In this document: one piece after another, positions 1-64,000 of the stretch
Position numbering within the stretch: the stretch's first letter is position 1
Layout: the number at the start of each line of letters is the position of its first letter
Assembly (NCBI GenBank): GCA_000438155.1
Contig: FR902981.1
Location: 22,734-86,733 of the forward strand
DNA length: 64,000 nt
From: Firmicutes bacterium CAG:95
GTDB taxonomy: Bacteria; Bacillota; Clostridia; Lachnospirales; Lachnospiraceae
Direction of reading: 5' to 3'
Translations under genes and position numbers: made by a program
The notes under the pieces: model-generated
Told to the model about the DNA's origin: nothing
The model's input: only the letters and a program-made list of their open reading frames with translations
The model's database searches: none

Positions 1-1758
1 CATATTGGAGATTCGGAGTCAACTCATACAGAAAAAGAAGCATCATCTGCAAGCTTTAATAGCAGAAATGCAGAGAATACAACTTTTTCATCGTATACGG
101 ATACTGGAGGTGGAGCATCTTTTACGACACAGCGTCAAGAGAATGGTAATTTCGGCAAGGGAAAAGTACAGCTGAACTCATTTAAAAATCGGACGGATAA
201 GCAGACTTTTAAGGCAAAGACTGAGCATTTTATGGATACAGGTGGAAGAGCTTTTGAAGCTGTAAAGCCAGAAGAGAATGAAGCGGCTGCATCTACAATT
301 GACGATAAAGCAATTCTCGCTACAATTGTGCTGCATGAAAAAATCCAGGAAAAAAAGAAACGTCTCAGAGATATTCAGATTGAGAAAAAAGATGAGGTAA
401 GGCAATTACAGCAGTTTGTCCGAAAAGAGCAGCAGAATAGTTCCGATACTCTTGGATTTTCAGAATCAAGTGCTGAATTTACAGATAAGAATGAAAGATT
501 TCTGGATAAATATTTTAATGCTTTTAAAGAAAAAGATTTGAGCATGTTTGAAAGAGAAAATCTTACTGCTGTTCCGGCAGGAGTCATGACGGATCAAACC
601 AGACAGGGTATTGTAACTGCACTTCAATTAAAGGAAGGGGGACAAAAAAGTGGAAATAATGTTTCTGGTTTCAATAATGAATCAGTATTTGATAAAAAGA
701 GCGAGTCCAACGGAAAACAAAGTGATGTGGAAACTGCTGTAAGTGTTTCTGAGACAGGAAAAGAAGAAAAGTTTTCAAAGACAACCGTTAATGCAGGTGA
801 TAATAAAGAGAAAAAATCAGTAGACTCTTATTTCAACAAGGAATCTGATAAAGCAAATACAGGAACTGAAAAACTGTCAAATAAGGAAAAACTGGAATTA
901 AAGAAATCAGAACAGAGGACAGCAAAGAAAGCGGAAAGTAAGGCTACAAAAAGGGCTGCTGCAATGGCGGCAGTATCAAATATGCTTAGGGCAAAAAAAG
1001 AACTGCAAAATTCAGTAGGAGATATGAATTCTACCGGAAATCTGCTTAAAGATGGCAGTGGTGGAATGATAAAAGCAGCCATAAGCGGAATAAAAAATTT
1101 TATTGTAAATAAGATGCGGGGATTATTGCTAAAAGCTGCGTCAGCAATTATCGGTGGCTTATTACATATTTTGACAATGGCAACACCGCTTATTATGGTA
1201 GTCGTGATTGTAATTGCGATTATGACAACTTTTATGTCTGTATTTACGGATTCAACGAATATCCCGGATGGTGACGGATATGTGTATTCATTCCTGGATG
1301 ATGAGGAAATCAATAACATTATAGAAAGTCAGTATTTGAACTTTCCGGATACGATGAATTATTTAACAGAAGGTGTTCTTCGTTATGCATTATCTAAAGT
1401 GGGATGTGCGTATGATCAGGCACAGCACTGGAATACAACGGTAGATATATTTGACTGTAGTTCGCTTGCTTATCGCACTTATAGGGAGATAGGCATAGAC
1501 ATTTCAAACAGTGGTGTCTATTCAGCTGCGGAAATATGCCGTGAAGCAGCAGAAAGTGGTTTTATTGCATATGGTGATTTGCAGCCTGGAGATTTGATTT
1601 TCTATGGAGGGCGTGATAATGGAAGATATTTAGGCATATACCATGTAGCCATATACGTAGGGGATGGGAAAATGGTAGAAGCAAGGGGACGATCATCAGG
1701 AGTTGTATATTGTGATGTCCGGACGGCAAATATTGTTGGGTATAGCAGATATATATGA
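1..1758 (+). CDS. Conjugative-element cell-wall hydrolase, 5'-partial. Charged/coiled N-region, TM segment, C-terminal NlpC/P60 peptidase domain.
   Basis: Frame 1 is open from nt 1 with no stop before the listed ATG at 232, so the gene starts upstream of the window. The C-terminus has the NlpC/P60 Cys-His signature (CAYDQ..DCSSLAYRTY ... YHVAIYVGDG). A TM helix (ASAIIGGLLHILTMATPLIMVVVIVIAIMTTF) precedes the domain. Tn916-Orf14, PrgK and TcpG are the comparable hydrolases. Confidence 0.75.
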   Translation, partial: HIGDSESTHTEKEASSASFNSRNAENTTFSSYTDTGGGASFTTQRQENGNFGKGKVQLNSFKNRTDKQTFKAKTEHFMDTGGRAFEAVKPEENEAAASTIDDKAILATIVLHEKIQEKKKRLRDIQIEKKDEVRQLQQFVRKEQQNSSDTLGFSESSAEFTDKNERFLDKYFNAFKEKDLSMFERENLTAVPAGVMTDQTRQGIVTALQLKEGGQKSGNNVSGFNNESVFDKKSESNGKQSDVETAVSVSETGKEEKFSKTTVNAGDNKEKKSVDSYFNKESDKANTGTEKLSNKEKLELKKSEQRTAKKAESKATKRAAAMAAVSNMLRAKKELQNSVGDMNSTGNLLKDGSGGMIKAAISGIKNFIVNKMRGLLLKAASAIIGGLLHILTMATPLIMVVVIVIAIMTTFMSVFTDSTNIPDGDGYVYSFLDDEEINNIIESQYLNFPDTMNYLTEGVLRYALSKVGCAYDQAQHWNTTVDIFDCSSLAYRTYREIGIDISNSGVYSAAEICREAAESGFIAYGDLQPGDLIFYGGRDNGRYLGIYHVAIYVGDGKMVEARGRSSGVVYCDVRTANIVGYSRYI

Positions 1759-1873
1759 TTTTTTGTTTTTTGTATCTGTTTTTTTGAATTATATAGTTTT
1801 CATGCAACAGATTTAAGAAAAGCAATATCGTAAAATGAATATGCAGGAATATTTTGTATGGAGGTAAAGGAAG

Positions 1874-3361
1874 ATGGCAGACGAAATTGCACAGGTATGT
1901 CAGATGGAGATTGAAGGAACAACTATGGTCATTAAAGGCTCTGTTAAAGTGATTTCCTGGCTTGCCCAGGCTATTAAAGCATTGCTGCAGAATGCGGCAG
2001 AGCGTAAGACTGAGCATGGTGGAGAGAAACATGATATGCGAGACATTTGGAAACTAAGTAAGGATGGTCCTCCGCAGGTAATACAGGTGGATGAAAAGAA
2101 TCTGCAGACTGTATTGAGCGCAGCTGCAAAACAGGGATTACGCTGGACAAGGGCAACAGATTTTGACGGTTGTGATGGGAAGGTACCTATTTGCCTGCCG
2201 CCGCAGGATATGGCGATGTTTTCAGCAATAGTGCAGGCAAGTCTTCATAAGGATATTTCAGAATCACAAAAAATACTGGATTCCTATAATGAGGAAATAT
2301 CTGAATTGAAGGAAAAGCTTCTCCATGTGGATGCAGGAGAACGTAATTCTGTCCGAACCAGGATTGAAAACCTGGAGCAGGCACGGGATGAATTGATGAA
2401 TATTCTCGAAGAGAAGAAATCGATGGCTGAAAATGGTGGAATTATGTCATTTCAGGATTATCTTGCTACTGCAGCAGGAACAGAGTTTGAAAAGGACCCG
2501 GAAAAGGCTATGGCAGAATTTGCAAAGGGTGTAGAAATGGGGCCGAAAGTGACGGCGAAAGAATGTATGCAGCCAATCAGGTCAAAAGCAGCAATGCCGG
2601 ATTCGGAAGTCCGTTTTTATTCTCCGGAGATGGGAGTTACTGTTACCCGTAAATTTGAGGTGGAAAATGATGTTGTTTATTCCATATATTCCTTCAAAAC
2701 AGAAAAAGGAGAATTATATGAATTCTCTGATAAAGGAATGACAAAAGCAGAATGGAATACACAAACCTTACCGCAGATGCTCGATAAGGCAGGTATATTA
2801 TTGGATACACCATGCCGGATGTTTGATTCTGAGAAAAGTTTACAAATATATGAGAAGTATTATAACAACACTCCAATAGCATCTGAGGAAAAACTGGCAG
2901 AGAGCTATGAATTGGGTTTTAGTTCTGCAGAGGCACAGAAAAATATCATATCGGCAATAGGAGATAAAATGAAAGAATTGTCCTCTGCAGGAATTGATGA
3001 AAACAAAATAAATATTTCAATATCTGCGGAACAGATGATTCAACGTGATGGAAAGATATCTGTGCAGGTCGGAGATTCCCTGTTCCAGTTTGAAGGTGTG
3101 ATTCCAAAAGCGAAGGATGATGGGATGTATACATTGGAACTTGGAAAAGAATCTATGGTAACGGTAAAAGACAGAGATGGGGGAGAAAAGCAAATTTCAG
3201 CTATGCGTGCACAGAAAGTAATTTCCTCAGTACAACAGGGAATGACCGAAACTCCGGATATTATCTTTTCATCACAACGTGGAGCAGGAAAATCGTCATT
3301 ACTTGAGGCAGCTCAAGCAGGTGCTTTACCTATGAAGACGAATTTGCCAGCAAAGAGGTAA
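1874..3361 (+). CDS. DUF3801/PcfB-like protein with a long C-terminal extension, a conjugation accessory protein
   Basis: The N-terminal approximately 130 aa (EIEGTTMVIKGSVKVISWLAQAIKALL...RWTRATDFDGCDGKVPICLPP) resembles DUF3801 proteins, which sit immediately upstream of T4CP genes in Firmicutes elements. Strong RBS (ggaggtaaaggaag). Position directly 5' of the coupling-protein gene. Confidence 0.55.
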   Translation: MADEIAQVCQMEIEGTTMVIKGSVKVISWLAQAIKALLQNAAERKTEHGGEKHDMRDIWKLSKDGPPQVIQVDEKNLQTVLSAAAKQGLRWTRATDFDGCDGKVPICLPPQDMAMFSAIVQASLHKDISESQKILDSYNEEISELKEKLLHVDAGERNSVRTRIENLEQARDELMNILEEKKSMAENGGIMSFQDYLATAAGTEFEKDPEKAMAEFAKGVEMGPKVTAKECMQPIRSKAAMPDSEVRFYSPEMGVTVTRKFEVENDVVYSIYSFKTEKGELYEFSDKGMTKAEWNTQTLPQMLDKAGILLDTPCRMFDSEKSLQIYEKYYNNTPIASEEKLAESYELGFSSAEAQKNIISAIGDKMKELSSAGIDENKINISISAEQMIQRDGKISVQVGDSLFQFEGVIPKAKDDGMYTLELGKESMVTVKDRDGGEKQISAMRAQKVISSVQQGMTETPDIIFSSQRGAGKSSLLEAAQAGALPMKTNLPAKR

Positions 3362-3365
3362 GAAC

Positions 3366-5738
3366 ATGGCAAGAACACGTGCAGTAGTTATGAACGAGCA
3401 GCCTACGATACAATCAAGACTGATTACATATATTGTCGGATTTGCAGTTATCTTTTATTTGATGACACTGTTTGGAGCAGCATGGACACCGGATTGTGGC
3501 TTTTCAAAATGGGTAAATACTTTTGTGATTTTTATCATTGAGCAGGGACATTTCCTTGTAGGTTTTACACGGGCGACACCGGCGTTTATCTGTGTTGGAG
3601 AGTGTATCTGGACATTAGGATATTTGTATTATATTACGGCGATACAACATCCTTTCAGGGGGCGAGAACATGGTGATGCACATTGGGGCGATGTACATGC
3701 CTTTTCAAAAGCATACGCAAATCATGATAAACGTAATGAGGTAATAGTTAATTTTGGAAGCCAGGCAAAACCTAAACAACCGGTAATTGTAAATACACAT
3801 AATTACTGGCTCGCAGAGGGGGTATATGTAAATATTGACAATAAACTAACATCAAATTTGAATATTCTGGTAGTAGGACCGCCTGGAACGGGTAAATCTT
3901 TCCGATTGGCAAGACCAATATTATCGCAGCTTTGCGGAAACTTTCTTGTTACTGATCCAAAAGGTGAATTAAGTAAACAGACCGGACAATTTTTTAAGGA
4001 TAACGGGTATGAAGACCTGGTACTAAATATTGAATCCGAAGAATCCATGGAACACAGTATTCATTTCAATCCTTTTCGGTATCTGAGAAATGAATCGGAC
4101 ATTTTATCATTGACACAAATTTTGTTTAAGGCAACAAAGGATCCAGATGCAGATAACGGTGGGGATGCTTTCTTTGAACAGTCAGCAGAAACATTATGTA
4201 CCTGCTTGTTCTACCTAATGCATTATACCTATTCACCGGAGGAAAAGGACTGGGAACATTTTGTAGATTTGCTTGAGAGTACCGTCGTAAAAGCAAATGA
4301 ACAAACCGGCGGCATTGATAACTCTGATCCAAATGGCATTTTAAACCGATTTGAAAGAGCAAATGAAGGATGGCTAAAAGGTATTTATACGCTGGATAAG
4401 AATGGCAGACCTCAGCCTCAGAAAGACAATTTGAAGGGGCTGGTGGATATAAGAAAGTTTTACAGTGGCGCCCAGGAAACAACCTCATCTATTGTTGCAT
4501 CATTGGATGCACATTGCCGGTATATGAAATTGCAATGTGTAAAAAAACTTCTTTCTGAGGATGAAATAGATATAAAAAATTCTTTTGGCTATTGTAAGAA
4601 AACAAAAAATTCCCCTACCGGGAAACGAGTATTGTTTATTGTTACATCAGAGGATAAGCGGTATTATGACTGGATTACCTCAATGGTCTATTCCATGTTC
4701 TTTGATGAATTATACCATTTGACGACGGTGGATGAAAAACTACATGATACTCTTCCGGAACATCTGACTTTTTTGATGGACGAGTTTGCAAATATTACAT
4801 TGCCGGATAGCTTTGTAGAGAAGTTATCTACCATGCGTTCCAGAGGTATGAGCGCAGTAGTTATTATACAGAACCTGATTCAGCTTAAACGGAAGTTCCC
4901 GAAGTTTGACATGGACAAGGATTTAATAGGAAATATGTCTATTATAGATATTCTTGGTGCTCCTGATCAGGATAGCTGCGAGTATCTTTCAAAAGCCTTT
5001 GGTACCATGACCATTCATAAACAGACAACAGGATTGTCACGAGGTAGTATGCCAAGTTTTTCAGAAAATGAAGATGTGATGAACAAACCACTATTTTCTG
5101 CGGAAGATATGTATGGCATGAATAAAGACGGTCCGTGTGCAATGATTATCAAAGGAACGAATCCATTGTGGGTATCAAAATGTCAGTTTCAGAATTCACC
5201 GCTTTTGCCGTTACTTACAAGGAAAAAGCCATACCGCATGGTAAGAAATGATGATATGGGAATTGTAAAAAAGATTGATCATACACGTTCACCATGTGAG
5301 CAGCAACCGGAACTTCTTATTGGAAGTGCTGCTGAGGCTTTTCTGAAGCAGTGTGAGGATGAGGGCGTTAAAGTAGTGAAGCTGTCATTAGATGATATAG
5401 ACAATATGGCTGTCTTAGATAGAAATAATAGGGAATTAATCTATAATGATGCAACTACAAAAGAATTCAAAAAAGATTTGCAGCGTCAGACAGAGCGTTA
5501 CTGGAAAGAAAAAACAGAAAACACTTTGAATTATGATAATTATGATGATGAAAAAATACAAGTAGTCCAAAAGCTACGCAATGCCGGGTTCCCGGTTATA
5601 AAGATTAAAGCACTGGATAGATTGATTCAATGTAACATCCATTATGAGGAACTTACGACCTATTTCAGTCCTGATATGGATTTGAAGGAAATCAGTAGTT
5701 TTGCCGACAGGCTGGCAGATATTAAAGAAAAAATGTAA
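3366..5738 (+). CDS. Type IV secretion coupling protein (TraG/VirD4/PcfC family ATPase)
   Basis: N-terminal TM helices. Walker A (VVGPPGTGKS) followed by the family motif LVTDPKGEL. 790 aa, typical T4CP size. Confidence 0.9.
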   Translation: MARTRAVVMNEQPTIQSRLITYIVGFAVIFYLMTLFGAAWTPDCGFSKWVNTFVIFIIEQGHFLVGFTRATPAFICVGECIWTLGYLYYITAIQHPFRGREHGDAHWGDVHAFSKAYANHDKRNEVIVNFGSQAKPKQPVIVNTHNYWLAEGVYVNIDNKLTSNLNILVVGPPGTGKSFRLARPILSQLCGNFLVTDPKGELSKQTGQFFKDNGYEDLVLNIESEESMEHSIHFNPFRYLRNESDILSLTQILFKATKDPDADNGGDAFFEQSAETLCTCLFYLMHYTYSPEEKDWEHFVDLLESTVVKANEQTGGIDNSDPNGILNRFERANEGWLKGIYTLDKNGRPQPQKDNLKGLVDIRKFYSGAQETTSSIVASLDAHCRYMKLQCVKKLLSEDEIDIKNSFGYCKKTKNSPTGKRVLFIVTSEDKRYYDWITSMVYSMFFDELYHLTTVDEKLHDTLPEHLTFLMDEFANITLPDSFVEKLSTMRSRGMSAVVIIQNLIQLKRKFPKFDMDKDLIGNMSIIDILGAPDQDSCEYLSKAFGTMTIHKQTTGLSRGSMPSFSENEDVMNKPLFSAEDMYGMNKDGPCAMIIKGTNPLWVSKCQFQNSPLLPLLTRKKPYRMVRNDDMGIVKKIDHTRSPCEQQPELLIGSAAEAFLKQCEDEGVKVVKLSLDDIDNMAVLDRNNRELIYNDATTKEFKKDLQRQTERYWKEKTENTLNYDNYDDEKIQVVQKLRNAGFPVIKIKALDRLIQCNIHYEELTTYFSPDMDLKEISSFADRLADIKEKM

Positions 5739-5752
5739 GAGAAGGAGAAATT

Positions 5753-6091
5753 ATGATGATGAAGAAAGTATTGAACAAGTTAAAAAAGGTAATGAAAGAT
5801 TTCAGAGAAACTGCTGTGATGGTTGTTTTTGCAGTTGCATTCAGTTATATGAACAGACCGCTTCCCGTTTGTGCATCGGGAGGTTATACACAGCCATTAG
5901 ATAACCTGAAAACAGTATTGATTACGATTGCAGGCTCGGCAGGAGTAATTCTTGCCGTTTATGGCGCAATTCGGTTTGCAGTCGCTTTTCAGAAGATGGA
6001 TCAGAATGGAGAGCATTCTGCTATCTACACAGTAATTGCTGGTGGAGTTCTGATTGGTATTTCAGCAGTTCTTGCTGTAATGGGTGTGTAG
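5753..6091 (+). CDS. Small polytopic T4SS membrane protein, possibly a VirB2/TrbC-like pilin-like component
   Basis: 112 aa with 3 hydrophobic helices. Lies directly after the T4CP in the operon. Strong RBS (gagaaggaga). Confidence 0.4.
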   Translation: MMMKKVLNKLKKVMKDFRETAVMVVFAVAFSYMNRPLPVCASGGYTQPLDNLKTVLITIAGSAGVILAVYGAIRFAVAFQKMDQNGEHSAIYTVIAGGVLIGISAVLAVMGV

Positions 6092-7016
6092 AAATGTGCA
6101 ACTATCAAAAAATGGTCGGAGAAGGAATACAGGTAATATGGGAGATATAGTAAAAAGTTTGTATAATGCAGGTTATTCCTTATGGGATACGATTGTGGGA
6201 ATAGCCATGACACTTTTCACAACATCACCGACCGCTGCAGGCGGAGGGGTATATGGAACAGCATATGCTTTATTTCTGGCGATTTCAGATATTTCCATCC
6301 CGATTGCGATTGTGTTTTTTATGATTGCAATTATTAAGGATGTGACATCTACTCCTCCGGACCAGCAGATACGCCGTTTTTTTAATGATGCAATCAAGTT
6401 TGGAGTTATGGTGGGAATTCTGGTTAATCTGTGGAGCATTATGGGGTATGTGATACAAATATCCGATGGTATTACAGGTAATTTAGCTTCCGGAGCTTCC
6501 TATTCACTTATGATACCTGCAGAACTGGAGTCAACAATAGACGAAGCACTTGAAATGCCAGATTTATCCGGGTATGGAATCTGGGAATCTGTTAAGGAAA
6601 TTATGTCATGGATTGGAGCTTTTTTATTGTTCCTGATATCTGGTATTGTGACTTTGTTTGTAGTTGTTGCAAGTGCTATATCTATTTTATCCTGTGCTTT
6701 TCAAAGGATATTAAAACCGCTGGTATTACTGCCTTTTTCCTGTATAACGGTAGCTCTTGCAACAGGGACATCGGAGGCAGGGAGAGTAACAAGCAGTTAC
6801 ATAAAGGCTTTCTTCGGGTTCTGCATCAGTGGGGCTTTCATGGTAATTTGTGTGAATCTAGGAGCTGCATTAGGGAATGGTCTTGTAAATGTGGACTATA
6901 GTGCCATGTCAGATTTCGGGAAAATCATATTCATCAGTGTGCAGAATGCAATTATTCCGATTATTATTGCAGGGCTTGTAAAAAATGCGGACAGCATTAT
7001 CGGAAAATTTTTCTAA
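6084..7016 (+). CDS. Polytopic membrane protein, a VirB6/TrbL-like T4SS channel component candidate
   Basis: 310 aa with at least 6 predicted TM helices, in the T4SS operon. Confidence 0.4.
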   Translation: MCRNVQLSKNGRRRNTGNMGDIVKSLYNAGYSLWDTIVGIAMTLFTTSPTAAGGGVYGTAYALFLAISDISIPIAIVFFMIAIIKDVTSTPPDQQIRRFFNDAIKFGVMVGILVNLWSIMGYVIQISDGITGNLASGASYSLMIPAELESTIDEALEMPDLSGYGIWESVKEIMSWIGAFLLFLISGIVTLFVVVASAISILSCAFQRILKPLVLLPFSCITVALATGTSEAGRVTSSYIKAFFGFCISGAFMVICVNLGAALGNGLVNVDYSAMSDFGKIIFISVQNAIIPIIIAGLVKNADSIIGKFF

Positions 7017-7034
7017 GATAGGGAGAAATAGACT

Positions 7035-7553
7035 ATGGCAACAATGAATCGAAATGTAAATTTGGAAGAAATCAATTCTGATGCTTTTATGGGAATTCCA
7101 TTTTTAAACCATCAGACCATCGGACAGAAGGTAATATTTTGGGGAAGCGTGGTTGTGGCAGTGATATGGAATATACTTGGTACCTTTCTGTTTCATATCA
7201 ATGCAGTAATCATAATTGCTCTCACGTTGGCACCGCTTGCTTTCGGGGTTGCATTTGGCTGCAATTACAACCAGGACCTATCACTATTGGAATACTTGAA
7301 ACTGATATTATTTAAGCCTGCAACAACCTATTATACAAAGCCTGTGGAAGATTTGGAGCAGATAAAGATAGCTGCAGCAAGGATGGATAAGGAGGCAGAA
7401 CTTCTGGAGAAGCAAAAAGAGGTAACACCGGAGCAACAACGAAAATTACTAATCAGACTGTTATCCGGAGTACTGATTGTGGTGCTTTTGTTTGTTATTT
7501 TCTTAATTGTACTCATAGCTTCCAAGGAAGATGTACTGCATCATGTAATCTGA
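7035..7553 (+). CDS. Conjugation-associated small membrane protein
   Basis: 172 aa. Two to three TM helices, then a charged coiled-coil stretch, then a C-terminal TM. Operon context. Confidence 0.35.
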   Translation: MATMNRNVNLEEINSDAFMGIPFLNHQTIGQKVIFWGSVVVAVIWNILGTFLFHINAVIIIALTLAPLAFGVAFGCNYNQDLSLLEYLKLILFKPATTYYTKPVEDLEQIKIAAARMDKEAELLEKQKEVTPEQQRKLLIRLLSGVLIVVLLFVIFLIVLIASKEDVLHHVI

Positions 7554-7574
7554 TTATAACGGTGAGGTGTACAA

Positions 7575-8819
7575 GTGAAAAAGGTATTGATTATTTTTAT
7601 AGGAATTATGGTGGTATTCACCATATTTTATGCCTTATATTCGTCCGGTGTAATTTCATTTGAAACTGCGGAGGATATGGAAAGTAATAAGTCAGATATT
7701 CTTATTACGATTGATGATTTGGAGAATGACAGGTTTTATGTTTGGCATGATACACAGTATTCATTAGAACAGGATTTGTCAGGAACATCAGACCCTAGTG
7801 TATTTACAATTTGTCCGGAAGGAACAAATAACTGGGATAAGAATAAAAGTGTTAATCGTACTATCTGGTTTTCATCCGGTGAAGATGAAAAAATTCCAAC
7901 TCTTTATCCGGGAGACGAGTTGATCTATGTATCACAAACAAGTGTGCCGGGAGAATCAGAGTCGGCACTTGAAAATGGAAATATAAAATGGGAACGGTTT
8001 GCGGATTACGGTTATTCCATAGGTGTAACAAATCTAACAGTTGATAAAAGTGGGCATTATTATATCTCTTATGATTCAGATGCCGGGTATGCTGGTTACA
8101 TTAATGATTTGACAGATGCACGGGATGTTGCAGAGTTTAAAAATTTCGCAGGTTCAAAGATTTATCTGGATAAGGTAGGGGATGTTGATGTAAGGGAAGG
8201 ACTTGTGAGTGATGGTGGTACAATCTTAAGCCTGAATCAGGATAATGAGTATCTTTGTAAGTGGTATAAAGGAACTTATGTCAGTGATTTCAAACTGACC
8301 GCAAATGTACATGTCTTTTGCAGTATGGAATCCTTTTCTACTGTTGAATGGGAATTTGTTTCAAATGATAGCAACTTGAATCATATAAGAAGTTGCATCA
8401 CCATTACAATACCAGAGGAATTGAAGACGGGATATTATTATATATCAGAACTTGGTTTTTTCCGTTATGTAAATATGGATGATATATCTCTTTATAATGG
8501 TAAACCGTATGATCCGACAGTGAATTGGAATGATCCTATTATTTTGTATGATGTGCATGGACAGGTTATGTATAATCCATTCCAGGGAATTGATGAACGC
8601 AGCCGGGTAGGAGCAGGTACAAGCCGGAGTAATGGTGTAAAGGTTGAGAATCAAAATTATGAAAGTAAGGATGATAACTACAATTCTGATTTTCAGATAG
8701 TAGATGATCCGTATGAAAATAATTCGGATGCTGGTGCCGAGGAATACGAAAATTTTGATGATGACATCTATTATGAAGATGAAGGCGATGTGATGGAAGG
8801 TTATACAGACATGCAATAA
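7575..8819 (+). CDS. Membrane-anchored extracellular protein with acidic C-terminus, function unknown
   Basis: N-terminal signal-anchor (MKKVLIIFIGIMVVFTIFYALY), a large hydrophilic domain, and a D/E/Y-rich tail. Confidence 0.4.
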   Translation: MKKVLIIFIGIMVVFTIFYALYSSGVISFETAEDMESNKSDILITIDDLENDRFYVWHDTQYSLEQDLSGTSDPSVFTICPEGTNNWDKNKSVNRTIWFSSGEDEKIPTLYPGDELIYVSQTSVPGESESALENGNIKWERFADYGYSIGVTNLTVDKSGHYYISYDSDAGYAGYINDLTDARDVAEFKNFAGSKIYLDKVGDVDVREGLVSDGGTILSLNQDNEYLCKWYKGTYVSDFKLTANVHVFCSMESFSTVEWEFVSNDSNLNHIRSCITITIPEELKTGYYYISELGFFRYVNMDDISLYNGKPYDPTVNWNDPIILYDVHGQVMYNPFQGIDERSRVGAGTSRSNGVKVENQNYESKDDNYNSDFQIVDDPYENNSDAGAEEYENFDDDIYYEDEGDVMEGYTDMQ

Positions 8820-8830
8820 ACAAACATATA

Positions 8831-8889
8831 CTTCGTGCCATAATGGCACGAAGTAATGAAATATAGCAAAGGGTATATGAATTGGGAGC
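8831..8889. repeat. Hairpin-containing repeat, copy A (cttcgtgccataatggcacgaag ... tatagcaaa ... attggga)
   Basis: A 10-bp perfect stem with a taa loop. It is similar to the copy at 9537..9599 on the far side of the HD-GYP gene. Confidence 0.6.
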
Positions 8890-8901
8890 AAGACATAAGA
8901 A

Positions 8902-9549
8902 ATGGAACAGTATCAGGTTAAATATCGGGAAAATAAATATCTGGCAGTACAGATGCTGGACAAAAACATAAAGAATATCATAGAAAGAATTAACAAGTAT
9001 TCTCCCAATGTCGGAATGCATTGCGTATATACAGCAATTTATGCATCTACTATTGCGGAGATACTGGGCTATGAGGACTCATTAATTCATCAGATTACTG
9101 CAGGAAGCCTGATACATGATTTGGGGAAAATATTTATACCTACAGAAATTCTAAATAAAACAACATCACTTACTCAAAAGGAATTTGAAATTATAAAATA
9201 TCATCCACAATTTGGATATATACAGATTGAAAATCTGTTTGGCCCGGTTATAAGAGATATTGTTTTATTACATCATGAAAAACTGGATGGTAATGGGTAT
9301 CCAAAAGGTATAACACAAATACCAGAATATGTTCAGATTGTTACGGTAGCAGATGAATATGATGCATTGACAAGCGAACGTTGTTATAAAAAGACATTTT
9401 CTTTTGAACAGGCTTTGATGGAATTAAAAGAAGATGTTCATAAGGGGAAGTTGAATGAAAAAATAGTAAATGTTATCTGCGAAGGATGGCTTCATGATAT
9501 GGAGAAATATCATGATATAAGTGCATTGCAAAATGGCTTCGTGTCATAG
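8902..9549 (+). CDS. Stand-alone HD-GYP domain protein, a predicted c-di-GMP phosphodiesterase
   Basis: HD motif (LIHDLGKIFIP) and HD-GYP signature (HHEKLDGNGYPKG). Confidence 0.8.
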   Translation: MEQYQVKYRENKYLAVQMLDKNIKNIIERINKYSPNVGMHCVYTAIYASTIAEILGYEDSLIHQITAGSLIHDLGKIFIPTEILNKTTSLTQKEFEIIKYHPQFGYIQIENLFGPVIRDIVLLHHEKLDGNGYPKGITQIPEYVQIVTVADEYDALTSERCYKKTFSFEQALMELKEDVHKGKLNEKIVNVICEGWLHDMEKYHDISALQNGFVS

Positions 9550-9599
9550 TGGCACGAAGTATTATTTTGGAAATTGCACATTATAGCAAAATATTGGGA
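9537..9599. repeat. Hairpin-containing repeat, copy B (cttcgtgtcatagtggcacgaag + U-tract ... tatagcaaa ... attggga). Acts as the terminator of the HD-GYP gene.
   Basis: The stem-loop spans the stop codon at 9547-9549 and is followed by uauuauuuugg. Homologous to copy A. Confidence 0.6.
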
Positions 9600-9671
9600 A
9601 AAATATAGCTTTCAGGGTTCATGTTTAGCCGAAGTGGCAACTTATAATCAGTTATATAACAGAAAAAAATT

Positions 9672-10613
9672 GTGAAAGAAGGAGTATCAATGGAAGATTA
9701 CAGACTTATTACAATGAAAGATTGTGAAGAAGTGGAATTGCAGAAGTGTATGGACACAATTAAAGAAAAAAATGTACTTCTTTATAAAAGTATCATGCGG
9801 TGTCTAAAAAAAGAAGATTTCAAGGGAATGCGTGATGATGTATTGCATTGTCTGGCTGATAATGCGGACAGATTTGAAAATGATAAGAATATGGAAATAT
9901 CATTTCAAATAGCTGATCTCTTGCAAGACCAGCGAATTAAACCGGAAGATTTTGAATGGCTGATTTCATATTGGAATACTACAACTCTTGCACCAAGTGC
10001 TGTGATAGTGCTTTTTATGATGGCATTAGACAAGAAGCTGCGCTTAGAAGAAATTCAGTCTTGTTTTGAAAGTGAAGATGAAATGTCTATTTTTGAACGG
10101 ATAGAAGGATATTCCAATGAGGATAAAGAACAGAATGAGAGTAATGCAATAACTGTAGTCAATACAGAGAAGGGAAACGTGCAGAATCCGGAGAATGAGC
10201 AGCAGATAAGGAACAGGAATGGGATTGTTTCTGTATTCAGTGATCTATTAACAGTTATGAGTAGTAGTAAGCAATTTGATGGTAATGATACGGTTTTATT
10301 CCAGAAGAAGTTTACAGAATTGATGACTTGTCTGCAGAATAATATAAATGAGGTCAATGCTTTTGCTGGAGAGATCATTCATGAATGGGAAAAGGATAAA
10401 GAGGAAGTGCGCCGTTTGAGGGCAATTTATAATATTCAGCAAAGTGCGTTGTCAAGACAGCAGCAGAATTTGTATGATGCAGAGGATGAAATATCCAGGC
10501 TGCAGGCAGCTGTCCGTGATGCTGAAAAAATGGAACAGCATTATGAAACAATTAGTCAAAAGGTGGAAGAGATTCAAAAGCTTACTAATACTGCCAATTC
10601 GATTGTAGATTAG
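9672..10613 (+). CDS. Hypothetical protein with a C-terminal coiled coil
   Basis: 313 aa. RBS gaaggag. No recognisable catalytic motif. Confidence 0.4.
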   Translation: MKEGVSMEDYRLITMKDCEEVELQKCMDTIKEKNVLLYKSIMRCLKKEDFKGMRDDVLHCLADNADRFENDKNMEISFQIADLLQDQRIKPEDFEWLISYWNTTTLAPSAVIVLFMMALDKKLRLEEIQSCFESEDEMSIFERIEGYSNEDKEQNESNAITVVNTEKGNVQNPENEQQIRNRNGIVSVFSDLLTVMSSSKQFDGNDTVLFQKKFTELMTCLQNNINEVNAFAGEIIHEWEKDKEEVRRLRAIYNIQQSALSRQQQNLYDAEDEISRLQAAVRDAEKMEQHYETISQKVEEIQKLTNTANSIVD

Positions 10614-10664
10614 AAGGTATGTATGAAATAGATGTCATTTGAATAGTAAAGGCAGGAAAAGTAT

Positions 10665-13600
10665 ATGGGAAATGTTATAGTATTGGCAAATTGCACAGAT
10701 GATAGTGCTGCGCATATTTTTGAAAAACTGAAAGCAAACCTTGTAAATCATGCTTTTGAGAACTGCGATAGTATTCAGACACTGATTCTTGATGAAAATG
10801 TTACAAACGTAGCATTTGATTGGGAAGGACATACTGGAAGTTACAATAATCGTAAAGTTTATGTTAAAAACAAAAATACTCTGTTTGAAATGTATGGCAA
10901 GGATAGTAATTATGTAAGTGCATTTGGTTCATCTGGAGATGTTGTTGTTTATATTCTAAATGACCAAACTGTAGATCAGGGAAGAAATGTTGAGCCAAAC
11001 GGAAATGTATTATCCTTATTGGGATATACCTGTTACGCACATTCCCTGGATTATAGTAGTTATATTACAGGTCTTGCAAATTCAGTTACGTTCTATAGTG
11101 TAAACAGTATAGATGCACAGCTTATGTCTGACCATGTGGTATCTGATAAGCCGGAAAATGTACCACAGACAGGAATTGATGCTTATTATAATGGCGTGAT
11201 TCTTACCACAAGAGACATTGTAAAGGATAATATGACAGTTATCCCGATTTATGGCAGTAACGAAGGGACAACAACATATAGTTCTGATGAGTTTTATATT
11301 ATTAGAACAACAGAATTTAATGAATTGGAAAATGCACAGACAGTTACAGAAGAAGGTGTTTCAGCGTTTGAACCTGTACATGCTATGGATACAGATTTGG
11401 ATGCTGGACAGGAAACTGGAACCATTTCGGTAACGGTTGTAGTATTCTATGAAAAAGATGGAGCTGAGGCATACTTTTCCGTTCCGGTATCAGTTCGTGT
11501 AGAGGAATACACAGACAAGTCATTTGTAGAACAGGAGTATGGTTCTTATGAGAATATTGTAAAAGAACTTGCTTCCTTATCGCAGAAAGTAGAGCAGCTG
11601 CAGCAGGAAATCGAAGCGCTACGTTCTGATAAAAATGCAGATACAGAAAAAATCAATCAATTATCTGTAGAATTGACAGCGTATAAGAGAGCATATGAAG
11701 CACTTTTAGAAAAATTCTCTGAATTTGTATCGAGTAGCACTACTGATGATTCCGGATATTTTGGAAAGTATGAGGACCCGGACACGGGAGAAGTAAAAGA
11801 TGTAGTATACATTGAAGGTAATCCGATAGAATATGAGGATACTGGAGAAACAACCCAAGACGGAAAGAAAATTTATATTTGCAGGTATGATGTAGACGGA
11901 GATGGTGAAGCAGAAACAATCAAATTTTATGTGGACGAGCGAGGAGTTCACATTGTTGATGATACGGGAACTGACACTGGAAAAGTCTTTGAAGATACTT
12001 TAGGAGCAATTCAAAGACAGACGGCTGCTAAGCTGAAAGAAATTGAAAAAGCACTGAATGCATCGCAGACTGGTCTTAATAGTATTATTGAGGCATTAAA
12101 GGAAGCTGGTTATGATTTTGACCTGGATGTGACTGTAGATGAACAGTATAAGGAAGTCGTAAAAGATATTAAGGATATGGCTGAGAGAATTAAGAATCTG
12201 GAAGCACAATTATCCGGAGCAAACCAAATGACATCCCAATATGAAAGTGCATTGGCCAGCATCTACGCTTTGCTAACCAATTCTACCCTGGATCAGGATA
12301 ATGTAAGTGGTATTAATAATACTTTGCTTGCAATTACAAGTAAAATCTCCACGCTGCAAAATAATCTTGATGTAGCCAAAGCGACTGTGAAAGATTTGCA
12401 GGATAAGCTGACAACAGCAGAACAGGAATACAGTGCTTTAGAGGAAGAACTTGCAACAACAAAAAGTCAGCTGCAGAAGGCAAATGAAGATTTGGCAAAT
12501 GCACAGCAGCAGAAGGAAGATTTAATAGCTCAGTATGAAAAAGCATTAGCAGATGGAGATACTGCAGCTGCGGAACGTTTGCAGGCCCAGATTGCAGAAA
12601 CAGAAAATGCAATCCAGAAACTCACAGCTCTGCAGAGTACTCTTGTTCAAAAAGAACAGGATATTAAGGAGGCTCAGGATACAATCAGTCAGTTACGTGA
12701 GCAGCTTGATAAAAAGAATCAGGAAATTGCTGATTTGCGGGCACAGCTTGATGCACTGACTGATACAGCTGATGGATTTAAAATTACTGTCGATACAGCT
12801 AATAAAATGTTCGGGCTGACATTGCCGGATGGCTCCACAGATAAAGAAATTGCTGATGCAATTCAGAATTATGTACGTGATAAGATTACGTCAGATGAAA
12901 CAATAGAGGCAATTCAAAAATTGCTTAATACGGATAAGACAGGAAAGGAACTTGTAGCAGCGGTAAAGACGGCTATTGAAAATGCCGGAGATGAAAATCC
13001 TTCTGATGATGTTGCGGATCCGGACAGTAATAATTATAAAACTGGTTATCAACGAGGTTATGAAGAAGGTGTTACAGCAGGTGCCGCAGGAAAAACGGAT
13101 GATAAAGTAGTCAATATGCAGTCTGAAAGCTATAAACAGGGATATTCTACTGGTTATAATCAGGGATATGCAAAAGCCCTGACAGATAATCCTAATTCTG
13201 ACGGAAATGGAAGTTCTTCTTCGGATTATTCTGCATTAAAGGATCAGATTAACGGTCTGACATCCCAGGTTACAAATCTTACAACAAAGAATAGCCAACT
13301 CCAGAGTAAAGTAGACAAACTGGAGGATGATGTTGATGATCTTGAAAAGGATAATAAAAAGTTGAGCAGCGCAAATAGTAGCCTGGAAGAGAAAAATAGT
13401 TCACTTTCTTCTCAGGTAAATTCGTTAAACAGTGAGTTATCCGGATTAAAGACAACCAATACCAATCTGACATCCCAGGTTACGGAACTGAATAGTAAGA
13501 ATGGAAGCCTATCAAATCAGGTAACTGACCTTACAACAAAGAACAACTCCTTAACCTCAGAAATGTCAACTTTGAGGACACAGGTAAATAATGCAAATAG

Positions 13601-14567
13601 AAATACTACTACACCGGCAGCTTCCTCGACTTCAAAGCAGGAAAATAAAACGACGGCTTCCGATACTAAAGATGCAGCCTCTAAAGAGCAGAGAAAAGGG
13701 GAAGCTGATGATGGGGATGTAATTGAAGGTTCCACGAATAATTTGGATACCAAAACGGAAACGAAGAGCACAGCTGTACCGGATGCTTTAGTGGGGAGTA
13801 CGGTTGCGGCTGAAAACAGTCAAAAGAGACTAGGAACCACAAGTGAAGTTTCCATGTTTTCCGATACTGAGATTAACACCATTCCGGGAACCCAGTATGC
13901 AACAGGAAAAGTCATTCGTTTTGCAGAATCGAACCCGATTGTGAAGTTTTCAGATACAAACGGAAAGGAAATTAATGACATAACGGATGATTCTTTGGAA
14001 AATATTTATAAAATATTTAATTACTATGCAAACCACTTGGAGGAGCTTGGAAATCTGGGATCTGATGAAGTGATAAATGCAGCGAATGATGAATCCAAAG
14101 CGGTTATCTTGAGTTTGGTAGGCGCCGGTGATATTAAACCGAATGTCACTCAGGAAACAGCATTCCGCAATAACAGAAGTGCTATACTGAATCTCAAGTT
14201 TCCGAATATTACCACAGGTGCATTGTATCTTGTAGTGCATGAAAGAGCAGATCAGGCGGGACAGTATGAAGTGTGTCTGACAACAGCAACCGATAATTCT
14301 CTTTCTTTAAATGTAAGTAGTTTATCTCCAGTTGCTGTCGCAAAAGTTGAAATTAAGGATGCGACGGCAGTTGTAAATTCTACATTTACGGAAGATGTAG
14401 AAGCAATGAATACAGAGAAACCTGCAGAAACAAATACAGGAGCATTCAGAGTAGTTATGACGGTTCTGATTATTCTGATGCTGTTAGTATCTGTGGGAAT
14501 TGTAGTAATTCTTAAATTGAAACGTGAAGGAAAATTACCTCAATTCCTGTCGTTTTTATACAACTAA
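10665..14567 (+). CDS. Giant (1300 aa) coiled-coil, S/T-rich, C-terminally membrane-anchored protein. Candidate surface or mating-associated adhesin of the element.
   Basis: No N-terminal signal peptide. Hundreds of residues of heptad-like repeats (LTSQVTNLTTKNSQLQSKV...). T/S-rich linker. A C-terminal hydrophobic anchor (FRVVMTVLIILMLLVSVGIVVIL) followed by KLKREGK. No LPXTG motif. Confidence 0.5.
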   Translation: MGNVIVLANCTDDSAAHIFEKLKANLVNHAFENCDSIQTLILDENVTNVAFDWEGHTGSYNNRKVYVKNKNTLFEMYGKDSNYVSAFGSSGDVVVYILNDQTVDQGRNVEPNGNVLSLLGYTCYAHSLDYSSYITGLANSVTFYSVNSIDAQLMSDHVVSDKPENVPQTGIDAYYNGVILTTRDIVKDNMTVIPIYGSNEGTTTYSSDEFYIIRTTEFNELENAQTVTEEGVSAFEPVHAMDTDLDAGQETGTISVTVVVFYEKDGAEAYFSVPVSVRVEEYTDKSFVEQEYGSYENIVKELASLSQKVEQLQQEIEALRSDKNADTEKINQLSVELTAYKRAYEALLEKFSEFVSSSTTDDSGYFGKYEDPDTGEVKDVVYIEGNPIEYEDTGETTQDGKKIYICRYDVDGDGEAETIKFYVDERGVHIVDDTGTDTGKVFEDTLGAIQRQTAAKLKEIEKALNASQTGLNSIIEALKEAGYDFDLDVTVDEQYKEVVKDIKDMAERIKNLEAQLSGANQMTSQYESALASIYALLTNSTLDQDNVSGINNTLLAITSKISTLQNNLDVAKATVKDLQDKLTTAEQEYSALEEELATTKSQLQKANEDLANAQQQKEDLIAQYEKALADGDTAAAERLQAQIAETENAIQKLTALQSTLVQKEQDIKEAQDTISQLREQLDKKNQEIADLRAQLDALTDTADGFKITVDTANKMFGLTLPDGSTDKEIADAIQNYVRDKITSDETIEAIQKLLNTDKTGKELVAAVKTAIENAGDENPSDDVADPDSNNYKTGYQRGYEEGVTAGAAGKTDDKVVNMQSESYKQGYSTGYNQGYAKALTDNPNSDGNGSSSSDYSALKDQINGLTSQVTNLTTKNSQLQSKVDKLEDDVDDLEKDNKKLSSANSSLEEKNSSLSSQVNSLNSELSGLKTTNTNLTSQVTELNSKNGSLSNQVTDLTTKNNSLTSEMSTLRTQVNNANRNTTTPAASSTSKQENKTTASDTKDAASKEQRKGEADDGDVIEGSTNNLDTKTETKSTAVPDALVGSTVAAENSQKRLGTTSEVSMFSDTEINTIPGTQYATGKVIRFAESNPIVKFSDTNGKEINDITDDSLENIYKIFNYYANHLEELGNLGSDEVINAANDESKAVILSLVGAGDIKPNVTQETAFRNNRSAILNLKFPNITTGALYLVVHERADQAGQYEVCLTTATDNSLSLNVSSLSPVAVAKVEIKDATAVVNSTFTEDVEAMNTEKPAETNTGAFRVVMTVLIILMLLVSVGIVVILKLKREGKLPQFLSFLYN

Positions 14568-14580
14568 TTATGTGTTACGA

Positions 14581-14612
14581 GGGAGTGGTTGATAAAACCG
14601 CTCCCTTTTTTA
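14581..14612 (+). terminator. Rho-independent terminator after the 1300-aa gene
   Basis: gggagtggttgataaaaccgctccc + tttttt, 14 nt after the stop codon. Confidence 0.7.
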
Positions 14613-14735
14613 GACAATACAGCATAATTTTTTTTCTTTATAGCCTGAAGTATAACAAGGCAGGATGTTTAAGAAAGTATAATTAATACATGTATGTAAC
14701 TTGTAAAAATAAGAAGAAATGAAGGAGAAAGATTT

Positions 14736-15380
14736 ATGATTACAAAAAAGAAAATGTGCTTGGCGATAGTGGTAATTTTAGTTGTAAATATTCTGGTTAT
14801 TGCTGGTATTTTATACTATAGCAATATGAGGATGAAACAAGCATATGCCGTCGCACAAACGGAAAAAGAAGAGATGAATATGGATAATCTTACGACTGAT
14901 CTGGAAGAGGTAGCAAACGAGTACGGTGATGGAATGATTGATGCGGAAGATGATGGATTAGATAATTTGGATGTGCTGCGTAATGCACCATCAGCTGAAT
15001 CTTACAATAATGTTTATAATTCCTTGTTAATAGGAGATTATGTAACAGAGGATGGAACAGCTTTTCGTTTTTCCCCTGGCAATTCTTATTCGGGATATTT
15101 TAACGAAGATGCACCTGATGTAGTGAACTACTCCTATGAAATTGTAAATATAAGTGATACAGAAAATGAGATAGTCATTTATAGTGCGGATAAAAGGTCA
15201 GAGGTAAAGTATTCTCTGGATTTGGATATGGAAGGCAATGTAATACTTACCATTCCTGATACAGAAACGAAATATACCTTATGCTATGATGGAATGGCTT
15301 ATAAGGGAGATAAGCCTGCAAAGGTAGATGAGGAAAAGAAATCTGATGAATCGGATACAGAAAGCACTGATAATGAATAA
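14736..15380 (+). CDS. Signal-anchored acidic protein, function unknown
   Basis: N-terminal TM (MCLAIVVILVVNILVIAGILYY), acidic body. RBS gaaggagaaag. Confidence 0.45.
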   Translation: MITKKKMCLAIVVILVVNILVIAGILYYSNMRMKQAYAVAQTEKEEMNMDNLTTDLEEVANEYGDGMIDAEDDGLDNLDVLRNAPSAESYNNVYNSLLIGDYVTEDGTAFRFSPGNSYSGYFNEDAPDVVNYSYEIVNISDTENEIVIYSADKRSEVKYSLDLDMEGNVILTIPDTETKYTLCYDGMAYKGDKPAKVDEEKKSDESDTESTDNE

Positions 15381-15421
15381 TAGGAAAATTGACAAAGTAA
15401 AAGTAAAATGATACAATCTCC

Positions 15422-16159
15422 ATGGAGGTAGTTGTCATGGAAGCATGTGAATATTTTAAACAAAAAAGAGAGCAAACTGGAATGACTATTAGAGAATTTT
15501 GCAAAAAGGTCAATATTTCTGTAGGTTCCTGTGTTGAATATCAGAACGGAACCAAGTCTTTATTATCACTACCTTTGGATAAAACTATTCGTATTTTCTC
15601 TGTTATAAATATTCATATTGAAAGGTTTTATGATGATTACTTTCCTGAATTAAAAGAAGAAATTACAAAAAGAATGATTGTATGGGAAGAAAAGAGAGCA
15701 CCGGAACTTGATCTGGTGAAGCTTCAACACCGCTATCGTGCCCGGATTGCAAAGATGAAAGAGCGTAAGGTATTGCCTGATGTGGAAATAGAACAATTCC
15801 TGCAGGAATATAAGACTCTTTTTAAAGGGTTGAAGGCGGAGATGGATAGCTGTGGAAATATTTCTGAAATCTTATATAAGGAGAGAATATTACCATTTTC
15901 CTGTAGATTGAAAAAACAGATAGAAAATGGAGAAATCAAGAATCCTGTATCAAGACGGATTAATGATGCTATGTTAGCAAAAGAAATAACATATGTGGAA
16001 CTGGCACATATTGTAGATATTACTCCGGTTAGCTTGACCTATGCAAAGACATCCCAAACAGGATATTCAAGTATGAAGATAGGCACGGTACTTAAAATAT
16101 GCTATGCTTTGGATATATCATTTGACGAAATTTGTGAGTTGTTGCTTAAAAACATTTAA
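15422..16159 (+). CDS. Transcriptional regulator with two XRE-type helix-turn-helix domains
   Basis: HTH-like segments at the N-terminus (MTIREFCKKVNISVGSCVEYQNG) and C-terminus (ITYVELAHIVDITPVSLTYAKTSQTGYSSMKIGTVLKICYAL). Confidence 0.55.
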   Translation: MEVVVMEACEYFKQKREQTGMTIREFCKKVNISVGSCVEYQNGTKSLLSLPLDKTIRIFSVINIHIERFYDDYFPELKEEITKRMIVWEEKRAPELDLVKLQHRYRARIAKMKERKVLPDVEIEQFLQEYKTLFKGLKAEMDSCGNISEILYKERILPFSCRLKKQIENGEIKNPVSRRINDAMLAKEITYVELAHIVDITPVSLTYAKTSQTGYSSMKIGTVLKICYALDISFDEICELLLKNI

Positions 16160-16194
16160 AAGGCTATTTTGATTTAGTAAAGGCAACGGTTAGA

Positions 16195-16245
16195 AACCTC
16201 TTTTTTGTTATGCTATTAGTAGAATGACAGAAAAGAGGTTTTTTT
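16195..16245 (+). promoter_or_regulatory. Hairpin plus U-tract between the regulator and the next gene. The right arm overlaps the RBS of the 16246 ORF, so it is a terminator or a translational attenuator.
   Basis: aacctcttttttg ... cagaaaagaggtt then ttttttt and ATG. The aagagg Shine-Dalgarno lies inside the 3' arm. Confidence 0.4.
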
Positions 16246-16974
16246 ATGAACTATACGACAGTAAACATACAAGATGAGCAGCAAACCCGGCATGAATTTT
16301 TATATGGATTGCAAACAATGGCCGTACTATTCAGAAACATAAGACATAAGGGATTTATGTCTGATAGCAGAGAAGGCAAGGTGGTTCTTAGATTTAGTCA
16401 TGAATGCAGTTCAGCCAAAGATTTTCTTTCTTATCTGTTAGCGGTTCATGAAACCGGGCAGGTTATGCTACAGCATGGCGATGTAATTGGCATTAAGATT
16501 AATGGTTCTATTATCTGCTACAGGTATACTGAGCAAGGACACACAAATAAAGATTTGCTGATTTGGAATTATTTTACGGAGCATAAAGAGTTTGAAAAGC
16601 GAGAAAAAGAGAGATATGTTACTAATCTCCATAAGAATAATCAGGTGCTTGATGTGTTGTCTGGTAAGGTCGTGAACATTGATAGTATTCAGTTTGCAGA
16701 TACACGCATCTGTGCCATTGATCAGGAATGTTATTATCCACATGGAGATAGGAGCAGCTTAATTATCACTGATTATTTTGTATATGAATTGAAAGATATG
16801 GGTATAGAAAACATAAATCCTTACCAAAGACCGTTTTGCGATATTAAGTCTGCTTTTATGTTTTTCCAGCATAATAAAAAGAAAGATAGGTATAGTCAGC
16901 GGCTTTTATTATTGAATAGAAAAGAATTGTATTTAGTACGGGACTACAGGCACTTGTTGACAATAGCATTATAG
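16246..16974 (+). CDS. Hypothetical protein (element cargo)
   Basis: 242-aa ORF with an RBS. No recognisable motif. Confidence 0.4.
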   Translation: MNYTTVNIQDEQQTRHEFLYGLQTMAVLFRNIRHKGFMSDSREGKVVLRFSHECSSAKDFLSYLLAVHETGQVMLQHGDVIGIKINGSIICYRYTEQGHTNKDLLIWNYFTEHKEFEKREKERYVTNLHKNNQVLDVLSGKVVNIDSIQFADTRICAIDQECYYPHGDRSSLIITDYFVYELKDMGIENINPYQRPFCDIKSAFMFFQHNKKKDRYSQRLLLLNRKELYLVRDYRHLLTIAL

Positions 16975-16986
16975 GGAGGTTAAGAT

Positions 16987-18855
16987 ATGGAACAGAAAAG
17001 AAAAGAAGACCTAGTAAATAGTGATGATATTTTTAAATATCAGTTATTGAGCAGACTGCAGGGTGACTGCGAATATTATTTAGGAAATGGTAATCGAAAT
17101 AAAAAGCAGTTATGGGCAGAGGATGAGCGTGAGCAGATAGAAGTGATGAAATTACTGTATAATAGCTTTGGGGATGAAAATAAGCCAGAATGGCTCTCAA
17201 TGACAGATATTGAAAACTATGAAAAGCAGATGGTAGTAGATATAACACTTGAAGAGCGTTATACAGAAGCTATGAGAATGACAGGATATGATCGTATTGA
17301 AACACCAACAGACAGTATGGCAACAGTATCCTTTGTTTTTCGTACAGCACCGGAGAGAAGGATAGATGCTGACGGATGGGAGGCATTAGGGGAAGAGCTT
17401 GAAGGTATGAGTCCAATCCTTGAAAGTGATAGAGCAAAATATGAAGATTTAATACATCCGAGTGGTAGAATTGCTTATTATACTCTTAACTTGGAAGGGA
17501 GTGGTATGGACTCTGACCTTAAACCTGTTACTTATTCAAATATAAAGGATGCATTGAGTGCCTACTTAATGTCAGATGCAGATGGTAAACAGTTAGGGTA
17601 CATAATCCATGGTGAACTGCAGTGCATGAGTCATTTTGATTATGTAGATATGAAGAATCATATTACATCCTTATCCGATCCGGCATTATATAATGAAGAA
17701 CTGGCAGGGAATGAAAAGCAAATTATTAGAAAATCATATTCTTCTATGAAAACTATTTTGGATAAGGATAATGTTTATTGTGCATTAAAAGCAGGCGTTG
17801 ATTACATAGAAAACGTATGTATAGGAGAGGTTGGACGAGAAAATACAGAATGGGGAGCATGGAGTGGAAGAGTGGCGAATACTCATCGTCCACAGGATTA
17901 TCTCGATATTAATATTATGGGATATGAGAGACCGCATCTGGTTATATATACTTTATCAGCAGTTCATGCCAATGAAATTGTTCAGGAAATGCAGTATACG
18001 GTTCACACCAATCCCGAAAGACTTGTGGAAAGTATAAGGCAAGGAACAAAAAATATTTCAGAAGAGATTGATGAATTTCTGCATATGGCAGTAGAAAAGT
18101 TAGATACGGATATTATATATCCTATGCAGTTTTATTCGCCATATACGAACAGAGAACTCACAGAGCATTATAGAAAATTGGAAAATGCAGGATATGATCC
18201 TTTACCGTTGAACCAGGAACAGGAAGTACAGGTGGTCACCCCGGACAAAATAAAGGATTTTGTGAAAAAGTATTATGATCATTATGATGGATTGGTTTGC
18301 ACAGAAAAGATATCTGAGGTTCTGGCAGTTTCCATTCAAAAGATGATTGATGCAAAACAAATGGATAACACAAAAGAATCAATAGAGAATGTATTATGTA
18401 AAGAAAGCACACTACATTTTATTGTTTCCAGAATGCCTAATGTGTCTCCGGTGCCGGAAGAAGTAAAGAATGATGTTGTATCATATTTTGAACAATCGTC
18501 AGGTCTTGCAAATTATAAGCCGGTTGAGATATGCAGAGTGTCAAATGATCCGGAAGATTCTCATTTATATGCGGTAATTGGGTATAACTCACAAATGAAT
18601 CAGTATGCATGTTGGACTTCATGGAACCAGGACCGGCATAGTTTAAATTATGGTCATCATAATCTTATGGATGAACAGACAGCAGTTGATACTATTAAGG
18701 AAAGGTTTAATGATATAACAGATGAAGTTCAGAAATATGGTATTGATAATACTTTGTTTAAACTTGTGTCAAGTGAATCTGAAAGAAGTAAGCCGGATGT
18801 AGAAAAGATAGAAGCAGATATTCCGGTAAAATTAAATGGAAGAAGAGGAAGATAA
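16987..18855 (+). CDS. Large hypothetical protein (622 aa) of conjugative-element cargo
   Basis: RBS gggaggt. No P-loop or nuclease motif seen. The N-terminal YLGNGNRNKKQLWAEDERE block resembles conserved domains of unknown function seen in ICE/plasmid accessory proteins. This is from memory, not verified. Confidence 0.4.
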   Translation: MEQKRKEDLVNSDDIFKYQLLSRLQGDCEYYLGNGNRNKKQLWAEDEREQIEVMKLLYNSFGDENKPEWLSMTDIENYEKQMVVDITLEERYTEAMRMTGYDRIETPTDSMATVSFVFRTAPERRIDADGWEALGEELEGMSPILESDRAKYEDLIHPSGRIAYYTLNLEGSGMDSDLKPVTYSNIKDALSAYLMSDADGKQLGYIIHGELQCMSHFDYVDMKNHITSLSDPALYNEELAGNEKQIIRKSYSSMKTILDKDNVYCALKAGVDYIENVCIGEVGRENTEWGAWSGRVANTHRPQDYLDINIMGYERPHLVIYTLSAVHANEIVQEMQYTVHTNPERLVESIRQGTKNISEEIDEFLHMAVEKLDTDIIYPMQFYSPYTNRELTEHYRKLENAGYDPLPLNQEQEVQVVTPDKIKDFVKKYYDHYDGLVCTEKISEVLAVSIQKMIDAKQMDNTKESIENVLCKESTLHFIVSRMPNVSPVPEEVKNDVVSYFEQSSGLANYKPVEICRVSNDPEDSHLYAVIGYNSQMNQYACWTSWNQDRHSLNYGHHNLMDEQTAVDTIKERFNDITDEVQKYGIDNTLFKLVSSESERSKPDVEKIEADIPVKLNGRRGR

Positions 18856-18856
18856 G

Positions 18857-19042
18857 ATGGATCAAGAGAAAGTCAGAATAATAAAGGAGAAAGAAGATGT
18901 ATTTTACCAGGTAGAAGGAGATATTACCCAATATTATGATTTAACTAATCTCAAAAGGAATCATCCTGAATTGAAGGTATATATTGAACAACATCAATTT
19001 GATTTACAAAGGCAGTTTTTTAGAAAAAAGGAACTGGAATGA
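18857..19042 (+). CDS. Small acidic hypothetical protein
   Basis: An internal ATG with RBS agaggaag. The upstream part of the listed ORF overlaps the previous gene. Confidence 0.3.
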   Translation: MDQEKVRIIKEKEDVFYQVEGDITQYYDLTNLKRNHPELKVYIEQHQFDLQRQFFRKKELE

Positions 19043-19155
19043 TATGAGAGGACAGCGCAGTGGCTGTCTTTTCTCATTGTATGTATAATTATAAAGCAAT
19101 GCATTGACAAAATAAAAATAAAATGATACACTAATTGTAAAGAGGAGGTAATATA

Positions 19156-19389
19156 ATGAAACAGGATATATACGGACCTATTGTTGATCAGATTATGGCA
19201 AGCATGACACCGGAAGCCATCCTGGCACATGGCGGCAGAGAAGGCATGATCAGAGAAATGAAGAAGCATGATAGAAAGAATCGTATCATTGTTACAATAA
19301 AGAATTTTTTTAGAACAGTCTGGAACTTAACAAAGGCTGCTATTCTTGTACTTACAGTATTATATTTTATTAATGCAATCTTTTTTTGA
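19156..19389 (+). CDS. Small protein with a C-terminal TM helix
   Basis: Strong RBS agaggaggt 7 nt upstream. 77 aa. Confidence 0.4.
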   Translation: MKQDIYGPIVDQIMASMTPEAILAHGGREGMIREMKKHDRKNRIIVTIKNFFRTVWNLTKAAILVLTVLYFINAIFF

Positions 19390-19399
19390 GGTGATGTAT

Positions 19400-19585
19400 A
19401 TGCATGTATTTGAGTATGGGAAAAAATCAAATATGAATGAATTATCTCCGGATCAGCAACGATTCACTGCTAAGATGATTGTAAAAGAGGTGCAGCGCAT
19501 TGCAAAGGAACATAATATTAGTGAGGAGACTGCGTATTGGGGATATATGCATGGACTTTATGATGGAGATCGGGAACTGCAGTAA
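19400..19585 (+). CDS. Small hypothetical protein
   Basis: Start ATG after RBS gaggtg. Terminated about 180 nt upstream of a strong terminator. Confidence 0.3.
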   Translation: MHVFEYGKKSNMNELSPDQQRFTAKMIVKEVQRIAKEHNISEETAYWGYMHGLYDGDRELQ

Positions 19586-19764
19586 GATATATATAGAATT
19601 GTTGACAATTAAGAAAATAGGGGCAGATAGAAGGACATAAACGGAATTATCTGACAATAGAAGATTACTTGTGGGTTACAAAAAATCTTCTGTGCGCCTA
19701 AAATAGATAAACATTGCGCTTTCGCCATGACAGCACAGGGAATTGTATAAATTTAATAAAGAGT

Positions 19765-19796
19765 GCCCGGAAACGTTATGTTTCCGGGCTTTTTTG
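19765..19796 (+). terminator. Rho-independent terminator, the probable transcriptional end of the conjugative-element module
   Basis: gcccggaaac gttat gtttccgggc + ttttttg. Confidence 0.75.
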
Positions 19797-20254
19797 ATAT
19801 TCTTATATAATAAGAACAGGGAATATGGTCGAAGAAGAATATGATTCATACTATGGATTCTGAATATCCTCTTTCAATCGGGCCGAAAAGCTCCGAAGAC
19901 ATGAAATAGTCTCATAAACACACAAATGACAACAGAAGGCGTCCGGTATTTAACAGATAGAGATAGAATAAAACAGAAGAACTGGAAATCTGATTCAGTT
20001 ATAATGTGGGAAATTTGATTTGGTTCATAAATAAATATAGAAAGATTGATGTCTGTATATGCACATTTTGTATTTCTGCAAGGATGCAGAGGGGAATATA
20101 CATGGAAAATCTGTGCGCAAGACACTATATTTAGTATAGTGCATAGATAAATAAAAAGCAAGATAAAATACATATTTATGCAAAAAACGTAAAAATAGAG
20201 AAAATAGATTTTTTGTAAAGACTATGATATACTATACTACATTAAAAGATAGAT

Positions 20255-20845
20255 GTGAGGTACATAATGAGAAAACAATCAAGAGGAATCAAAAAACTTG
20301 TATTATCGGCAATGTTTATGGCAATTGGTCTGATTCTTCCGTTTATAACAGGTCAAATCCAACAGATTGGCAGTATGCTGCTTCCAATGCATATACCGGT
20401 ATTATTTTGCGGCTTGGTTTGTGGGTGGCAGTATGGAATGATGGTAGGTTTTATTCTTCCGTTGCTGCGTTATCTGTTATTTGGCATGCCGCCAATCTTT
20501 CCGATTGGTGTTTCCATGACTTTTGAACTTGCTGCATATGGAGCAGTGATTGGATTGATTATGCAGCAGTTAAGCAAAAAAAGTGCAGCCGGGAAGGGAA
20601 AGAATTATGTACTGAATCTATATGTATCACTGATTGGTGCAATGCTTGCGGGAAGACTGGTCTGGGGATTGGTCAGATTTATTCTCACGCAGGTAACCAT
20701 GGAACCATTTACATTTGAGATGTTTATGGCGGGAGCATTCCTTGGTGCAGTACCGGGAATTGTTATACAAGTGATTCTGATACCGGGAATTATGGTAGTA
20801 TTGGAACGTGCCGGGGTTTTAAAAGAGGATGGAACTGCCAGGTAG
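20255..20845 (+). CDS. ECF-transporter substrate-specific (S) component. It is QueT-like, but the substrate is uncertain.
   Basis: 196 aa, 5-6 TM helices. Signature MLLPMHIPVLFCGLVCGWQYG is typical of small ECF S units. Confidence 0.6.
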   Translation: MRYIMRKQSRGIKKLVLSAMFMAIGLILPFITGQIQQIGSMLLPMHIPVLFCGLVCGWQYGMMVGFILPLLRYLLFGMPPIFPIGVSMTFELAAYGAVIGLIMQQLSKKSAAGKGKNYVLNLYVSLIGAMLAGRLVWGLVRFILTQVTMEPFTFEMFMAGAFLGAVPGIVIQVILIPGIMVVLERAGVLKEDGTAR

Positions 20846-23121
20846 TGAAAGGAGAAAGCGATATGAATGTAGAGAAGTCTTTGGAGCAGCTGGAAACTTT
20901 GATTACACAACACAGGACAAATGAAATTGAAGGATTTCTACTTGAGAAAATCGAGGACTCTGCAAGTCAGGAGGATATCGGATCCCTGATTACTTTAATG
21001 AACGAGCTCATTGGCTATTACCGGGAAAGTGGTGAATTTGAGAAGGCACTGGGATATTGCAGGGAGGTACTGCAGGTAGCTGCACAGGCAGGACTGGCCG
21101 GTACCATTCCTTATGCGACAACATTGCTTAATGTTGCGAATACCTGCCGGGAAGGTGGACTGGTTCGTGAAGCCATGGTGCATTATCAGGAGGTTCGCGG
21201 GATTTATATCAATAACATAGAAGATACGGATTTCAGATATGTAAATTTATATAATGGTATGGGAATGCTTTTTCAGGATATGGGAGATTATGAGAGTGCC
21301 TGTGACTGTCAGGAACGTGCGTTATCTGTCGCAGTTTTATATCATGAAGCAAGGGCTGAGACTGCAATTCTTTATACAAGTCTTGCAATTTATCAGATAA
21401 AACTGATGAGATACCAGGAGGCAATTGAGAATTTACGTCGTGCTTTTGAACTTTTTGAAGAGGATGAGAAAAAGGATTATCATTACAGTAGTGCGCTTTC
21501 TGCCATGGGAGAGGCTCAGTATCTGGCAGGAAATATGGAAGAGTCTGCATATTATTATGAACGGGCACTCCATGAAATTGAAAGAACGTCAGGAAGAAAT
21601 AAAGCATATGAAATTACCCTGCGGAATCTGAACGCTGTACAGAAGCAGTTGCAGGATCTGCCGCAGGAAAGTATTCACTTTCAGAATGGATTGGAGCTTT
21701 GTGAAAGCTTTTATAAGGAGTATGGAATTCCAATGATCCGCACGAAATTTCCTGCCTATGAAGGAATGATTGCAGCCGGACTTGTGGGAGAAGGATCAGA
21801 ATGCTTTGGGTTTGATGATGAGGTATCGAGAGATCATGACTTTGGACCGGGCTTTTGCTTATGGCTTACGGATCAGGTATATGATGAGATCGGAGAGGCA
21901 CTACAGGAAGAATATGATAAGCTGCCGGATACCTATATGGGGGTAACCAGAATCGAGACACATAAGGCACGCAGGAGTGTCGGAGTGTTCCGTATTGGTG
22001 AATTTTATGAACAGCTGATTGGACTTACGGATGTGCCAACTACACAAAACCAGTGGTTATTTTTAGAGGATTATCAGCTGGCATCAGCGACGAACGGAAA
22101 GGTTTTCCGGGATGATTTAGGCGAATTTACCAGAATCCGGAATGGAATTCTGAAGTATTATCCGGAGGAGGTCCGAATTAAGAAAATTGCAAGGGAAGCA
22201 GCACTGATGGCGCAATCCGGACAGTATAATTATAACCGGATGTTTGGACGTGGCGAAAAGGTAACAGCTGATATTGCTTTGGCAGAGTTTCTGAAGCATA
22301 CCATGTCGATGATCTATCTGCTGAACCGGAGGTTTGCTCCTTTCTATAAGTGGATGCATCGTGGTTTACGGGAGATGAAGGTGCTTACGGAGATCGGGGA
22401 TATTCTGACGGCTCTTGTTGAACTTCCCAATGGAGATGAGCGGATTCCGGATATGATTGAGCTGATTGTGGCAATGATCATTAAGGAGATGAAGAAACAG
22501 GGATTGACAAGTGGTGAGGACAATTATCTGGAGCATCATACGGATAACATTCTTCACAGTATTCCGCAGAAGGATCGAAAGGAACAGAAGGAAGGTTCTT
22601 TTCAAATGGCACTGATTAATGAAGTGATCGGACTGGAATGGGAGACAGCAGGGAATCCGGTTGAAGGATGCAATGTCCGGGATACGGAGAGCTTTGAGGT
22701 GTTTGCCATGTCGAGAGAGAGTATCTATGGAAGCTGGACAACAGAAATGCTGAAAAGCCGGATTCATGATCTGCGGATGATGAAGGATAAAGGGTGGAAT
22801 CCAGAGATTACTCCAGTGAAACAGGAGATTGCAGAAGAAATCATGAAGGTCTGGATGGACTGGCTGGAGGAACTGGCTGTCAGATATCCAAAGTCAGCTG
22901 ATTTTTTGCGAGGAGCATTCCTTTTGGCTGAGATTTTTGCTTCCCCGGAAGAATGTCTGCAGGCAGAACTTCTTTCTTATTCTGAAGAAACGCTGGATCT
23001 GTATGGAAGATTTATTGCACAGCTTTGTGAGGAAGGAAGAAATCTGGCGGAAATGACGATACATAAGCTGGCCTTGTACTGTGGTTCCGGTTCTTTGGAC
23101 AAATTTGAGGAAAGTCTATAG
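20845..23121 (+). CDS. TPR-repeat protein fused to a DUF4037-like (nucleotidyltransferase-like) domain
   Basis: The N-terminal 250 aa have TPR-like repeats (ALGYCREVLQVAAQAGL..., YESACDCQERALSVA..., YSSALSAMGEAQYLAGN). The middle region (FGFDDEVSRDHDFGPGFCLWLTD) resembles DUF4037. Confidence 0.55.
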   Translation: MKGESDMNVEKSLEQLETLITQHRTNEIEGFLLEKIEDSASQEDIGSLITLMNELIGYYRESGEFEKALGYCREVLQVAAQAGLAGTIPYATTLLNVANTCREGGLVREAMVHYQEVRGIYINNIEDTDFRYVNLYNGMGMLFQDMGDYESACDCQERALSVAVLYHEARAETAILYTSLAIYQIKLMRYQEAIENLRRAFELFEEDEKKDYHYSSALSAMGEAQYLAGNMEESAYYYERALHEIERTSGRNKAYEITLRNLNAVQKQLQDLPQESIHFQNGLELCESFYKEYGIPMIRTKFPAYEGMIAAGLVGEGSECFGFDDEVSRDHDFGPGFCLWLTDQVYDEIGEALQEEYDKLPDTYMGVTRIETHKARRSVGVFRIGEFYEQLIGLTDVPTTQNQWLFLEDYQLASATNGKVFRDDLGEFTRIRNGILKYYPEEVRIKKIAREAALMAQSGQYNYNRMFGRGEKVTADIALAEFLKHTMSMIYLLNRRFAPFYKWMHRGLREMKVLTEIGDILTALVELPNGDERIPDMIELIVAMIIKEMKKQGLTSGEDNYLEHHTDNILHSIPQKDRKEQKEGSFQMALINEVIGLEWETAGNPVEGCNVRDTESFEVFAMSRESIYGSWTTEMLKSRIHDLRMMKDKGWNPEITPVKQEIAEEIMKVWMDWLEELAVRYPKSADFLRGAFLLAEIFASPEECLQAELLSYSEETLDLYGRFIAQLCEEGRNLAEMTIHKLALYCGSGSLDKFEESL

Positions 23122-23164
23122 AGACGAAAGTTACGTAACTGTTCAGTACCTTCACAGTTACGAT

Positions 23165-23205
23165 GCAAAATCCATTCCAAATCGGCTTCGCCGATGGGAT
23201 TTTGC
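23165..23205 (+). terminator. Structured hairpin downstream of the TPR/DUF4037 gene. Likely a terminator or a leader structure of the MATE gene.
   Basis: gcaaaatcc a ttccaa atcggc ttc gccgat ggattttgc forms a nested near-perfect stem. The following U-tract is weak (cattttctt). Confidence 0.35.
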
Positions 23206-23301
23206 ATTACTGAATCATTTTCTTACGGTCTCAGCAGTAAATGCTTCGACCTGTACTGAATCGTTACAAATTTACAATAATGATCTGAGGGTAAGGATAA
23301 A

Positions 23302-24654
23302 ATGGAAAAAACAAAATCCTATGAAATCGATATGTGCCATGGGCCTTTGTTTCGAAAAATACTGTTATTTACGCTGCCATTGATGCTTTCAGGTATATTA
23401 CAACTGTTATTTAATGCGGCGGATGTTATTGTGGTTGGACAGTTTGCCGGTAACGAGGCATTAGCGGCAGTGGGTTCTACGAGTGCATTGACCAATCTTC
23501 TGGTGAATTTGTTTATTGGATTATCGGTTGGTGTCAATGTGTTGGTAGCACGGTTTTATGGTGCACAGCAGGAGCAGGAAGCACAGGAAGCAGTTCATAC
23601 TGCAGTTGTAGTAAGTATTCTTGGCGGTATTTTGCTTGCTTTTATAGGAATTGTACTGGCACAACCACTGCTTCAATGGATGGATACACCGGACAATGTC
23701 ATTAGTCATTCCGTGCTTTATATGCGGATCTACTTTGTGGGAATGCCGGTGATGCTGCTATATAACTTCGGAAGTGCAATATTAAGAGCAATTGGGGATA
23801 CCAGACGACCATTGTATTTCCTGGCAGCCGCAGGCGTGATTAATGTTATTCTGAATCTGATTTTTGTGATCAATTTTCATATGGGGGTTGCGGGCGTAGC
23901 GCTTGCAACAATTATATCCCAGTGCGTTTCAGCGGCATTGATCATGCGTTGCCTGATGAAGAGTGAGGGCTGTATCAGGGTAGAATGGACGAAGCTTCGT
24001 ATTCATTGGAGAATGCTTGGAAAGATTGCACAGATCGGACTTCCGGCGGGAGTACAGGGTGTGCTGTTTTCCATATCCAATGTGCTGATTCAGTCATCGG
24101 TAAATTCTTTTGGATCAGTAGCTATGGCCGGAAATACCGCTGCACAGAATGTAGAAGGGTTTGTGTATACTTCAATGAATTCGGTGCATCAGACGGCCGT
24201 GAGCTTTACCAGTCAGAACCTTGGCGGCAGACAGTATGGAAGAATCAATAAAATATTGACAGAGTGTCTTTTATTTGTAACGGCGGTTGGACTGATTCTT
24301 GGCAATGGTGCTTATCTGTTAGGAAATCAGATTCTTGGAATTTATTCTTCTGATCCTGAGGTCATTGCTTATGGATTGGAACGGTTGTCAATTATCTGTA
24401 CCATGTATTGCCTGTGCGGAATTATGGATGTACTGGTGGGATCCATCCGGGGGCTTGGCTATGCAGTGATGCCGATGATTGTTTCCTTAATGGGGGTATG
24501 TTTTTTTCGTGTGGTTTATATTTATACGATATTCCAGTGGAGCAGAACCTTACAGACGCTGTATATTTCCTATCCCATTACCTGGACGTTGACGGCAGCC
24601 GTTCATGTAATCTGTTTTGTGATTGTGCGAAGGAAGATCGGGATGCAGAAATAA
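23302..24654 (+). CDS. MATE-family multidrug efflux transporter
   Basis: 450 aa with 12 TM helices. The N-terminal motif LLFTLPLMLSGILQLLFNAADVIVVGQF is typical of MATE/NorM-like pumps. Confidence 0.85.
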   Translation: MEKTKSYEIDMCHGPLFRKILLFTLPLMLSGILQLLFNAADVIVVGQFAGNEALAAVGSTSALTNLLVNLFIGLSVGVNVLVARFYGAQQEQEAQEAVHTAVVVSILGGILLAFIGIVLAQPLLQWMDTPDNVISHSVLYMRIYFVGMPVMLLYNFGSAILRAIGDTRRPLYFLAAAGVINVILNLIFVINFHMGVAGVALATIISQCVSAALIMRCLMKSEGCIRVEWTKLRIHWRMLGKIAQIGLPAGVQGVLFSISNVLIQSSVNSFGSVAMAGNTAAQNVEGFVYTSMNSVHQTAVSFTSQNLGGRQYGRINKILTECLLFVTAVGLILGNGAYLLGNQILGIYSSDPEVIAYGLERLSIICTMYCLCGIMDVLVGSIRGLGYAVMPMIVSLMGVCFFRVVYIYTIFQWSRTLQTLYISYPITWTLTAAVHVICFVIVRRKIGMQK

Positions 24655-24927
24655 TGGCAGTACAGGGACATTAGCATAGATAAGTAGAAGTACAGTACAG
24701 AAATGATAGGATGTAGTATAGAAGTACTTGTAAAAATCATGGAAGGAAAAGCTCATAAGCATATAGATAACAAGAAAATAAAGCAATAGATAATAAAGTA
24801 ATAAGGTAGTGAAATAACTGGTTAATAAAGTAATAGAGGTATGGTGAAAATCCCTGTAGAATCCGGAGTTATGTTAGAAAGAACATGGCGTTCGGTTTCC
24901 TACAGGGATTTCTTTGACTTCAAATAA

Positions 24928-25446
24928 GCTGCAAATGATTTATTATGTTCTTCTGGAATTGTTGGGTTCATTGGAGAGAACGGAGCTGGAAAGAGTTCAA
25001 CCATTAAGGCAATTCTTAATTTAGTACATAAAGAAACGGGTGATATTTATCTCTTTGGACATCCAATGGAGGGCAATGAAAAGGAGAATGGAAGCAATCA
25101 GTGGAAGGAACAGCTTGGTGTTATTTTTGATGAATGTAATATGCCTGTTGAGTTCACGGCAAAGGAGATTCATCATATTATGAATGAGTTTTACCGGACA
25201 TGGGAGGGAAAAGAAATATTTTGCTTATTTAAGGAAGCTTCAGGTTCTTACAGACAAGAAGGTAAAGGATTTGTCGAAGGGAATGAGATTCCGGATGAGC
25301 AGATCATCGGAAAGATGGAAAATGCATATGGAGCCCATGTACTGGTAAAAAATACGGCAGGATGGAAACAGGAAGGATTTGTTGTGGATCATGCTTCCGT
25401 TGAAGATATTTTGCTTTATATTGTTAAGAGAGACGAGGTGAGATAA
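24928..25446 (+). pseudogene. Remnant of an ABC-transporter ATP-binding protein, BcrA/lantibiotic-immunity type
   Basis: The open frame begins right after a TAA with no start codon. Walker A is intact (GFIGENGAGKSSTIK). There is no ABC signature or Walker B, and the product is only about 170 aa, so the gene is N-terminally truncated and internally deleted. Confidence 0.6.
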
Positions 25447-25448
25447 GA

Positions 25449-25670
25449 ATGAAAGGATTATTGTTAAAGGATTTATACAATGTAAAAGGATTTGCCAGAC
25501 AGTATGTGATCGTTATTCTGGCGATGGCTGTGTGGGGAGTCTGCATGAAAAATATATCATTTGTGTCGATTTATATGGTGATTCTAGGTGGGATGATGAG
25601 CATTACAACCATGAGCATGGATGAAAGCAGTGGATTTAATAAGTTTTATCTCACAACTTGCGAGGAGTGA
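25449..25670 (+). pseudogene. N-terminal fragment (73 aa, 2 TM) of an ABC-2 type permease
   Basis: MKGLLLKDLYN... is a typical ABC-2 permease start. The frame ends after two helices. Confidence 0.5.
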
Positions 25671-25747
25671 ACAGTAATCTGAAAAAGGATTGGCATGAGA
25701 CGAAAAAAATAGTATAGTTAATAGGATAGCAAAGAAAGGGAACACTT

Positions 25748-27280
25748 ATGGAAAAAGCAGATAGTTATCAGGTAAGAAAACTGAATCCGAGGAAAGAGTA
25801 TCTTATTCAGGTGCCAGGGTCGAAAAGTATTACCAACCGGGCGTTTTTGTTAGCTGCGCTATCCGGTAAGAAGTGTGTATTGTCGGGAGTCCTGTTTAGT
25901 GATGATACAAGAGGCTTCTTAGACTGTCTGATCCAGCTTGGATTCCGGGTAGAAATCAAGGAAGAAAAGCAGAAGGTGACCATTCAGGGTACGGATGGCA
26001 GGATTCCAAACCCGGAGGCATCCATCAATGTAAGAAGTGCAGGAACAGCGGCACGGTTTCTTACGGTTGCACTGGCTTTTGCAGGTGGTAATTATTATCT
26101 GGATGCATCCGAACAGATGCGTAAGCGTCCGATGGAGCCGATCCTGAAAATATTAGAGAAATTGAATGTTAAATTCAGATTTAATAATGAAGAATATCAT
26201 TTTCCCTTTGAACTGTCTTCGCAATTTACAGAAGATGAAGAACAGAAAGATAAAGTACAGAATGATAAAATACAGAAAGACAAAATACAGAAGATGGAAG
26301 CGGAAGAAGATAGATGCCGGAATGATGTAGCACAGGAAGAGAATGAGATGAGTGAAATCACTATTGATACGAATCTCAGCAGTCAGTTCGCAAGTGCCTT
26401 ACTGATGGCAGCATGCCTCCTTCCAACGGGATTAAAGATACATCTGACCGGAAGCAGAACCGCTGGATCCTATATTAAAATGACACTTGCTATGATGAAG
26501 CAGTTTGGCATTCGGGTGGAACAGTCAGAAAACTGCTATGTGATCGCTCATCAGGAAGGATGGGGGCTTACGGAATATGAAGTTGAGCCGGATGTATCGG
26601 CAGCCTGCTACTTTTATGCCATGGTTCCTTTACTGAAAACAAGTGTTATTGTTAAGGGGGTTCAGGAGAAATCCTTACAGGGAGACATTCAATTCCTGAA
26701 CGTATTGGAACAGATGGGATGTCAGAAAGAGAAGACGCCCAAAGGAATACGGCTGACTATGAAGGAGCCGGAAATGCATGGCGTGGATATTTCGATGAAG
26801 GACTTTTCGGATCAGACGATGACACTGGCTGCGCTTGCACCTTTTGCAGACCGTGTTACCAGAATTCACAATATCGGACATATACGTTTTCAGGAATCGG
26901 ACCGGATCCGTGCGATTTTGACAGAATTGCAGCGAATGGGAGTTCGGTGCGAAGAGGCTCCGGAGATTGACGGAATTCAGATTTTTCCGTGGGGGAAAGT
27001 TCCTGAAGATCATATTGTAGCGGAAGGTGAAAGTACAATAGAATGTGAAAGTACAACAGAGAATGAAAGTGCAGCAGAAAGTAAAAGTGCAGCAGAGCGT
27101 GAAAGTATAATAGAACGTGGAAACATAACAATAGAAACCTACGATGACCACCGGATGGCAATGGCGTTTACGCTTCCGGGATTAAAGACGGGAAATATAG
27201 TGATTAAGAATCCGGGATGCTGCCGCAAAACATTTGAAAATTACTTTTCGGTAATTGATTCCTTATATCAGTGTCATTGA
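25748..27280 (+). CDS. aroA: 3-phosphoshikimate 1-carboxyvinyltransferase (EPSP synthase) with two low-complexity in-frame insertions
   Basis: The LIQVPGSKSITNRAFLLAAL motif and the overall EPSPS layout. 510 aa versus the usual 430-450 aa, because of D/K/Q- and E/S-rich inserts. Confidence 0.85.
   Translation: MEKADSYQVRKLNPRKEYLIQVPGSKSITNRAFLLAALSGKKCVLSGVLFSDDTRGFLDCLIQLGFRVEIKEEKQKVTIQGTDGRIPNPEASINVRSAGTAARFLTVALAFAGGNYYLDASEQMRKRPMEPILKILEKLNVKFRFNNEEYHFPFELSSQFTEDEEQKDKVQNDKIQKDKIQKMEAEEDRCRNDVAQEENEMSEITIDTNLSSQFASALLMAACLLPTGLKIHLTGSRTAGSYIKMTLAMMKQFGIRVEQSENCYVIAHQEGWGLTEYEVEPDVSAACYFYAMVPLLKTSVIVKGVQEKSLQGDIQFLNVLEQMGCQKEKTPKGIRLTMKEPEMHGVDISMKDFSDQTMTLAALAPFADRVTRIHNIGHIRFQESDRIRAILTELQRMGVRCEEAPEIDGIQIFPWGKVPEDHIVAEGESTIECESTTENESAAESKSAAERESIIERGNITIETYDDHRMAMAFTLPGLKTGNIVIKNPGCCRKTFENYFSVIDSLYQCH
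26250..26294. repeat. 3 x 15-nt in-frame tandem repeat inside aroA, encoding DKVQN/DKIQK/DKIQK
   Basis: gataaagtacagaat gataaaatacagaaa gacaaaatacagaag. Confidence 0.7.
27029..27118. repeat. 5 x 18-nt in-frame tandem repeat inside aroA, encoding ESTIEC/ESTTEN/ESAAES/KSAAER/ESIIER
   Basis: gaaagtacaatagaatgt gaaagtacaacagagaat gaaagtgcagcagaaagt aaaagtgcagcagagcgt gaaagtataatagaacgt. Confidence 0.7.
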
Positions 27281-27332
27281 AGCATGGGGAAGATAAACAT
27301 TTACAGAAGTAAATGGATACAATAATAAGTAA

Positions 27333-28865
27333 TTGGATAATTTCATAAGAGGTGCTATGGAAGAGTATTGGGATATTTTTTTAGAGGAACAACAGAATAG
27401 AGAATTGGAACGGGTACTGCTCGTCGGAGTAGATACGGGAGAAGAACAGAATTTTGATAACTCCATGGAAGAATTGAAACAACTGGCGAAGGCGTGTTTC
27501 ATGGAACCGGTTGGGACGGTTACCCAAAGAATGGAATTCGTGCATAAAGCACTTTACATTGGAACCGGAAAGGTACAGGAAGTACGGGATGCTGCGCAGG
27601 CTTTGGATGCGCAGCTTATTCTAATTAATGATACCTTGACGCCTTCCCAGATCAAAAACCTGCAGAATGAATTAAAAACACCTGTTATTGATCGGACAAC
27701 CCTGATTCTCAATATTTTTGAGATGAGAGCCAGAACACGGGAAGCCAGGTTACAGGTAGAAACAGCCAAGCTGCAATATCTCCTGCCGCGTCTTGTTGGA
27801 ATGCATGAGGCACTGACCAGACAGGGAGGAACCAGTGGCAGTATGAGCAGCCGTGGTGCCGGAGAGAAAAAGCTGGAGCTTGACCGCCGTCACATTGAGC
27901 ACCGTATCAGTGAACTGCGTAAAGAACTGGATGCCATTTCCAGAGAACGTGAAACACAGAGAAAGCGCAGGGGACAATCCCGAATTCCTCTGGTAGCATT
28001 GGTTGGCTATACGAATGCAGGAAAATCGACCATTATGAATCATATGGTCGAACGGTTTGTAGGGGATGAAGAGAAAAAGGTGCTGGAAAGGGATATGCTT
28101 TTCGCAACACTGGATACGACAATCCGGCGGATCAACACCGGAAATAATCAGGATTTTCTGCTAACGGATACAGTCGGGTTCATTCATAAGCTTCCACATG
28201 GTCTTGTGAAGGCATTCCATTCGACATTGGAGGAAATTAAAGGAGCAGATCTGCTCCTGCAGGTCGTGGATGTTTCTGACCCCGGGTATCAGGAACAGAT
28301 GGAGACTACGAGAGAGACCCTGCGGGAGTTGGGGGCTGGAGATATTCCCATGCTGATTGTCTTTAATAAGGCCGATCGGCTCACGAATACAGCGAATACG
28401 ACCGGGAAGCCACGGAACCAGATGGAGCAGGAGCAGAAACTACAGAACCAGAAACTACAGAACCAGAAACTACAGGACCAGAAACTACAGGATCAGAAAT
28501 TGCAGGATCAGAATCCACAGAATCAGATGCTGCAGCTTCACAAGACACCGGATCAGGAAAAAGAATTGCAACAGATGTCTTTGGGGGAAACCACATATCC
28601 GAGAACAGCAGGAACGAATAAGATATACATCAGCGCAAGGCAGCCGGAATCCATCGAATTACTGGTAAAGGAAATTATCAGGAGAGTTTATGCAGATTAT
28701 GAGGAGGTTCGCTTGCTGATTCCCTATGACAAGGGCAGCATTGTTTCGTATCTGCAGGAAAATGCACAGATTCTGGAACAGTCCTATGAACCTGAAGGAA
28801 CACGGCTTCGTGTGAATTGCCATCATGCCGATGCCGGGAAGTATGAGCAGTATGTTGTGAAGTGA
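27333..28865 (+). CDS. hflX: GTPase HflX with a Q/K-rich tandem-repeat insertion
   Basis: HflX N-domain, then G1 (ALVGYTNAGKST), G3 (DTVGF) and G4 (NKAD). 510 aa versus about 420-440 aa. Confidence 0.85.
   Translation: MDNFIRGAMEEYWDIFLEEQQNRELERVLLVGVDTGEEQNFDNSMEELKQLAKACFMEPVGTVTQRMEFVHKALYIGTGKVQEVRDAAQALDAQLILINDTLTPSQIKNLQNELKTPVIDRTTLILNIFEMRARTREARLQVETAKLQYLLPRLVGMHEALTRQGGTSGSMSSRGAGEKKLELDRRHIEHRISELRKELDAISRERETQRKRRGQSRIPLVALVGYTNAGKSTIMNHMVERFVGDEEKKVLERDMLFATLDTTIRRINTGNNQDFLLTDTVGFIHKLPHGLVKAFHSTLEEIKGADLLLQVVDVSDPGYQEQMETTRETLRELGAGDIPMLIVFNKADRLTNTANTTGKPRNQMEQEQKLQNQKLQNQKLQDQKLQDQKLQDQNPQNQMLQLHKTPDQEKELQQMSLGETTYPRTAGTNKIYISARQPESIELLVKEIIRRVYADYEEVRLLIPYDKGSIVSYLQENAQILEQSYEPEGTRLRVNCHHADAGKYEQYVVK
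28434..28535. repeat. About 6-7 copies of a 15-nt in-frame tandem repeat in hflX, encoding QKLQN/QKLQD
   Basis: cagaaactacagaac cagaaactacagaac cagaaactacaggac cagaaactacaggat cagaaattgcaggat cagaatccacagaat. Confidence 0.7.
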
Positions 28866-29040
28866 AATTGAAATTATTAATGAACTGAGTGAACAGTGAG
28901 AACCGGAATGGTTTATGTGCTGAAATTGTTGATCATGGTAGAAGTTGAGTTAACGGAATCATTGATGAATTTATAGGAGCTGTATGAAATGAAATCACGA
29001 ATGAACAATAAGAGTTACATGTAAAGAATGCAAAGCTTAA

Positions 29041-29210
29041 GAATATAGGTAACTATTCAGAGCCATGCAAATTATGACAATATGGACGTCGAATGCATGC
29101 ATTCGTAAGGACATTTGGCATAATTTATATGGCGAAGTAACCACATGAGGTAAACTACGTTGCGTTAGCAACGGTTTTACGAATGGGGATCTGAATAGTT
29201 ACGAATATAG
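29041..29210. mobile_element. MITE-like non-autonomous element. 154 bp, perfect 13-bp terminal inverted repeats, flanked by an 8-bp target-site duplication.
   Basis: TSD GAATATAG at 29041-29048 and again at 29203-29210. TIR gtaactattcaga (29049-29061) against tctgaatagttac (29190-29202). The interior holds nested palindromes (cgaatgcatgcattcg, cgttgcgttagcaacg) and no ORF. Confidence 0.7.
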
Positions 29211-29257
29211 AAAGATTAAAATACAGAAAGATAAGGAAGATCAGGGATATCAGGAAT

Positions 29258-29968
29258 ATGGAAAAAGAACGCTTGAATAAATATCTGGCATCCTGTGGCG
29301 TCTGTTCACGGAGAGATGCAGACAGTCTCATTGATCAGGGACTGGTTACGGTGAATGGAAAACCTGCAGCCATGGGAATGCGTGTCTCGGCAGAGGACTC
29401 CATTTTAGTGCGTGGAAAGAGCATTCATGGAAAGAATGATAAAGTGGTTCTGGCCTATTATAAGCCGGTGGGAGTAACCTGTACGGAACGGGATCGCTTC
29501 GCAGACAGGAAAATTACGGATATGGTAAGGTTCCCGGTGAGAGTGACTTATGCAGGGCGCCTTGACAAGGATTCGGAAGGACTGATTCTTCTCACGAATG
29601 ATGGTGAGCTGATTAATGCCATGATGAAGGGGAGTGCCGGACACGAAAAGGAATATATCGTAAAGTTAAATAAAGAAATTACAGAGGATTTCATTCAAAA
29701 GATGGGAGAGGGAGTCTGGCTTCCAGAGTTAAAAATAAAAACCAGACCGTGCAAAGCTGAGCAGATCGGCAAGTTTACTTTCCGTATCATACTGACTCAG
29801 GGAGTCAACAGACAGATACGCAGAATGTCGAAAGCACTTGGGTATGAAGTGAAGGAACTGAAGCGTATTCGTGTGGTAAATATCGAACTTGCAAAGTTAA
29901 AAAAAGGAGAATATCGGCAGATACTCGGGGCGGAATTACAAGCGTTATACGATGCGGTCTACCAATAG
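29258..29968 (+). CDS. Pseudouridine synthase, RsuA/RluB family (S4 RNA-binding domain plus catalytic domain)
   Basis: S4 domain (RLNKYLASCGVCSRRDADSLIDQGLVTVNG) and catalytic-Asp motif (GRLDKDSEGLILLTNDGEL). Confidence 0.8.
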   Translation: MEKERLNKYLASCGVCSRRDADSLIDQGLVTVNGKPAAMGMRVSAEDSILVRGKSIHGKNDKVVLAYYKPVGVTCTERDRFADRKITDMVRFPVRVTYAGRLDKDSEGLILLTNDGELINAMMKGSAGHEKEYIVKLNKEITEDFIQKMGEGVWLPELKIKTRPCKAEQIGKFTFRIILTQGVNRQIRRMSKALGYEVKELKRIRVVNIELAKLKKGEYRQILGAELQALYDAVYQ

Positions 29969-30193
29969 AAGAGATCTGTGAGGGATTGTGACCCAAGATC
30001 TTGTTAGGAAACGACAAATAGAAAAACAGGTTTCATTTTATGAAAAAGAGTAGAAATCGAATGAGAACGGGAATTATGAAATAACCGCCTGAAAGTAAAA
30101 CAGAATGACTTGCAGGAAAACTTGCAAAATTCAGTTTGCATAAGAGATATAATTCTTATTTAAGCTGAAATATAAAAGAAAGAGATTGCCAAA

Positions 30194-32149
30194 ATGGAAA
30201 CTAAGAAGAAACGAATTGAAGAGCTTGTCGGAATTTTGAATGAGGCATCTGGTGCCTACTATCAGGGGCAGGAAGAGAAAATGTCAAATTATGAATGGGA
30301 TGCCATGTTTGATGAACTGACGGCATTAGAACAGGAAACCGGTTATATTCTTCCGGATAGTCCGACGCAGAATACCGGAGCAGAGGAAACGGGAGGAAAC
30401 CGTGAACCGCATGAATTCCCTGCGCTTTCCCTTGCGAAGACCAAGCAGGTCTCCGAGTTGAAAAAGTGGGCAGAAGGGCGGGATATCTGGCTGTCATGGA
30501 AGCTGGATGGTCTGACACTGGTTCTTACCTATGATAAAGGGAAGCTTACGAAGATTGTAACCAGGGGAAACGGTGCGGTTGGAAATAATATTACTTTTTT
30601 AAAAGATGCCATTAAGGGATTCCCCTTAAAGATTTCCTATCAGGGGCATATGGTTGTCCGTGGAGAAGCAACGATTTCCTATACGGATTTTGAGATGATT
30701 AATGATCTGATCGAAGATGATGATGAGAAGTATGCCAATCCGCGAAATCTTGCCTCCGGAACCTTAAGCCTGGATGATCCGCAGAAGGTAAAGGAACGCT
30801 GTGTATATTTCCATGCATTCACGCTGGTTTACCGTGAAGAAGGAATCCGGTCTTTCGGAGAGCAGATGGATTATCTGGATAAGGAAGGATTCCTTACAGT
30901 TGAACGGGAACGGTGCAATGAGGACAGTCTGGATGAAGTGATTGCACGTTGGACGCATAAGGTTGAGAGCGGGCAGATGGATATTCCGGTGGATGGACTG
31001 GTCATCTGTTATGATGACACCGTGTATGCTGCTACCGGATCGGTAACCGGTCATCATGCGACACGTGCCGGATTTGCGTTTAAATGGGCGGATGTTTCTG
31101 CAACGTCAAAGCTCCGCTATGTAGAATGGTCCTGCGCTGCATCAACAATTTCTCCCGTAGCTGTTTTTGAACCGGTGCAGTTGGAGGGAACGACGGTGAG
31201 CCGTGCTTCCCTTTGTAATATCAGTGAAATGGAGAGACTTGGAATCGGAGAAGAATGCACCCTGGAAATTATTAAGGCAAATAAAATTATTCCGAAGTGC
31301 ATTGCAGTAAAGGAGGCAAAAGGCTCTTTCCACATTCCGGAGACATGTCCTGTATGCGGTGCGCGGACGCAGATCCATATCAGCAATAGCGGGACGAAAA
31401 CACTTCATTGTACGAATCCGGATTGTACCGCCAGGCAGGGAAAGAAATATACCAGGTTTGTAAGCAAGTCCGGAATGGATATCGATGGCTTATCAATTCA
31501 GACTATGCTGCGGTTTATGAACGAAGGATTTGTACATGAATTTGCCGACATTTATCATCTGGGACAGCATGCTGAAACAATCCGCAATATGGAGGGATTC
31601 GGAGATAAATCCTGTGAAAACCTGTTGAATGCGGTTGAAAAGAGCCGGGAAGTGAAAGCGGTGAACTTCATATATGCGCTCTGTATTCCCATGATCGGCG
31701 TCGATGCCGCCAGGAAGATCGTAGGAAGTGTGAGCTTCGGAGGATTCCTTGAGCGGATGAAGAACGGACAGGGATTTGAAGATGTTGACGGAATCGGACC
31801 GGAAAAGTCTGGTTCTGTCATGGAGTGGTATCAGATTGCGAAGAATAAGGAAGCCCTGGAACACCTTTTGCAGGAGGTTCGTATTATACAGGGGGAAGTT
31901 GTCAGTGCGGAAGGAGGTACCTGTGCCGGGCTTATCTTTGTAATTACCGGTGATGTACACCGGTTTAAGAACCGTGATGCATTTAAAAGCTATGTGGAGC
32001 AGCAGGGAGGAAAGGTGACCGGAAGCGTCAGCGCAAAGACAAACTTCCTTATTAATAATGATTCTGAGTCCTCTTCAGGCAAGAACAGGAAAGCCAAAGA
32101 ACTGGGCATTCCGATTCTGACCGAGGATGAGTTCATAGAAAGGTTCTGA
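30194..32149 (+). CDS. ligA: NAD-dependent DNA ligase
   Basis: Adenylation KxDG motif (WKLDGLTLVLTY), Cys4 zinc finger (CPVCGARTQIHISNSGTKTLHCTNPDC), C-terminal BRCT-like region. 651 aa. Confidence 0.9.
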   Translation: METKKKRIEELVGILNEASGAYYQGQEEKMSNYEWDAMFDELTALEQETGYILPDSPTQNTGAEETGGNREPHEFPALSLAKTKQVSELKKWAEGRDIWLSWKLDGLTLVLTYDKGKLTKIVTRGNGAVGNNITFLKDAIKGFPLKISYQGHMVVRGEATISYTDFEMINDLIEDDDEKYANPRNLASGTLSLDDPQKVKERCVYFHAFTLVYREEGIRSFGEQMDYLDKEGFLTVERERCNEDSLDEVIARWTHKVESGQMDIPVDGLVICYDDTVYAATGSVTGHHATRAGFAFKWADVSATSKLRYVEWSCAASTISPVAVFEPVQLEGTTVSRASLCNISEMERLGIGEECTLEIIKANKIIPKCIAVKEAKGSFHIPETCPVCGARTQIHISNSGTKTLHCTNPDCTARQGKKYTRFVSKSGMDIDGLSIQTMLRFMNEGFVHEFADIYHLGQHAETIRNMEGFGDKSCENLLNAVEKSREVKAVNFIYALCIPMIGVDAARKIVGSVSFGGFLERMKNGQGFEDVDGIGPEKSGSVMEWYQIAKNKEALEHLLQEVRIIQGEVVSAEGGTCAGLIFVITGDVHRFKNRDAFKSYVEQQGGKVTGSVSAKTNFLINNDSESSSGKNRKAKELGIPILTEDEFIERF

Positions 32150-32157
32150 AGGTATTT

Positions 32158-32199
32158 ATCTACTGATAAACTGCCAAAGGAGATCTACTGATAAACTGC
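32158..32199. promoter_or_regulatory. Two copies of a 17-23 bp direct repeat (atctactgataaactgc[c/g]ccaaag) in the ligA-metA intergenic region. Candidate regulator binding sites.
   Basis: Exact 17-mers at 32158-32174 and 32183-32199, each followed by ccaaag. They sit about 110 nt upstream of metA. No S-box or T-box-like leader is visible. Confidence 0.3.
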
Positions 32200-32302
32200 G
32201 CCAAAGCAGAGGTTGTCAAAAGAAGAGAAAAGGACTATGATTAATAGTATCGCATGTCAGAGGTAATGACAGCCAATATAACAGGGAAAGGAAATATGTA
32301 CA

Positions 32303-33208
32303 ATGCCGATTAAAGTACAGAACGCATTACCTGCAAAAGAAATTTTGGAAAATGAGAATATATTTGTTATGGATGAAAATCGTGCCATGCATCAGGATAT
32401 TCGTCCCTTAAAGGTCTGCATTCTGAACCTCATGCCAGTGAAGCAGGATACCGAATTGCAGCTGTTACGGGCACTGTCCAATACACCGCTGCATGTGGAA
32501 GTGACGTTTATGAAGATGAACAGTCATATTTCCCTGAATACGCCGATCCAGCATTTGAATCGCTTTTATAATACCTTTGATGAACTAAAGAATAAAAAAT
32601 ATGATGGTATGATTATTACAGGGGCACCAGTGGAGCAGATTCCGTTTGAAGAAGTAGATTACTGGCCGGAGCTGTGCGAAATTATGGACTGGGCGAAGAC
32701 GCATGTAACGTCGACCTTTCATATCTGCTGGGGAGCGCAGGCCGGTCTGTATTATCATTATGGATTAAAGAAGGTATTGCTGCCTAAGAAATTATTCGGG
32801 GTATACCATCATAAGGTGATGAACCGCAAGAATCCGCTTGTTCGTGGATTTGATGATTATTTCCTGATTCCACACAGCCGTCATACGGCAGTTCTTTCCG
32901 AAGATATTCATCAGTGTAAGGAACTGACGGTTCTTGCAGAGTCCGAGGAAGCCGGTGTTCTGCTTTGCATGAGTGAAGGCGGTAAGGAGATTTATGTCAT
33001 GGGTCACCCGGAGTATGACCGTTATACACTGCACAAGGAATATGTGCGTGACAAGGAAAAGGGGCTTCCGATTGATGTGCCGAAGAATTATTATCCGGAG
33101 GATGATGATACGCAGAAACCCTGCCTGGAATGGCGTGCACACTGCAACATTTTGTATTCGAACTGGCTTAATTATTTTGTATATCAGATTACACCGTACG
33201 AATTATAA
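32303..33208 (+). CDS. metA: Homoserine O-acyltransferase, MetA family
   Basis: MPIKV...[21 protein letters not shown] and [11 protein letters not shown] motifs of the MetA/HTS family. 301 aa. Confidence 0.85.
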
Positions 33209-33317
33209 TAACATCAGTGAGCAGAATATCTAAGAGAAGAGGTATTCTGCTTTCTTAATTAAAAAAGATAAAGACTGTTTAAAGAGCTTTGGTATTACCA
33301 AAAAGGAGGGACCGATC

Positions 33318-34292
33318 ATGTGTACAGCAGCAACTTATAAAACAAAAGACTTTTATATGGGAAGAACTCTGGATTATGAATTTTCCTATGGAGAACAGAT
33401 CACGATTACGCCAAGGAAATATCCGTTTGCATTCCGGCATGACGGAATGCCTGATACACACTATGCGATCATTGGAATGGCACATGTGGCAGAAGGGTAT
33501 CCGCTTTATTATGATGCGGTGAATGAAAAGGGACTCGGTATGGCCGGACTTAACTTCGTAGGAAATGCGGTCTATGCAGAGGTTCAGGATGGAAAGAATA
33601 ATATAGCACAGTTTGAATTTATTCCGTGGATTTTAAGCCGGTGTGCAGATCTGAAGGAAGCAAAAGAAACACTTGCTGACATGAATCTTGTGGGAACTCC
33701 GTTCAGTGAGCAGTTCCCTACAGCACAGCTTCACTGGATTATAGCAGATGCGACGGGAGCCGTTGTGGTTGAATCTGTGAGAGACGGTCTGAAGGTATAT
33801 GATAATCCGGTTGGAGTGCTTACGAATAATCCACCTTTTGAAATGCAGATTTTTAATCTGAATAATTACATGCATCTTTCGGAAAAACAACCGGAGAATC
33901 ATTTTGCAAAGGAGGTTCCGCTGCAGGCCTACAGCAGAGGTATGGGAGCATTGGGAATGCCGGGGGATCTGTCATCCATGTCCCGGTTTGTACGTGTGGC
34001 GTATACAAGAATGCATGCAGTATCTGGAAAGGGAGAGGAGGACAGTGTCGGACAGTTCTTTCATATTCTGGGATCGGTAGAACAACAGAGGGGGTGCTGT
34101 GAGGTGACGGACGGAAAATATGAAATCACGATCTATACCTCCTGCATGAATGCTTCCAGGGGAATTTATTATTACACCACTTACCAGAATCATCAGATTA
34201 CGGCAGTGGACATGCACAGGGAAGATCTGGACGCAGAAGAATTGATCTGTTATCCGATGAAAGATGAAGAAACGTTTGTATATCAGAATTAA
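33318..34292 (+). CDS. Choloylglycine hydrolase family (Ntn-hydrolase), bile-salt hydrolase or penicillin V acylase-like
   Basis: Begins MCTAATYKTKDFYMGRTLDYE: the nucleophile Cys2 directly follows Met, with conserved Arg and Asp. 324 aa. Confidence 0.8.
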   Translation: MCTAATYKTKDFYMGRTLDYEFSYGEQITITPRKYPFAFRHDGMPDTHYAIIGMAHVAEGYPLYYDAVNEKGLGMAGLNFVGNAVYAEVQDGKNNIAQFEFIPWILSRCADLKEAKETLADMNLVGTPFSEQFPTAQLHWIIADATGAVVVESVRDGLKVYDNPVGVLTNNPPFEMQIFNLNNYMHLSEKQPENHFAKEVPLQAYSRGMGALGMPGDLSSMSRFVRVAYTRMHAVSGKGEEDSVGQFFHILGSVEQQRGCCEVTDGKYEITIYTSCMNASRGIYYYTTYQNHQITAVDMHREDLDAEELICYPMKDEETFVYQN

Positions 34293-34356
34293 TCGAATCC
34301 CTTGAGAAATATAATAAATAAGAATGTTAAAAACCGTGGCGGGAGCCACGGTTTTT

Positions 34357-34830
34357 CTAATCACGCTTTTCATCAGGTACATGCGGACGTTTGTGGGATT
34401 TTAATTTCATAAAGTCCAGAATGTCTTCTTTGTCACGCAGATCCAGTAACTGAAAATAATATAAGAGCAGACGTTCATCACGATTGAGGTATTTCAATTT
34501 GTTACGAATTTGTGGATCGTTGGTATATTCAACAAATGCCTCGATTTCATCAGGACAATTCATGTTCGTTGGTTGTATGGTTCGTGCAAAATCCATATTA
34601 ATATTATAGGTGACTACTAAATTTAAAAGGTTCTCCACCGGAATTCCATATAATTTGGCAAGATTGTACAGGGAATTAACAGGTGGAGTGATCCGCCCGG
34701 TTTCGTAATGTGAGTATGTCTGACGCGTAATGTTTAAGTGCGATGCAACAAACTCCTGGGAATAGTTGCAGGATTTACGCAGTTCTTTCAGATATTGTTC
34801 TAATGTTCGGTTTTTATTTCCTGTGATCAT
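34357..34830 (-). CDS. XRE-family HTH transcriptional regulator. The start is assigned to an internal ATG, and the listed 247-aa ORF is probably over-extended.
   Basis: HTH (LRKSCNYSQEFVASHLNITRQTYSHYETGRITPPVNSLYNLAKLYGIPVENLL). MITGNK start at 34830 with RBS ggaaagtgg. Upstream in-frame sequence is AT-rich and low-complexity. Confidence 0.55.
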   Translation of the reverse strand: MITGNKNRTLEQYLKELRKSCNYSQEFVASHLNITRQTYSHYETGRITPPVNSLYNLAKLYGIPVENLLNLVVTYNINMDFARTIQPTNMNCPDEIEAFVEYTNDPQIRNKLKYLNRDERLLLYYFQLLDLRDKEDILDFMKLKSHKRPHVPDEKRD

Positions 34831-35159
34831 CCACTTTCCTTTCTGTAGATTTCTGCCGGCCCATCGGGGCTCAATGTTATGATATGTATAGATTCCAAAC
34901 CTCTTGATCTCTATAGTATCCGAAAATGCCCCTCTAAAACATACAAAAAGCACAATAAATATCAAGAAAAAAGAAAATGCACTATAAAAAGTGTATAAAT
35001 TTTCGTGAGAGGATAAAATTGAACATAATTTATAAGATTTTATCGTAATAGAATTTATTTTCATGCAAAATATGTCTTGAAAATATATTATTAATAGCAT
35101 AATACATTATGGAAAGATATTAAAAATAGTATACATATAAAAGGGAAAAGGATGAAAAT

Positions 35160-35882
35160 ATGGATCTGATTGATATTCATTGCCATATTTTGCCTGGGGC
35201 TGATGATGGATCCAAGTCTATGGAGGAAAGTCTTGCAATGTTACGGATTGCACAGCAAAATGCTATCCGTACTATCATTGTGACACCACATAATAAACCT
35301 GGACGACACAATATTCACATCCCCAGTATGAATGTCTATATTAAACAACTACAGGAGCAGATGGGCAGAGCCGGATTGTCAATTGAACTAATCGGAGGAA
35401 ATGAGCTCTATTATCGTATGGAACTTGCACAGGAGCTGCATGGCGGCGTGGCAAGGACGATGGCGGATTCCAGATATGTACTTTTGGAATTTGGACCAAT
35501 GGATGATTACGATTATCTGCGTAATGGTGTCTATGACCTTTTGTCTGAAGGTTATTTCCCGATTATAGCACATGTGGAGCGATATCAGTGCCTGGCAGAT
35601 CATGTTGAACGTATCAAAGATCTGACAGGAATGGGCGCGTATATTCAGGTGAATGCCGGAAGTGTAATGGGTAATGTGGGGTTTGGAATGAAGAGCTTTA
35701 CACGAAAGCTGTTAAAGCAGGAGCTGGTACATTTTGTGGCAACAGATGCACATGACACGAAGAAACGGGCACCGGAATTAAAGAAATGTGCGGATTATAT
35801 TGTTCACAAATATGGGAATCAATATGCTGAGGATATTTTTGTGAATAATCCGGAACATGTTATACGAAATGAGATTCTCTGA
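35160..35882 (+). CDS. PHP-family Mn-dependent protein-tyrosine phosphatase (CpsB/YwqE type)
   Basis: MDLIDIHCHILPGADDGSKSMEESL...VTPH is the CpsB/YwqE signature. Confidence 0.8.
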   Translation: MDLIDIHCHILPGADDGSKSMEESLAMLRIAQQNAIRTIIVTPHNKPGRHNIHIPSMNVYIKQLQEQMGRAGLSIELIGGNELYYRMELAQELHGGVARTMADSRYVLLEFGPMDDYDYLRNGVYDLLSEGYFPIIAHVERYQCLADHVERIKDLTGMGAYIQVNAGSVMGNVGFGMKSFTRKLLKQELVHFVATDAHDTKKRAPELKKCADYIVHKYGNQYAEDIFVNNPEHVIRNEIL

Positions 35883-35929
35883 TGAATCCTGTCAGATGAT
35901 TAATGTGAGAAATTACCAAGGAGAACTTC

Positions 35930-36664
35930 ATGGAAAATCAAAATGAACGTGATGAAATAGAAATTGATCTTGTGGAGTTGTTTTATGTCCTGTGGGGACA
36001 TGTGTGGCTGATCTTAAGTATCGGTCTTTTTTGTGCGCTCAGCTGTTTTGCTCTAAGCAAGTTCGTAATTGCTCCGACGTATAAGTCTACAACCAAAATA
36101 TATATTTTAAATAAGAGCGACAGTTCTTCTGTTACCTACAGTGACGTGCAGATGGGGACACAGCTTACGAAGGATTATACGGAGCTGATCAACAGCCGTT
36201 ATGTATTGGAGGCTGTGATTCAGGAGCTTGGTTTAAATATGGAATACAAAGATCTGCTTAAGAAGATCGATGTAACAACGCCGAGTGATACGCGAATCGT
36301 TTCGATTACCGTAGAGGATCACGATCCGGTGCAGGCAATGAATATAGCGAATTCTGTAAGAGAAAATGCAAGCACCCATATTCAGAATGTTATGGACATT
36401 GACGCAGTTAATGTAGCAGAGACGGCCAATATGCCAACCGAAAAGGCATCCCCGGGCTGCTCAAAATGGGCACTTATCGGAGGACTGCTTGGATGTCTTG
36501 GAATCAGTGCAATAATTCTGATTCGTTATCTCATGGATGATACGATCAAGTCGTCGGATGATATTGAGAAGTATCTGGGCTTAAGCACACTGGCACTGAT
36601 TCCCATGAAGGAAGATGAGGTCAATTCCAAAAAGAAAAAGAAGAAGCATAAACAGAGTAAGTAA
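35930..36664 (+). CDS. Wzz/CpsC/YwqC-type chain-length determinant, the transmembrane modulator of a BY-kinase
   Basis: EIDLVELFYVLWGHVWLILSIGLFCAL N-terminal TM. Second TM near the C-terminus (WALIGGLLGCLGISAIILI), then a K-rich tail. Confidence 0.75.
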   Translation: MENQNERDEIEIDLVELFYVLWGHVWLILSIGLFCALSCFALSKFVIAPTYKSTTKIYILNKSDSSSVTYSDVQMGTQLTKDYTELINSRYVLEAVIQELGLNMEYKDLLKKIDVTTPSDTRIVSITVEDHDPVQAMNIANSVRENASTHIQNVMDIDAVNVAETANMPTEKASPGCSKWALIGGLLGCLGISAIILIRYLMDDTIKSSDDIEKYLGLSTLALIPMKEDEVNSKKKKKKHKQSK

Positions 36665-36739
36665 GGTGTTAAGGAATAACGGGATGATCCCGGATGGGAT
36701 CACGAAGGAAACATAGAGAAGCACGGGAAGATAAGGAGA

Positions 36740-37660
36740 ATGACCATGGATGAGTTAACCATGCAGCATGTATCTTTACGATTTGATAAATCTGAGGATT
36801 ACCGGATTAAAGAAGCATTCAAAACATTGCGCACCAACATTGAATTCAGCGGTGCAGACTTAAAGGTAATCGCCGTAACCAGCTGTACTCCGAATGAAGG
36901 AAAAAGCTCGGTTGCCATGGAACTTGCCAAAGCTTTTGCAGAGGCAGGAAAACGGACACTGCTTATCGATGCCGATATGCGTAAGTCTGTATTAGTAGGG
37001 AGATACAAAACAGGTGCAGTGCGCCTGGGTTTGACTCACATTCTGGTGGGACGGGAGAAACTGAGTGATGTGATCTGTAAAACAAACTTCCCCAAGTTGT
37101 ACATGATTTTTGCAGGCCCCGTTCCACCTAACCCCAGTGAGCTTCTTGGCGGAGAAAATTTTGAACGCCTGATTAATAAAGCAAAGCAGCTGTTTGATTA
37201 TGTGATTGTGGATACTCCACCGCTTGGGAGTGTAATTGATGCAGCAGTTGCTGCCAAGAAGTGTGATGGAACCATTCTTGTTATTGAGAACAATGCGATC
37301 AGTTATAAATTTGCACAAAATGTAAAAGCACAGCTTGACAAGACAGAAAGCCGTATCCTGGGTGTCGTTCTTAACAAGGTGGATATGAGTACGAAGAGCT
37401 ATGGTCATTATGGTAAATACTATGGCAAATATTATGGAAAATATTACGGACAATACGGAAATGAAGGCGGACATGCGAAGACAACAGATCTGAGCAGGCA
37501 GGGAGCGGAAGAAGCCGGAGCAGAAGCAGGAATGCGTGCTTCAAGAAAATTAACCGAGAAGCGTCCGATGGATTCGACAGTAGAAGAAAGTGCAGAATCG
37601 GATCTGAATCTGGATGAGATGCTGGATAGAGGTTCTGACTTAGAAGAGATAAATTTGTAG
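36740..37660 (+). CDS. Bacterial tyrosine protein kinase (CpsD/YwqD BY-kinase) with an extended C-terminal tyrosine cluster
   Basis: Walker A (TSCTPNEGKSSVAMELA), Walker A'/B, and the Y-cluster KSYGHYGKYYGKYYGKYYGQYG, followed by an acidic tail. Confidence 0.8.
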   Translation: MTMDELTMQHVSLRFDKSEDYRIKEAFKTLRTNIEFSGADLKVIAVTSCTPNEGKSSVAMELAKAFAEAGKRTLLIDADMRKSVLVGRYKTGAVRLGLTHILVGREKLSDVICKTNFPKLYMIFAGPVPPNPSELLGGENFERLINKAKQLFDYVIVDTPPLGSVIDAAVAAKKCDGTILVIENNAISYKFAQNVKAQLDKTESRILGVVLNKVDMSTKSYGHYGKYYGKYYGKYYGQYGNEGGHAKTTDLSRQGAEEAGAEAGMRASRKLTEKRPMDSTVEESAESDLNLDEMLDRGSDLEEINL

Positions 37661-37745
37661 TCTGAACTGATTTGAAAAGATGCGCGAACAGTATATGCTG
37701 TCGGAAAAATTACAGCCGGAATAAATGTGACAGAGGAATAAAAGT

Positions 37746-38639
37746 ATGAAAGACAGTGGAAAATGGGCAGTTGTTTTTACCGTTTTAAATATCATATTGA
37801 TTACCGTTTGTGTGGTGCTGCTGCTTAATAAGGACAGGAAACCGCCGGTAATTTCTTTTTCCGGAAATGACCTGATTTATTACAGTGGCATTGACAATGA
37901 GAAGCTTCTGCAGGGAGTGGGCGCTGTAGATGCCAAGGACGGAGATGTCACAGACCGGATCGTAGTAGAAAAGATTGTTCAGAATAAGAATGAAAACCGA
38001 GCCATTGTTTATTATGCGGTAACGGATCTTGACGGAAATGCGGCGAAAGCATCCAGAGTGTTTGAAGCAGTAAACGAAGCTACCGGAGATGCTATGAAGG
38101 ATATCGGAATGGCAGGATTTGACGGAGACATGGATGGATCGCTTCCGGGTGAGCCGGAGACTTTGGAACCTGCAGATGCACAGGAAGAAGAACTACAGGC
38201 CACAGCAAATGCAGAAGATACGTCGGAAGAGGATACAGAAGCTGAAAGTTCTCCTTCCGTATCACCGACACCGGATATAGAGGAACAACGCCGTAAAGAG
38301 CAGGAAGAGGCGGACCGGAAGGCACAGGAAGAGGAAGAGCAAAGACAACAGGAAGAAGCGAGGAGACGGCAGGAGGAGGAAGCTGCTGCCAAGGCCGGAA
38401 ATCCGAAAATTATCTTAAAGAGTACTACCGTAAATGCGACCGCCGGGCAGCTTCCGGCATGGATTGATGCGGTTGGGAGCTTTCAGGATGATAAGGATGG
38501 ATATGAGACGTTATTTAAGAATCTGAAGGCGTCCAAATATGATGTCAATGCCAGGGGAGATCATGCCGTAACGCTGACGACGACAGACTCTGATGGGAAT
38601 GTGTCGGATCCGGTGAGTGTGACGGTGCATGTGAAGTGA
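37746..38639 (+). CDS. Membrane-anchored protein with two Ig-like (DUF5011-type) domains separated by an acidic E/Q/R linker
   Basis: N-terminal TM. The blocks DGDVTDRIVVEKI...YYAVTDLDGNAAKASR and ...YDVNARGDHAVTLTTTDSDGNVSDPVSVTVHV resemble bacterial Ig-like repeats. Confidence 0.45.
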   Translation: MKDSGKWAVVFTVLNIILITVCVVLLLNKDRKPPVISFSGNDLIYYSGIDNEKLLQGVGAVDAKDGDVTDRIVVEKIVQNKNENRAIVYYAVTDLDGNAAKASRVFEAVNEATGDAMKDIGMAGFDGDMDGSLPGEPETLEPADAQEEELQATANAEDTSEEDTEAESSPSVSPTPDIEEQRRKEQEEADRKAQEEEEQRQQEEARRRQEEEAAAKAGNPKIILKSTTVNATAGQLPAWIDAVGSFQDDKDGYETLFKNLKASKYDVNARGDHAVTLTTTDSDGNVSDPVSVTVHVK

Positions 38640-39001
38640 TTGATTGGACGGATATTGAGTGCCGGACGGACGCTCAACCGACGGAATATCAACGCAGACA
38701 CGCGGCGTTTCCTACTCGGCTCGTGCGTCGATTAACCGGCAGTCGCGCAAACTCGTCCTCCGGACTCAGACAGTGCGTTTGGTGCCGGTAACTGGCACAA
38801 GCCTCCTGACGGAAGCCTTGCGAAAGGTCTGCTTGTGATATTTCGTCGGTAGAGCTGAGTGTGGAAGAATGGACTTAATGGAAGAAAAAATGCCAGTTGA
38901 AGAATAATAGTTAGTGGATAGCAATTAATGAATAACAGAATGGATCCTTGGATGATGAGTAAGAACATAAGAGTTCATCCGGGATAAAAGGGTAAAAAGT
39001 A

Positions 39002-40162
39002 GTGAATAATTTGCTGACAAATAAGAAAAACAGAAGAGACCGTGTGGCGAATCTGGAGAAGTCACAGATTCTGGATCCGGAAAAGGTGAAGCGTGATAAG
39101 AAGCGTAAACGCAAGGTGGTTGCGTTGACTGTACTTGCTGCGATTACGGGACTGCTTGCAGCTGCATTTGCAGCGTTCCTGATTGTGGGAGCGATTGGTA
39201 AGGCAAACCTGCGCAGCAATGTGATTGCGGCGCCAAAGCTTGAAAATGCGCCGGTGGTGATAGAACTGCAACCGACAGAGGAAGAAGCTGCAGGCTGGAA
39301 AGAGGGCTGGGTGAAGTATAACGGTCAGATTTATGCATATAACGAGGATATTCTGACATTCCTTATCATGGGAATTGATAAGACGAAGGATGTGAAGGAA
39401 GTAGCGGAAGGAACAAACGGCGGACAGGCCGATGCCCTGTTCCTGGTGGTATTAAATCCGCATGATAATTCCTTAAGTGTCATTGGCATTAACCGGAATA
39501 CAATGACGGATATTTCTGTTTATGATGATAACGGTGCCTATGTTAATACGATTAAAGCGCAGATTACCGTGCAGCACGGCTTTGGGAATGGTGTGGAAGA
39601 AAGCTGTGAGTATCAGGTGAATGCTGTACAGCATCTGTTCTATGAAATGCCGGTTCATGGGTATGCAGCCATTAATATGAGTGCGATCGGACCACTTACG
39701 GATATGGTAGGTGGTGTGGATGTAGTGGCACTGGAGGATATTAAGAGTGGAAACAGCACCGTAATTAAGGAGGGTGAGGAGGTTCATCTGGAGGGTGATC
39801 TTGCTTTTGCCTATATTCATAATCGTGATACGAAGGAGTTCGGTTCTGCGGATCATCGTTTGGAGCGTCAGAAGCAGTTTATTACGACGTATTTGCAGAA
39901 GGTAAAGCAAAAGACAAAGGAAGACATTGGATTTCCGATTTCCGTATATCAGTCGATCGCTCCGCAGACTGTTACCAGTCTGACGGTGGATGAGATGACC
40001 TATCTGGTATCCATAGCAAAGGATTACAGCTTTGATGAGAATTATCTCTATACCCTGAAGGGAGAAACAAAGCAGGGGGATGTATTCGAGGAGTTTTATG
40101 TGGATGAGACCGATCTGTTTGAATTGATTCTAAAGGTATTCTATGAGCCGGTGGAGCAGTAA
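39002..40162 (+). CDS. LytR-CpsA-Psr (LCP) family cell-envelope glycopolymer transferase
   Basis: N-terminal TM, then the LCP core (DALFLVVLNPHDNSLSVIGINRNTMTD...QHGFGNG). Confidence 0.8.
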   Translation: MNNLLTNKKNRRDRVANLEKSQILDPEKVKRDKKRKRKVVALTVLAAITGLLAAAFAAFLIVGAIGKANLRSNVIAAPKLENAPVVIELQPTEEEAAGWKEGWVKYNGQIYAYNEDILTFLIMGIDKTKDVKEVAEGTNGGQADALFLVVLNPHDNSLSVIGINRNTMTDISVYDDNGAYVNTIKAQITVQHGFGNGVEESCEYQVNAVQHLFYEMPVHGYAAINMSAIGPLTDMVGGVDVVALEDIKSGNSTVIKEGEEVHLEGDLAFAYIHNRDTKEFGSADHRLERQKQFITTYLQKVKQKTKEDIGFPISVYQSIAPQTVTSLTVDEMTYLVSIAKDYSFDENYLYTLKGETKQGDVFEEFYVDETDLFELILKVFYEPVEQ

Positions 40163-40258
40163 TTGCAGATAACAGAGAAGTACAGGCATAACAAGTACAA
40201 GCATAAGAAGCATAAAGGATATTCAGAAAACAGCAAGAGGTATCAAAAGAAACCAACG

Positions 40259-41140
40259 ATGAGATGTGTAAAAAAATCAGAAATGAAAAATCAGATCAGA
40301 CAGAAAACAATAAGTAAATTAATGACTGTAATCGTGAGTATCCTGCTGATATTGGGAGCATTCAGTGGATGCGGTTCTTCTAATACAGACAACAGGGAGG
40401 ATACAGCAGGAACGGAAGAGCAGACATCAGAGAGTGTATCAGAGAGTACACCGGAGGCAGAAGAAAATCGTACCGGACTTCAGTTTGAAACGGCAAAGGA
40501 TGGACGAATTGACTTTACGGTTTTACAGGAAGAAAATCCGGAGATCTGGGGATGGCTGTATATTCCGGGAACGGATATTGACCGGCCGCTTTTGCAGAGT
40601 GCTACATCGGATACTTATTATCAGAATCATATGGCAGATGGACAGGAAGGAGAGGCAGGGGCTCTTTATATCGAGATTCCGAATCAGACAAACCTCTGTG
40701 ACTTCAATACCGTGATTCATGGAAAGGATCAGAAGGAAGGAGATCTTTTCTATGAACTGCATAAGTTTGAAGAGCCTGATTTCTTTAATGAACATGAGGC
40801 ACTTTATATTTACACACCGGATAATGTATATACCTATAGTATTTATGCTGCCTACTATGATGAGGGCAGTGATATTCTGCGAAGATACGACTATACCACC
40901 TATCAGGGGTGCAATGCATATCTTGCGGATTACTATGACCGAAGAGACATGACTATGAATAAGAGGGATGGCTGGGAGGACATCACAGCCGGACATTTCC
41001 TTCTGACACTCGATGGAATAACAACAGGAGACCGACAGTTCGTTGTGATGGCAGGACTTGTAAATGCAGGCGTGGCAAGCATGGACCGTATGATATTCGA
41101 TGGAACCGACTTCGTATATGACTTTGAGGACGAAGAGTAA
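40259..41140 (+). CDS. Sortase-B-fold lipoprotein lacking the catalytic His and Cys (pseudo-sortase). Start taken at an internal ATG before a lipoprotein signal peptide.
   Basis: Signal and lipobox (MKNQIRQKTISKLMTVIVSILLILGAFSGC). Class B sortase landmarks (NPEIWGWLYIPGTDIDRPLLQ; DRQFVVMAGLV with the conserved Arg). The His position reads IHGKDQ instead of YGHN, and the TLXTC position reads LTLDGIT, so the Cys is absent. Confidence 0.5.
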   Translation: MRCVKKSEMKNQIRQKTISKLMTVIVSILLILGAFSGCGSSNTDNREDTAGTEEQTSESVSESTPEAEENRTGLQFETAKDGRIDFTVLQEENPEIWGWLYIPGTDIDRPLLQSATSDTYYQNHMADGQEGEAGALYIEIPNQTNLCDFNTVIHGKDQKEGDLFYELHKFEEPDFFNEHEALYIYTPDNVYTYSIYAAYYDEGSDILRRYDYTTYQGCNAYLADYYDRRDMTMNKRDGWEDITAGHFLLTLDGITTGDRQFVVMAGLVNAGVASMDRMIFDGTDFVYDFEDEE

Positions 41141-41213
41141 TGTATTGATATCTGCATCGAAAGATGTTGATATAAACCACACTTAATTTTGCAAGAAGGG
41201 AGGAATTGGTCCA

Positions 41214-41768
41214 ATGAAGAAACTTATTGCATTAGTATCTGCAGCAGCAGTTCTTGTAATGCCTATGGCAGTATGCGCAGCTCCTTCACCGTCAGCAGGT
41301 GCAGTAGTAGCAGCATCTACACAGAGCGCACAGAACAGCGCTGTTGAAACAGCAGCAGCTGAAGTAAGCATGTCTGTTGGTGAATACACAAACAATGCGA
41401 TTGTATCTACTCCCGGACTCTCTGCTGCTGACACTTTGCCAGTAGGACAGGGCGGAAAGATCATCGTTAATGGTGTAGCAACCAATATGACTGTTATCTT
41501 AAGAAAGGTTGACGCTGCAACCGTTAAATCTGCTAAGACAGCAGCAACAGGAAAGATCCTTAACCTCGTTAATGCGAAGCTTCCTGTAGCAAAAGGAAAC
41601 ACTGTAACCGTTAACTTCTATGTTAAAGGCTTAGCCGGAACAGAGAATGTTACTGTATTACAGCTTGTAAATGGTGAATGGGTTCCGGTTACCGTTAAGG
41701 AAATCAGACTCGACCATATCGTACTCGACCTGACACAGTCCGGTCCTGTAATGTTCGTTCAGAACTAA
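41214..41768 (+). CDS. Secreted Ala/Val-rich protein, function unknown
   Basis: Signal peptide (MKKLIALVSAAAVLVMPMAVCAAP). 184 aa. Strong RBS gaagggagg. Confidence 0.5.
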   Translation: MKKLIALVSAAAVLVMPMAVCAAPSPSAGAVVAASTQSAQNSAVETAAAEVSMSVGEYTNNAIVSTPGLSAADTLPVGQGGKIIVNGVATNMTVILRKVDAATVKSAKTAATGKILNLVNAKLPVAKGNTVTVNFYVKGLAGTENVTVLQLVNGEWVPVTVKEIRLDHIVLDLTQSGPVMFVQN

Positions 41769-41803
41769 TAATCTGAACAAAATTTAGAAACTAGTTTTTA
41801 TCA

Positions 41804-41845
41804 ATAGGTAATTGCGAAACTCGCTAGGCTCGTTCGCAATCTTGA
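41804..41845. repeat. 42-bp direct repeat, copy 1 (ataggtaattgcgaaactcgctaggctcgttcgcaatcttga), containing a 9-bp hairpin
   Basis: Exact 42/42 identity with 43979-44020. It overlaps the 5' end of the AraC-HTH ORF. Confidence 0.8.
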
Positions 41846-42285
41846 TTACGCTGGATCGAATGGCTAAAATCAGCGAAAAGATTAACCACTCACAAACGAT
41901 TGATGAGGCCATCGACAGCCTGTGGTATTTTTGGCTTCAGTACACAGCCGAACAATCCCTGCAGCATCCGGAAATCCGCAGGGCACTGGAGCTCATCAAT
42001 AAGCATCTGGATCAGCCAATTACACTGCAGTTCATTGCCAAACAGGTGGGCTTAAGCTCCCACTACCTGAGCCGCCTTTTCCACGCGGAAACCGGAAAGC
42101 CTTTTAATCAATACGTTATAGAGGCCAAAATGCAGCGGGCCGCGAAGCTCCTGCGTGAATCCACAATGAAGGTCTATGAAGTGTCAGACAGTATCGGAAT
42201 TCCCAATTACCGATATTTCGCGGCGCTGTTCAAAAAGCATTGGGGTATGACACCGATAGATTATAGAAAGAATGTGATGAAATGA
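41812..42285 (+). CDS. AraC-family HTH domain protein. It looks like a receiver-less remnant of a YesN-type response regulator. Start uncertain (TTG at 41812 or ATG at 41860).
   Basis: Only the two-HTH AraC DNA-binding domain is present (LQFIAKQVGLSSHYLSRLF...IPNYRYFAALFKKHWGMTPIDY). There is no REC or ligand domain. It is translationally coupled (ATGA overlap) to a YesM-like kinase. Confidence 0.6.
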   Translation: MRNSLGSFAILITLDRMAKISEKINHSQTIDEAIDSLWYFWLQYTAEQSLQHPEIRRALELINKHLDQPITLQFIAKQVGLSSHYLSRLFHAETGKPFNQYVIEAKMQRAAKLLRESTMKVYEVSDSIGIPNYRYFAALFKKHWGMTPIDYRKNVMK

Positions 42286-43982
42286 GAGTACGGAGAAAGC
42301 ATTTGTTCCACTGGGGACTCACCCAGCGTCTGTTCGTAATGACATCCACTATCTCCATTGCAGTGTTGGCCATCATGGCTTTATACGGCTATAATTCCGC
42401 TCATAAGGCCCTCGAACGGCAAATCGCCAGCAACATCTCCAGCTTGAACGACCGTACCCTCAGCTATGTTGACAGCTATGTAGAGAGTGCCCAAAGCCTT
42501 GGCCGTATGATTGCCGCGGATCGTGGAACCGGCATCAGACAGTCTGAGCGTATCGGTATCTTAATTAACACCTTCAGTCAAACCCTCTATCCCGTCGCCC
42601 GCACTATTTATTATATACCTGCCAACGGTGAAGTAATTTCCACTCGTCAGACTTATTATGACATCATGGGAAATAAGATGCTGCCGCTGCTGGCAGAAAG
42701 TGCACAGGATAGTCTCACCGGCCTCGCCTGGAGCCAGCCGTATCACTCTCCTGTTTCCGGTGACACCGTTGCCTTTTCACTGGCTGTAGAGGACCAGCCA
42801 AATGACGAAAAGGGTGTCTTAGTCATAGAACTGGATCTGGGTTACATCAAAAATGATCTGGACCGTTTTCTTCATAAAGGGAACCAGTCTTATCTGCTAA
42901 TGACATCAGAAGGGAACGTCATCCTTTTTAATCGTAATACAGATTTACTGCAATACGAAAACGACACCCTGCGCACCTCTATCGCACCGCAAATGATTGC
43001 CGAGCTGGCAGACTGCCCTCAGGGAATCTCCTATTTACCCAAAGAAGCTCCTTCCTTGCTCGTCACCCGTTCGCCTATCAATCGACTGGGTTGGTCGCTA
43101 TTCACGCTTGTCAACAGCGACAGCATTTTTGCGGCGTACAACAAAACCCTGACCAGGACCTACATTAACGCCGGAATCCTGATTCTGGTGGTTTTGTTGG
43201 GTGTATGTTTCTTCTTAAGCCGCAAATTCGTTTCTCCCATTCGTGAACTGGATGAGAAGATGAGCCATTTTTCCAAGACGCAGCTCAATGAGCCCCTGCC
43301 CGTCAAAAGAAGCGATGAGATCGGTCACTTGACGGAAAGCTATAATCAAATGCTCATGCGCTTAAAACGCCTCATCCGGGAGGTTAAGCAAAGTGAAAAA
43401 GAAAAACAGAATTACAAGATTCAGATGCTGCAAAGCCAAATCAAGCCCCACTTCCTTTATAACACGTTAGCCTGCATCAGAAGCCTGGCGAAGCAAAACA
43501 GAATGGAGGAAATCCGTGAGACAATCTCCTCTCTGGTGGGACTTTTGGCTTATACCTTCGATAAGACGGATGATTTTGTAACCATCAACGAAGAAATTCA
43601 GTCACTCAAAAAGTATATACAAATTCAGCATATGCGATATGGAGATGTCTTCCATATAGAATATCAGATCAGTCCCGATACCAGCGAGTGTTATTGTCCA
43701 AAGCTCACGCTGCAGCCAATCGTTGAAAACGCAATCTTTCATGGAATCTTACCCGCCGAGGAAAATGGAGCTATCCGAATCGAAACAAAGATTTACAACG
43801 AAGAATTGCACATATTTGTAAAAGATAATGGGATTGGATTTAGTGCAGACCGATTTGAGAAGATATTGGCAGGTATCGAGCCGGACAACAATTCCAATGC
43901 ATTCAATCATGTAGGACTTAAAAATGTAAACAACCGGATTATTCTTAATTATGGAGACACTTACGGTATTCATATTTTATAG
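42282..43982 (+). CDS. Sensor histidine kinase of the YesM/LytS family (TM-extracellular-TM, HAMP, His_kinase, HATPase_c)
   Basis: Two TM helices flanking a periplasmic-type domain. Phospho-acceptor block QIKPHFLYNTLACIRSLA and a GHKL ATPase C-terminus. Confidence 0.8.
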   Translation: MRVRRKHLFHWGLTQRLFVMTSTISIAVLAIMALYGYNSAHKALERQIASNISSLNDRTLSYVDSYVESAQSLGRMIAADRGTGIRQSERIGILINTFSQTLYPVARTIYYIPANGEVISTRQTYYDIMGNKMLPLLAESAQDSLTGLAWSQPYHSPVSGDTVAFSLAVEDQPNDEKGVLVIELDLGYIKNDLDRFLHKGNQSYLLMTSEGNVILFNRNTDLLQYENDTLRTSIAPQMIAELADCPQGISYLPKEAPSLLVTRSPINRLGWSLFTLVNSDSIFAAYNKTLTRTYINAGILILVVLLGVCFFLSRKFVSPIRELDEKMSHFSKTQLNEPLPVKRSDEIGHLTESYNQMLMRLKRLIREVKQSEKEKQNYKIQMLQSQIKPHFLYNTLACIRSLAKQNRMEEIRETISSLVGLLAYTFDKTDDFVTINEEIQSLKKYIQIQHMRYGDVFHIEYQISPDTSECYCPKLTLQPIVENAIFHGILPAEENGAIRIETKIYNEELHIFVKDNGIGFSADRFEKILAGIEPDNNSNAFNHVGLKNVNNRIILNYGDTYGIHIL

Positions 43983-44020
43983 GTAATTGCGAAACTCGCT
44001 AGGCTCGTTCGCAATCTTGA
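43979..44020. repeat. 42-bp direct repeat, copy 2
   Basis: Identical to 41804-41845. It begins inside the HK stop codon. Confidence 0.8.
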
Positions 44021-44213
44021 AAGAAAACAAGGAAGAATTCGCGCAGAGCACGAATTCTGGAATGAAAAATGGATAACTGGACATTTTAGGCGCACTTTAA
44101 TAAGCTATGGGCTTTATGAAGTGGTAAGTCCTAAGCTATGAGTGGTTTTATGCTTCGAATATATTCGTGATGATTGATTTTATCTGCGAGAACAACAGTA
44201 ATAAACGTATACT

Positions 44214-44657
44214 TTATTGTTCGCTTGTTTCCAGCCTTTCCACTTGTACCGATATGTCATCGGATAGTTTTGCTGAATATTCTTGATTCAAAAAATCAAA
44301 GCAGGCTTTACAATAAAATTCATTATTGTATTGATATATCTCAAAATTTATAAGTCTGTTTTCGTCTGTTTTTTGCTGTTCCACCGATTTTTGCTTGTCA
44401 GCCTGAAATATAACTATCCTTTTATACCTCATGGCTTCTTCTGGGATTCCGACATTTTCGCTTTCTACGTCTAAAAAGAAATCACATATCTGATTAACTA
44501 AATCATCTATTGTTTCATTAGTAGAATCGTATTCTTTTTCTGTGTTATCTGAATAATCATAAATCACAATAATCTGATCTTTGCTGCTATCTCCACAACC
44601 ACTAATTAACAAACAAATAAATGCAACTAACAAAATCATTATATTTTTGATATGCAT
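44214..44657 (-). CDS. Lipoprotein, function unknown
   Basis: Signal and lipobox (MHIKNIMILLVAFICLLISGCGDSS). Confidence 0.5.
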   Translation of the reverse strand: MHIKNIMILLVAFICLLISGCGDSSKDQIIVIYDYSDNTEKEYDSTNETIDDLVNQICDFFLDVESENVGIPEEAMRYKRIVIFQADKQKSVEQQKTDENRLINFEIYQYNNEFYCKACFDFLNQEYSAKLSDDISVQVERLETSEQ

Positions 44658-44710
44658 GCCTTCTCTTAATTTTTTTCATTATTATTTCAAATTTCCTTTC
44701 ATTGTTGTGG

Positions 44711-45061
44711 CTAATCACTATTTTTGGACGGGATTTCAATAATAATATTTTGTGCAAGCCCTCTTAATAATTCTTTTGTGATTTGCAGTTTAAAATCTTC
44801 CAGCGCATAATACTTCATGGCTTTACCACTTTCAGATATTTCCATTGCACTTGTAACAAGTCGAGCTGTTTCTAGCTTCTTTAAATGCATATAAAGCAAA
44901 GGCCTGCTAATATTTACCAATCGGGCTAGTTCACTCACATATTGTCGTCCCTCTGCCAATATACCGATTATCTTTATCCGTACTGGATGCGAAAGAGCGT
45001 CAAAAACATTGATGTAATCTTCGTATTTATTTAATTTTAAATCTCCAACAATATTTTCCAT
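44711..45061 (-). CDS. ArsR/SmtB-family winged-helix transcriptional regulator
   Basis: ALSHPVRIKIIGILAEGRQYVSELARLVNISRPLLYMHLKKLETARLV. Confidence 0.7.
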   Translation of the reverse strand: MENIVGDLKLNKYEDYINVFDALSHPVRIKIIGILAEGRQYVSELARLVNISRPLLYMHLKKLETARLVTSAMEISESGKAMKYYALEDFKLQITKELLRGLAQNIIIEIPSKNSD

Positions 45062-45063
45062 AA

Positions 45064-45297
45064 TTAAATATCTTTCATCATTTTATCAATGACTTCGACT
45101 TTTTCTTTTACCGTCTGTAAGTCCTTTTTTATTTCGGCATTTTCACGCCTCATATCTTCTGCAAAACTGTCAAACTTTGCTACATCAACGCTCTTAATTC
45201 TTTCTCTTTTTTCCATACTCCGAATAATCAGAATAATTGAAACAAGAATAACAATACCAATTGTTCCAATTACAGGAATAATAATAGAAATATTCAT
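45064..45297 (-). CDS. Small bitopic membrane protein with a coiled-coil tail, first gene of a 3-gene operon with ArsR
   Basis: N-terminal TM (MNISIIIPVIGTIGIVILVSIILII), then a charged helical region. Its stop is 2 nt from the ArsR start. Confidence 0.4.
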   Translation of the reverse strand: MNISIIIPVIGTIGIVILVSIILIIRSMEKRERIKSVDVAKFDSFAEDMRRENAEIKKDLQTVKEKVEVIDKMMKDI

Positions 45298-45657
45298 TCT
45301 CTTGTTCTCCTTTTAATATATTTTTATCATGTGTAAATACTTTATTATACATGATAAAAAATGTCAACATCAAATTAGAATATAAAAAGTATATATGTAA
45401 CTTCTATTGGAAGCATATCAGCTTTTAATGCTAGAGTAGATAGGTTAGAATGAGTTCAACACAATAGAAAGTCAAAAATCAGAAACTTAAGAGTACATTA
45501 AGGATTCTACATTAGAGTTACTAGATGTACGGACAAGCACGACATTTTCATTTGCGAATATTTCACATACTAGAATTAAAAAATGTATTTAAATATCAAT
45601 CTTGAAATTATCATGCCAATGTCTGTAATCAATAACATTCTCTCCATAAATTTGGAT

Positions 45658-46107
45658 TTAGTATAAGTCAATATGACGCTTATGGAAATTGAACATATCT
45701 ATAAAGAAACGTATTCCATCACATCTTACCCCTAAAAGAGGTTTTGGTATCAAACAATTTGAATCTTTTGTAAAAGGTTCAGTTATTGCTTTACTATAGA
45801 TATAGATTTCCTCCACATCATCCCGGTACAGATAACGTGTCAGAAAAGAAAAACCTGTCATCTCCCCATAAAGGAGATCGCAGAGTTCCGCCTGCTCCAT
45901 TCCTTCTACACCCACGTTGCTCTGTTCCAGATATTTTCCGATGTAGGATTCAATCAGCTCCCGGTTCTCATCCGGATTGTCACGAAGCACAGAAGCGAAA
46001 TTCTTAGATATATACTCCTGCACATCCTTCAATACTTCCGGGAAAGTACGGTATATCACACTTTTGTTTAACATCCCGGCAGTTTCATGTATGCCCCATA
46101 TTTTCAT
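45658..46107 (-). CDS. Hypothetical protein, divergent from the MazF-like gene
   Basis: 149-aa ORF with no recognisable motif. Confidence 0.35.
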   Translation of the reverse strand: MKIWGIHETAGMLNKSVIYRTFPEVLKDVQEYISKNFASVLRDNPDENRELIESYIGKYLEQSNVGVEGMEQAELCDLLYGEMTGFSFLTRYLYRDDVEEIYIYSKAITEPFTKDSNCLIPKPLLGVRCDGIRFFIDMFNFHKRHIDLY

Positions 46108-46308
46108 TCTTCAAACCCCTTGGTCTGGTTGCAATATACCGGATATGGGCATAGTTTGCTCCCGGTGTGTCCTTTTTGTTCGGATGCCGGAAACGCTGCT
46201 TATACACTAAGATTGACATTATTTTCTACCTTTCTCCGTGTTATTTTGTTGTACTCTGTCACATTATCTGCTAAAATTAGGAATACAAACCTGCAAAGGA
46301 GAATTGCC

Positions 46309-46992
46309 TTGAAACATACAGCAACATTAGAAGATACGCGCCATTCCTTTGATGAAATGGCTTCCTCGTTACAAAATCATTTTCAGCAGATTAATCTGGA
46401 AGAACCGAAAAACGTCAAACTTGCCAATGAATACTATAAATGGACTTCATTAAAAACAAATCTGATTCTGAATGAAAAAGCCTTTCAAATACCCTCCTCC
46501 GCCCTGCCCAATGTCATCAAGCCATCCGCATTTAAGTGGCTGCACAGCGATAAACAAGCAGTAGTGTCAAAATACTATCAGTACGACAAAGCTACCGATA
46601 AATATGTGATTGCTGTCAAAAAAAGTATCGTGCCGGAAACGGATATTGAACTGATTATGCGCTCTCTTGTACTGATTCGGAAAGCTGTTGTCTGGGTAGA
46701 TTTCGGTTATAACATCGGCACGGAATTTGGCGGCAGGCATCCGGCAATCATACTGAAAAATTTAAAGGATTCCCTTATCGTTATTCCTTTATCTTCACAA
46801 ATGCCCAAAACTATGGACTGCAATATAATGGTTGATAAGGTCTACGGTTTTCCTGAAATGCCGCGCTGGGCAAATGTAACAAGGATTACACAGGTCAGCC
46901 TTTCCAGAGTCCACTTCGAGAAGTTTGGTGATGTAAAACCCGGCGTATTAAAAGAAATCCGTGAAAAACTGGTTTCCTGCGGTATCATTTAG
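46309..46992 (+). CDS. MazF/PemK-fold endoribonuclease toxin domain fused to an N-terminal approximately 110-aa domain of unknown function
   Basis: The C-terminal half matches the MazF/PemK core (AVVWVDFGYNIGTEFGGRHPAIIL ... SLIVIPLSSQ; compare E. coli MazF IWVDFDPTKGSEQAGHRPAVVL ... CLCVPCTTQ). TTG start at 46309 with RBS aaaggagaa and a 5-nt spacer. The alternative ATG is at 46357. Confidence 0.55.
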   Translation: MKHTATLEDTRHSFDEMASSLQNHFQQINLEEPKNVKLANEYYKWTSLKTNLILNEKAFQIPSSALPNVIKPSAFKWLHSDKQAVVSKYYQYDKATDKYVIAVKKSIVPETDIELIMRSLVLIRKAVVWVDFGYNIGTEFGGRHPAIILKNLKDSLIVIPLSSQMPKTMDCNIMVDKVYGFPEMPRWANVTRITQVSLSRVHFEKFGDVKPGVLKEIREKLVSCGII

Positions 46993-47034
46993 GCTTTTTC
47001 TGCATACTTTATTACTGCTACAAAATGTTTGACA

Positions 47035-47685
47035 TCACTGCTGCTTTGTGCTAGTATGATGATGTAAACGTAGGAGCAATCCTGGTAATTTTGTAACCGT
47101 GAAGCCGTCATTTATGGCGGCTTCTTTTCGTACTATAATATATTTGATACCGTTTTCAATCTTCCTCTCCTTCCCTTTCCTCTGCATCTGCTTCTTCCAT
47201 TTGGACCGCCAGCCGCTCTCCCATTCTTTGCAATCCTTCGTATATCCTCTTTGTTTTCTCATAAGGTGCTGCATCCAAAACCAGCTCCGGCTCCCCACTT
47301 TCATTCTCCTGTAGCAGCACAGAAACCTCTCCACTGGATATGTGAAGATAGCGTTGCAGGCAATCTCCATCCACGGATAGATAAGACGGGACAGTTCATG
47401 GGGCGTGGCGGTCGTCCTGCTGTTCCATGAGAAAAGGTTATGTGCCATAGACAAAAGCTGGCTCTGATACTCCTCCAGATTTCCTTTACATGATCTTTTG
47501 ATTTTGTCAAAGGAAATACCATATGGATCCACACATTTTTTTGCTGCCTCAAAAAGCTCCGGTACACTGGATAAAATGTAAAAGGCTGCCCGATAGTCAG
47601 AATCCAGTTTCTTCCCTTCGGTCAGCCCTACAAGATGCTCATATCTTTGTGCCTGATTCACTTTTGCTCTCCTCCCAATAATCAC
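47035..47685 (-). pseudogene. Frameshifted gene of unknown function. The N-terminal part is in one frame and the C-terminal part continues in the frame of ORF 47156..47374.
   Basis: Upstream of about 47380 the protein looks normal (..TATPHELSRLIYPW). Downstream in the same frame it is K/R/W-rich nonsense. The -1 frame instead gives a plausible continuation (DGDCLQRYLHISSGEVSVLLQENESGEPELVLDAAPYEKTKRIYEGLQRMGERLAVQMEEADAEE). Confidence 0.45.
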
Positions 47686-47692
47686 TTAATAA

Positions 47693-48016
47693 CTACTCTC
47701 CCATACATAAATCCGCTTCCTGTTCTTCTTCGATGAAAACACCATGATCGCACATTCCTGTTATTTGATCTAGAAGTTCCTTGGTCTGTATGGGACTGGT
47801 TGCCATAGTCAGCTTTTGTTGTCTGTAATCATAACTGTATACTTCATCAGACAGCACTTCCTCAGGTGCAACCTGTGTTCTATTTATTTCCATTACCATG
47901 CGTTGAAGTTCCTCCGCATTCATATCTCCATTATCCTTCATCAGGATAACTTCATGGATACTGCTGGGAAGAATGAAAAAATTACTTTGTGTTGCTTCCC
48001 CGATTTCCTGTAACAA
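47693..48016 (-). CDS. Hypothetical acidic protein (mobile-element associated?)
   Basis: 107-aa ORF in an operon with the ParB-like gene. Confidence 0.35.
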   Translation of the reverse strand: MLQEIGEATQSNFFILPSSIHEVILMKDNGDMNAEELQRMVMEINRTQVAPEEVLSDEVYSYDYRQQKLTMATSPIQTKELLDQITGMCDHGVFIEEEQEADLCMGE

Positions 48017-48045
48017 ATTTGGATAAAGTATGGCTGTTGCACCAT

Positions 48046-48543
48046 TTATTTCCGATTATCAAGAAGCTCCATAAGTGGAGAAATCAAAGAGGCTATGCGA
48101 AGATACTTTGCAATTTTATCTTTCCCAAGACAGTATTCCTCGCTGACTTTTTCATTAGCATTTAACTTTTTCCGAATTTCAGACCAAGTCCCGTTTTCCC
48201 CAATTTCATGCGGGTTTACGAGTTCTTCAATCTCTTTTATCAGATCATTTCTCCGCCCCTGGCTTTTGATTGCATCATAGTGCTGTTTCAGACAATATGC
48301 CTTTTCAGAGGGGCTTAAATCATCAAAAGAACGCTGGCGCAGATTTGTCTCTGTCGCAATCAGAATGGCATCCTCATAGGTCAGATTTTCCTTGATAATG
48401 ACCGGACCTTTGGTAAGTCCGGCGATACTTCCTGCGTTCTGTCTGTTATGTCCGCTTAAAATCGTGTTTTTTCCGTCATGTACCCATACGTTTGCTTCCT
48501 TTCTCTTGTTGAATTTGTTATTTTGGTTACATTGGATTCTCAT
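48046..48543 (-). CDS. ParB/Srx-like nuclease-domain protein
   Basis: ILSGHNRQNAGSIAGL plus downstream helical region matches the ParB N-terminal (sulfiredoxin-fold) domain, common on ICEs, plasmids and phage. Confidence 0.5.
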   Translation of the reverse strand: MRIQCNQNNKFNKRKEANVWVHDGKNTILSGHNRQNAGSIAGLTKGPVIIKENLTYEDAILIATETNLRQRSFDDLSPSEKAYCLKQHYDAIKSQGRRNDLIKEIEELVNPHEIGENGTWSEIRKKLNANEKVSEEYCLGKDKIAKYLRIASLISPLMELLDNRK

Positions 48544-48710
48544 ACAGGCAACGAGCCAAGATCAGGCTTGCTGAACCTTAGCGACTGCCCATAGTTTCAA
48601 TTTCATATGACACTTGGATAAAAGTAGGACTGTTCACTTACCTCCTCTGTTCTTGTGCGGCAGCTAAATCAGCCTCTATCCTGCAATTTCCTTTTCCAGC
48701 CTTTTTCCGG

Positions 48711-48762
48711 GCGAAAAAACGGGACTAAAAGAGCCTGCATAGAAGAAGGCTAATTTAGTCCC
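48711..48762 (-). terminator. Rho-independent terminator on the minus strand downstream of the S8 protease gene
   Basis: gggactaaa...tttagtccc hairpin. On the minus strand it is followed by guuuuuucgc. Confidence 0.45.
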
Positions 48763-48957
48763 ACTCAAAATTCATTTTTTGCATTTTGTAGCTTATTACC
48801 GCAAACAACCCTCCTTATGTTACATAATTGCTACATCATGCGATTTTACTCCAAAATATGATTGCAAACAGGCCTGTCCTAACCAAACTTCTGAATAAAA
48901 TCAGTATTTTTCATTAGGACTGAATTAGCGGAATCCCCTTTGTTTACGGGCTTCTTA

Positions 48958-50652
48958 CTAACGTAACCTTATTATATCCCCCTCCCCCCATTCCATAAGA
49001 AGTGCAGCACTTCCTGAAGCAAAGGGCGTGGCAAAGGAGGTTCCTGACACGGCAACCGGAACATTTCCCGGACTTAACGTTTTAATGTTTACTCCTGGTG
49101 CTACAAAATCCGGTTTTATGTTAATCGATGAAGGAGGCATATTCCTGCCTCTTCCAGAAAAATCCGCATAGGCTTCAGTATAGGTATCATAGGCCCCAAC
49201 GGTAATCACTCTGGCTGCTGTAGAAGGTATCGTCAGTGTCTTTTCCGGTGTTGACTGAAAAAAGCGGGTTTCCACGCTAAGCACAGAGCTGCTTGGCAGA
49301 TAGAAGTCATACCCTCCACCTTCCACCTGTACCGGCTCTATCATAAAGCTCCAGACCCCTTGGTTAACATAACTATTCGCCGGTAAAAAATCAAAATATA
49401 TTTCCTGTCTGACGGAATACGGGGTGGGCTCACCCTGATAAATCAAAAGCTCTGTATCTTCCATCCGATAACGCACGGCTGTATCTAATGCAGAATTAAG
49501 CTGCAGGATCTGCCCTCCGGGAGATTGTAAGACAATCCGGAAGGTATCAGTATACTCCTTCCATAGCTGCACACTGAATGACGCCTGATACTCACCAACT
49601 GCCAATTCGGTCCGTGGTATATTTCCCTGTGCATCCCTGTTAAATGTTCCGGCTGCATGCCCTCCGGCTGCTCCCTCATTGCCACTCCCTACACAGATCA
49701 CACATCTCCCGAGCTCTGCAATATTATCAAGGAACCTCTCTACAAGTGATGTTCCGTCATGAACCCCATAGGTATTTCCAAAGCTCAGATTAATCACAAG
49801 CGGCATGGAGAGCTGCAGTGCCGTCCGGGCAGCAAAGGTAAGTCCCCTCATCAGTTCTGTAGTCTTGGGAAAAGAATTCGGTCTGCTGTTCCCGAGCTTT
49901 ACAATCAGCAGTTCTGCTTCCGGTGCCACTCCCTGAAACCTGCCATCCATAAAATTCCCTGATCCTGCCGCAATCGTTGCAACTGCGGTTCCATGTCCGG
50001 AAGTGTCCACACTTGGCACGAGCTGTAACGGTGCAGTACTCTGCAATGCCGCATCAATCCGTTCTTTCGAAAACATGACTCCCTGGGTAAAGCCTTCAGG
50101 CGGTAAGCTTTGCATAAATTCTTCATTATGATCCGTAAGAAGTACATCCACCTCCTTCGGATTTAATGTCTGATCCCATAAATAACGGATTCTCGTTTTT
50201 CCACCTTTTTCCTGAAACTCCGGACTCTGATAATCAATTCCGGAATCCAGTATGGCCATTAATACTCCTTTCCCAGACAGGAACGGATCTCTCACCGTAA
50301 CCTCCGGGATACAGGAGGTCTGCTTCCCGTCCAGCACCGAAAAATACAACCGCTTTGGTTTTTCGATATATTCTACCTCCGGCAGCTCCGCAAACGACTC
50401 AATCAGAGATTCCGGTAGTGTTACGATCGCATAGCCTGCAATCAATTCCTCTACCTGTATCAGATCCCCAGACAGCGGCTGCAGGCTTCCGTTGTATTTC
50501 ACAATCAGCTCCCAGCGTTTCTCCTCCTCCAGATATCCCACATCCAGCTGTCTGGACTTTTCCCGTTCTTCCCCGGTTGCCTCTAATGACAGATTTAATA
50601 CACCTTCCAGCTTCTGATTCTGCATCCTTTTCCCCCACAATTCTATCTGCAT
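48958..50652 (-). CDS. Subtilisin-like S8 serine protease without a signal peptide. It is possibly a CspB-like germination protease, or a pro-peptide processing protease.
   Basis: Catalytic triad contexts AILDSGID (Asp), SGHGTAVATIAAG (His) and GTSFATPFASGSAALL (Ser). 564 aa with an N-terminal prodomain-like region and no secretion signal. Confidence 0.7.
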   Translation of the reverse strand: MQIELWGKRMQNQKLEGVLNLSLEATGEEREKSRQLDVGYLEEEKRWELIVKYNGSLQPLSGDLIQVEELIAGYAIVTLPESLIESFAELPEVEYIEKPKRLYFSVLDGKQTSCIPEVTVRDPFLSGKGVLMAILDSGIDYQSPEFQEKGGKTRIRYLWDQTLNPKEVDVLLTDHNEEFMQSLPPEGFTQGVMFSKERIDAALQSTAPLQLVPSVDTSGHGTAVATIAAGSGNFMDGRFQGVAPEAELLIVKLGNSRPNSFPKTTELMRGLTFAARTALQLSMPLVINLSFGNTYGVHDGTSLVERFLDNIAELGRCVICVGSGNEGAAGGHAAGTFNRDAQGNIPRTELAVGEYQASFSVQLWKEYTDTFRIVLQSPGGQILQLNSALDTAVRYRMEDTELLIYQGEPTPYSVRQEIYFDFLPANSYVNQGVWSFMIEPVQVEGGGYDFYLPSSSVLSVETRFFQSTPEKTLTIPSTAARVITVGAYDTYTEAYADFSGRGRNMPPSSINIKPDFVAPGVNIKTLSPGNVPVAVSGTSFATPFASGSAALLMEWGEGDIIRLR

Positions 50653-50832
50653 AGCAGTTCTGTTAGTTAAGGAGACTGCCCACTCCTGAATTAAATTCTT
50701 GCGAAGCCTGACATCATGTGTCCGGCTGCTGTTTAAATACTAACAATTGTTACATATATATACGCAAGAAATAAATTGAATATTTCTGACAGATCCGATA
50801 AAATGTAATTTATAAAATATAACCAGGGAAAT

Positions 50833-51810
50833 TTGATTATGATTAACAATTCCGAAGATATACAAAAACAGACTGATCAGCGCATATGCTTTTCCGGGGA
50901 AACTGAATATCCGGTTCACGTTACCTATGTGGATCTGAACCGTTCCTATATGAACCGGATTGGCTGGAACTGGCATCCGGAAATTGAGGTATTTCTGGTG
51001 GAAGAAGGCTCTGCCATTATTTATTACGATGACAGCCAGATATCCCTGGAGGTCGGACAGGGCGTGATTATCAATCAGAATGTCATGCATTCCATTCTTT
51101 CTGTTTCTCCGTCCCAGAGCTGCAAACTGTTTTCCTATGCCTTCCACCCTTCCTTTCTGTTCGGTTATGGAGATACTCTGTTTACCAGTAAATATGTAAC
51201 CCCTCTGCTTCATCATGCAGGTCTCCGGGCACTTCACCTTCATTCTTCCGATGAAGGACTTGCCCATATTCTGTCCCTTTCCTACCGGATCGTCCAGTTA
51301 AATAAGGATCAGGAATGGGGCTATGAACTGGCAACCAAAGCCTGTATCTGTGAGCTCTGGTGTGAACTTCTCAGAAAGTTTCCTTTCACCCCGGAAAAGA
51401 CCCGGCACACAGCAGTTCTCACCTCCGATGAACTCCGTACCAGGGAAATTATGAAATACATTGAAATCCATTATGCTGAACGCATCACACTGGATGATCT
51501 TGCAGCCCAGGTACACATCAGCAAAAGCGAGTGTTGCCGCTGTGTTAAGCGCTGCCTTCACATGACACCGGTCGAATATCTGATGAAATACCGCATCTAT
51601 ATGGCGGCCTATCTGATTCAGAAAAATGATCCTGCCGTATCTTCTATTTCAGATCTTGCCTTTCAGGTTGGCTTTAACAATGCCAGCTATTTCAATAAGG
51701 TGTTCCGGCAGTACCTGCAGTGTACTCCCGGAGAATTCCGTAAGAAGATTCGCCAGAACCCGGATTTTCAACCTTTTCATACTGACTTTTATTCGGAAAA
51801 TCTCTCCTGA
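50833..51810 (+). CDS. AraC-family transcriptional regulator (cupin-type sensor domain plus HTH)
   Basis: The C-terminal two-HTH AraC domain (LDDLAAQVHISKSECCRCVKRCLHMTPVEYL...GFNNASYFNKVFRQY). Confidence 0.8.
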   Translation: MIMINNSEDIQKQTDQRICFSGETEYPVHVTYVDLNRSYMNRIGWNWHPEIEVFLVEEGSAIIYYDDSQISLEVGQGVIINQNVMHSILSVSPSQSCKLFSYAFHPSFLFGYGDTLFTSKYVTPLLHHAGLRALHLHSSDEGLAHILSLSYRIVQLNKDQEWGYELATKACICELWCELLRKFPFTPEKTRHTAVLTSDELRTREIMKYIEIHYAERITLDDLAAQVHISKSECCRCVKRCLHMTPVEYLMKYRIYMAAYLIQKNDPAVSSISDLAFQVGFNNASYFNKVFRQYLQCTPGEFRKKIRQNPDFQPFHTDFYSENLS

Positions 51811-53211
51811 TCATCGATTGCAGAGTTCCTCGGTCTGCTCATCTGCCTTCTGATAGCAGGCTGCAATCTCCTGCTGCAGCGAAGCCAGCTTCTGCATTTT
51901 CTTTCCCAAATGCTCTACCTCAGAAGCTACCTGTTTTAGCTGAAACGTCACCAGATTTCTGCCCTGCATGTAAAAGGGCATTTCCTTTTCATAGCTTTGG
52001 ATCTGCTCTCCCAGCCTTATCGTTTCCTCTGCTGCCGCAGATAATCCCTCACTCTTTGAAGCAAGTGCTTCATAATCCACCTCGATACAGATTCTGTCCG
52101 GTATTTCCTTCGTATAAGAATCTTCCCACAATGTCTTTCCAAGGAAGTTGAGTCCCCCTGCGGTTTTGGTTGTTGCATCCGTAATTGCCGGAATACCGGC
52201 AAATAAAAAGTGTTTTACATCAGCCAGGGTCGTCTTTTCCCCATTCAGTCCACGGGAGGCTCCACCTGCCGCTTCAATTCCCTGCATCACAACATTGGCT
52301 GCTCCTGCCCGTTCCTCCTCCGGCAGCTTCATAATCTCTTTGGAAAGCTCCGACGCATATTTTCCAAGGGATCCCTGCTTTAAAACTTCTTCATTTCTTC
52401 TTCCTGTAAATTGTGTCACCCATTTTCCTGTTGTCCGGTCCAGCACCAAGGTGGCAAACATATAAGTAATATCATGATATCCGGCAAAGTTTCCCTTCTG
52501 TACCGGAGTCCTGATATAGGTCACATGATTCTCCGGAATGATCTGGTTTCCCAACGGACTTACATAATCATTCTCTCCGTGAATTCCATATAACTTCTGT
52601 ATCCGGCCCTGATATTCTGCTTCACTGTATTTACGCTGGAATCTTGCATCCGCTTTCTCAGACATTCCCTGCCCATCCACGGAATAACAGCGGTCAATCA
52701 GATCTCCAAATTCTGTTTCCATAGTTACAAACTGCGCTTTATTTCCACCTTTGGAATGCCCGGTTACGATTACTCTCTGATTCTCTGTAAGCTGCGCCTT
52801 TCTTGCCACGGTATCAAAATAATCAACGGCGCGCTGTTGCTGTGTCGTGATTTCCTTCGTCATGCCCAGTCCATTATCCGGCCATTCACCATCTCCTGTC
52901 CCCCGGTAGGCAACAAAGATGCGGTCATTCTTCTCATCCAGAAAGGTACACGCCTTCGTTCCATGGTCAAACCCAAGCGTACTGCTCGCATAACATACCT
53001 TAAGGTTACCGATCTGCTCATCCTGCACTGCCTGCTCCAGAATCCGGTATTCATTCTGGTACGTACCTCCCGTTCCGTATTCCGGGACACCGGAAAGCTT
53101 CCCGATCACCTCTTTTAATTCCACCGGTTCCTTAGAAGCTTCCTGATATCCCAGATACATATAGGTATCCAGAATCATGCTGATCTCTTCTTCTGTATAC
53201 TTTCTACCCAT
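51811..53211 (-). CDS. Putative T7SS-secreted lipase/esterase toxin. N-terminal alpha/beta-hydrolase (Mbeg1-like/DUF2974-type, GHSKGG nucleophile elbow), C-terminal helical domain. This is the reversed-LXG, TslA-like arrangement.
   Basis: GxSxG-type motif VTGHSKGGNKAQFV in the N-terminal 300 aa. The last approximately 120 aa are predicted helical/coiled-coil (..TFQLKQVASEVEHLGKKMQKLASLQQEIAACYQKADEQTEEL). The start is 9 nt downstream of a WXG100 gene in the EssC operon. Confidence 0.6.
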   Translation of the reverse strand: MGRKYTEEEISMILDTYMYLGYQEASKEPVELKEVIGKLSGVPEYGTGGTYQNEYRILEQAVQDEQIGNLKVCYASSTLGFDHGTKACTFLDEKNDRIFVAYRGTGDGEWPDNGLGMTKEITTQQQRAVDYFDTVARKAQLTENQRVIVTGHSKGGNKAQFVTMETEFGDLIDRCYSVDGQGMSEKADARFQRKYSEAEYQGRIQKLYGIHGENDYVSPLGNQIIPENHVTYIRTPVQKGNFAGYHDITYMFATLVLDRTTGKWVTQFTGRRNEEVLKQGSLGKYASELSKEIMKLPEEERAGAANVVMQGIEAAGGASRGLNGEKTTLADVKHFLFAGIPAITDATTKTAGGLNFLGKTLWEDSYTKEIPDRICIEVDYEALASKSEGLSAAAEETIRLGEQIQSYEKEMPFYMQGRNLVTFQLKQVASEVEHLGKKMQKLASLQQEIAACYQKADEQTEELCNR

Positions 53212-53220
53212 ATCCTGCTC

Positions 53221-53535
53221 CTAGTTGATGATATTGGATTCCAGACCGCTTCCCTGTTCCATATTGCCGCTTTCCGCTCTCTGGTAATGACCGGCCATCT
53301 CCGTCAGATCCTGTGAATGCTCCGCAATCATCCGGTAAAGCTTATCCATATCCGTCTGCAGGGTTTTAAAACGGGTCAGAAACGTTCCGGACGCTTCTCC
53401 CTGCCAGATTCCCTGCAGTGAATCCACCAGGGTCATCATTTCTCCTGTCAGATTCTTTACCTGTGTTCCTGTTGTTGCAAATGTACCGGATGCCTGAATC
53501 AGTTTTTCCGGTGTAACCTTTAAAATACCTTCCAT
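53221..53535 (-). CDS. esxA: WXG100 (EsxA-like) protein
   Basis: About 100-aa helical hairpin protein with the central WXG motif (LQGIWQGEASGTF). Confidence 0.75.
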   Translation of the reverse strand: MEGILKVTPEKLIQASGTFATTGTQVKNLTGEMMTLVDSLQGIWQGEASGTFLTRFKTLQTDMDKLYRMIAEHSQDLTEMAGHYQRAESGNMEQGSGLESNIIN

Positions 53536-53558
53536 ATGCTGTATCCTCCCGATTTTAT

Positions 53559-53858
53559 TTAGTAACTGCGTGATGCTGCAATTTCTGCATTTCTTGCTTC
53601 CACCTCTTCATATCTGGCGGCAATTTCAAGCATGACCTCAACATATCGCTCAATCAGCTTCTCAAAGAGAAGCATCTGCTCCTTATCCCTTGCAAATGCG
53701 TGGTGAAAGGCTTCCTTGGCCTGCCCATCCCACATACTGCACAATTCCTGTTCCTGGGAATCCAGTTCATTGCACTTTGCCCGGAACTGACCGTTTAAGC
53801 CCCGTAAGTTTTCCGCCTTATTTCTTAATTCTCTTGAAGTAACCTCAAAAAATGCCAT
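53559..53858 (-). CDS. WXG100-like small helical protein
   Basis: 99 aa, W-x-G at CSMWDGQAKEAF. Confidence 0.65.
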   Translation of the reverse strand: MAFFEVTSRELRNKAENLRGLNGQFRAKCNELDSQEQELCSMWDGQAKEAFHHAFARDKEQMLLFEKLIERYVEVMLEIAARYEEVEARNAEIAASRSY

Positions 53859-53869
53859 AATATCCCTCC

Positions 53870-54184
53870 CTAATACGTTCTTAGATTTCCAATTGCTTCA
53901 TTGCATTTTTCGGCACAATACATAGCTTTTGCGTAACCCTCTACCATACGTGCCACCTTTTTTAATTCATCCGCTTCGCCGGATAATCTGGTACATAATC
54001 TCACCTCCCTTTCCATGAAAAGGTCTGCACTTTCTCCCATCCAGCACAGCTTCGTCTCCAACAGGAGCTGACAAATCTTTTCATCTGCCAATAGCCGGAT
54101 CTGGTCTGCGGTTGTCTGCATCTGATCCGCTAATTCCTGCAGCCTGTTAAACTGAACCTCAATCCATTCCTGCAGCATCCACAT
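53870..54184 (-). CDS. WXG100-like small helical protein. Start moved to the internal MWMLQEW, because the upstream extension is a K/R-rich out-of-frame overlap.
   Basis: W-x-G at CWMGESADLF. About 105 aa. Confidence 0.5.
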   Translation of the reverse strand: MWMLQEWIEVQFNRLQELADQMQTTADQIRLLADEKICQLLLETKLCWMGESADLFMEREVRLCTRLSGEADELKKVARMVEGYAKAMYCAEKCNEAIGNLRTY

Positions 54185-54455
54185 TTCCCCTTTCTGCCTG
54201 TTCGTAATACTCTGCAATCTGAAAAAGGCGCTCTGCAAACCACTTCGTTCTTTCAAACGGCCACCCCGCCGCTTCCAGTTCCTCTTTTGCAATTATACAG
54301 AGCCGTTCCATCCCTTTTGTTTCAAATTTTATGGCAAGTGCCATAAACCGTTCCACCGTTTCCTGATACTGCGCAAGAGCCTGCTCACATTCTTCGCTGA
54401 GCAATGCAGCTTCCTCCCGCAGATATTCCGAACGGACCTTCACCATTCCATCCAT
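54159..54455 (-). CDS. Small helical protein (about 98 aa) of the WXG100/partner class. Start taken at the internal MDGMVKV.
   Basis: Helical, E/A-rich. Lies between two WXG100 genes. Confidence 0.45.
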   Translation of the reverse strand: MDGMVKVRSEYLREEAALLSEECEQALAQYQETVERFMALAIKFETKGMERLCIIAKEELEAAGWPFERTKWFAERLFQIAEYYEQAERGNVDAAGMD

Positions 54456-54459
54456 ATCT

Positions 54460-54756
54460 CTACACTTCCTGTGCACGCATAATATTGTTTTGTTCCACAG
54501 CTGCAAGTAATATTCCCATCTGCTCTGCCCTGTCCAGAATTTCCTGCATGGCTGTCACATGCTCTGTATCCATCCTAAGCCATTCCATAAAGGTATTGAC
54601 CCAGGTGGTTCCTGCTTCTCCTTCCCAATGCTCCTGAAGCATTGCTGATCTTTCTTCCATCCATTTAAGAGAATCCTTTACCTTCATCATCTGCTGCCGC
54701 ATTTCCATAATTTCTTTTTTCAACATACTGCTGTTCATCATTACATGTCCGTTCAC
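54460..54756 (-). CDS. WXG100-like protein
   Basis: 98 aa, W-x-G at LQEHWEGEAGTTW. Confidence 0.65.
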   Translation of the reverse strand: MNGHVMMNSSMLKKEIMEMRQQMMKVKDSLKWMEERSAMLQEHWEGEAGTTWVNTFMEWLRMDTEHVTAMQEILDRAEQMGILLAAVEQNNIMRAQEV

Positions 54757-54829
54757 GGTAACCTTGTCCTTTCTACCCGGTTTTGTAATCCAATATCCAT
54801 TCTAAATTTCATTTTCAAGCGCTTCCTGC

Positions 54830-55075
54830 TCAGATCAAAACAAATGGCTCTCCCGGAAGAATACCCTGTGAGATCAGACTCTGTTCCGGATCCATCACCC
54901 GCTCGAGATCAAGTGCATACAGATAATAATTTTTTTCTTCAAAAGAAACCTCCTCCTTACGTTCAATCAGTTCTAAGCTCTGCCTGACAATTTCCCCTGC
55001 CGGCATCTCTCCGTTCCATTCAAAATCATAGCTTTCATTCAGCATCGGCACATAAAGATCTGCCATTATCATCAT
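54830..55075 (-). CDS. esaB: YukD/EsaB-like ubiquitin-fold protein of a type VIIb secretion system
   Basis: About 80-aa acidic protein (MADLYVPMLNESYDFEWNGEMPAGEIVRQSLELIE...) that starts 4 nt after the essC stop. Size and position match the YukD/EsaB beta-grasp protein. Alternative start at 55066. Confidence 0.55.
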   Translation of the reverse strand: MMIMADLYVPMLNESYDFEWNGEMPAGEIVRQSLELIERKEEVSFEEKNYYLYALDLERVMDPEQSLISQGILPGEPFVLI

Positions 55076-55079
55076 ACCT

Positions 55080-58000
55080 CTATTCCTCACCTTCTTTATA
55101 CGGAATGAGAAGCTGCACACTTCCTCCTCCCGATCCCTTTTTCAAAAATCCATTTCCCGGTGGCTCCGACCGGTTCAACAGGGAAAAATTCAATCCCTCA
55201 AATTCCAGTGCCCTCTGCAAGGATGCATTTCCTCCCAGATGAACTCCCCACTGACAGGAGGCCAGGGATTGAAACAATGGTGTTGCATATACTTCCAGAT
55301 CACGCTGCGGATGATACGCTCCGATCACCACTACATTCTGTCTCCGTTTTCCAACCAGATCTTCCCATTGCTGTGTCTTTTCTTTCTCTTCTCCGCAATA
55401 GGAATAAATCTGCCTTGTAAATGCTGCCAGATGTGGAATCATAAGCACAAGCCGGCTTTTCTTCTGCTGTTCCTTTTGCAGCTCTTCCTCCAGCTCCCCT
55501 GCATTCCGGCAGCAGATCACCTCCGGTTCCTTTATTAACCCGGCATGTTCCCCTTCGGTATCCAGAAGCAGTATTTTCCAGTCTGTAACACTTCTCACAC
55601 TGAATAACAGATGATCAATCAGACTGCTCTTTCCGGTCTGATCTGCACCGGATATCAGAAAACCGGAAAGCTTTTGAAGCTCCAGAATTTCAATTGCTCC
55701 TGTTTCCTTGTTATACCCCAGTGGTACCCGGCTGCCTGTTCCGTCATACTTCCGGCTCTTACGATAAACCGTAAGGAACTGCATAAGCTTCGGATATTCC
55801 GGGATCCGCACAATCCGGTCATAAAAGGGCTGCCCCTCCTGATAACCTGCACCCTCCTTATGAAATGCCAGGGTCTGAAACTCCAGAACCCTCTTTTCCT
55901 TTTTACATAATCCTCTTCCTGCAACACCGGCTTTCGGAATCGAAATCCCATGATACTGCCGCAGCACATCCCCATACTGAAAGGGATCGCTTAATTCAAG
56001 TGACAGTGTTGTCTTGATTTTATTCCAAAGCTTTGATTGAAAATCTGACACCCCATTCCCGGTCAGGATAAGAAATACTCCAAGACTGATCCCCTCTGCT
56101 GCCATGGAAAGCAGGAATTCCTCTTCCGCTTCTCCCAGATATCTTCGTAATGTTCCGATACCGTCAACCATGCCGTACAGAACCGGAAGCTTTCCCGGAT
56201 TCTTTCGTATAAAAGTCTTATAATTTTCTCCATTAAGTATCCGTTTCCTTTCACTCCAAAGCTGTCTGAACTGATAAAAGAATACCGGAAGATCCTTAGG
56301 TGTCTGCACCAGCGCAAGACAATGTGGCTGTTCCTCATACAAAAGGAACCCCGGCTGTTCCACAACCAGCAGAAAATATTCTGCCTCCATTGGTGTATTA
56401 TTCCTTGCAATCTGTTCCAGAATAAGGCGGATAAAATGAGACTTTCCTGTTGCCGGTCCTCCACAGATTCCCAGATGCCCCTGTTTCTGCGGTTCATAAT
56501 ACAATACTTTCTGGCACTGATTTTCCGGATCATCATATTTCCCGACCCGGAATACCTGTGCATGGCCGATTTCGTTTTCGGACTCTTCCTTTTCCTGTTC
56601 CTGGATTTTTTCCAGATAAATTACTTCTTCCAGCTCCGGAAGCCACAACAGTCCGGGCCGCCCATATCCATGCTGCTCTGCTATATGGTTTACATAATTC
56701 TCAACGCATTCTATAAGTGAGTCTGCTGTATCACTTACTTTCTCCTTTGGCAGTACGCTTCTCCTTCCGGTTTCCGAAAGAAGAGCCACAGTCTCTTCCT
56801 TCTGTTCCTCCGGCTGATATCTGCCGCCACAGTAGCCCGTCTGGAACAGCTGATATAATTCATCATTCCCAATCTGAAGATAGCATTGTCCGGGAGATGT
56901 CAGATAAGCGGCATCCGGCTTATGAAGCATATCCATACTGTCCTGCTTATCCTGTACACGAAGACAAAGATGGAAACGGGCATTGCTCCAGATCTTATCA
57001 TCTACCGTTCCTGCCGGCTTCTGGGTTGCCAGAATCAGATGCACCCCGAGACTTCTCCCAACCTGTGCAAGCGAAATTACCTCCTGCATGAATTCCGGCT
57101 CTTCTTTCTTTAATTCTGCAAATTCATCAATTACAATGAGCAGATGGGGCAATGCAGCCGCGGCTTTTCCTTCCCGGTAAAGCTGCATATAAGCATCAAT
57201 ATGGTTCACCTCGTATCGGGAAAAAATCCGTTGTCTCCGCTTATTCTCGCTGCTGATTGCAAGCATGGCTCTCCGGATCTGACCACCGGACAGATTGGAT
57301 ATCACTCCTGCACAATGTGGAAAATTCCTGACTGCATTTCCTGTTCCACCACCCTTATAATCAATCACAAAAAAGTTCACATCCTGCGGACTGAACTGGA
57401 TCATAAGGGAAAGCAGGTAGGTTTGAAGCAATTCGCTCTTACCGGAACCTGTTGTTCCCGCAATCAGTCCATGGGGGCCATGAAATTTTTCGTGCACATC
57501 CAGATATACCGGTGCACCCTGCATTCCTTTCCCAATCACTGCCTTAAGACGCTTTTCCGGTCTTGCTTCCTGCCAGCGGACTTCACAGTGAAGTTCTTCG
57601 ATCCGCAGGCAATCAAAGAGTTCCAGGAAATCCACATTTTTAGGAATTCCTTCGTTCTTTCCCCTTCCTGTCCTTTCCCATAACGCAAAGTTCCTGCTAT
57701 AGGAAGAAGCTTTCTTCCGGTCCATGGTATCGTACTGAACAGGAACGGTAATCCTTTTATCCTTTTCATACAGCTGCAGTTCCTGACGATCCTTCTGCCA
57801 GATCATCCGGCTGCGGTATTCCTTAGGAAGCTCCTGTTCTTTCCCTGCAATTCCAACTACCATAACCCGGTCCGCCTTTCCCTCCTGTAAAAGGCTTTGC
57901 AGAACTTCTCCCAGAATCAGCATGGGATCAAACAGAAAAATCAGAAAAGAAACCTGTTCTTTCTGTGCGGAAAGTTCTCTGGTAAGATCCGGGAGAATTT

Positions 58001-59489
58001 CAGCCGCTGCTTCTTTATCCCCGGCCAGAAATCGGACTTCTCCGCTTTCCGACCAGATATGCGGAACCCATTTCATACTGTGATAAACGCTCATCTGCCA
58101 AGGTATGGACGAATCAAAGAAGCAGGCCATACGCATTTCCTCCGGTGAGTGATGAAGCACCTGCTGCCAGAAAATCTGTAACACCCCATCATGCAGGTGT
58201 TTCTCTTCTCCTACTACACCAAGCCGGGAATTCTCCCGGAAGTCCACACCAACCGGTACCTCCTCCAGATACTGAAACCTCTTCCATAAGGCTTCTGCCT
58301 CCTCTTCCATCGAATCCTTTACGAAAACCTTCCTTTCCTCCGGAAGCTTCAGTCTTACAGGAAAATCCTGTCTTCCTGTTCCAAGACGTGTAAACCAGAA
58401 ATCCAGATCAGCTTCATACCGGTTCCAGTTCAATATCAGAAGCCGGTTCTCTGCATAATACTCCGGAACCGCCGGATATCTTCGATGCCAAAGCCCAGCT
58501 CCCTTCTGTGCTAACATCTGCAGCTCTGCTTCCAGTTTTCCCAGATATTCCCGGTACTGGATGATTCTTTCCCTGTTACTCCTTTGCTCCTCTCGACGAC
58601 TGGCCAGCCGGTTTGTAATCCCCCAGAATACTCCAAGCAATGCACTGCATACTCCTGCTGCCAATGTCACATACCGATAGTTGTTTCCTGTTCCATTCGA
58701 AATTCTGCTTCCAAGAAGACTCATCATCAGAATTGGAAAAACCATTGTAACCGATGGGCCTATGGACAGAATCCACGGCGTCTGCGAAGTCTCCTTTTTC
58801 TGTGGTGGACTTAAGACCTCTCTTTCCTGTTCTTCCGGTAAACAAACCTGTTCCGGAATTTTCTGTATGGAGCGTGACACCATTACCGCCCCTGCCCTTT
58901 GCTGTAATTCCTTCCCCGTAAATCCACTGTCCATCACCCGGCATTCTCCAACCAGTGGAACATAAATGAGATATGGGGGAAGAAATTGCATGGAAAGACC
59001 GTATAGCTGCAGGGAATCTCCCTTCTCAAGAATGGTACTTTCCTGCGCTCTTCTTCCGTTATGATATACTCCATCACCGCCAAGATTATGGAGAACACAA
59101 TTTTCGCCTTCCATAACCAGTACGGCATGTCGGCCTCTGACACTGGAATGAAACTGGTAACAGATTCTGTTTTCATAATCACTTCCCAAAGTCACCAAGG
59201 CTTCGGCTTCCAGACGGATTCTCCCTGCGGGAGCCAATCTATGTACAGGCCCCTGCCTGCTGATCAGTACCTTTTCTTCAACCTCAGAATCCGGTAACAG
59301 CAATGAATCCGATAACATGGGATGGGTATTTACCAGAAAGCTTCCCTGCTGATAATTCAGACAGATTTTCTGTCTCCGCAGATGCAAAAAAAATGCTGTA
59401 TCACCCATACAGGTAACATACTTCACAACAGATTCTGAGTCGGAAAAGGCACAAAAGAAAAAATGTTCTGCGTGAATCGTTTTCTTCAA
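55080..59489 (-). CDS. essC: EssC/YukB-type T7SS FtsK-SpoIIIE ATPase (two N-terminal FHA domains, 2 TM, three P-loop ATPase domains)
   Basis: FHA-like segments (LGSDYENRICYQFHSSVRGRHAVLV). TM pair. Walker A motifs GLIAGTTGSGKSE (D1), GGPATGKSHF (D2) and SGADQTGKSSL (D3). Walker B VIDEFAEL. 1469 aa. Confidence 0.9.
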   Translation of the reverse strand: MKKTIHAEHFFFCAFSDSESVVKYVTCMGDTAFFLHLRRQKICLNYQQGSFLVNTHPMLSDSLLLPDSEVEEKVLISRQGPVHRLAPAGRIRLEAEALVTLGSDYENRICYQFHSSVRGRHAVLVMEGENCVLHNLGGDGVYHNGRRAQESTILEKGDSLQLYGLSMQFLPPYLIYVPLVGECRVMDSGFTGKELQQRAGAVMVSRSIQKIPEQVCLPEEQEREVLSPPQKKETSQTPWILSIGPSVTMVFPILMMSLLGSRISNGTGNNYRYVTLAAGVCSALLGVFWGITNRLASRREEQRSNRERIIQYREYLGKLEAELQMLAQKGAGLWHRRYPAVPEYYAENRLLILNWNRYEADLDFWFTRLGTGRQDFPVRLKLPEERKVFVKDSMEEEAEALWKRFQYLEEVPVGVDFRENSRLGVVGEEKHLHDGVLQIFWQQVLHHSPEEMRMACFFDSSIPWQMSVYHSMKWVPHIWSESGEVRFLAGDKEAAAEILPDLTRELSAQKEQVSFLIFLFDPMLILGEVLQSLLQEGKADRVMVVGIAGKEQELPKEYRSRMIWQKDRQELQLYEKDKRITVPVQYDTMDRKKASSYSRNFALWERTGRGKNEGIPKNVDFLELFDCLRIEELHCEVRWQEARPEKRLKAVIGKGMQGAPVYLDVHEKFHGPHGLIAGTTGSGKSELLQTYLLSLMIQFSPQDVNFFVIDYKGGGTGNAVRNFPHCAGVISNLSGGQIRRAMLAISSENKRRQRIFSRYEVNHIDAYMQLYREGKAAAALPHLLIVIDEFAELKKEEPEFMQEVISLAQVGRSLGVHLILATQKPAGTVDDKIWSNARFHLCLRVQDKQDSMDMLHKPDAAYLTSPGQCYLQIGNDELYQLFQTGYCGGRYQPEEQKEETVALLSETGRRSVLPKEKVSDTADSLIECVENYVNHIAEQHGYGRPGLLWLPELEEVIYLEKIQEQEKEESENEIGHAQVFRVGKYDDPENQCQKVLYYEPQKQGHLGICGGPATGKSHFIRLILEQIARNNTPMEAEYFLLVVEQPGFLLYEEQPHCLALVQTPKDLPVFFYQFRQLWSERKRILNGENYKTFIRKNPGKLPVLYGMVDGIGTLRRYLGEAEEEFLLSMAAEGISLGVFLILTGNGVSDFQSKLWNKIKTTLSLELSDPFQYGDVLRQYHGISIPKAGVAGRGLCKKEKRVLEFQTLAFHKEGAGYQEGQPFYDRIVRIPEYPKLMQFLTVYRKSRKYDGTGSRVPLGYNKETGAIEILELQKLSGFLISGADQTGKSSLIDHLLFSVRSVTDWKILLLDTEGEHAGLIKEPEVICCRNAGELEEELQKEQQKKSRLVLMIPHLAAFTRQIYSYCGEEKEKTQQWEDLVGKRRQNVVVIGAYHPQRDLEVYATPLFQSLASCQWGVHLGGNASLQRALEFEGLNFSLLNRSEPPGNGFLKKGSGGGSVQLLIPYKEGEE

Positions 59490-59886
59490 ATAGCACCTCT
59501 TTTATTCTTTCGTGAAAATATTAGATGTCATAAAAACTAATAAAAGATGAAAGGATATGTTAATCGATCAACAATGAATTCATAAGTTATTATGTAAGAT
59601 AACAGATTTGGCATTTCACGTCAAGATGTTTTTGGTAAATTTAAACAATTATTTTACCAGATTAGTTTTATAATTTGGTTATTATCACGATACCTTATCC
59701 CTCTCACTAAACGCATGCTGCGCCTCCGGCTTGCATTCCTTAAGTGTTCCGGACTGGTTCGCACTCAAAATGATCCACTGAATCATTTTCTCATATGCAT
59801 GGCAACAAAAAAACAGACACACCCATTTAAGATGTGCCTGCACTTTCTCAGATTATAAAGCCAATTAAACGTCCTTCCGGTAAAAC

Positions 59887-60615
59887 CTAAAAATAGGAAT
59901 TAAAAATATTACCGGAAGCATAGGTATTACTGTAAGTTCCCTTCGTTGTATAGGTATTTGCCTTTGCTGCTTCCTGTGTTGCTGCAAAATCGATAAAGGA
60001 AGACTGGGAAGATACTCTGGATGCATAAGAATAACTTCCGCTAAACAAAGTCTTCACGGTGTTTGCATCTGCCTTTGCAAAAGCATCCTTGTCAAGTGTC
60101 AGTGTATCGTCCTTACCAATGGTAATACCTGCCTGACCCAACAGCTTCTGATTGGACTCTGTCATGTTCTTTAAGGTATCTACACGCTTCGTGATACTGT
60201 CGGAAGCGGACTTGGCAGACCCTTCAATCAGCTTGTTATAATTGGTTACAAAACTGTCTACCGCTTTATAAATCTCATCCTGACTCTTACTGAATACAGA
60301 ATCCTTACCTGTATTCGTTAACTGATCTGCAGAACTCTTCAAACTCTCTGATGCCGTCTGGATCTGCTTCAAGGTCTCTGCAGAATCCTTGGATGTGGAG
60401 AGTGTTTTCTTCTTTTCATCTACAATAGAAGCAGCTTCCTTGCTGATCTTGTTACCTTTGCCATAATAGGCCTTCATCAGCTTGCCATAGCTTCCATTCT
60501 TAATGCTCATGTAATCGGAAAGAAAATTTAAATTAGAATTTCCTGACATACTCTGAAACAAAAAAGAATAATTCTGCTTCATACCGGTATATCCCATGTT
60601 CAATCGTACTCCCAT
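59887..60615 (-). CDS. S/T/K-rich hydrophilic protein of unknown function upstream of essC, with its own terminator-like region. Start at the internal ATG with RBS.
   Basis: No TM or signal peptide. Low-complexity. Separated from essC by about 400 nt. Confidence 0.35.
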   Translation of the reverse strand: MGVRLNMGYTGMKQNYSFLFQSMSGNSNLNFLSDYMSIKNGSYGKLMKAYYGKGNKISKEAASIVDEKKKTLSTSKDSAETLKQIQTASESLKSSADQLTNTGKDSVFSKSQDEIYKAVDSFVTNYNKLIEGSAKSASDSITKRVDTLKNMTESNQKLLGQAGITIGKDDTLTLDKDAFAKADANTVKTLFSGSYSYASRVSSQSSFIDFAATQEAAKANTYTTKGTYSNTYASGNIFNSYF

Positions 60616-60743
60616 ATGACTTCCCTGCCTTTCCATACGCTAATTATATATTAGCAAAATAATCGGTAAAATACAATCCGATTTACGCAATTCATGTAAA
60701 AAAATACGCAATATCTGATAGGCATACCTTTCCTCCGTATGTT

Positions 60744-62033
60744 ATGCTTAACGAAACGGAAGGGAGAACTATTATGCTGAAAATACATCCTCATCGCAAG
60801 CACCTTAACATTCTTACATTTATACTGACTATCCTGCTCATAGTGAGCGGATGCCGTAAGGAGGAAACAGTCCCTATGCAAATACACGAAACTACGAGTC
60901 CAATATCTGAAGAGTCCGTTTCTACAGAAGCATCCTCACCCCAGCCATCAGCTGACAGTCCGGTTGTTTCCGATCTTCCCTCCCTGAAAGAACTCTATGC
61001 AGACTATTTCCAAATGGGTGTATGCATTAATCCGGTCACAGTTTCTGACAACCAGTATAAGGAGCTGATCTGTCATGAATTTAACAGTGTTACCAACGAA
61101 AATAACCTTAAACCGGAAAATATCATCAGCAAATCGGCTACTCTTGCCGATCTGGAAGGAAACCGTGAACATATACAACTTGATTTCACCCGTGTAATAC
61201 CGGAGCTTGATTTTGCTGTCCGGAATCACCTTAAGGTACGCGGACATACTCTCATCTGGCACAGCCAGACCCCGGACTGGATCTTTTATAAAGACTATGA
61301 TCCATCGGGAGAGCCTGCAGACCGTGAACTGATGCTGAAACGTATGGAAAATTACATCCATGATGTATTTTCCTTTATATCCACAAACTATCCCGATCTT
61401 TTCTATGCATTCGATATTGCTAATGAATGCATTGATGATAACGGTGGTATGAGAGACTCCTTATGGCGTAAGACCATCGGGGACGACTACCTCAATTATG
61501 CATTTTCCTATGCGCGCACCTATGCCCCGGAAGAAATTCTGCTTTTTTATAATGACTATAATACTTATCAGCCAGCCAAACAGGCTGATATCATAAATCT
61601 GCTTTCCCCGGTTGCAGAAGCTGGAAATCTGGACGGAATTGGAATGCAGAGCCACCTCGATACCGACGTATCTCCTGCCAGGTTCACCTTTGCGGCACAG
61701 AAATATGCCGACGAACTCCATGTTGTGATTCACATAACTGAACTGGATATTGTCCAGCCGGATGCAGGAAATCCTGAGAAAATACAGGGACTTTATTATA
61801 AAAGATTCTTTGATGCACTGGTTGCGGCCAAAAAGAACGGAACTCCGATTGAAAGCGTCAGCGTATGGGGACTTACCGATGGCCTCTCCTGGAAATCCGA
61901 TGACCATCCGTTGCTTTTCCACAGTGACCTGACTCCAAAGGATTGCTTTTATGAAATCACATCCGGTGAAGCTTATACAGGAGCGGCTTCACCGGAAATA
62001 ATGGCTTCAAGCTCCCGGAATGCCTGTTCATAG
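60744..62033 (+). CDS. Glycoside hydrolase family 10 endo-1,4-beta-xylanase, lipoprotein
   Basis: Lipoprotein signal (LTILLIVSGC). GH10 catalytic landmarks include the nucleophile motif HITELDI and the acid/base region (NE). 429 aa. Confidence 0.8.
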   Translation: MLNETEGRTIMLKIHPHRKHLNILTFILTILLIVSGCRKEETVPMQIHETTSPISEESVSTEASSPQPSADSPVVSDLPSLKELYADYFQMGVCINPVTVSDNQYKELICHEFNSVTNENNLKPENIISKSATLADLEGNREHIQLDFTRVIPELDFAVRNHLKVRGHTLIWHSQTPDWIFYKDYDPSGEPADRELMLKRMENYIHDVFSFISTNYPDLFYAFDIANECIDDNGGMRDSLWRKTIGDDYLNYAFSYARTYAPEEILLFYNDYNTYQPAKQADIINLLSPVAEAGNLDGIGMQSHLDTDVSPARFTFAAQKYADELHVVIHITELDIVQPDAGNPEKIQGLYYKRFFDALVAAKKNGTPIESVSVWGLTDGLSWKSDDHPLLFHSDLTPKDCFYEITSGEAYTGAASPEIMASSSRNACS

Positions 62034-62596
62034 CTTTCAAACCGGATCCCATGGAAACCAAGTTTCTTCGCAGCTTCTACATTCTCCTTGCGGTCATCAA
62101 TAAAGACACATTCCTCTTCCTTCAGATCATACGTGTCAAGAAGTGTCCGGTAAATATTCGGATCCGGCTTAATCATCTCTACATAAGCCGAAACAATCTG
62201 TCCATTTACATAGGGCATAAACGTAAACTTCTCCCTGCTGTGCAGATCATAATAACTTGCCGGATAGTTGGTCAGAAGATAGGTATGATAACCTCTCTCC
62301 TGAAGCCCTTTCAGCCACTCTGCCGAATAGTCAAAGGCTTCCACAACATCCCGCTTTCCATTTGACATAAAAAACGCAATATCCTGTGCATATTCCGGCG
62401 CATCCTCCTGCATATACTTCATGACTTCCTCTTCTTCAAAAAATCCACGATCCAGTTCCTGCCACCATTTACAATAAACCGAAGCCTTAAGAAGCGGAGC
62501 GATTTTTTCTTCCGGAATTGCGAGCTTACGCATGGCTTCTCCCGGCATAAACCGGATCAGTACACCACCAATATCAAAAACAATATTTCTAATCAT
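61973..62596 (-). CDS. HAD-superfamily hydrolase (subfamily IA-like)
   Basis: Motif I, FDIGGVLI, at the N-terminus. HAD motifs III and IV near the C-terminus (VFIDDRKENVEAAKKLG). Confidence 0.75.
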   Translation of the reverse strand: MIRNIVFDIGGVLIRFMPGEAMRKLAIPEEKIAPLLKASVYCKWWQELDRGFFEEEEVMKYMQEDAPEYAQDIAFFMSNGKRDVVEAFDYSAEWLKGLQERGYHTYLLTNYPASYYDLHSREKFTFMPYVNGQIVSAYVEMIKPDPNIYRTLLDTYDLKEEECVFIDDRKENVEAAKKLGFHGIRFESYEQAFRELEAIISGEAAPV

Positions 62597-62666
62597 GCTG
62601 TTCTCTCCATTTTCTGATCGTAATTATTCAGCTGCTTTTAATCTATAGTAACGATTCAGCCCGGCT

Positions 62667-63305
62667 CTACCTGTAATTCTCCCGTACTTCATCCACGCTC
62701 ATATAAACTACATTATGCTCCGGTTTTATGCCGCTTTTCATAAAGATATCACGGATTGTCACAAACTCATAGCCCTGACGCTTCAACTCCGGAATCAAAG
62801 TCTTGATTGCCTCTACCGTCTGTATATTATCTGCCATATCATGCAGCAGAATCATAAATCCGGGTCTTGCCACCTTAAGCAGACGCTCTGTTCTCTCCTT
62901 TGCACTCACCTCCGGCAGCCAGTCCTCACAGCCATAGCCACTGATAAAGGTAAGATCAATGAGATCATACATTTTCTGATCATAATCAATATAGGGCGGT
63001 CTGAAAAATTCCGGCTTCTCTCCCACAATCTTCTCAATGCGATCGGACGTTTCCCTAATCTCATCCACAATTTCCTGCTCACTCTGCTTCGGCATGGACT
63101 GGTGCGTTTTTGAATGGTTCTCAATGGTACAGCCCATATCATGTGCTCTTTTCACAAGATATTCTGTCTCCTCCGTAATCTGCTGTCCAATCAGAAAAAA
63201 ACTTGCAACTGCATGATTTTCTTCAAGGACATCCAACACCCGGTCTGTAATTCCCACAGTCGGTCCATCATCAAATGTCAATGCAGCCAGCTTTTTCTCA
63301 CTCAT
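62667..63305 (-). CDS. Polysaccharide deacetylase (NodB-homology, CE4)
   Basis: LTFDDGP motif, then the His-containing motifs (HSKTH, LLHD). Confidence 0.8.
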   Translation of the reverse strand: MSEKKLAALTFDDGPTVGITDRVLDVLEENHAVASFFLIGQQITEETEYLVKRAHDMGCTIENHSKTHQSMPKQSEQEIVDEIRETSDRIEKIVGEKPEFFRPPYIDYDQKMYDLIDLTFISGYGCEDWLPEVSAKERTERLLKVARPGFMILLHDMADNIQTVEAIKTLIPELKRQGYEFVTIRDIFMKSGIKPEHNVVYMSVDEVRENYR

Positions 63306-63429
63306 CCTGTCTATGCCTCCTTATCTATTTTCTGAAAAAATTGAAATACCTTCCTCTTTAGCAACAAACTTCCATCCAACTACTATTTTAACCAAAGTAA
63401 TCAAAAGTGCAAGAATAATCTGTGCTTTT

Positions 63430-64000
63430 CTACGAAGCTTCCAGCTCCCTGCGATCCCTGGTAATATTCTTCAGCCATTTAAATTTAAAGTAATGAATAA
63501 ATACGATCGGCATCTTTTCAAACTCATCCAATGTCATTACAAAATAAACCCAGATGGGCGGAAGCTTTAACACATAGGCCGCAATTGCCATCAGCGGCAC
63601 TGCCACACACCACATCATCACGGTATCGAGAATCATACCAAACTTTGCATCTCCGCCCCCACGGAAGCATCCACAGATCAGACAGGTATTCACTGCTTCC
63701 CCAACAAGACGCCAGGTTGTCATAATCATGATCATTCCCAGATAGGAAATTGCAGTTTCGGTCAGCTTATCACTGTAAAACCTGATCATAAACGGACGGA
63801 TTGCAAGAATCACTCCACTTCCAAGCAGACTCACCAGAAAAGTGATCCAGAGCATTCTGCCGGCATACACCTTCGTTTCTTCAATCTTATTGTTTCCAAG
63901 ACTCTGGCTGACAATAATGGTGGTCGCATTGGCAAAACCACGGCAGACAATTGCTCCGATATTCACAACCATCACCGCCACGGCATTCGCAGCCACCATA
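63430..64000 (-). CDS. MATE-family efflux transporter, C-terminal part (the gene continues beyond the window)
   Basis: Polytopic and MATE-like (MVAANAVAVMVVNIGAIVCRGFANATTIIVSQSLG). The ORF is open to the window edge. Confidence 0.65.
   Translation of the reverse strand, partial: MVAANAVAVMVVNIGAIVCRGFANATTIIVSQSLGNNKIEETKVYAGRMLWITFLVSLLGSGVILAIRPFMIRFYSDKLTETAISYLGMIMIMTTWRLVGEAVNTCLICGCFRGGGDAKFGMILDTVMMWCVAVPLMAIAAYVLKLPPIWVYFVMTLDEFEKMPIVFIHYFKFKWLKNITRDRRELEAS

Follow-up and report, generated by a model that had tools for sequence, protein, structure and literature searches.

Does a lipase-like gene that directly follows a row of WXG100-like genes encode a T7SS substrate built in reverse order, with the catalytic domain first and the targeting domain last, and is such a substrate a toxin? 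The question comes from the initial annotation of a 64,000-nucleotide stretch of DNA from Firmicutes bacterium CAG:95 (the window), which proposed a lipase toxin resembling TslA of S. aureus. To our knowledge, experimental proof of reverse-arrangement T7SS substrates is limited to two staphylococcal lipase families. Here we show that a T7SS substrate with the hydrolase first and the targeting domain last, like TslA, is well supported at this locus, whereas the toxin part of the proposal is not established. The protein is very probably an exported lipase, and we consider it probable that it is a reverse-arrangement lipase, encoded by the final gene of a compact T7SS operon and exported through pairing of its hairpin with WXG100 proteins.

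A predicted class-3-like hydrolase that carries no signal peptide

The gene is a single open reading frame of 466 codons, as initially annotated, and Pfam and AF2 both agree with the alpha/beta-hydrolase that had been assigned to its N-terminus on the basis of a GHSKGG elbow (residues 151-156). The expected Mbeg1-like family (PF11187, formerly DUF2974) scored 49.5 bits (cut-off 21.1; E = 4.9e-13; residues 87-187), although roughly the second half of the model stayed unaligned; DUF6792 and Lipase_3 matched more weakly, the latter under its cut-off. The AF2 model (pLDDT 87) has its alpha/beta core at about residues 70-270. Searched with Foldseek against the PDB, this model returned 6qpr, 6a0w, 5ch8 and 3o0d (E about 1e-4, probability 1.0), and the matches comprise fungal class-3 lipases, feruloyl esterases (with feruloyl esterase A among the top ones) and the T6SS lipase effector 9cys. 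Yarrowia Lip2 (3o0d) is also the template cited for TslA and for a second staphylococcal lipase, TslM.

By aligning 45 homologues, we found that Ser153 (GHSKGG), Asp215 (GENDYV) and His246 (GYHDI) are invariant, so that a complete candidate Ser-Asp-His triad is present. A hydrophobic-window scan detected neither a signal peptide nor a transmembrane segment in the lipase, whose first 30 residues are helical with a net charge of -3; a Sec signal peptide, which would have spoken against T7SS export, is thus absent. Together these data indicate that the protein is, as modelled, an alpha/beta hydrolase nearest to class-3 lipases and a putative serine lipase or esterase.

The lipase gene closes an eight-gene operon

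The operon consists of essC, yukD, five WXG100-like genes (W1 to W5) and the lipase gene (Table 1). The gap between W5 and the lipase gene is 9 nt long and carries a GGAG ribosome-binding site; the lipase is translationally coupled to W5. As initially noted, the next gene encodes a convergent AraC-family regulator, and its stop codon abuts that of the lipase gene as TGATCA. At the other end, a terminator-like hairpin parts essC from a gene for a 249-aa protein and so sets the 5' limit of the operon. We considered this conserved gene (59887-60636) as a part of the T7SS and rejected it: its product has no transmembrane segment, gives weak Pfam matches only and is not WXG100-like, and the hairpin lies in between.

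Table 1. Coordinates of the lipase gene, its domains and the neighbouring features in the window.
Feature	Position	Strand	Basis or remarks
Convergent AraC-family regulator	~50833..51810	+	Pfam HTH_18 and AraC_binding; syntenic in 44 related loci
Lipase gene, Mbeg1-like/DUF2974 hydrolase of class-3-lipase fold with C-terminal WXG100-like hairpin	51811..53211	-	466-aa ORF, Pfam, AF2, Foldseek
WXG100-like helical hairpin, residues 375-466	51814..52089	-	AF2 helices 380-410 and 419-465
Helical middle region, residues 278-365	52117..52380	-	well conserved, not WXG100-like; AF2 helices 281-362
Hydrolase domain, residues 1-275	52387..53211	-	candidate triad Ser153/Asp215/His246
Candidate triad codon, His246	52474-52476	-	codon verified
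Candidate triad codon, Asp215	52567-52569	-	codon verified
Candidate triad codon, Ser153	52753-52755	-	codon verified
W5, WXG100 protein, 104 aa, slow-evolving	53221..53535	-	Pfam WXG100 E 2.2e-15, TIGR03930
W4, WXG100 protein, 99 aa, slow-evolving	53559..53858	-	Pfam WXG100 E 3e-9
W3, WXG100-like, 102 aa, fast-evolving	53870..54178	-	maximal ORF to 54292; TIGR03930 E 0.0013
W2, WXG100-like, 98 aa, fast-evolving, without WxG motif	54159..54455	-	maximal ORF to 54506
W1, WXG100-like, 93 aa, fast-evolving	54460..54741	-	maximal ORF to 54756; Pfam WXG100 26.7 bits vs cut-off 27.3
YukD/EsaB-like ubiquitin-fold protein, 81 aa	54830..55075	-	maximal ORF to 55120; Pfam YukD E 1.2e-4, under cut-off
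EssC-type FtsK/SpoIIIE ATPase, 1469 aa	55080..59489	-	TIGR03928 786.5 bits vs cut-off 778.4; Pfam FtsK_SpoIIIE
Promoter-like sites 5' of essC	59504..59624	-	consensus matches only
Terminator-like hairpin, 12-bp stem and T run	59813..59841	-	between the upstream 249-aa gene and essC

The five small partners that had been reported before the lipase gene are indeed five helical ORFs, two of which, W5 and W4, exceed the Pfam WXG100 cut-off. W1 stays slightly below it, W3 matches weakly and W2 had no match in the HMM libraries. Since hhalign comparisons with the other W proteins gave 94% for W3 against W5, and 98.8% and 97.8% for W2 against W5 and W4, we took W3 and W2 as WXG100-like; W1 reached 97% against W4. 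The start codons used here for W1, W2, W3 and YukD are those of the 93-, 98-, 102- and 81-aa gene calls on identical contigs. W5 is a candidate core EsxA/EsxB-type protein and W4 its candidate partner, and homologues of the 81-aa YukD-like protein are annotated as YukD elsewhere.

EssC has three Walker A motifs (residues 678, 1010 and 1281), two transmembrane segments (windows at 240-292) and an N-terminus with a degenerate FHA-like region that weakly matches EmbR-FHA. It is the sole protein of the cassette with a transmembrane segment. Although TIGR03928 makes it an EssC of the firmicute type, the canonical T7SSb membrane components are not encoded alongside: scans of window ORFs, and of the 10 kb around the cassette in about 70 loci, found no EssA, EssB/YukC or EsaA/YueB, and across about 80 loci the cassette had no further conserved neighbour. 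Whether EssC, YukD and five WXG100 proteins suffice as a working exporter is not certain, and EssA, EssB and EsaA may sit elsewhere in the genome.

The C-terminus of the lipase is a WXG100-like hairpin

The tail had been described as a coiled coil of about 120 aa. It is C-terminal and helical as stated, but the helical part covers about 185 aa, and the WXG100-like hairpin makes up just the last 90 or so. The middle region that precedes the hairpin has a conservation of 0.58-0.75 and served as a control, giving about 0.3% with hhalign against the WXG families. In the AF2 model the two-helix hairpin spans residues 380-465. Its turn, P412-F-Y-M-Q-G417, is of the h-x-G type (family consensus PxYMKG), and Y453-Q-K-A-D457 forms a YxxxD/E-type motif; both motifs are conserved over 121 sequences, with P412 found in 95%, Y414 in 90% and Y453 in 100%.

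The search for LXG-like helices in this tail had a mixed outcome. On the one hand, neither Pfam WXG100 (PF06013) nor LXG (PF04740) matched the 466-aa lipase at E <= 0.1. On the other hand, hhalign related the tail to WXG100 families, and residues 375-466 matched the W5 family over the full length of both (94.5%, E = 7.5e-8, 88 columns). Among the window ORFs, an HMM of the C-terminus matched W5, W4 and W3, and a profile search of the PDB gave a weak match to chain 4lws (E = 0.2). The similarity to WXG100 proteins is visible at the profile level only and could be inflated by helical low-complexity sequence. When 1.8 billion representatives were searched with the tail profile for other kinds of cargo, almost all matches were members of the lipase family or fragments, and one was a protein of forward arrangement; a few large coiled-coil proteins that also matched were set aside as spurious. 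In P0181 (444 aa), a similar hairpin is N-terminal, the canonical order for a substrate.

The lipase is linked to T7SS genes and inherited vertically

Relatives of the lipase are present in at least 562 species-level genomes, and many assemblies of human gut metagenomes contain the identical protein. Occurrence in genomes that lack a T7SS would have refuted the proposal; instead, essC, yukD and the WXG100 genes lie upstream on the same strand, in the same order, in 65/65 Lachnospiraceae loci whose upstream DNA extends for 7 kb or more. Related lipases of Oscillospiraceae are likewise found in T7SS loci, with a different gene order, and a relative from Anaeromicropila has a candidate anchored partner and no essC within 10 kb. 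Because the 65 loci all keep this order, and the protein combines a triad with a WXG100-like tail and no signal, we regard its reading as a reverse-arrangement substrate as well upheld.

The chromosomal surroundings are also conserved, with a ZIP transporter upstream and AraC and CspB downstream, and the cassette is inherited vertically; a plasmid search found no match. Among close relatives the lipase is 90-96% identical, similar to the flanking genes; its variability does not exceed that of its neighbours and it is not polymorphic. At larger distances, W5 and W4 keep a median identity of 63% and 60% in loci whose lipases are 45% identical. The mean distance is 0.74 for the lipase C-terminus and 0.69-0.77 for W1-W3, as against 0.31-0.34 for W4/W5, and we therefore group the C-terminus with W1-W3 by rate, apart from W4/W5. 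Partial Mantel tests correlated the C-terminus with W1, W2 and W3 (r = 0.26, 0.24 and 0.15) and gave about 0 for W4/W5. In the control, however, the slow N-domain of the lipase correlated with the slow W4/W5. The signal with W1-W3 is thus confounded by rate class and may stem from high rates on both sides instead of specific co-evolution, so that we take it as a hint only.

Comparison with known reverse lipases and minimal T7SS loci

Earlier publications describe reverse T7SS lipases (Tsl1 and Tsl2) as well as DUF2974 genes in the vicinity of variant T7SS loci; the present locus has some unusual traits. Our comparison with TslA and TslM draws on their published descriptions, which assign neither to a Pfam family, and on the common Yarrowia template. 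TslA (Tsl1, S. aureus T7SSb; Garrett et al. [quoted passage not shown] The residues of its triad, S164/D224/H251, are spaced by 60 and 27 residues, compared to 62 and 31 here. Both operons include genes for small helix-turn-helix partners, and relatives of our lipase have a tilA-like anchored gene upstream. However, the partners of TslA, which the initial annotation had placed just upstream, are encoded downstream of tslA, with the immunity gene upstream (PMC10730906): TslA has two partners, downstream, and our lipase five, upstream. Moreover, our tail is a single WXG100-like hairpin of about 90 aa, and the gene is fixed in a core T7SS operon whereas tslA lies on a variable genomic island. Finally, our lipase is not polymorphic, there are no arrays of DUF576 lipoproteins and the gene at the immunity position is absent from this genome.

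TslM (Tsl2, S. aureus; Higginson et al. 2026, PMC13560087) is also a reverse lipase, with a C-terminal helical domain, an LFG turn and a WXG100-family partner. It differs by its single partner, its long disordered linker and the adjoining, divergently transcribed arrays of DUF1433 immunity genes; our locus has neither DUF1433 genes nor arrays, and between hydrolase and hairpin lies a conserved helical domain. TslM homologues of about 400 aa that lack the linker were reported in other Bacillota (PMC13560087). The same arrangement, together with extra WXG100-like genes, is seen for DUF2974/Mbeg1-like reverse lipases noted beside the variant T7SSe (Neobacillus) and T7SSg (Paenibacillus) clusters (Garrett et al. 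2024, PMC11217815). The neighbourhood tables of that study list DUF2974/Mbeg1-like proteins about 78 times near variant T7SS/EssC genes, in a data set that includes no Lachnospiraceae; its subtypes c-j are defined by kinase, phosphatase, FHA-protein, TsxI and beta-propeller components (PMC11217815), none of which our cassette has. The unusual gene content is shared with the yukBA-yukD-five-yukE operon of Ca. Epulopiscium viviparus, also a Lachnospiraceae, which equally has no YukC or YueB/C (PMC10756260). No lipase was linked to that operon and its five copies were left unexplained, whereas here the five genes are followed by a lipase whose tail adds a sixth WXG100-like domain.

A candidate inhibitor gene upstream of the lipase is lost repeatedly

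Given the tilA-tslA analogy, immunity is to be sought upstream of the lipase gene and not downstream, as initially assumed. It holds true that no lipoprotein immunity gene follows the lipase, and there is none on either side, the AraC gene being 3' and the 9-nt gap to W5 being 5'. In 39/81 related loci, outgroups included, the gene immediately 5' of the lipase gene encodes a membrane-anchored protein of about 235 aa and sits where tilA does relative to tslA. This protein consists of tandem cystatin/latexin-like, inhibitor-type domains, and in many of these proteins the N-terminal anchor looks uncleaved and replaces a lipobox; the immunity protein of TslM is similarly held in the membrane by a signal anchor, with its globular domain outside the cell. 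The gene is present in one copy per locus, never in arrays. The family had it ancestrally, and at least eight losses left the lipase and its catalytic triad in place. By tblastn and HMM searches against all six-frame ORFs, we found no member of this family in the window. A 147-aa lipoprotein encoded at 44214-44657 was also tried as an immunity candidate and rejected, being unrelated to the anchored family (hhalign 0.3%).

A putative export route and the role of the lipase

From these features we infer export, partner pairing and a lipid substrate as follows. The lipase would be synthesised in the cytoplasm with no signal peptide, catalytic domain first and WXG100-like hairpin last. The hairpin, with its h-x-G turn and YxxxD motif, would pair with at least one small WXG100-like protein to give a helical bundle, in which the fast W1-W3 would most likely act as substrate-specific adaptors and the slow W4/W5 as the core EsxA/EsxB-type pair. 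EssC would then recognise and export the bundle, as for TslA and TslM of S. aureus, and outside the cell the enzyme would hydrolyse ester lipids, most probably membrane phospholipids.

Two other explanations would dispense with export. The lipase could be a cytoplasmic accessory of the secretion machine whose tail docks onto EssC/WXG100 dimers, for instance to process or regulate substrates. The T7SSa core does include a hydrolase, the mycosin protease, and a strict 1:1 co-occurrence with essC in a fixed gene order, next to a machine without its usual accessory membrane proteins, would fit such a role. We nevertheless find it improbable, given a fold and triad typical of secreted lipases, export-type motifs in the tail, a membrane-anchored extracytoplasmic partner that half of the loci, and also outgroups, encode, and the Anaeromicropila homologue, which has the anchored partner yet no nearby essC. 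Still more remote is an ordinary cytoplasmic esterase in a merely syntenic neighbourhood, with a coiled-coil tail unrelated to secretion. AraC and CspB, which are not T7SS genes, are syntenic too, and conserved position alone is therefore no proof of function; but linkage to the T7SS persists in Oscillospiraceae despite the different gene order, the gene is coupled to W5, and its tail is homologous at the profile level to the adjacent WXG100 genes.

The lipase may or may not be a weapon. We rate an antibacterial role as somewhat short of an even chance, and a non-toxin role, on lipids of the host, the diet or the cell's own envelope, as about equally likely. In its conservation pattern the lipase does not resemble the known polymorphic T7SS toxins, and the lack of excess variability over its flanks, the lack of immunity arrays and the absence here of the sole immunity-like gene all argue against the toxin proposal. 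A possible, if doubtful, alternative keeps the same export route for a dedicated cargo with a physiological role: remodelling of the cell's own envelope lipids, action on host or dietary lipids, or feruloyl-type esterase activity, with the 235-aa protein as an optional modulator, anchor or foldase instead of an immunity protein. Vertical inheritance in a conserved neighbourhood, conservation equal to that of the flanks, repeated loss of the candidate inhibitor with the triad intact and the lack of arrays and plasmid copies all agree with it, as do the fold match to feruloyl esterase A, the finding of Gemella Mbeg1 as an NF-kB-inducing effector gene and the fact that the Epulopiscium authors saw no competition genes at the equivalent operon (PMC10756260). 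Against it, every characterised reverse T7SS lipase is an antibacterial phospholipase with membrane-anchored immunity, DUF2974 is an effector domain of antibacterial T4SS and T6SS systems, and the anchored protein with its inhibitor-type domains is ancestral and occupies a tilA-like position. A nearby GH10 xylanase gene (60744-62033) had suggested feruloyl-esterase activity as the main reading, which we dropped since the xylanase is not conserved in other loci.

Whatever its role, the reverse-arrangement lipase at this locus extends the reverse principle to abundant human-gut Lachnospiraceae. Being built into the core operon of so small a T7SS makes it a concrete candidate cargo and offers a rationale for the five WXG100 genes of Epulopiscium, and the lineages that keep the candidate inhibitor gene form, together with those that lack it, a natural set in which to ask whether it serves as a weapon or otherwise in the gut. 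We tentatively propose, as an idea that we hold less likely than export itself, that the lipase is the dedicated, conserved cargo of an unclassified minimal T7SS (EssC, YukD and five WXG100 proteins, but not EssA, EssB or EsaA) found throughout Lachnospiraceae, with W1-W3 as co-evolving adaptors and the ancestral anchored protein now dispensable in many lineages. If so, this would explain the puzzling five-yukE operons and would imply a target other than the membrane of the producer, such as lipids of the host or the diet, or a class of lipid that the producer lacks.

Fold and catalytic residues of the lipase

The gene in which the initial annotation had seen an N-terminal alpha/beta-hydrolase with a GHSKGG motif was confirmed as a 466-aa ORF, with the motif at residues 151-156. 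By searching Pfam, we found a Mbeg1-like match (PF11187, formerly DUF2974) on residues 87-187 above cut-off (49.5 bits against 21.1), a weaker DUF6792 match (26.6 bits against 25) and a Lipase_3 match under the cut-off. An AlphaFold2 model built from 45 homologues (pLDDT 87, pTM 0.76) places the alpha/beta core at about residues 70-270, followed by a helical region (281-362) and a hairpin of two helices (380-410 and 419-465). The proposed coiled coil of ~120 aa was correct as to a helical C-terminal end, but about 185 aa are helical and only the last ~90 form the hairpin. In Foldseek searches of the PDB, the fold matched fungal class-3 lipases and feruloyl esterases as well as a T6SS lipase effector. 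One of the matched lipases, Yarrowia Lip2 (3o0d), is also the template given for the two S. aureus reverse lipases, TslA (Tsl1) and TslM (Tsl2) (PMC10730906; PMC13560087).

The expected Ser-Asp-His triad is present, Ser153 (GHSKGG), Asp215 (GENDYV) and His246 (GYHDI) being invariant across the 45 homologues. These residues are 62 and 31 positions apart, much as in the TslA triad S164/D224/H251 (60 and 27). Also as anticipated, there is no Sec signal peptide: a scan of the 466 aa detected neither a hydrophobic segment nor a signal-like N-terminus.

Features of the window (coordinates are window positions)
Feature	Position	Strand	Remarks
Integrative conjugative element (ICE)-like segment	1-19000	+	NlpC/P60 hydrolase, DUF3801 present
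VirD4/TraG coupling protein	3366-5738	+	in ICE-like segment
1300-aa coiled-coil protein	10665-14567	+	in ICE-like segment
LPD11 + LPD24 polyvalent-protein domains	16987-18855	+	in ICE-like segment
Choloylglycine (bile-salt) hydrolase family gene	33318-34292
Capsule/cell-wall polysaccharide block	35160-40162		CpsB, Wzz, tyrosine-kinase-type ATPase, LytR-CpsA-Psr
Switch of GC skew and gene orientation	42000-44000		(+) before about 43 kb, mostly (-) after
Small mobile-like block (~5 kb)	44000-48985		ArsR-family gene, DUF5688 fragment, 301-aa ORF with PemK/MazF toxin domain at end, other small ORFs
cspB, germination protease	48958-50652		564 aa
AraC/lipase junction	51808-51813		TGATCA
Lipase	51811-53211	-	466 aa
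Ser153 codon	52753-52755	-
EssC-type ATPase	55080-59489	-	above TIGR03928 cut-off; three Walker A motifs, two transmembrane segments
Terminator-like hairpin	59841-59813		upstream of essC
249-aa protein	59887-60636	-	Ser/Thr-rich

The lipase gene closes a compact T7SS operon

Seven genes lie directly upstream of the lipase gene on the same strand, encoding an EssC-type ATPase, a YukD-like protein and five WXG100-like proteins (W1 to W5), the partners already noted in the initial annotation. W5 and W4 passed the Pfam WXG100 cut-off and W1 fell slightly below it, while W2 and W3 were recognised only by profile comparison with other W families (hhalign probability 76-99%). On identical human-gut contigs, the called products are 81 aa for yukD, 93, 98, 102, 99 and 104 aa for W1-W5 and 466 aa for the lipase. 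The 9-nt spacer between W5 and the lipase contains GGAG. Because a strong terminator-like hairpin and, just upstream of essC, promoter-like sites precede the first gene, we consider essC to lipase as the unit. At the other end, the convergent AraC-family gene correctly predicted as the next gene has a stop codon that abuts that of the lipase without spacer, forming a palindrome, and no terminator-like hairpin was found at this junction. In close relatives, up to about 80 nt separate the two stop codons, and on identical human-gut contigs the gap is 0 nt. No further T7SS components were found within the window.

The hairpin upstream of essC comes after the gene of a 249-aa protein that has no transmembrane segment or clear family. 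At least 16 related loci keep this gene in the same place, and in L058 and L062 a tandem fusion brings its product to about 452 aa. The protein is not WXG100-like; its own terminator-like hairpin follows the gene.

The tail is related to WXG100 proteins

By profile comparison, residues 375-466 aligned end-to-end with the W5 family (hhalign 94.5%, E 7.5e-8, 88 columns) and more weakly with the W2 and W4 families, whereas the middle region (residues 278-365), used as control, gave no hhalign alignment with WXG100-like families. Among all window ORFs, the tail HMM matched W5, W4 and W3. Conservation of the tail is low overall in 121 sequences, with two motifs kept: a turn with P412 (95%), Y414 (90%) and M-K-G, that is hydrophobic-x-Gly as in WxG, LxG and the LFG of TslM, and a YxxxD/E-type motif near the end (Y453 100%, W456 82%, D/E457).

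Against 1.8 billion representatives, the tail profile found essentially only the lipase family, with one exception, the 444-aa P0181. Here the tail-like hairpin is N-terminal, as is canonical for substrates, and the C-terminal region is hydrophobic and rich in Gly/Ala, so that P0181 is a candidate forward-arranged substrate. Another protein from this search, P0185 (231 aa), has two fused WXG100 domains.

Mean pairwise distances fall into a fast class (W1-W3 0.69-0.77, lipase tail 0.74) and a slow class (W4/W5 0.31-0.34, lipase N-domain 0.40). With EssC and N-domain distances controlled, tail distances correlated with those of W1 (r 0.26), W2 (0.24) and W3 (0.15) and not with those of W4/W5; as the control indicates, this correlation may partly be a rate-class effect. 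We infer that W4/W5 would be the core EsxA/EsxB-type pair, and W1-W3 are likely lipase-specific adaptors.

The cassette is conserved in Lachnospiraceae

A first search returned 405 lipase-family matches of ~445-500 aa, a large, full-length family, and at least 562 species-level genomes, nearly all Lachnospiraceae, encode a relative. The nearest, 96% and 90% identical, are from a Lachnospiraceae MAG and from a MAG of Anaerobutyricum sp., respectively, and human gut metagenome assemblies repeatedly contain the exact protein. Wherever a Lachnospiraceae-type locus has 7 kb or more of sequence upstream of the lipase (65 loci), the order is the same without exception: essC comes first, on the lipase strand, and after it yukD, three divergent small genes, W4, W5 and finally the lipase. 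Clustering all ORFs of about 80 loci revealed no further conserved T7SS-like neighbour, only syntenic housekeeping genes (ZIP transporter, AraC, CspB, FMN dehydrogenase, response regulator); therefore, the cassette appears to be complete in this form and to have been inherited vertically. Another Lachnospiraceae member, Ca. Epulopiscium viviparus, also has yukBA, yukD and five yukE without yukC or yueBC, which was described as an unexplained oddity (PMC10756260).

The analysis shows the fold, the triad, the lack of a signal peptide, the homology of the tail to WXG100 proteins and the operon linkage, whereas export, partner pairing and substrate are inferred. The best-supported explanation is a lipase of reversed domain order that would be exported by the T7SS, its WXG100-like tail and the WXG100-like partners from the operon jointly forming the targeting signal. 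It is unlikely that the lipase is a non-secreted accessory, and likewise that it stands beside T7SS genes by chance.

Outgroup loci differ in layout. In Oscillospiraceae (L080-L086; Merdimmobilis hominis, L083:8000-20000), three WXG100-like genes come first, then a membrane-anchored, inhibitor-like protein and a lipase of 552 aa whose helical tail is preceded by a hydrophobic segment. A regulator and EssC come next, and after these small helical genes and a protein with an FHA domain. The same module of lipase and anchored protein is thus linked to another T7SS layout. In the complete genome of Anaeromicropila herbilytica (L065:9227-11617), the anchored protein occurs with a lipase homologue of 551 aa, which has a hydrophobic segment and a helical tail, and there is no essC within 10 kb.

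The remainder of the window comprises the ICE-like segment, housekeeping genes and the small mobile-like block. The latter seems to have inserted into cspB at its 3' end, as this gene lacks ~45 C-terminal codons (599-603 aa in relatives); the same short cspB was also called on other human-gut contigs, and synteny with the closest genomes ends at about 48985. The bile-salt hydrolase and polysaccharide genes fit a gut commensal origin.

Toxin or non-toxin role

In Lachnospiraceae, 33 of 77 loci have the gene of the ~235-aa anchored protein inserted after W5 and before the lipase. Once Oscillospiraceae and Anaeromicropila are included, it is present in 39 of 81 loci, always in single copy directly upstream of the lipase. 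On a neighbour-joining tree of lipase domains it is present in outgroups and patchy in Lachnospiraceae, which implies at least eight losses, one in the clade of the window; in the window itself, tblastn and HMM searches of all six-frame ORFs did not find it. The triad is retained everywhere examined (45 homologues), and lipase identity in close relatives (90-96%) matches that of flanking genes, a pattern unlike that of polymorphic T7SS toxins with immunity arrays.

The initial reading as a T7SS lipase toxin is partly supported: the architecture and the T7SS link hold, and a toxin role is possible. In T4SS and T6SS, DUF2974 is accepted as a domain of antibacterial effectors, which with the ancestral inhibitor-like neighbour favours an effector directed at membrane lipids; a non-toxin or non-self target would better fit the way the lipase is conserved and the fact that this neighbour was lost repeatedly. 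We give both similar weight.

Reverse T7SS lipases were described with TslA in 2023 (PMC10730906) and TslM in 2026 (PMC13560087), and a 2024 survey of variant T7SSs noted them at T7SSe and T7SSg loci, its neighbourhood tables listing DUF2974/Mbeg1-like proteins ~78 times, none in Lachnospiraceae (PMC11217815). The initial annotation placed the partner genes of the TslA locus upstream of the lipase; they lie downstream of it. The likeness to TslA and TslM described here is one of architecture, and for TslA also of triad spacing. The lipase of the window adds to these known proteins, from which it is set apart by a tail made of a single WXG100-like hairpin, by five upstream partner genes, by the missing immunity-position gene, by not being polymorphic and by its constant place as the last gene in a compact operon without EssA, EssB, EsaA or the components that define T7SS subtypes c-j.
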